Below, in pieces: positions 1-20,000 of a DNA stretch of 20,000 bases. A program made the position numbers and the translations under genes. Position 1 is the stretch's first letter. Every line of letters begins with the position of its first letter. Source of the DNA: an uncultured virus (IMG/VR IMGVR_UViG_3300045006_000529) (Duplodnaviria > Heunggongvirae > Uroviricota > Caudoviricetes); the IMG/VR virus record IMGVR_UViG_3300045006_000529. One strand, given 5' to 3'. Below the pieces are notes generated by a model, which was not told the origin of the DNA, did no database searches, and saw only the letters and a list, made by a program, of their open reading frames with translations.

Positions 1-2776
1 TATCAACGTTGGCAAAAACATGGGTCAGGTTGGGAACATGTCCGGCGTAGAAAACGTCCCGTTTGCCCGTGAACTCCTTAACCACCCCCTTGGCGTCGTA
101 TCCAAACAGGTAGAGCTTCACGTCCGGGTCTGCACTTTTTACTCTACCCCATACCTCGTCAATGAACCACCTGATTCCCATACTGTTGGGGGGGTGTTCC
201 CAGTTAGCCAGGAAGCCAACAACTTTGTCTTCGGGCTTGCACGGCAGGACAGGAGGCCTTGCCTGCCGATGGGGAATGACAAACGCCTTCCTCTGAATGT
301 CGAGGGGAAGCACACCGATATCAGCTGGGCTGACTACAGTGATAGCATCGGCCTGACGATACCAGCCCAGCTCCTCCTGCATTCTCGTTTCCCACCCGGG
401 GGCATTTGACCTCCTCTCGCGTTCGAAGTGCACATCTCCCGTATAGACACACGTCTTTGCGCCGATAGTTCTAGCCGTCTCGAACAGTCTTGGGTATGAC
501 CCCCACCAGCCGGTGATAATGAGGTCCGGCTTGATAGCAAGAATCTCCTCCGTTGGATCCTTGACTATCTTATGGCCCCGGAGGGCAGGAAGAAAGTTCT
601 TGGTTTCTCCGTAGTAGATAGAGGGCCCTGAGGGGAAGAACCAGACATTTGTGTGCAGGGAAAGGTGTTGTAGGAAGTAATACATCCCTGTCGTTCCTGC
701 AGCCTCTCTGTCTGTGAGATTCCAGGGGCAAGTAAAGACTATCTTAGGCTTGTTTTGGTACCCCCACCTTTCGACGCAGAGATTCTGATTAGCCCACGCC
801 CACTCGCTTTGTGAGTTCTTAAAAGTGGCTCCGCATTCATGGCGGAGCCATGTATAGTTTGCTACTCCCTGTTTATATCCCGCAGCCTGGGCTCTGAAAC
901 AAAAGTCGGGGTCCTCATAGTATCCCTTGCCATACCTCTCATCAAAGAAGCCTATATCCTCCGCAACATGTCTCGAAACAAAGAGAGAGGCCCCATTGAT
1001 AAAACCGCCATTTATGATACCATAGTACTCAAGCGACTGGGGTCTGTCGAGCCACTCCCCTCTTTCTAGACAGAGGGGTGATGCAATCGATATCCTATTT
1101 TCGAACATATGATAAAGCGTTTTCTGCAGCCAGTCCGGATCTGGGAGCCTTACATCACTATTAAGTGAGACGTAGATATCAGCACCCTCCCGAAAAGCCG
1201 CTGCCATCATAGCATTCTGAGACTTAAGAAAGCCCTCGTTCGAGGAGTTCGCTATTACCCTGGTCCGGCCTGGTATGCTATTAAGAATCCTGAGATTCTC
1301 ATCCTGGTTGGGAGATCCGTCTTCTGTAAGAAGGAGGCTGAAAGGCCCTTTTGTCTTGACAACCTCTTCGGCGAACTGTTTTGTCAGGTCGGGGTTTCCG
1401 TAGAAAGATGCTCCGATCACTATCTTTGATTTGCTAAGATCAGGCATAGGCTTGACCAAGGATATCTGAGGACTGGTGTCGTAGACAAGAGCGGGAGGCT
1501 CTGGTTTCCAGATGCTATTAGGGTCAGGCCATTCTATAATCCCACTCGGCCCATCGGGGTCGAGGAAGAACTTCTCATATCTATCTGCCCACTGTCTGAT
1601 TTCGTATTTACTGAGTGTCTGCTTTTTCTCCTGGGCTTTAGATAAGAAGAAGCTATAGTTGTCACGTACATCTCTAAGCTTAGTCATCAGGTCATCAAAG
1701 TCAGGGTCCCACTGCTCACCGCAGGGGGTCTTGGAGACATAGGGATACCAAGCAGGAGACGTCTCTTTTATCTTGAGGCCTATGCCCCCCTCCTCATCAA
1801 TAATGACTTGATGAGCGTGCCCACTGCTGATTATACAGAGCTTTCCTGTTGCAAGAGCCTCGCGGGGCATGAAGGAGAATCCCTCACCGGAGGAAGGAAG
1901 GAGTAGGCAGTCAATCTTGTTGAGAAACGTCCTTACTTCGCTCTCTGACATGCTCTCTGCGGAGAAGAAAACTCGGCTGTCTTTGCCAGCCTCCTTCTTT
2001 ATTTCTCTCGTCCTCTCTGGACTGTCTCCCCACCGGCTCTTGATAATCAGCCTGACATCCGGCTCGTCCGGAAAGGCCCGTTTGAATGCCCTGATAGTGG
2101 GAAGGATATTTTTACGGGGTGTATCATGAGCCACCATTCCGAAGATGAAAGGGGTAGACGGCCTTTTAGCATACAACTCTGCATCCCTGAAAAGGAAATT
2201 TATCTGCGGCATTACTAGCGGAACATGTAGGATGGGGATCTTTACCCCGCTGTCTCTATACGCCTTAACCAGGTAAGAAGATGGTACAAAAACGTGGGTC
2301 CAATACTTGTTCAGGGCAGCAGCCCAGTCTGCGGGGATCCTTGAACTTTCCAACATAGATATGGCGATCCGACGTTTGGCCCCCAGCGTTTTTGGCATGT
2401 ACTGTGCCAAACTGTAGGGATCAGGCTTGCCGTTGCTGCGGGGTAGAGTCGCAATAACACCTGTTGTAATTAGGGTGTCGCCGACAGACCCTTTTGACAG
2501 CTCGGACATGGGATAAAGCGGAAGCGGAGCATGTAGGGGATAGTAATAGGGCATCTCACTTGTGCTGTCTATGTCCTCAAAAACGTTGAAGATTTTGATA
2601 TCGTACCTATCTTGCAAACACATGTATAGATTGTAGGCTATCTTGCCCAGTCCGTCTGCAGCTAATACTGGGCCAAGAATGCTTATCTTTGGCTTTGGTG
2701 TCGCCCTGTTCGACCCAGGCATAGCAAGATCTTTCTTCTGTCTGTTTCTGCTCGGCCTACCCTGTTTTATCATCAT
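1..2776 (-). CDS. Multidomain glycosyltransferase GT4-GT2-GT4 (at least 925 aa, runs off the left edge; absent from the ORF track)
   Basis: Translated by hand from ATG at 2776 (ATGA overlap with the GT9 stop) with no stop down to position 2: MMIKQGRPSRNRQKK...ISILGPVLAADGLGKIA. First GT4 domain: ISMLESSRIPADW, HVFVPSSY, FGMVAHDTPRKN, and DCLLLPSSGEGFSFMPREALATG (EX7E motif, near 1885). GT2 domain (~1430-770): LLTEDGSPN, NSSNEGFLKSQN, VSLNSD, NGASLFVSR, IGFFDERYGKGYYEDPDFCFRA. Second GT4 domain (~755-1): ADAITVVSPAD, VGFLANWEHPPNSMGIRWFIDEVW, YAGHVPNL. Confidence 0.9.
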   Translation of the reverse strand, partial: MMIKQGRPSRNRQKKDLAMPGSNRATPKPKISILGPVLAADGLGKIAYNLYMCLQDRYDIKIFNVFEDIDSTSEMPYYYPLHAPLPLYPMSELSKGSVGDTLITTGVIATLPRSNGKPDPYSLAQYMPKTLGAKRRIAISMLESSRIPADWAAALNKYWTHVFVPSSYLVKAYRDSGVKIPILHVPLVMPQINFLFRDAELYAKRPSTPFIFGMVAHDTPRKNILPTIRAFKRAFPDEPDVRLIIKSRWGDSPERTREIKKEAGKDSRVFFSAESMSESEVRTFLNKIDCLLLPSSGEGFSFMPREALATGKLCIISSGHAHQVIIDEEGGIGLKIKETSPAWYPYVSKTPCGEQWDPDFDDLMTKLRDVRDNYSFFLSKAQEKKQTLSKYEIRQWADRYEKFFLDPDGPSGIIEWPDPNSIWKPEPPALVYDTSPQISLVKPMPDLSKSKIVIGASFYGNPDLTKQFAEEVVKTKGPFSLLLTEDGSPNQDENLRILNSIPGRTRVIANSSNEGFLKSQNAMMAAAFREGADIYVSLNSDVRLPDPDWLQKTLYHMFENRISIASPLCLERGEWLDRPQSLEYYGIINGGFINGASLFVSRHVAEDIGFFDERYGKGYYEDPDFCFRAQAAGYKQGVANYTWLRHECGATFKNSQSEWAWANQNLCVERWGYQNKPKIVFTCPWNLTDREAAGTTGMYYFLQHLSLHTNVWFFPSGPSIYYGETKNFLPALRGHKIVKDPTEEILAIKPDLIITGWWGSYPRLFETARTIGAKTCVYTGDVHFERERRSNAPGWETRMQEELGWYRQADAITVVSPADIGVLPLDIQRKAFVIPHRQARPPVLPCKPEDKVVGFLANWEHPPNSMGIRWFIDEVWGRVKSADPDVKLYLFGYDAKGVVKEFTGKRDVFYAGHVPNLTHVFANVD

Positions 2777-4257
2777 GATAATTTCCCACCTGTACCAATG
2801 ATACTACTGCTCGCCCTCAAGTGTGCTCCATCAATCTTAGGGGCAAGGCTCTGCTGTCCAGCCGCCTCCAAGTTGAAACTGGCTAGCTCCCGGTTCAGCC
2901 ATCCTGTCTTCATTCTGAGGTTAGGTTTGACAGAGCATGTAAGATCCCCCTTAGGCTGCCAGTCGTTAGGGCTCAAGACGTTGTAGGCCTCTAAAACCTT
3001 TCCCCAGACGTCTTCCTGTGGAGCTGGGAGAGAAGAAAGTATATCAAGGGACTTGATATCAACATTTTTCACTGTGCTAGGCAACCCCTTCAACATATTG
3101 AACAGCTGAATATTCCACTCTTGAGCTTCTATGGCCAGACCTACTTCTCCCCTCCATAGTATCCCCTTGTCGAGGGGACACGCCAGTCTTTCCTCCACTG
3201 CATTAGCTATCTCCTTCCCTGAGATGCTGGTAATACAAACCCTGTTTGCACATCCGGAATTCGAGTACCAGCAAGGCGCCCTTGAACACTTTTCCGGATG
3301 CCACAGGTTGGTGACATTTCTGTAGTACGAGGTTCTGGATCCTGGGTGTGTTCCCCCCCAGAGGCCGACGAGTTTTTTATTCAGTGCCCCTGCCATGTGC
3401 AGGGGCCCTGTATCTGGGGACACTATCAGCTCACTCACACCCACCAGTCCGAAAAATTCCTTGACAGACAGGCCCCTCCATTCGAGAACACCGGGAATTC
3501 CCCACGGATCACGATAGGCCTCTGAAACAACTCCGACGTAAATGTCGTTTCTTCTCTTCAAGAGAGACACTGCTGTTTGTAGCGACTGTAGAGAAGGGTC
3601 TCTAAAGCCAGTATTGCTGTTCTGGAAAAATAGAATAAGAGGCCTGTTAAACTGTCCCACCTGTCTCTGGATCAGCTCCCTTCCGGTCGCCAGCGTGTCT
3701 TCAGGAAGATGAAGATAGGGCCTCTTGATGGAAGGATCAACGCCTAGGTAATGGGAGAAGATGTCTATCCTTTCGCGGGGCTTGGTAGTGGGCCTTTCCT
3801 CCTGAATTTCGCCAGCCTGACCTGAGATGTCAACGAAGAAGTCAAAGCGACCGGGATTATAGGTCTCATAATTCGCATCCAGCACAACATCCACCCAGGG
3901 GAGATGTTTAACTGCTTCATAGATCACGCCGTGTTTAGATCCCGGGGCAATATCGGTCGTATAATGAGACTGCACAATCAAGGTTACATGAGCAGAGGGG
4001 AACTTCTCCCTGAGTCCCAGTAGGGATGGGGTTATCATCAAGATATCCCCTAATCCAGGCTTGAGCCTGGCTATAGCTATCTTGTAGGCTGCCTGCGAAC
4101 TGCCAACTCTGGCAAGATGGCTTACACGGAACCTGCTTGTATTATGTCTGCCAGTATTCTTGGTAATAGCAGGCCGCCCGCCCCTTCTTACAGAAAGGGG
4201 CCTGCGGCTCCTTGGCAAAAGACGAGGAAGCCCTCCTTTGCCCCGATGCAGGATCAT
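2773..4257 (-). CDS. GT9 family glycosyltransferase (ADP-heptose:LPS heptosyltransferase-like, WaaC/WaaF fold) with N- and C-terminal extensions
   Basis: Motifs GLGDILMITPSLLGLREKFPSAHVTLIV, LPWVD and LIVSPDTGPLHMAGALNKKLVGLWGGT, plus the Cys cluster CSRAPCW...GC...VCITSI. SD-like GAGGGA at 4261-4266. Confidence 0.9.
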   Translation of the reverse strand: MILHRGKGGLPRLLPRSRRPLSVRRGGRPAITKNTGRHNTSRFRVSHLARVGSSQAAYKIAIARLKPGLGDILMITPSLLGLREKFPSAHVTLIVQSHYTTDIAPGSKHGVIYEAVKHLPWVDVVLDANYETYNPGRFDFFVDISGQAGEIQEERPTTKPRERIDIFSHYLGVDPSIKRPYLHLPEDTLATGRELIQRQVGQFNRPLILFFQNSNTGFRDPSLQSLQTAVSLLKRRNDIYVGVVSEAYRDPWGIPGVLEWRGLSVKEFFGLVGVSELIVSPDTGPLHMAGALNKKLVGLWGGTHPGSRTSYYRNVTNLWHPEKCSRAPCWYSNSGCANRVCITSISGKEIANAVEERLACPLDKGILWRGEVGLAIEAQEWNIQLFNMLKGLPSTVKNVDIKSLDILSSLPAPQEDVWGKVLEAYNVLSPNDWQPKGDLTCSVKPNLRMKTGWLNRELASFNLEAAGQQSLAPKIDGAHLRASSSIIGTGGKLS

Positions 4258-4266
4258 GGTTCCCTC

Positions 4267-5367
4267 TTAGGCTACAGGTTCCTTAGCCCTAGCCTTTTTC
4301 TCGGCTACTAGAGCCCTGTAGAGGGCTCCACGAGCTACCGAAAAGAGGGCATCTTCTGACTGGCGAATCTGGCCAACCTCAATCTGGGGCGCCGCACTAT
4401 TCCATGTTTGAACAAACATGTCCAGGAAGCCAGGAGCTAATGAGGTACCCCCAGCCACTACAACGTCAACAGGTTCAGGAAAAACAACGCCCTGAAACTG
4501 GACTTTCATGTTCTCAATCACGTTTTTGATGAGTCGGCGATAGGCAAGAGCGATTCCTGCAACCACTTGGTCTTCCGACTCAAGGTTGTCAAGGAGATTG
4601 GTAAGTTGACGCTCTTTCACCTTCTGCACCCTTGCCGAGGTCATTCCGGCAAACTGGGAGGCTACCTTGGCATCCACATAATCACCTGACCCTATGATAG
4701 AGAAGGACTTTACAATGGTGCCCAACACCATGGCGCAGATGTTAATCTGGCCTGCTCCCAGACTACAAGTGATTCCTGTCAGGTTCTTGTTTCTCAACTG
4801 ATCGTAAGCAATACAGGCACCCTCGTTGACTGGAATTGGAGAAAACCCAAGGCTTCTCAATAAAGAATCCATCTTATCAAGATGGAATTCTGTATTGAAG
4901 AACCCTGTTGCTTGTTTATTTAGAGGCTCGGCTGGAACAGTGTATACACACGTTTCCCCGCTATAGGAGGCTTTGCCTAGGACGTTTTCAATCAGGACCC
5001 GCATGACAAAGGCTGCTTCCGCATCTGTAGTAGAAAGAACGCCAGCGCTCATGGGTCTCCGTACCTCAATACCCATTGCGTTGGCTATAGAAAGGGCTCC
5101 ATCGCCAACCGTATAGAGATAGCCCGATTGTCTAATGTAGGAAACACCCGCCCTCTCTAGGATAGAGGCAGTGTCCTCCTCGTCATCCAGCTTGAGAAAG
5201 GCGTTGCGTATTTTCTCAATATGGGCACCCCCCTCCTGTGTGGCTATGGCTTGCGCCCCCACAATAAAGGAGGTGCCAATGTCTAGCCCCCTCCCAGCAG
5301 CCAAACCTTCCGTAGTTGAACCTTCCACAGGTATAGTCTCCTTAGGCTTCTTTTTGGGTGTAGCCAT
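4267..5367 (-). CDS. Actin-fold (ASKHA) ATPase, volactin-like / MreB-FtsA-MamK superfamily
   Basis: All actin-ATPase motifs occur in order: phosphate-1 GLDIGTS, YTVGDGAL...RRPMSAGVL, YTVPAEP, connect-1 PIPVNEGACIAY, phosphate-2 GITCSLGAGQIN, GSGDYVD, adenosine VVVAGGTSLAPGF, connect-2 DALFSVARGAL. The superfamily is secure; the volactin subfamily is from recalled similarity. Confidence 0.88.
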   Translation of the reverse strand: MATPKKKPKETIPVEGSTTEGLAAGRGLDIGTSFIVGAQAIATQEGGAHIEKIRNAFLKLDDEEDTASILERAGVSYIRQSGYLYTVGDGALSIANAMGIEVRRPMSAGVLSTTDAEAAFVMRVLIENVLGKASYSGETCVYTVPAEPLNKQATGFFNTEFHLDKMDSLLRSLGFSPIPVNEGACIAYDQLRNKNLTGITCSLGAGQINICAMVLGTIVKSFSIIGSGDYVDAKVASQFAGMTSARVQKVKERQLTNLLDNLESEDQVVAGIALAYRRLIKNVIENMKVQFQGVVFPEPVDVVVAGGTSLAPGFLDMFVQTWNSAAPQIEVGQIRQSEDALFSVARGALYRALVAEKKARAKEPVA

Positions 5368-5720
5368 TACTCTGACGGCCCCTCATTGGTTACATTTGCT
5401 TCTGATAGTATAGAGCCTATCCTTGTTTCGATCAAGACAAACTCTTCGGTATCGCTCAGGTTATCTAGCCAGTAGGAGACCCTTTTGGGTACTGTAAAAC
5501 TGGCCCCACGAGACAGTAGTTTGACTTCGCTCGCTTTGCCAACAGATAAGATTATGCGCCCCATACCTTGTACGACAGCCAATATCGTATCGACTGTTTG
5601 ATACCTTTCCGAGCAGGAGCTCTCCTTTGGTTTTATCCCTACCTTGTAGACAGAAAACTGTCCGCCACTATTACTCTCGGCCAACACTATCTCACGGGTT
5701 TTGCAGGATATATTCTCCAC
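5367..5720 (-). CDS. Small cupin-fold protein (resembles the type II mannose-6-phosphate isomerase C-terminal cupin), lacking metal-binding histidines
   Basis: FSVYKVGIKPKESS...ILAVVQGMGRI...LLSRGASFTVPKRVSYWLDNLSDTEEFVLIETRIG follows the spacing of cupin motifs 1 and 2. GTG start with SD AGGAG at 5726-5730. Confidence 0.7.
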   Translation of the reverse strand: MENISCKTREIVLAESNSGGQFSVYKVGIKPKESSCSERYQTVDTILAVVQGMGRIILSVGKASEVKLLSRGASFTVPKRVSYWLDNLSDTEEFVLIETRIGSILSEANVTNEGPSE

Positions 5721-6110
5721 CTACTCTCCTTCAGAAGAAAGCAGCTTTGCTAGTTCTTCCGTAGCACCAGCATCAATTGTCGTCTCTGACGATGACGGAA
5801 CGACTTTTGCATCCGTTGTTGTGGCAAGACTGCTGTCTCCATCCTCCACCATCTTGACAAACTGCTTGGCAGAGCGACTGGATACAACGTCTGGGCTTAC
5901 GGGCCTGTTTTCCATCCTGGAGAGGATTCTGTCAGCCACCAGGTCTGCTAGAACCTCTACATCAAGAGGAGGAGTCTCGGGCTTGGGAGGAAGAGGTTGG
6001 GAACGTGTCTCTAAACTATCCCTCCGGCTCCAGCGACGTACCCTAGAAAAAGCCTTGCCTGCTCGCAGATACATCTTATCCCAGAAGCGTAATAGACCCT
6101 TGAGACACAT
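5721..6110 (-). CDS. Hypothetical small protein (basic amphipathic N-terminus, Pro-rich linker, short helices); alternative start ATG at 6074
   Basis: Fills the gap between the 407-aa gene (stop at 6076) and the cupin start (5720). Segments: RAGKAFSRVRRWSRR / PLPPKPETPP / LDVEVLADLVADRILSRM / C-terminal EELAKLLS. Confidence 0.7.
   Translation of the reverse strand: MCLKGLLRFWDKMYLRAGKAFSRVRRWSRRDSLETRSQPLPPKPETPPLDVEVLADLVADRILSRMENRPVSPDVVSSRSAKQFVKMVEDGDSSLATTTDAKVVPSSSETTIDAGATEELAKLLSSEGE
5726..5730 (-). promoter_or_regulatory. Shine-Dalgarno site (AGGAG) for the cupin gene
   Basis: Minus strand reads AGGAGAGTAG-GTG, with 5 nt between AGGAG and the start at 5720. Confidence 0.6.
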
Positions 6111-7299
6111 CGTCTACCACATAATCCATTTGGGTCGATACCACCTCTTCTGGATTGCCTCCAGCAGCCACGGCTGTAGCTACAGCTGTAGCTGCCAAAA
6201 AGGCAGTATAACCCTCGAATGTCGCTTGTGGTTCCAGCCCCACCATTTCCGCAAAGGCAGCGTAAGTCATGGAAAAGATGTCGCTTCCGATGCGACACCG
6301 GTAGTTGGCGTAATTAACTATGTTGTTATAAAAGACGCCTATGTCGTCTCGGGAGAGAGCCTGCAGATATATCGTAGGATAGCGTGTAGGCCAGCCTGTT
6401 GCCAAACTCTCATAAGTGCTTTTCTCCTCGGCAGATGGCTCGGAGTCAAAGAAAATCAGGATGTCATGGTCTTCGTAGTCGTCTAGGCCTGTAGGTGTAC
6501 CCAGAGAAAGGGCAGCCGTAGCAGCCGGAGGCTTTACGGTCCACTCTCCATCGCTTGAAGGCAGCACCCTAACAAAGTTGGCTGGCACCATCAGGCCGTT
6601 GGCCTGTAGGGGACAGAAGATCCCATTGCCATGATTTACTATCCCGTTCGGCTGATCGGCGGGGAACCTCACCACAGCTATCCCTGGATAACTCTCCGGC
6701 CAAATAATCTCACTGGCTACTACTGTATGGTTATAAACGGGGACGAAACCAGCTATTTGATCCCCCCAGTAGTTGGGCCAGAAGAAGGGAATTTGCCCGA
6801 ATAGAGCTGTTGTTCCCTCTAAATCCTCGACTTGGTCTTCCAGAGCTTGTAGTTCCGCCTTAGTGGCATATCCAGTAAGACCTGTTCCACTAACCTCGGA
6901 TAAACGGTTGTCCAATTGTGAAACCGACAGAGCAAACTTGGCATTTATGGCCGCCAGGGCTTCCTTGATGGAGGTTGGCCGCTTCAGCGTAGGATCGAAT
7001 AGAAAATCGTTGTTGGCATCTGAAGCTTTCGAGGTAAGATCTGTATAGATCTGGCTGCCGTCAAGCCCATTGGTAAAAGGATTGACAGCATCAACCCTTT
7101 CCTCGCGAAGGACGGTTTCCCCACCACTAGGCAAGGTATTAAGCAATGGAACTACTTTATCATTCCACTCCTGGGAGAGCGCCCTTAGATCAGCCACTAC
7201 TTCCTGGATGAAATCCAGAATGTCTTGTGAAGTAGAGGGCCCCCGATAGGCTATAGGCTTCGAGGAAACAGATGGATAAAATAAGTTTACTTTGCTCAT
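6076..7299 (-). CDS. Putative virion structural / tail fibre-associated protein (407 aa)
   Basis: N-terminal YRGPSTSQDILDFIQEVVADLRAL shares its motif with the three upstream paralogs. A coiled-coil neck with LTGYATKAELQALEDQVEDLEG resembles fibre proteins. ATGA overlap with the upstream gene. Confidence 0.6.
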   Translation of the reverse strand: MSKVNLFYPSVSSKPIAYRGPSTSQDILDFIQEVVADLRALSQEWNDKVVPLLNTLPSGGETVLREERVDAVNPFTNGLDGSQIYTDLTSKASDANNDFLFDPTLKRPTSIKEALAAINAKFALSVSQLDNRLSEVSGTGLTGYATKAELQALEDQVEDLEGTTALFGQIPFFWPNYWGDQIAGFVPVYNHTVVASEIIWPESYPGIAVVRFPADQPNGIVNHGNGIFCPLQANGLMVPANFVRVLPSSDGEWTVKPPAATAALSLGTPTGLDDYEDHDILIFFDSEPSAEEKSTYESLATGWPTRYPTIYLQALSRDDIGVFYNNIVNYANYRCRIGSDIFSMTYAAFAEMVGLEPQATFEGYTAFLAATAVATAVAAGGNPEEVVSTQMDYVVDDVSQGSITLLG

Positions 7300-9527
7300 A
7301 CCAAGACCCCCAACTTTAGGCGAAAGCCATTTAGCTGTGGCGTTCCGCCATTTCTGCTCTTGAGAACGGCCTTCAACACAACGGAGTTGGCTGTGAACCT
7401 GTCGGTATCATAGGTTTCGAGGAAAACCAAGAACAACTCTCTCTCTCTTGGATTATCGGTAGTAAGAGAAAGCAACACGTCGTCGGCCGCCTTTACTAAA
7501 ACCATGCTCAGTTCGTCTGTATTATACAGACATCCACCAGCTAGAGCAAACTTGGTTAGATCACCCGTGTCAGTGTTTCTCTCGAAGTCAAAGAAGGATA
7601 CCCCCTTCATCTTATAGGCCGCGAAGAGACTTCCCCCAATATATACAGGAGTGTCCTCAAAATCCTGTGAATATTCAAGACCTTCGAAGAGCAAACGATG
7701 ATTATAAGGATAAAGCGGGTCGATGAAGACAGACTCTTCGCTGTCTGTGAATCTATACTGCCCGTCTACTAACTCAACAGCAACAATCTGGTTGATAGCT
7801 ACCGACAGCTCGCCAGTATCTTCTAAAGGAACCAGGCGAGAAAAATTCGTTGGCGATACTGCAACTGTATGATCCCCAGCTCCCAAAACCGCGACTCCCG
7901 ACCGGGAAAATCCGTCAATAATGGCCTCCTCTGGCCCAAGATTCACTGTCAGGCTACTTCCCTTTTCTACTCTCACAACAGTATTGTATCTCTGGCCGTC
8001 ATAGAACCACCCTCTTGGGATACTCTTGCCCTCGTAGGAGTAGCAAAAGGCATATTGGCCAGCTACTGTTGGAACATAGGGGGGAGAGGCAGGAGTGTCG
8101 CCCCCCGATCCCTCGAAGACGTTTCTTTTTCCAACATTGCGGAATACAGTAACTTTGTTAGAGACACCTTCCGCAACATCAAGGGCTGAAAGAGGGTCTG
8201 ATCCTTGTTCTTTTACTACGGGAACATTCTCGGCAGATCCTTTTCCAGGATATTGGAAGTAAGACAGCTCGTCCTGATTTGGAACCAGAAAGTCCTCGTA
8301 TGCTGAGTCTACAGTCGATGCTACAGAGATTGATGTAGGATGGTGTATCTCGGCAGCAGAAAGCGGACTGATTGGAAAGAAGCTTTCTCCATCAAAAGAA
8401 ACAGAATATTCGATTGTATTGTCATCGTCGCATGTTTCACAAACATCGAGTGAAACCGTTTTGATTGGCAATACTTCTCCATCATCATCGTATATACTGA
8501 GAGGCAATGAGAAGAACTCATTGCCGTTCTCTTCGCTATAGACCGGCCCTCCAAGTTCAATTATGTCGGCTCCAACATAATAGACGTAGGTCTCTCCCAT
8601 AACCTCATCGGCAAAATCCTTTGATAAGATGATCTTGAGATATTGGAGCGTTGTAGGAGGGAAGTTGACCTCTGTATTGCTCAAAAGGACCAAGCTTTGA
8701 TTGGTGGTCGGGAGAAAAGAATAAGAAACTCCATCGAGGGAGTACAATAAAGAGGCGCTTGTCACCCCTTTTTCTCCGGCAAAGCTCTTTTTGTACACTA
8801 TCCGAGAGATCTCTACCGGCTCTTTCAGGTTGATTATCAATTCCCCTTGTAGCATACCATTATTGGTCATTAGCACCTTTTGAAGCCAGGGGCTATTCTC
8901 GTCTACCAGAATATAGGCTAGGGAGCCACTGATTAACGTTGAAGAAATTAACCTCTCCCTATTGGCCACACGGAACTTGACATCCGCATCCGGCCTGGGC
9001 AGGTAGCGGTTGAGCCCCCCTGTATTCGACGTAGTTTCAGAGATGGTCACAGACTGAGTGTTGCTATTGACCCTCGCAGTTGTCTTGGTCATATCTACGT
9101 TGTCTAGAGAGGTCAGTACATCTTCTACTACATGAAAATATCCATCGGAAAGAGAGGTCAAGGAAAGCAAGGCCAGAATACGCCCTTCATCCTTTTTCAA
9201 CCTGGCCAATAGGAGCCTCAAAGCTGTTAGGGTTCCCTGATAGGCGGCATCCAAATCGTCCGCGCTAGAATAGGTCGCTTCATATGCCGTCTGAACGTCG
9301 AGGCGCAGGTCAGAGAATGTAGTATTATGCTTTTCCGCACTCCCCGCTTCGAGCAGAGAAGTTTGATATTCTGGCTTGCCCACGAAAGCACTGTCTAGGT
9401 TGTTGGCGACATCAACGGTTTTGAGATAGTCCAACGCCTCTCTCAGTGAAGGCACTGTCTGATCTAGAAAGTGCTCACGCAGAAAACTTTCCATCAAGAG
9501 CCGCCGTTTGGCCTCAGCAGTATACAT
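7296..9527 (-). CDS. Putative baseplate/tail structural protein, paralog C (743 aa), with a discoidin/galactose-binding-like domain
   Basis: N-terminal SAEKHNTTFSDLRLDVQTAY followed by a coiled coil. Jelly-roll pattern ELIINLKEPVEISRIVY...YSLDGVSY...FPPTTLQYLKIIL. C-terminal TPQLNGFRLKL. Confidence 0.6.
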   Translation of the reverse strand: MYTAEAKRRLLMESFLREHFLDQTVPSLREALDYLKTVDVANNLDSAFVGKPEYQTSLLEAGSAEKHNTTFSDLRLDVQTAYEATYSSADDLDAAYQGTLTALRLLLARLKKDEGRILALLSLTSLSDGYFHVVEDVLTSLDNVDMTKTTARVNSNTQSVTISETTSNTGGLNRYLPRPDADVKFRVANRERLISSTLISGSLAYILVDENSPWLQKVLMTNNGMLQGELIINLKEPVEISRIVYKKSFAGEKGVTSASLLYSLDGVSYSFLPTTNQSLVLLSNTEVNFPPTTLQYLKIILSKDFADEVMGETYVYYVGADIIELGGPVYSEENGNEFFSLPLSIYDDDGEVLPIKTVSLDVCETCDDDNTIEYSVSFDGESFFPISPLSAAEIHHPTSISVASTVDSAYEDFLVPNQDELSYFQYPGKGSAENVPVVKEQGSDPLSALDVAEGVSNKVTVFRNVGKRNVFEGSGGDTPASPPYVPTVAGQYAFCYSYEGKSIPRGWFYDGQRYNTVVRVEKGSSLTVNLGPEEAIIDGFSRSGVAVLGAGDHTVAVSPTNFSRLVPLEDTGELSVAINQIVAVELVDGQYRFTDSEESVFIDPLYPYNHRLLFEGLEYSQDFEDTPVYIGGSLFAAYKMKGVSFFDFERNTDTGDLTKFALAGGCLYNTDELSMVLVKAADDVLLSLTTDNPRERELFLVFLETYDTDRFTANSVVLKAVLKSRNGGTPQLNGFRLKLGVLV

Positions 9528-12427
9528 TAGACTGCAAGTCCTTCCTCTGAAACTGCAATTAATCGATATTCCTGTAGCACAGGAGAGTAATAAGGTTCCA
9601 ATTCCTTCAGCGCATTGCGAAAGTCTACAGCATAGCGATAGATAGCCCTGATACCCCTCTTGTTATCCGCCGTTTTCACGGCAGTAGAAAGTTCAAGGGC
9701 ATAGGCATCTGAAAGCCTCACCTCTTTCTCTCCCTCTAAAGACCAGTGGGTATCCTCTCGTAGAGGAAGCCCTATACTATATTCAGCAAAGTAGTTGGTA
9801 AACTGAAACTGAATTTGGTAATACGCACTTCCGCTAGTCTTAAAAGGTGTCTCGGGTGAATAAAGCTTTCCCTGGGCGTAGTCTACCGAAAATGTAAATG
9901 TCTTCGTATCCAGTACTTCAAACTCGGCCTGTCCGTCTATAAAAGGCACTTCCGTCCAGTCTGACACCGGCAGCCCGTCCTGGTCCGAGAAGACTATGGA
10001 CTTTGGAATGATAGCCTTAACCACTATGTCGGTAGTGGTTACTGCATTAATCCACCAGACCAAGCTCCCATTTTCCAGTGTGTCGGCAGCAAGAACCCCC
10101 GTTTCCACTCCTAAGACAGACGGGTCTATCTCTATTTCTTGGACAGAACTAGAGGCAAAATTCCACTTGTCTTCCGGAATATATGTTCTACGATGAAACT
10201 GATAATCAATGTAAGTTGACCTAGTTAGTAAAGGAAATGCATCCAGGTTGGTGGGATCTTCTTCATTATAGGCTACACAGATAAGCCCCAGACGCTTGTC
10301 AATTGAGTAACATCCATCTTCTACGGCATACCCGATGCCAGCCTCTTCTTCTGAACGAGCATAGCCGTAAAACTCTTGCACGCCGTCGATGTATTCCAGA
10401 TATTTGCGGAAGGGCCCCTCATCAACGGGAAGCTCTTCGACAGTACCGTCTTCTTTTAGGTAATACAGGTGGAAGTAGTCAGGATCCGGCTCCTCACCTT
10501 CAGCAGGGTCCGGAAAGTACAGAAAGGTATGACTTAACTGGATTCTGGAGAGACCCTTCCGCAAAACCTCTTGTTGTACAAGCTCCTTGGGGCCTTCTCG
10601 ATAGATATTTACCTTGCTCTTAATACCAGTAGAAGGAAAACGTAGTTTTGTAGCAATAGGATTACCAGGCTCAAGCAACAGCCTCTCTCTATCGAACCAC
10701 AGATATACAGGCTGGCCTGGCTTCGGCTGGGAAGTGATCGATCCGTCCCCAAAATTCAGGGTTCTTGCCTTCTGATCGATCATGAAACATTCTTTTCCAA
10801 TACTTCCCTCATAGGCTAAGGTACGCGCCCTCGACCACTCAGTTAGCCCTACCTTAACCCGAATGGTCAGATCATCCAGATTATCAAATGGTAGCCCCAT
10901 TACAATCTGTTCTTCTTCTAAGGTGGGAACCAGTCCCACAAAGTACGGAGTTGTTGGCTCCTCTGCACACTCTCCCCCCAGGGGATTGATTAACTGCAAG
11001 CTTCCAGAAACAGGAACGTTCTTTAGGGAAAATAGATAGGGCGGGTTCTCTGGAAATGACAGCATCTCGCTAAAATCTTCCTCTTGGGCCCCCAACCCTG
11101 CGTTGGCGAACCCCTCCGTCAAGCGAGACATTCCGCACCTATACTTGATAACATTAGAGCCACTTTCCCCAGCGGATACTAGATCCTCAGTATTCACTAT
11201 CTCCTGAAGATCGCTGCGGGAAAACTGCATGGGGGCCAGGTCGTTCCACGACTGGCCTGTGTCCAAGGAGAAAGAGTGGGTTACTGCTCCTATAGTGCTT
11301 CCCTCTCCTGGGGTTTGGTTCGTAGCTATGGCTACCTTCATAATTGCCGAGGAAGAAACGAAGTCCTTCGAGATAAACTCTCCACTGTCTTTAAAGGAGA
11401 GCCCCCTAACCTGAACCTCTTTCAGGCCTATAGCCCATCTCTCCTTAGTGGCATTGACAGTATCGATAATATAGGAAGAGGGCTGTTCGATAATCATCCG
11501 AATGTATTTGGCTTTACGCGGCGTAAAGAAAAAAGAACTGGTTCCGCTTAGCTTGGTTCCCGGCCCCAAAACAAAGAGGTCTTCCTCTGTCTCTGTTCCC
11601 CAATCTACCAGCGGCAGGTCTTGGTCTACAGAGATAAAATCTTTTCCATCCTCTGAAGTATCCAGAATTCGCAGGGTGGGCCAGGTTTTAGTCCCAAAGT
11701 TGACCGATACTATGCGGATGTTGTTAACCACCTCGGCCTTGCCTAATACCAAGGTTAGAGATAGAACTAAAGGAGGTGTGAATTCTCCCACTCTCTCATA
11801 TTCATACCAGGTATCCGGATTCCCGTCGAATAGGTCACGAATATTATTGTGGCGGGGTACACCATACTCGTTATTATTCCCAGCCACACCGTTGCTTTCT
11901 ACATTGATAACAACTTGTTTGATCTCTCTTACATTCTCTTGTTCCAGCGGCAAGGTTGTAATTCCAGCCTCGGCATCAAAAGAGCACATGTCTTTGGTCA
12001 ACAAGCCCTTGTTTGGATCGACCTTAGCCAGGTCATTGAATGTATCGCCAAAGTAGAAGAAACCCTTCTGGGGACGGAGACTATAAATGCGATAGTCTGC
12101 CAAGAGAGATTTGACTCTCGCCACCTTGGCCTGGATCTCTTGAACAAGAGCCTGGACCTCGTTGAAGTTATCAACGACGAACCCTCCAAGCGTGCCCGCC
12201 TGGCTGTACAGCAAGTTGAGGTCTATCTCCAGTTGGCTTAAGGCCATTTTGTAGGCAAACAGATCAGGAATTTGACCGGCTTTGGCCTCCTGATTAAGCA
12301 TAAGAGGTGTAAACAGCCCTCCGCCATGCCGAGCTAGCAGATCTCCAAACTGAAGCCCACGGTCTTGCAAAGCCCTTGAGGCTGCTTTGAGAAGCTGAAT
12401 ACGTCCTGGCAGAGAGGTGTTGCTCAT
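9527..12427 (-). CDS. Putative baseplate wedge-like structural protein, paralog B (966 aa), with an F5/8 type C (discoidin)-like domain
   Basis: NIRDLFDGNPDTWYEY...LTLVLGKAEVVNNIRI...TSEDGKDF...FTPRKAKYIRMII...GLKEVQV is a discoidin signature. FMIDQKARTLNFGDG...PKPG resembles the baseplate-protein FGDG motif. C-terminal SPVLQEYRLIAV. Confidence 0.65.
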   Translation of the reverse strand: MSNTSLPGRIQLLKAASRALQDRGLQFGDLLARHGGGLFTPLMLNQEAKAGQIPDLFAYKMALSQLEIDLNLLYSQAGTLGGFVVDNFNEVQALVQEIQAKVARVKSLLADYRIYSLRPQKGFFYFGDTFNDLAKVDPNKGLLTKDMCSFDAEAGITTLPLEQENVREIKQVVINVESNGVAGNNNEYGVPRHNNIRDLFDGNPDTWYEYERVGEFTPPLVLSLTLVLGKAEVVNNIRIVSVNFGTKTWPTLRILDTSEDGKDFISVDQDLPLVDWGTETEEDLFVLGPGTKLSGTSSFFFTPRKAKYIRMIIEQPSSYIIDTVNATKERWAIGLKEVQVRGLSFKDSGEFISKDFVSSSAIMKVAIATNQTPGEGSTIGAVTHSFSLDTGQSWNDLAPMQFSRSDLQEIVNTEDLVSAGESGSNVIKYRCGMSRLTEGFANAGLGAQEEDFSEMLSFPENPPYLFSLKNVPVSGSLQLINPLGGECAEEPTTPYFVGLVPTLEEEQIVMGLPFDNLDDLTIRVKVGLTEWSRARTLAYEGSIGKECFMIDQKARTLNFGDGSITSQPKPGQPVYLWFDRERLLLEPGNPIATKLRFPSTGIKSKVNIYREGPKELVQQEVLRKGLSRIQLSHTFLYFPDPAEGEEPDPDYFHLYYLKEDGTVEELPVDEGPFRKYLEYIDGVQEFYGYARSEEEAGIGYAVEDGCYSIDKRLGLICVAYNEEDPTNLDAFPLLTRSTYIDYQFHRRTYIPEDKWNFASSSVQEIEIDPSVLGVETGVLAADTLENGSLVWWINAVTTTDIVVKAIIPKSIVFSDQDGLPVSDWTEVPFIDGQAEFEVLDTKTFTFSVDYAQGKLYSPETPFKTSGSAYYQIQFQFTNYFAEYSIGLPLREDTHWSLEGEKEVRLSDAYALELSTAVKTADNKRGIRAIYRYAVDFRNALKELEPYYSPVLQEYRLIAVSEEGLAV

Positions 12428-12428
12428 A

Positions 12429-14480
12429 TTAAGCTGATCCCGCCATTAATTTGTAGCTCTCGATGAGAGCCGTTTGAGAAAGATTGGGTGTTGTCTGTCT
12501 GATAATGAGAATCAGATAGATGTCTGACGTTGCTACCTGAAGATCAATGCCGTCTGGATCAAATTCGACCGTCCCCTCCTGGGTAAACCAGATGGTCTGT
12601 GCCGCATCCAGGAAGAATTTTTTTCTATCTCCGGTTATAGTATCATACGTATATGTGCCAGACCCTAGTGTGGAGTAACGATCAAAGTAGAAAGCTGGAG
12701 TGTAAGAGGCAGTATAGATATCTGCCAAACCGACGATGCGCCCGGCCAACACAGCCCCATTAATACGGAGAGTTGTATGACCTGTAGTCTCATAGGAAAA
12801 CACAGACCATTCCCCGGCTTCCAGGGCTACACCATTACAGTAAATAGTAATATCATTATTATATGTTTCGGGATCGCTGAACAAGAGTGCTGGCAGCTGT
12901 AACTTTGCCAACCCATATTGGTCTGGCAAGATCCTCTCATGTACCACCGAGGTAGTATTAATTGGGAGGATAGGAATGGACCACCTGTTGATAGTCTCAC
13001 CAGCTTCATTATAGTCTTTCTTGAAGATATAGGTCTCTACATTTGAAGCTCGGTCTAGTCCACCCACTAAGGCGGGGGGAAGCATCTGTGAAATGCTAAG
13101 GGCAACCCGTCCTGGCCTGGCCACCTCCAAAGGCTTGCTGACGTAAATCCCCGTTTCTTGGTAATTGCGGAAGCCGACCTCTAGGCTCTTCAGTCCAAAG
13201 GGGTAAATGAAGAGATCTACCGGTTGGTCTGGCATCGTAGGTAAAACTGAGGTTGGCTGATAAATGTTAACCCTGGTCTCTTCCTGGGGCATAACCGGGA
13301 AGACGTGCATAATATCACCAGGGAGCTCGGCAACTCTGAAAGACGCGGTGCCAGTTCCCCCTGGTTTGCTGTACCCGGTCTGACCTGTGAGAATCCCCTC
13401 GGTGGCCAGAACGTTATTCCCCGCCAGAACATGTCCTGCCCCCCCCGAAGGGAAAGCGTATTGGGCATTGACATGTGTGGATTGTATTTGATAAGTCGTT
13501 TGGGAAAATACTATTATCAGTTTGGCCGCATGGGCGTCTGGCATTCCTATATCGACAGGTCCATAGAGAGGCGTATCCAACATAGAACTGTCTACTGGAG
13601 TCCAGAGAGCCAGATTGCCAGCCAGATCGCCATAGTAGATGGAGCTAATCTTGATAGGCGTATCTAAGATAGCTGGGAACAATCTCAGATAGTTAAGCTT
13701 TGGCATACCACCCAGGACAACTTCGAGAGCGTAGACTACTTCACTGCTTGGGAGGAAGTAGAAACCAATATTGGTTAGCCATGGCTTGCCTGTCAGAAGC
13801 TGAGCTGGAGAACTCCGGCTGTCTACAAAGCTGCCAGACGTGGACATCTCCTCGTTGAGACCAAGGTCTAGGATCTTGGCGACATAGCTCTCACTTGGGT
13901 TTGGAGGCAGGGTGAGAACTCCCGTATCTACCAAAATCTGACAGTCGTTCTCCGAGTTCAAAAACGTGTTGGTCTTACGGTCTAGGAAGAGGTTGTCCAC
14001 ATCCTCTTCGTCCCTTAGGCGGCGGTCTCCCGGAGATTTGAATTCGTTATACTGGATATAGTCGTAATCTTCACTGATCCCGGCCAACAATTCATAAGTC
14101 CCGATACTATTCTCAAGTAGATCAGTCTGGGCCTCCAAAGTAGCCAGGGTATCTCCATGGAGCAGCCGAAGATGCCTTTTGGCAGCCTCGAAGATGAGAT
14201 CCAGCTCTCGATAGACAGCCTCCAGGTCCATTTTTGCCGCCCATAGATGAAAGTTGTGGCTCTCAGAAGATACCTTGTCTTCATAGTCGGTTTTTATCTG
14301 GCGGAATAGGGGTACGCCAAATTTTCCCTGTAGCCCCTCCATCATCTGGCGATAGAGACGATTAAACTCGTCTCTTGTTCCAATCTCGCCTTTGGTAGCC
14401 CTCTGGCTTAAGTAGGATTCGACAATCCTTGCCTGGTACTTAGGAAGTGCCCCAGTCCATGCGTCAAGAAAGCGATTCAT
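12429..14480 (-). CDS. Putative baseplate/tail structural protein, paralog A (683 aa)
   Basis: Motifs SSESHNFHLWAAKMDLEAVY, VDTGVLTLP, YALEVVLGGMPKLNYLRLFP and FGLKSLEVGFRNYQETGIYVSKPL, and C-terminal TALIESYKLMAG, are colinear with the 966- and 743-aa proteins. Confidence 0.6.
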   Translation of the reverse strand: MNRFLDAWTGALPKYQARIVESYLSQRATKGEIGTRDEFNRLYRQMMEGLQGKFGVPLFRQIKTDYEDKVSSESHNFHLWAAKMDLEAVYRELDLIFEAAKRHLRLLHGDTLATLEAQTDLLENSIGTYELLAGISEDYDYIQYNEFKSPGDRRLRDEEDVDNLFLDRKTNTFLNSENDCQILVDTGVLTLPPNPSESYVAKILDLGLNEEMSTSGSFVDSRSSPAQLLTGKPWLTNIGFYFLPSSEVVYALEVVLGGMPKLNYLRLFPAILDTPIKISSIYYGDLAGNLALWTPVDSSMLDTPLYGPVDIGMPDAHAAKLIIVFSQTTYQIQSTHVNAQYAFPSGGAGHVLAGNNVLATEGILTGQTGYSKPGGTGTASFRVAELPGDIMHVFPVMPQEETRVNIYQPTSVLPTMPDQPVDLFIYPFGLKSLEVGFRNYQETGIYVSKPLEVARPGRVALSISQMLPPALVGGLDRASNVETYIFKKDYNEAGETINRWSIPILPINTTSVVHERILPDQYGLAKLQLPALLFSDPETYNNDITIYCNGVALEAGEWSVFSYETTGHTTLRINGAVLAGRIVGLADIYTASYTPAFYFDRYSTLGSGTYTYDTITGDRKKFFLDAAQTIWFTQEGTVEFDPDGIDLQVATSDIYLILIIRQTTPNLSQTALIESYKLMAGSA

Positions 14481-14918
14481 CTACTGTACCTTTCTATACA
14501 CCAGAGACAAAGTAGGGGCGAGCCTATGGGCTCGCTTCAGGGCAGGGGCTTGTAGGAAGACGCTTAGGGTAACAGTATCGCCCGGTTCTAACTCTAGCCT
14601 GTTTCCCTCCTCGTCGAGCAAGTATATCGGCGTCAGGACGCTATCTCCCTGGCCCACCTTGATGACTACCTTTTCATCATAATTTGGCAAAGAGAGTTTC
14701 AAGCCACAGCCAGGATAGTTGTGGGCCCAGTACAAAAGCGTGTCCTTGTCGTCCCCCTCTAGATAGAGGCCTATGTCGGTGACCCCAAAGAAGTAGTGGT
14801 GCCGGAGGGTTATAATCAGCAACTCAGTCTCAAAAGCTGGATCAACAACGATTCCTAAATCATAGGCATCATCCAGAACCAACCCGCCAGCAGTTTGCCA
14901 TGTAAAAATGTCATCCAC
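14481..14918 (-). CDS. Hypothetical protein (145 aa), probably a small beta-sandwich virion protein
   Basis: GTG start overlaps the upstream TAG, and its stop abuts the next ATG. Beta-strand-rich, with an Ig-like LEPGDTVTLSVFLQAP pattern. Confidence 0.65.
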   Translation of the reverse strand: MDDIFTWQTAGGLVLDDAYDLGIVVDPAFETELLIITLRHHYFFGVTDIGLYLEGDDKDTLLYWAHNYPGCGLKLSLPNYDEKVVIKVGQGDSVLTPIYLLDEEGNRLELEPGDTVTLSVFLQAPALKRAHRLAPTLSLVYRKVQ

Positions 14919-17332
14919 TATGAGGCCCCGGCTTCTGTTTTTATCTCGTACAGATCCTCAGCAGGAATTGTATACCAGTGTGCACCATCTATAGTTGCTG
15001 TTGCTTCCAATTTTATCAGGTAGGTGGTGTCACTGTCCAGGCCAGTGATTTCCACCAGGTGGGTATCGACGTCTCCAGACAAAGGATCCGACCACACCCC
15101 ATCTTCATAGGCTTCCAGTTTCATGTAATAAGCAGAGTATCTTACCCAACCTGTATCCTGGTCTTCATCAGAGAACGACAGAGAGATTGTTGAACTTGTT
15201 GTTGAGAAATCCACCAAGATAGGGCGAGGACCCCATATCCTCTTGAGAGCATAGTCCCCCAACGCCTGTCTCTTTTCTACAGCTGATTGAATGTCCTCAG
15301 ATTCTGTAAGGTCTTCTGTGTCTTCGATGTCATCTGACCAATCCGGGCGGAAGTACCAGGGAAGATCGATCCGTTCGGTGCTCATACCCGGGACTGGGTG
15401 CCAATCCCATCTCCCGATATCCCAGTACCACAAGACCTCCTCGTTGATTTCCATCGCACCATCGGTCTTGCTCTCGGGTATTCCCCCTCCCCTTACTCGA
15501 ATATCATAGACACCCATTTCATGGGGGTCTACCGGACTATTGATGGCCACCTCTCCCACAACCAGATGTTGGTAGGTATTATATGGCTCAAAGCTATAGG
15601 AAACTGTAAGGCCATCGGGAAGATCCAGGTAGGTTTCAGCCCCAACATGTACGTAAAGAAGGTTGCCGACTAGAGTCCAATCCCCCTGAGCTACTACTTC
15701 CTCCAAGGTCTCCTTGTATGTGGAAAAGAAAACCTTATCGGAGAAATCCATCGAAGATGGAATCGGCGGTACGGTAAGCTCAGCCACATAAATTGGGCCG
15801 CTATATTCCTGGAGGCTAATAGTATCGCCTGAAACTAGATAGGTCACACCTGAAGAGGTATAGTTGTAGAGAAATTCAACATAGGTGTGTGTTTGCAAGT
15901 AGGTGTATATCGCTGCACAATAGGGATCATCGGGATCGCTGCATTCGATAGTGGTCCCATTGGCATCCAACCTGAACCAGAAGAGATTTCTGTCATAGTC
16001 TATTGGATTGCCGTAGTCATAAGAAAGGACAACAAAGAATACAGTTGTGTCTACGGTGCTTGGGTTCACAACCGGGTTAAACTCCAGCTCCGGAAAAACA
16101 AAGCTGTCCTCTGAATAAAACGCTGTGACCATTACGGTATCATCGAGATCGAGGCTGTATGGCCCCAAGTAAATAAAGCCCCCTTTGCGGTCGAGGGAAA
16201 GAGTATCCCCAACCTGCGTGGTCTCTACAACCTGAGGGGTGTCTTCAAAGGCCGAAGACTCGACGTAAAAGGTCTTTGTAGCATCGGTAGTCAGGACATA
16301 TTTTAGATTGCCTTTGCTATCCTTTACTATGATATCGACGGGAAAACTATCAGTACGAACCAGATTGGTAATTGGACAGGAAATTAGGTTCTTTGCCAGG
16401 AGGGAAGAAACTACCCTCGCCGCCTTTTTATAGGGCGCCAAGGGGGTAAACGGTTGATAGTTATAAAATTGATTGTCACAGATAAAGTAGGCAAAAGTCT
16501 TAAACTCTCCTCCAAATGTTCCACTTTTCTTGAAGGAGCCGTTGTTTATCCTAATTCCCCAGGTGTCTGCCATCTCCTTGGTAAGAGGATGCTTGGCATA
16601 GATCCTTGACTTATCATACGGCCTGACCGCATAGATCGGGAAGATATTCTGTATATCTATATTGAAACTATCTCCGGAGTCAGACAAAGAATAGGTATAA
16701 ACCTGTTCTAGATTATCAAGCGTTCTTCGGAAATAGATAGGCTGGTTGTCGAGGATTTCGGTAAAGGATGCCCCTCCGGTGGTCATATATTGTACAAAAT
16801 AGACTTGGTACTCGCCAGTTCGGGAAGAATAATATCCCTCCAGATTGTTATAGACATAAGTCCCATCTGATTCAACCACGACCCGATAGGGAGTTTCTAC
16901 TTCGGTAGAAACAGTTTTGTCCAATACCTTGATGGTCGAGATATCAATATCTCCGGAATCTTGGGCTAGTTTATGTCTCCAGAACAAGGGCGTGGCCATT
17001 GTCTGTTCACTTCCAGCAGGAGAGTAAAAGACATGGGTTAGAAGAAAATGCTTGTACTGGATCTTGAAGGAATGTAGGCCCCTCAGCTGGACTTGCTTGT
17101 CCAGCACCTTCGGAAGGTTCTGTGGCAGAGTGGAAGAATAATTGTCAATTGAGACAATGTCTTCAGCATTTAGATAGGGACTTAGCAGATAAGATACTCC
17201 GACCGCAGACCCATCTCCCCTCTCCACCAGTCTTACAAAGCGACTGGGAGAGTACAACTGAAGCGACTGGTCGGTTCTCACCGACACTTCGCCGGTTCTC
17301 GTTCCCAGGTTTGTTAACTGAAGACTAAGCAT
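14918..17332 (-). CDS. Putative virion structural protein (804 aa) with a C-terminal fibronectin type III domain
   Basis: Tyr/Asp/Thr-rich beta protein with a conserved-looking block YDIRVRGGGIPE...WDIGRWD...PVPG...IDLP...VEKRQALG (~15510-15255). FN3 pattern TSSTISLSF...Y...VEITGLDSDTTYLIKLEATA...EIKT (~15230-14935). TAAGGACAGGT precedes the ATG. Confidence 0.65.
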   Translation of the reverse strand: MLSLQLTNLGTRTGEVSVRTDQSLQLYSPSRFVRLVERGDGSAVGVSYLLSPYLNAEDIVSIDNYSSTLPQNLPKVLDKQVQLRGLHSFKIQYKHFLLTHVFYSPAGSEQTMATPLFWRHKLAQDSGDIDISTIKVLDKTVSTEVETPYRVVVESDGTYVYNNLEGYYSSRTGEYQVYFVQYMTTGGASFTEILDNQPIYFRRTLDNLEQVYTYSLSDSGDSFNIDIQNIFPIYAVRPYDKSRIYAKHPLTKEMADTWGIRINNGSFKKSGTFGGEFKTFAYFICDNQFYNYQPFTPLAPYKKAARVVSSLLAKNLISCPITNLVRTDSFPVDIIVKDSKGNLKYVLTTDATKTFYVESSAFEDTPQVVETTQVGDTLSLDRKGGFIYLGPYSLDLDDTVMVTAFYSEDSFVFPELEFNPVVNPSTVDTTVFFVVLSYDYGNPIDYDRNLFWFRLDANGTTIECSDPDDPYCAAIYTYLQTHTYVEFLYNYTSSGVTYLVSGDTISLQEYSGPIYVAELTVPPIPSSMDFSDKVFFSTYKETLEEVVAQGDWTLVGNLLYVHVGAETYLDLPDGLTVSYSFEPYNTYQHLVVGEVAINSPVDPHEMGVYDIRVRGGGIPESKTDGAMEINEEVLWYWDIGRWDWHPVPGMSTERIDLPWYFRPDWSDDIEDTEDLTESEDIQSAVEKRQALGDYALKRIWGPRPILVDFSTTSSTISLSFSDEDQDTGWVRYSAYYMKLEAYEDGVWSDPLSGDVDTHLVEITGLDSDTTYLIKLEATATIDGAHWYTIPAEDLYEIKTEAGAS

Positions 17333-17340
17333 ACCTGTCC

Positions 17341-20000
17341 TTATGGATTAGCAAAGGCGTTTACCATGTGGTCGGCGACACCCCAATCTGCAGTGTTGTA
17401 GATATATGAGGCCATGCCGTTTGCAACGGCGATTCCATCATGGATAGAGCTCATTGGCGTATTTCCGATGCTTCCTCCTCCACCTAGACTAGCTTTGTAC
17501 ATATAGTGCACATAGATGTCAACCCCTTCGCTCCTCCATATATTTCCAGTTGAAACCCAGGCTGCCTGGGCGCCTACACCAGAATCAATATCCTGTGCCG
17601 CAAAGAGTATGGCAGAAGATCCATATATGCTTTGCAGCCGGTTGCCGATAAAAACAGACGGAACAATCAGAATATCCTTGGTAGGCCCCACTTGGATATA
17701 GACCACTGGACGGTCATCGGTTTCGACTATCTGCAGGTCGTTATTTCCTGCACTAACTGCCAGTGTAGAATCTTCGGTGACGCTGGTCCCACCTATCTTC
17801 CAGGCACAGGGGTTTCCACCAGCTGTTTCAGCGTATACCACGTTGTTCCAGAAGTCGAAGAGTCCCGCATATGTTGGGCAGGAAACCCCCGTAGCATTGC
17901 CCGCTGTACTTACGCATCTTACCTTGTTGTCGCGGAAGATAGCCTTTGAGGACGTTCCAGCAGACCACCAGACACCTATGCAGTCCGTTGCCCCGCTACC
18001 ACCTAGTGTAACAACATTATCACACACCGCCTTTTCAGTATCTCCCAAATACTTAGCCCCATAGATATCTCCAGAGACTGCTGAAGTAGAAACCATTATC
18101 CTGTTGTTCTTCAGAACGCCCGTTCCGACATTGGAGCCAACCAATATCCCGCCGACTACAACGGCGCCAGCTATTGTGATCTGGTTGCCATAAATGTCTC
18201 CCGTAGAAGCAGAACTTGCTCCCCCCTGTTCTATGCCTAACACTCCGGATGTAGTAATGATAGTATTATCATAAATATTAGACGATCCTAGGTTATAGGT
18301 CTTGATTGGATAATAACATTCTCTAATATCGTTATGGTGTATTTGTATGTCGGTCCTGGTAGGTGCAGAAGGAGCTGTAGTAGAGTAGGAGTATATGCCA
18401 TACCCTACAAAGGTTCCGTCTCTGGCTACTATATTGTTGCGGTAAATATCAAACATCGAGGATGTGTCCGCTTCCCCATATGCTCCGACTACTATAGCTT
18501 TGCCCCTCAGAGCTTCGGTGGGGTCACTATCTGTTCCGCACCCCACAAGTACATTATCGGCCACCCTAAACTGTGAACAGTTGCCGTGCACAAGGCCCCG
18601 AAACGACTTGGTTAGAATAGTATTGCGTTCCACCCTGCCTACTTCACAGGTGTCAAACTCCAGGCCGTTTAACCCGACCCCGTAGAACCCGTTATCATAG
18701 ACCTCTATATAGTCGGTCCATTTAGCATGGAATGTGGGAACCGACTGTCCTGCTCCTGTAGGAGCGAAGTAAACACTATTGCCCATGCACCTTGCCCCCC
18801 GGATATCTCCTCCGTATAGGGGCGAGGCGTTATAGATGATCGGCACATATGTATCTTTGTCTGAATCTGCCGAGGCTACCTCTGCATAGACGGTGTTTCC
18901 CGCAAATACCGAGCTGAAGTTGAATGTGCAGCTACCTGTATAAAGTCTCTTATAGCTGTAGTAGCTCATCGGATAGGTGTCGGAACCAAATGCACAGCCT
19001 GTTACTGTCGTGCCATCTCCGTAATCCAGGATGCCACTGAGAGCGCTTGGGCTCTTGATAACGCCGCCAAAACTGCAGTTGGTAATCTTGGTCTGCAACC
19101 CATAGGAACCTATCTTGATCCCGTCCGCCTTTGTTGGGAGGGCCACATAAGTTCCCAGGAATACGCAGCGGTCGATTACCGTTCCTTGCGAAGCGGAAGA
19201 ATCCGAGGAGTCTCCGATCAGAATTCCACATGCCCCAGCATTCATCGACCCAGTTGTAATTATTCGGATGCCCGTGACCTGCATATTGAGAGCTTCTTTG
19301 AGCTGAAAGAGGCAGTCTAGGGCCGACGTGGTGGTAACTATTGCTCCTGAAGCTCCGGCAATTCTTAGGTTGTTTACCGATATAGTTACAGGAGAGGAGA
19401 GATTATAGATTCCGTCCTCAAGCCAAATGACTTCTCCACCTGTTGCAGCATCAACCGCGTCTTGAATGGTTCCGAACACGCGGGATCCGACTCTAGCCGG
19501 AGTAGCATGCGCTCTTGGAGAAACAATAAACGTAGGGAGAAAGTTGGCCCCCGCCATCCTTAGGAGGGCAAAGTAGGCTGACCCATCGTACCCGTCCAGG
19601 TCACCCTTGAAACCATGTCGGTAGGACGACTCTCCAGCAGGGGGAGATCCCAGATAGCGCCCTCTCAGGCTGATTGCCCCAGCCCCGAAACCGATGGGCT
19701 GAGAATCTTTGGTATCAACCTCCCAGCCCCCATCATAGGTGGCCGAAGCCATCCTGATTTCGCCCATCATATCATTGTTTGTATTGGCGCTGTCTGTCTG
19801 ACGGCCCTCGCGATAAAGATAGTCGGGATGGTCTCCCAAGACAGAGGGGCCAAACTTGTTGGGGGTTTCAGGGTTGGGAATAAGGCCCTTTAGGGCCTTG
19901 TGGGCAACTTGCTTTCCATAAGAAGTATGATCGTGATCTCTCACCTGCTGGTACAAGACCTGGATTGCCATACCGATGCTATTCCCAGCTACCACAATTG
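17341..20000 (-). CDS. Tailspike / receptor-binding protein with a right-handed parallel beta-helix (pectin lyase-like, putative depolymerase); 5' truncated
   Basis: The frame is open to the right edge, so the GTG at 19995 is probably internal. HDH...HKALKGL...GDHPDYLYREG resembles the tail-fibre H..L.GL..DHPQYL motif. FGTIQDAVDAATGGEVIWLEDGIYNLSSPVTISVNNLRIAG is a classic beta-helix cap. Many Asn-ladder rungs follow (IDRCVF, ITNCSF, VTGCAF, VYDNGF, VERNTI, VADNVL, IYRNNI, IHHNDI, IYDNTI, IYGNQI, LKNNRI, FRDNKV). Confidence 0.8.
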   Translation of the reverse strand, partial: IVVAGNSIGMAIQVLYQQVRDHDHTSYGKQVAHKALKGLIPNPETPNKFGPSVLGDHPDYLYREGRQTDSANTNNDMMGEIRMASATYDGGWEVDTKDSQPIGFGAGAISLRGRYLGSPPAGESSYRHGFKGDLDGYDGSAYFALLRMAGANFLPTFIVSPRAHATPARVGSRVFGTIQDAVDAATGGEVIWLEDGIYNLSSPVTISVNNLRIAGASGAIVTTTSALDCLFQLKEALNMQVTGIRIITTGSMNAGACGILIGDSSDSSASQGTVIDRCVFLGTYVALPTKADGIKIGSYGLQTKITNCSFGGVIKSPSALSGILDYGDGTTVTGCAFGSDTYPMSYYSYKRLYTGSCTFNFSSVFAGNTVYAEVASADSDKDTYVPIIYNASPLYGGDIRGARCMGNSVYFAPTGAGQSVPTFHAKWTDYIEVYDNGFYGVGLNGLEFDTCEVGRVERNTILTKSFRGLVHGNCSQFRVADNVLVGCGTDSDPTEALRGKAIVVGAYGEADTSSMFDIYRNNIVARDGTFVGYGIYSYSTTAPSAPTRTDIQIHHNDIRECYYPIKTYNLGSSNIYDNTIITTSGVLGIEQGGASSASTGDIYGNQITIAGAVVVGGILVGSNVGTGVLKNNRIMVSTSAVSGDIYGAKYLGDTEKAVCDNVVTLGGSGATDCIGVWWSAGTSSKAIFRDNKVRCVSTAGNATGVSCPTYAGLFDFWNNVVYAETAGGNPCAWKIGGTSVTEDSTLAVSAGNNDLQIVETDDRPVVYIQVGPTKDILIVPSVFIGNRLQSIYGSSAILFAAQDIDSGVGAQAAWVSTGNIWRSEGVDIYVHYMYKASLGGGGSIGNTPMSSIHDGIAVANGMASYIYNTADWGVADHMVNAFANP

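Follow-up and report, generated by a model that had tools for sequence, protein, structure and literature searches.

To our knowledge, phage cytoskeletons have so far been known mainly from the PhuZ tubulin and one prophage actin; the name of the volactin family of actins dates only from 2023-24 and was given for an archaeal shape factor. The serotype-converting Gtr systems are phage-encoded, act on surface glycans and depend on membrane proteins. In the available text of its founding paper, volactin of Haloferax is reported to form dynamic filaments in vivo (PMC10869688), and the available part of PMC4446434 describes AlpC of the Corynebacterium prophage CGP3 as serving viral DNA replication. 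Like PhuZ of jumbo phages, AlpC is described as a phage-encoded cytoskeletal NTPase that organises infection. Glycosyltransferases of mycobacteriophages glycosylate capsid and tail-tube subunits (Freeman et al. 2023; available text of PMC12619734), and chlorovirus PBCV-1 encodes a soluble three-domain transferase, A064R (two glycosyltransferase domains and a methyltransferase), which builds the glycan of the capsid protein; giant viruses also encode nucleotide-sugar enzymes (both from the available text of PMC9614988). Here, we describe a phage locus that is very probably an accessory hot spot behind the last, length-variable fibre-like gene of a structural operon, with two separable tenants, a glycan-building cassette and a volactin-family actin.

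The locus lies at one end of a 20,000-nt stretch of DNA from an uncultured virus (IMG/VR IMGVR_UViG_3300045006_000529), referred to below as the window. All 12 open reading frames of the window are co-directional on the minus strand, with overlaps. The five genes at 1-6110 (minus strand) are packed head-to-tail downstream of putative virion genes; in order, their products are a predicted protein of 129 aa, a cupin-fold protein that lacks His, a volactin-family actin, a GT9-family glycosyltransferase and a GT4-GT2-GT4 fusion. The sequence-only reading had placed these five genes at the close of a putative tail/baseplate operon with overlaps or tiny gaps, and the computed junctions of -35 to +9 nt confirm this: the 129-aa gene overlaps the last structural gene by 35 nt (-35), followed by 0 nt to the cupin gene, -1 nt from cupin to actin, +9 nt from actin to GT9 and -4 nt from GT9 to the fusion. 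The first junction becomes +1 nt if the in-frame Met13 at 6074 is the true start of the 129-aa gene, as it may be. Junctions between the upstream structural genes are just as tight (-4 to +8 nt). Across the whole window, 24 sigma-70-like promoter matches were found where 21.1 ± 4.7 were expected, a chance-level count that neither indicates nor rules out an internal promoter. Judging from its packing into the structural operon, the island would be expressed late.

The last structural gene (6076..7299, minus strand; 407 aa) would encode a tail-fibre-like protein. In tblastn searches against relatives, its residues 18-309 align with L083 and only its N-terminal ~110 aa with L069 and L013; the N-terminus is conserved, the C-terminus and length vary, and genes in this position encode 211-1207 aa in the relatives. 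Upstream of it lie two paralogous large proteins of 743 and 966 aa (7296..12427, minus strand), which match phrog_19683 (E 3.4e-12) and phrog_21108 (E 3.4e-13), both labelled 'virion structural protein', and share one BLAST cluster found in 52 loci. Each has a CBM32/F5-8C-like module, seen as an F5_F8_type_C match in Pfam (E ~1e-5, under the cut-off) and as weak CBM32 matches in the PDB. The operon continues across 12429..19998 (minus strand) with genes of 683, 145, 804 and 885 aa, the 885-aa gene having an open 5' end; the 683-aa protein matches phrog_20243 (E 1.4e-5), and the 683- and 804-aa proteins cluster with genes of 49 and 44 related loci. A virion role of the large upstream proteins is putative: it is suggested by their PHROG labels and by a weak resemblance to a 'structural protein' of a Bacillus jumbo phage.

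The structural block was found again in 50 IMG/VR loci, and the gene order of the window recurs at 136-158 kb of a complete phage genome of 194,631 bp with terminal repeats, where genes for a PD-(D/E)XK nuclease and a primase-helicase come after the island. The DNA is thus viral, as had been proposed. The linkage to a baseplate/tail operon also holds: in this genome, G001, which like G002 is complete with terminal repeats, a gp6-like baseplate wedge gene (phrog_6, E 3.7e-36) and a gene for an 1845-aa protein with a lysin domain lie upstream. GT9, GT4 and GT2 enzymes are typical of bacterial surface-glycan loci, and the region might have been a cellular polysaccharide locus merely abutting a prophage. 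Given the recurrence of the same order in a complete phage genome, the 12 co-directional genes with overlaps and the lack of any cellular housekeeping gene in the window in Pfam and NCBIfam profile searches, we consider this hardly conceivable. In the best explanation, the window comes from a large phage of the contractile-tail type, uncultured and found in lake-water metagenomes, and forms the distal end of its baseplate/tail-fibre operon.

The actin-like ATPase gene (4267..5367, minus strand) encodes a member of the volactin family, with a match to PF25216 (Volactin) of 212.5 bits against a cut-off of 35 (E 1.4e-62) that covers profile positions 3-321 of 321. Its AlphaFold model, built from a 24-row alignment (pLDDT 90.3, pTM 0.89), has the four-subdomain actin fold, and Foldseek ranks MreB/Mbl, MamK, the BeeR filament and actin as its top matches (probability 1.00, TM 0.55-0.72). 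In the 24 sequences, columns D29, G31 and T32 are nearly invariant and columns S202/G204/G206 and G306/G307/T308 are invariant; we take these to be the phosphate 1, phosphate 2 and adenosine motifs of nucleotide binding. Both the fold and the nucleotide-site columns match filament-forming actins, and by analogy with these the phage actin probably forms filaments. It shares the full-length profile match and the actin fold with volactin of Haloferax volcanii (PF25216), but volactin is a chromosomal archaeal cell-shape factor whereas the window actin is phage-borne and sits in a tail operon. Neither PhuZ, a tubulin, nor AlpC, going by its description, is a volactin-family protein in a structural operon.

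Actin-like partition systems are common on plasmids and present in some phages, and the actin could in principle be a ParM-like segregation motor for a plasmid-like episome that lies near glycosyltransferases by accident. The dynamics of volactin are said to resemble those of ParM in the available text of PMC10869688. However, a ParMRC system has a repeat array and an adaptor, and here positions 1-7500 hold three two-copy repeats of 14-16 nt and no centromere-like array, while no conserved adaptor gene accompanies the actin. In addition, the actin gene is embedded in the structural operon with no room for a promoter of its own, and a segregation motor is therefore very unlikely.

Cupins are defined by two motifs with metal-binding histidines. 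The 117-aa protein encoded just before the actin (5367..5720, minus strand; GTG start, 1-nt overlap with the actin start) has 0 His, so that the earlier label 'His-less' was accurate and the metal-binding histidines of both motifs are absent. Its three Pfam matches all belong to one cupin clan and all score below the curated cut-offs (Cupin_1 21.0 vs 22; MannoseP_isomer 19.9 vs 23.6; Cupin_2 16.1 vs 27.2), and its single-sequence AlphaFold model is of low quality (pLDDT 41). Leads of three kinds from the ESM Atlas favour a cupin fold: a cupin feature score of 0.96, ten best family-bearing matches that all fall in one clan, and a predicted model (pTM 0.69) with TM 0.81-0.85 to Cupin_2 clusters. 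No relatives were found in 5.8 billion clusters or 1.84 billion representatives, and the protein is an orphan by that search. The 129-aa protein (5721..6110, minus strand), predicted from the list of open reading frames and its translation, has no match in Pfam, PHROG or NCBIfam and no relative among the fetched loci, where the best non-self phmmer matches reach E 0.012-0.2. Neither protein is conserved among the relatives of the locus.

The GT9 gene (2773..4257, minus strand) matches PF01075 at residues 264-325 only (40.4 bits, cut-off 22). A profile made from five relatives aligns to both halves of 3TOV (E 2e-10), the structure of a GT9 of unknown substrate, which places the enzyme in family GT9; the next structures are WaaF (1PSW, E 1.1e-7) and WaaC (2GT1, E 1.4e-4). 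TibC, a protein-heptosylating relative of GT9, was not among the matches of this profile at E <= 1. Together with 3TOV, WaaC and WaaF are thus the best sequence relatives with solved structures, but two features set the phage enzymes apart: 40-60 extra basic residues at the N-terminus, and a 4-Cys motif that surrounds a conserved W-Y. In an alignment of 22 phage GT9s, all have the basic extension, those of actin-less phages included. In the window, the extension is ~55 aa long, and the enzyme also has the 4-Cys motif and an uncharacterised C-terminal tail of ~130 aa. The name 'heptosyltransferase' is unsuitable for the phage enzyme, because its scores against the NCBIfam heptosyltransferase equivalogs (16-29 bits, best for I-III) are far under every cut-off (135-467).

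GT9 lies within 10 kb downstream of the structural block in 27 of the 50 loci, on the same strand in 25, and in 16 loci it directly follows the variable fibre-like gene. Inteins, which usually reside in conserved, important genes, were found inside GT9 of L166 and L190 and also inside a GT4 of the cassette. Because of these inteins and its near-universal first position, GT9 appears to be a core gene and not a moron.

The remainder of the cassette in the window is one gene (2..2776, minus strand) for a GT4-like GT-B, a GT2 GT-A and a second GT4-like GT-B domain, cut at 925 aa. It matches Glyco_trans_1_4 in two stretches (58.9 bits, E 8.8e-16), Glycos_transf_1 (E 9.1e-12), Glyco_trans_2_3 at residues 538-686 (30.1 bits, E 5.1e-7) and the glycosyltransferase family phrog_2170 (E 1.2e-27). 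The third GT-B-like stretch, at 845-917, is seen through TIGR03087 far under its cut-off; this domain is incomplete because the gene runs past the window edge. A neighbouring gene product in L083 aligns to the fusion with 35% identity over 399 aa. Among relatives, the cassette nearly always opens with the conserved GT9, and the rest consists of highly variable soluble enzymes: GT4, GT2, GT25, methyltransferases, a sulfotransferase, a pyruvyl transferase, hexapeptide acyltransferases, GDP-mannose 4,6-dehydratase, Polysacc_synt_2, GFO/IDH/MocA and a formyltransferase. The fusion in the window, and the methyltransferases and GDP-mannose dehydratase of the relatives, recall the logic of A064R, but A064R belongs to a eukaryotic virus and to other glycosyltransferase families, no homology is claimed, and the fusion has three glycosyltransferase domains and no methyltransferase. 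Compared with the virion glycosylation genes of mycobacteriophages, the present candidate cassette is led by a GT9 and is much larger and more variable.

A Pfam scan of 97 representative proteins found no flippase, polymerase, ABC or phosphoglycosyl-transferase family, and 0 of 141 cassette proteins had a strongly hydrophobic segment (19-residue Kyte-Doolittle mean >= 2.0); no window protein reached a mean of 1.9. Although Gtr systems resemble the cassette as phage genes that act on glycans, the membrane components of Gtr or Wzx-Wzy systems are thus missing from these proteins. This solubility, together with the fusion to a late structural operon, led us to infer that the glycan is built on a cytoplasmic acceptor, most likely a virion protein made from the same transcript. 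GT9 would be the conserved initiating enzyme, and the variable enzymes would diversify the glycan. On this gene-level evidence, the chances that the cassette glycosylates the virion are about evenly balanced.

It is possible, though rather unlikely, that the cassette instead acts on the host envelope, remodelling for instance its LPS core, against superinfection or against progeny sticking to debris, and leaves the virion unglycosylated. The nearest characterised GT9s, WaaC and WaaF, fit host-envelope modification as well as protein glycosylation: apart from the GT9 of unknown substrate, the nearest solved relatives are these LPS heptosyltransferases, and the best NCBIfam matches are heptosyltransferases I-III, all far under their cut-offs. 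Since the LPS core is made on the cytoplasmic face by soluble or peripheral enzymes, the lack of membrane proteins is compatible with this role, and the CBM32-like sugar-binding modules in the neighbouring structural proteins suggest a glycan receptor. However, late expression, as the operon packing implies, would leave little time for turnover of the surface, no Gtr-type or Wzx/Wzy-type membrane components are present, and GT9 has the marks of a core gene.

The glycosyltransferases could also hypermodify phage DNA with sugars against restriction, as phage glycosyltransferase clusters that glycosylate DNA are known (available text of PMC12619734; see also PMC13326640). Among five complete genomes, however, a thymidylate-synthase-family (hydroxymethylase-type) gene is present in the GT9-less G003 and absent from the GT9-bearing G001, G002 and G004. 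The sulfo-, pyruvyl- and methyltransferases fit decoration of a polysaccharide, and the cassette adjoins fibre genes and not replication genes; modification of DNA is very improbable on these grounds.

The sequence-only reading had made recurrence of the actin's neighbours a check of its proposal. In eight distinct viral or metagenomic contigs (the window, L083, L085, L069/L163, L013/L178, L166, L198 and L210), with actin identities of 33-47%, the structural block is followed by small genes, the actin, GT9 and further glycosyltransferases, in this order. One of the eight is a 195-kb phage genome that is complete and has a gp6-like baseplate gene further upstream. The recurrence of an actin directly before a GT9-led cassette, and its structural linkage, therefore stood, but the cupin is not conserved. 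Where actin and GT9 co-occur, the actin is always directly upstream of GT9 (in the window, L083 and L085, and in 6 of the 7 loci with an actin out of the 50), and a functional link between the two in those phages is for this reason conceivable. The two are also close in the 595-kb phage L002, where a single small ORF separates the actin from a GT9-like gene upstream of it.

The earlier proposal was that the five genes form a single machine whose actin filaments would position the glycosyltransferases, either for glycosylation of virions or for remodelling of the envelope. The eight contigs, the proximity of the two genes in L002, the tight junctions (9 nt between actin and GT9 in the window) and the basic extension of all phage GT9s, which could dock on a partner, are consistent with it. 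However, among 38 dereplicated relatives of the structural block, GT9 alone occurs in 17, both genes in 5, the actin alone in 1 and neither in 15; the co-occurrence is not significant (Fisher p 0.37), in a test that has little power because only 6 of the dereplicated loci bear the actin. The complete genomes G002, G004 and G005 have GT9 and no volactin anywhere in the genome, and the basic extension is kept in actin-less phages. L168 and L166 share the same cassette, but L168 lacks the actin and the small gene upstream of it, so that the actin was lost or gained while the cassette stayed as it was. In L005, a related actin precedes the genes found after the cassette in L069, and no glycosyltransferase lies between them. 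The closest relative of the actin (L084; 45% identity by tblastn) has a DNA methylase, a RecD2 helicase and a ferritin-like gene as neighbours, and most phage actins of the volactin family have no glycosyltransferase neighbour. Since each occurs without the other, the actin and the cassette appear to be two separate add-ons and not one machine; together with the unconserved small genes, this speaks against the five-gene unit, which we regard as quite improbable. An actin that scaffolds the glycosyltransferases is not supported by these data, though they leave some room for it; for example, the actin-less genomes could rely on host MreB in place of a phage actin. Clean natural controls are at hand in sister phages that differ in the presence of the actin or of the cassette.

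As a whole, we hold with moderate confidence that the locus is an accessory hot spot combining a glycan cassette for the virion with an optional, filament-forming actin. The second tenant would comprise the volactin-family actin and one or two small, fast-evolving upstream genes, represented in the window by those for the 129-aa protein and the His-free cupin. The actin would form ATP-dependent filaments late in infection, perhaps for virion morphogenesis or the placing of particles, without serving the glycosyltransferases. The locus shows that a lineage of large aquatic phages carries a hypervariable, wholly soluble glycan factory directly behind its tail-fibre genes. If the cassette decorates the virion, phage virion glycosylation would extend well beyond mycobacteriophages, and glycan diversity would be linked to host-range genes.

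Volactin-family actins are common in viral contigs, where they are embedded in virion-gene operons; we estimate about 1100 IMG/VR stretches with matches to the family. No paper on volactin and phages together was found among the volactin literature matches listed, and the words 'phage', 'virus' and 'viral' have 0 occurrences in the available text of the founding paper (PMC10869688). It is an unlikely and speculative idea, but the family may represent a widespread undescribed phage cytoskeleton for building or placing large protein assemblies, whose filament would here gather fibre proteins and soluble glycan enzymes at one assembly site. The setting cited for this cytoskeleton is late structural operons, either beside Gp23 or between tail-fibre genes and a glycan cassette. 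In another phage actin clade, 35 of 40 rows adjoin an S21 and a Gp23-type capsid gene, with no glycosyltransferase cluster among the recurrent neighbours in these 40 rows, and a cellular clade of the family lies inside gas-vesicle clusters.

Twelve ORFs of at least 60 aa tile the window, all on the minus strand, and the GC content runs between 0.44 and 0.53 without a break. In the direction of transcription they encode proteins of 885 (5′ end open), 804, 145, 683, 966, 743 and 407 aa, followed by the 129-aa protein, the 117-aa cupin, the 366-aa actin, the 494-aa GT9 and lastly a protein that is cut off by the window edge and so is at least 925 aa long. All gene junctions lie between −4 and +9 nt except that of the 129-aa gene, which overlaps the 407-aa gene by 35 nt, or leaves a 1-nt gap if Met13 is the start. 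The last gene has two GT4-type GT-B domain matches and one GT2 match in Pfam, and NCBIfam adds a third, truncated GT-B stretch at residues 845-917. Upstream, PHROG families annotated as virion structural protein were matched by three gene products, of 743, 966 and 683 aa. Two of them, those of 743 and 966 aa (7296-12427), are paralogues that form a single BLAST cluster, found in 52 loci. In both, an F5/8-C (CBM32-like) module scores below threshold; such modules hint that the phage lineage may use a glycan receptor. The large upstream proteins are strongly acidic and GT9 is basic, and hydropathy analysis found no strongly hydrophobic segment among the window proteins. Searching the PDB by sequence gave no match for the actin, GT9 or the 966-aa protein; the matches of the 804-aa protein were at chance level. 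The ORF list, the junctions and the family matches show that the sequence-only reading, in which a small protein, a His-less cupin, an actin, a GT9 and a triple glycosyltransferase (GT) fusion follow a structural operon, described the gene content correctly.

That reading had named as one of its refuting cases a cellular polysaccharide locus that merely abuts a prophage. Since the related phage records G001 and G002 are rated complete and have direct terminal repeats, and since G001 has a baseplate gene upstream of its structural block and a nuclease and a primase-helicase after its glycan enzymes, this case is excluded for the relatives and is very unlikely for the window itself. In G001, the upstream genes encode a baseplate wedge protein of gp6 type (phrog_6, E = 3.7e-36), a 1845-aa protein with an endolysin-like part, and other proteins with virion structural matches. 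The GT9-led set of glycan enzymes that follows the structural genes (the cassette) is succeeded there by a nuclease and a primase-helicase. Among isolate phages, the 743-aa protein weakly matches two Bacillus jumbo phages only, and no cultured member of the lineage was found within the isolate-phage collection searched. The window sequence occurs in DNA runs of lake-water metagenomes, two of which may be its origin, and none of the RNA runs among those searched contained it.

The recurrence of the gene order was tested by tblastn of all window proteins against 162 actin-anchored loci, together with Pfam annotation of the neighbours. For these loci, taken from viral and metagenome contigs, genes were called, neighbours were clustered and cluster representatives were annotated, and a tree was built from 141 actins. 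The order of structural block, actin and GT9-led cassette recurred in L083, L069 and L013. Locus L083 has the structural block, two small genes, the actin, a GT9-GT2 fusion and a GT4-GT4 fusion. On the 195-kb contig of L069, the actin is followed by a GT9-GT9 fusion, two methyltransferases, a pyruvyl transferase and a methyltransferase, and in L013 by GT9, three GT4s, a methyltransferase and a GT2. In the tree, the window actin groups with those of L083, L085 and L084 (support 100); a second tree, built with more care from 49 rows, unites this group with the L069/L013 clade (15 rows, support 85/81). Locus L085 is too short to reveal anything beyond actin-GT9. Apart from L083, the closest actin relative is L084, whose neighbours are unrelated: a DNA methylase, a RecD2 helicase and a ferritin-like gene. 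In another locus (L170:16016-18163), a 715-aa ORF with the N-terminal domains of class II ribonucleotide reductase replaces GT9 after the actin, and two GT4s and a GDP-mannose 4,6-dehydratase follow it.

As a reciprocal test, the 743-aa structural protein was used as the anchor, which gave 50 viral loci on contigs of 18-229 kb. Profile searches found GT9 within 10 kb downstream in 27 of these loci (on the same strand in 25) and the actin in 7. The common plan starts with the structural block, a length-variable gene (211-1207 aa in the relatives) and, optionally, a gene of about 130 aa, a small variable gene and the actin; it ends with GT9, a variable enzyme set and a coiled-coil gene of about 72 aa, often with a strand switch thereafter. 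By tblastn, the window 407-aa protein has only its N-terminal ~110 aa in common with L069/L013, and in 16 loci GT9 comes directly after the variable fibre-like gene. When 7 duplicates were removed and at least 6 kb downstream was required, 38 loci remained, with both genes in 5, only the actin in 1, only GT9 in 17 and neither in 15 (Fisher p = 0.37). Individual loci show the same separability: L168 is the L166 cassette without the actin and its upstream small gene, and in L005 a related actin is directly followed, with no GT between, by the coiled-coil and nuclease genes that come after the cassette in L069. Five records are rated 100% complete; a volactin gene occurs in G001 alone, and GT9 is present in the volactin-less G002, G004 and G005. 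These results agree with an accessory hot spot behind the fibre genes, in which the cassette and the actin would be two independent tenants. The earlier proposal that the actin is a scaffold positioning the GTs is improbable, its one point of support being the constant actin-then-GT9 order wherever both occur, and no description of an actin-glycosyltransferase module was found in the open-access papers searched. In a 595-kb phage assembly, the actin is closely preceded by a GT9-like gene.

The window actin matches Pfam Volactin (E = 1.4e-62), and PF25216 is present in 44/44 of its protein-database relatives, the few named ones being Planctomycetota and Parcubacteria assemblies. Among GenBank assemblies of 'huge phages', two (485 and 595 kb) also encode relatives. 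An AlphaFold model from a 24-sequence alignment is confident (pLDDT 90.3), and its best structural matches by Foldseek are MreB/Mbl, MamK, the BeeR filament, crenactin and actin; the same alignment shows conserved columns at D29/G31/T32, S202/G204/G206 and G306/G307/T308. A single-protein pattern search of viral contigs gave no match for the actin, and an alignment-based search succeeded. Scans confirmed at least 576 actin stretches in viral contigs (576/600 matched; about 1100 estimated in all) and at least 588 in metagenomes (588/608; about 2100 estimated). No description of a volactin-family actin in phages was found in the open-access papers searched; the one that looked promising names actin in a cited reference alone.

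Actin gene context follows phylogeny. In a 40-row clade of viral contigs (L006, L022, L043, L055 and about 30 more from IMG/VR), 35 rows have the order actin, ribosomal protein S21, an unknown 356-aa protein, a Gp23-type major capsid protein and a head-tail adaptor, which places this actin within a predicted head-morphogenesis module of T4-like phages. A Gp23-family search of the five complete genomes gave no match, and its control was likewise without a match anywhere. Two further clades, of 30 and 3 rows, take in the 485-kb phage and have unknown neighbours in common; one such neighbour is about 1500 aa long and matches DUF2460/DUF4815 below threshold. A 17-row metagenome clade has no recurrent neighbour. 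In a 37-row metagenome clade, 28 rows (L091, L129, L130, L151, L115, L111, L093 and others) lie within gas-vesicle clusters, with GvpL/F, GvpG, GvpO, GvpH, an ArsA-like ATPase and a CDC48-like AAA protein as actin neighbours. MamK positions magnetosomes, and by analogy the actin of this clade may position gas vesicles; no paper linking a gas vesicle with an actin-like protein and GvpF was found in the open-access papers searched. Since the family occurs in structural operons of two unrelated phage groups and has cellular relatives in gas-vesicle clusters, we infer that the actin may form filaments by which large protein assemblies are organised late in the infection.

The window GT9 (2773-4257) matches PF01075 with 40.4 bits (cut-off 22) and ends in a tail of about 130 aa with no match. 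This GT9 and 21 related phage GT9s all (22/22) begin with a basic extension of 40-60 aa, and towards the C-terminal end of the GT9 core they have the motif C-x(2-6)-C-W-Y-x(3-5)-C-x(4-5)-C, a possible metal finger. Glycosyltransferases seldom contain inteins. Two phage GT9s do, at different sites (L166:14719-16680 and L190:10044-12473), as does a cassette GT4 (L197:15482-18028), which suggests that GT9 and GT4 are conserved core genes of the lineage. Representatives of the relatives' cassettes include GT4, GT2, GT25, several methyltransferases, a sulfotransferase, a pyruvyl transferase, hexapeptide acyltransferases, GDP-mannose 4,6-dehydratase, a Polysacc_synt_2 dehydratase, a UDP-glucose-dehydrogenase-like protein, a GFO/IDH/MocA oxidoreductase and a formyltransferase. 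Flippase, polymerase, ABC transporter and phosphoglycosyl transferase families were absent from these representatives, and in all 141 cassette proteins the mean hydropathy of every 19-residue stretch stays below 2.0. Because the cassette is soluble, with GT9 conserved in first place and the remainder variable, and because it is packed into a predicted late operon and has core genes with inteins, we favour virion glycosylation as its function, with about an even chance of being right. The nearest solved relatives in the GT9 profile search were a GT9 of unknown substrate and then the LPS heptosyltransferases WaaF and WaaC; remodelling of the host LPS core is the main rival, and we consider it doubtful. 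Glycosylation of DNA by the cassette is unlikely: the sulfo-, pyruvyl- and methyltransferases suit the decoration of polysaccharides, and among the complete genomes a thymidylate-synthase-family gene is absent from the GT9-bearing G001, G002 and G004 and present in the GT9-less G003. For virion glycosylation, there is precedent in PBCV-1 A064R, a virus-encoded soluble multi-domain transferase that builds virion glycans (PMC9614988), and in mycobacteriophage virion glycans as summarised in PMC12619734, which also gives four core GT orthogroups for 'moraphages'. A second GT9-profile match, weaker at 77.9 bits (L163:2715-4634, the same gene as L214:6867-8786), lies in the complete genome G001, in a 639-aa gene within the structural block, upstream of the 683-aa homologue.

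The 117-aa protein has zero histidines, and three cupin-clan Pfam families match one region of it, each slightly below cut-off. Its single-sequence AlphaFold model was too poor for use (pLDDT 41), and an ESM Atlas model (pTM 0.69) gave TM scores of 0.81-0.85 to Cupin_2 and phosphomannose-isomerase-type cupins, with a cupin feature score of 0.96. It matched only itself in 5.8 billion clusters, and an exhaustive search of 1.84 billion representatives gave no credible relative; two multi-stretch matches (E ~1e-4) in 1665- and 440-aa proteins were taken as spurious. On sequence and model, the protein is a predicted cupin-fold orphan that lacks the metal ligands usual in cupins. No alignment between loci was possible for the small genes that separate the structural block from the actin. 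The Atlas gave the one before the L166 actin a best score of 0.82 and no family, so that it could not be recognised as a cupin, and an HMM of the ~130-aa 'c12' family, which follows the fibre gene in relatives, matched neither the window 129-aa protein nor the cupin at E <= 10. A related sub-clade of actins, carried by contigs of 197-296 kb, has a ManC-type cupin (PF01050, E = 2.4e-20) directly after the actin (L025:11025-11396 and L037:11077-11439), and the genes upstream of that actin belong to nucleotide metabolism, not to structure. BLASTP of the window cupin against the L025 cupin gave no alignment; a cupin next to the actin was thus seen twice, in the window and in this sub-clade, with unalignable cupins in opposite order.
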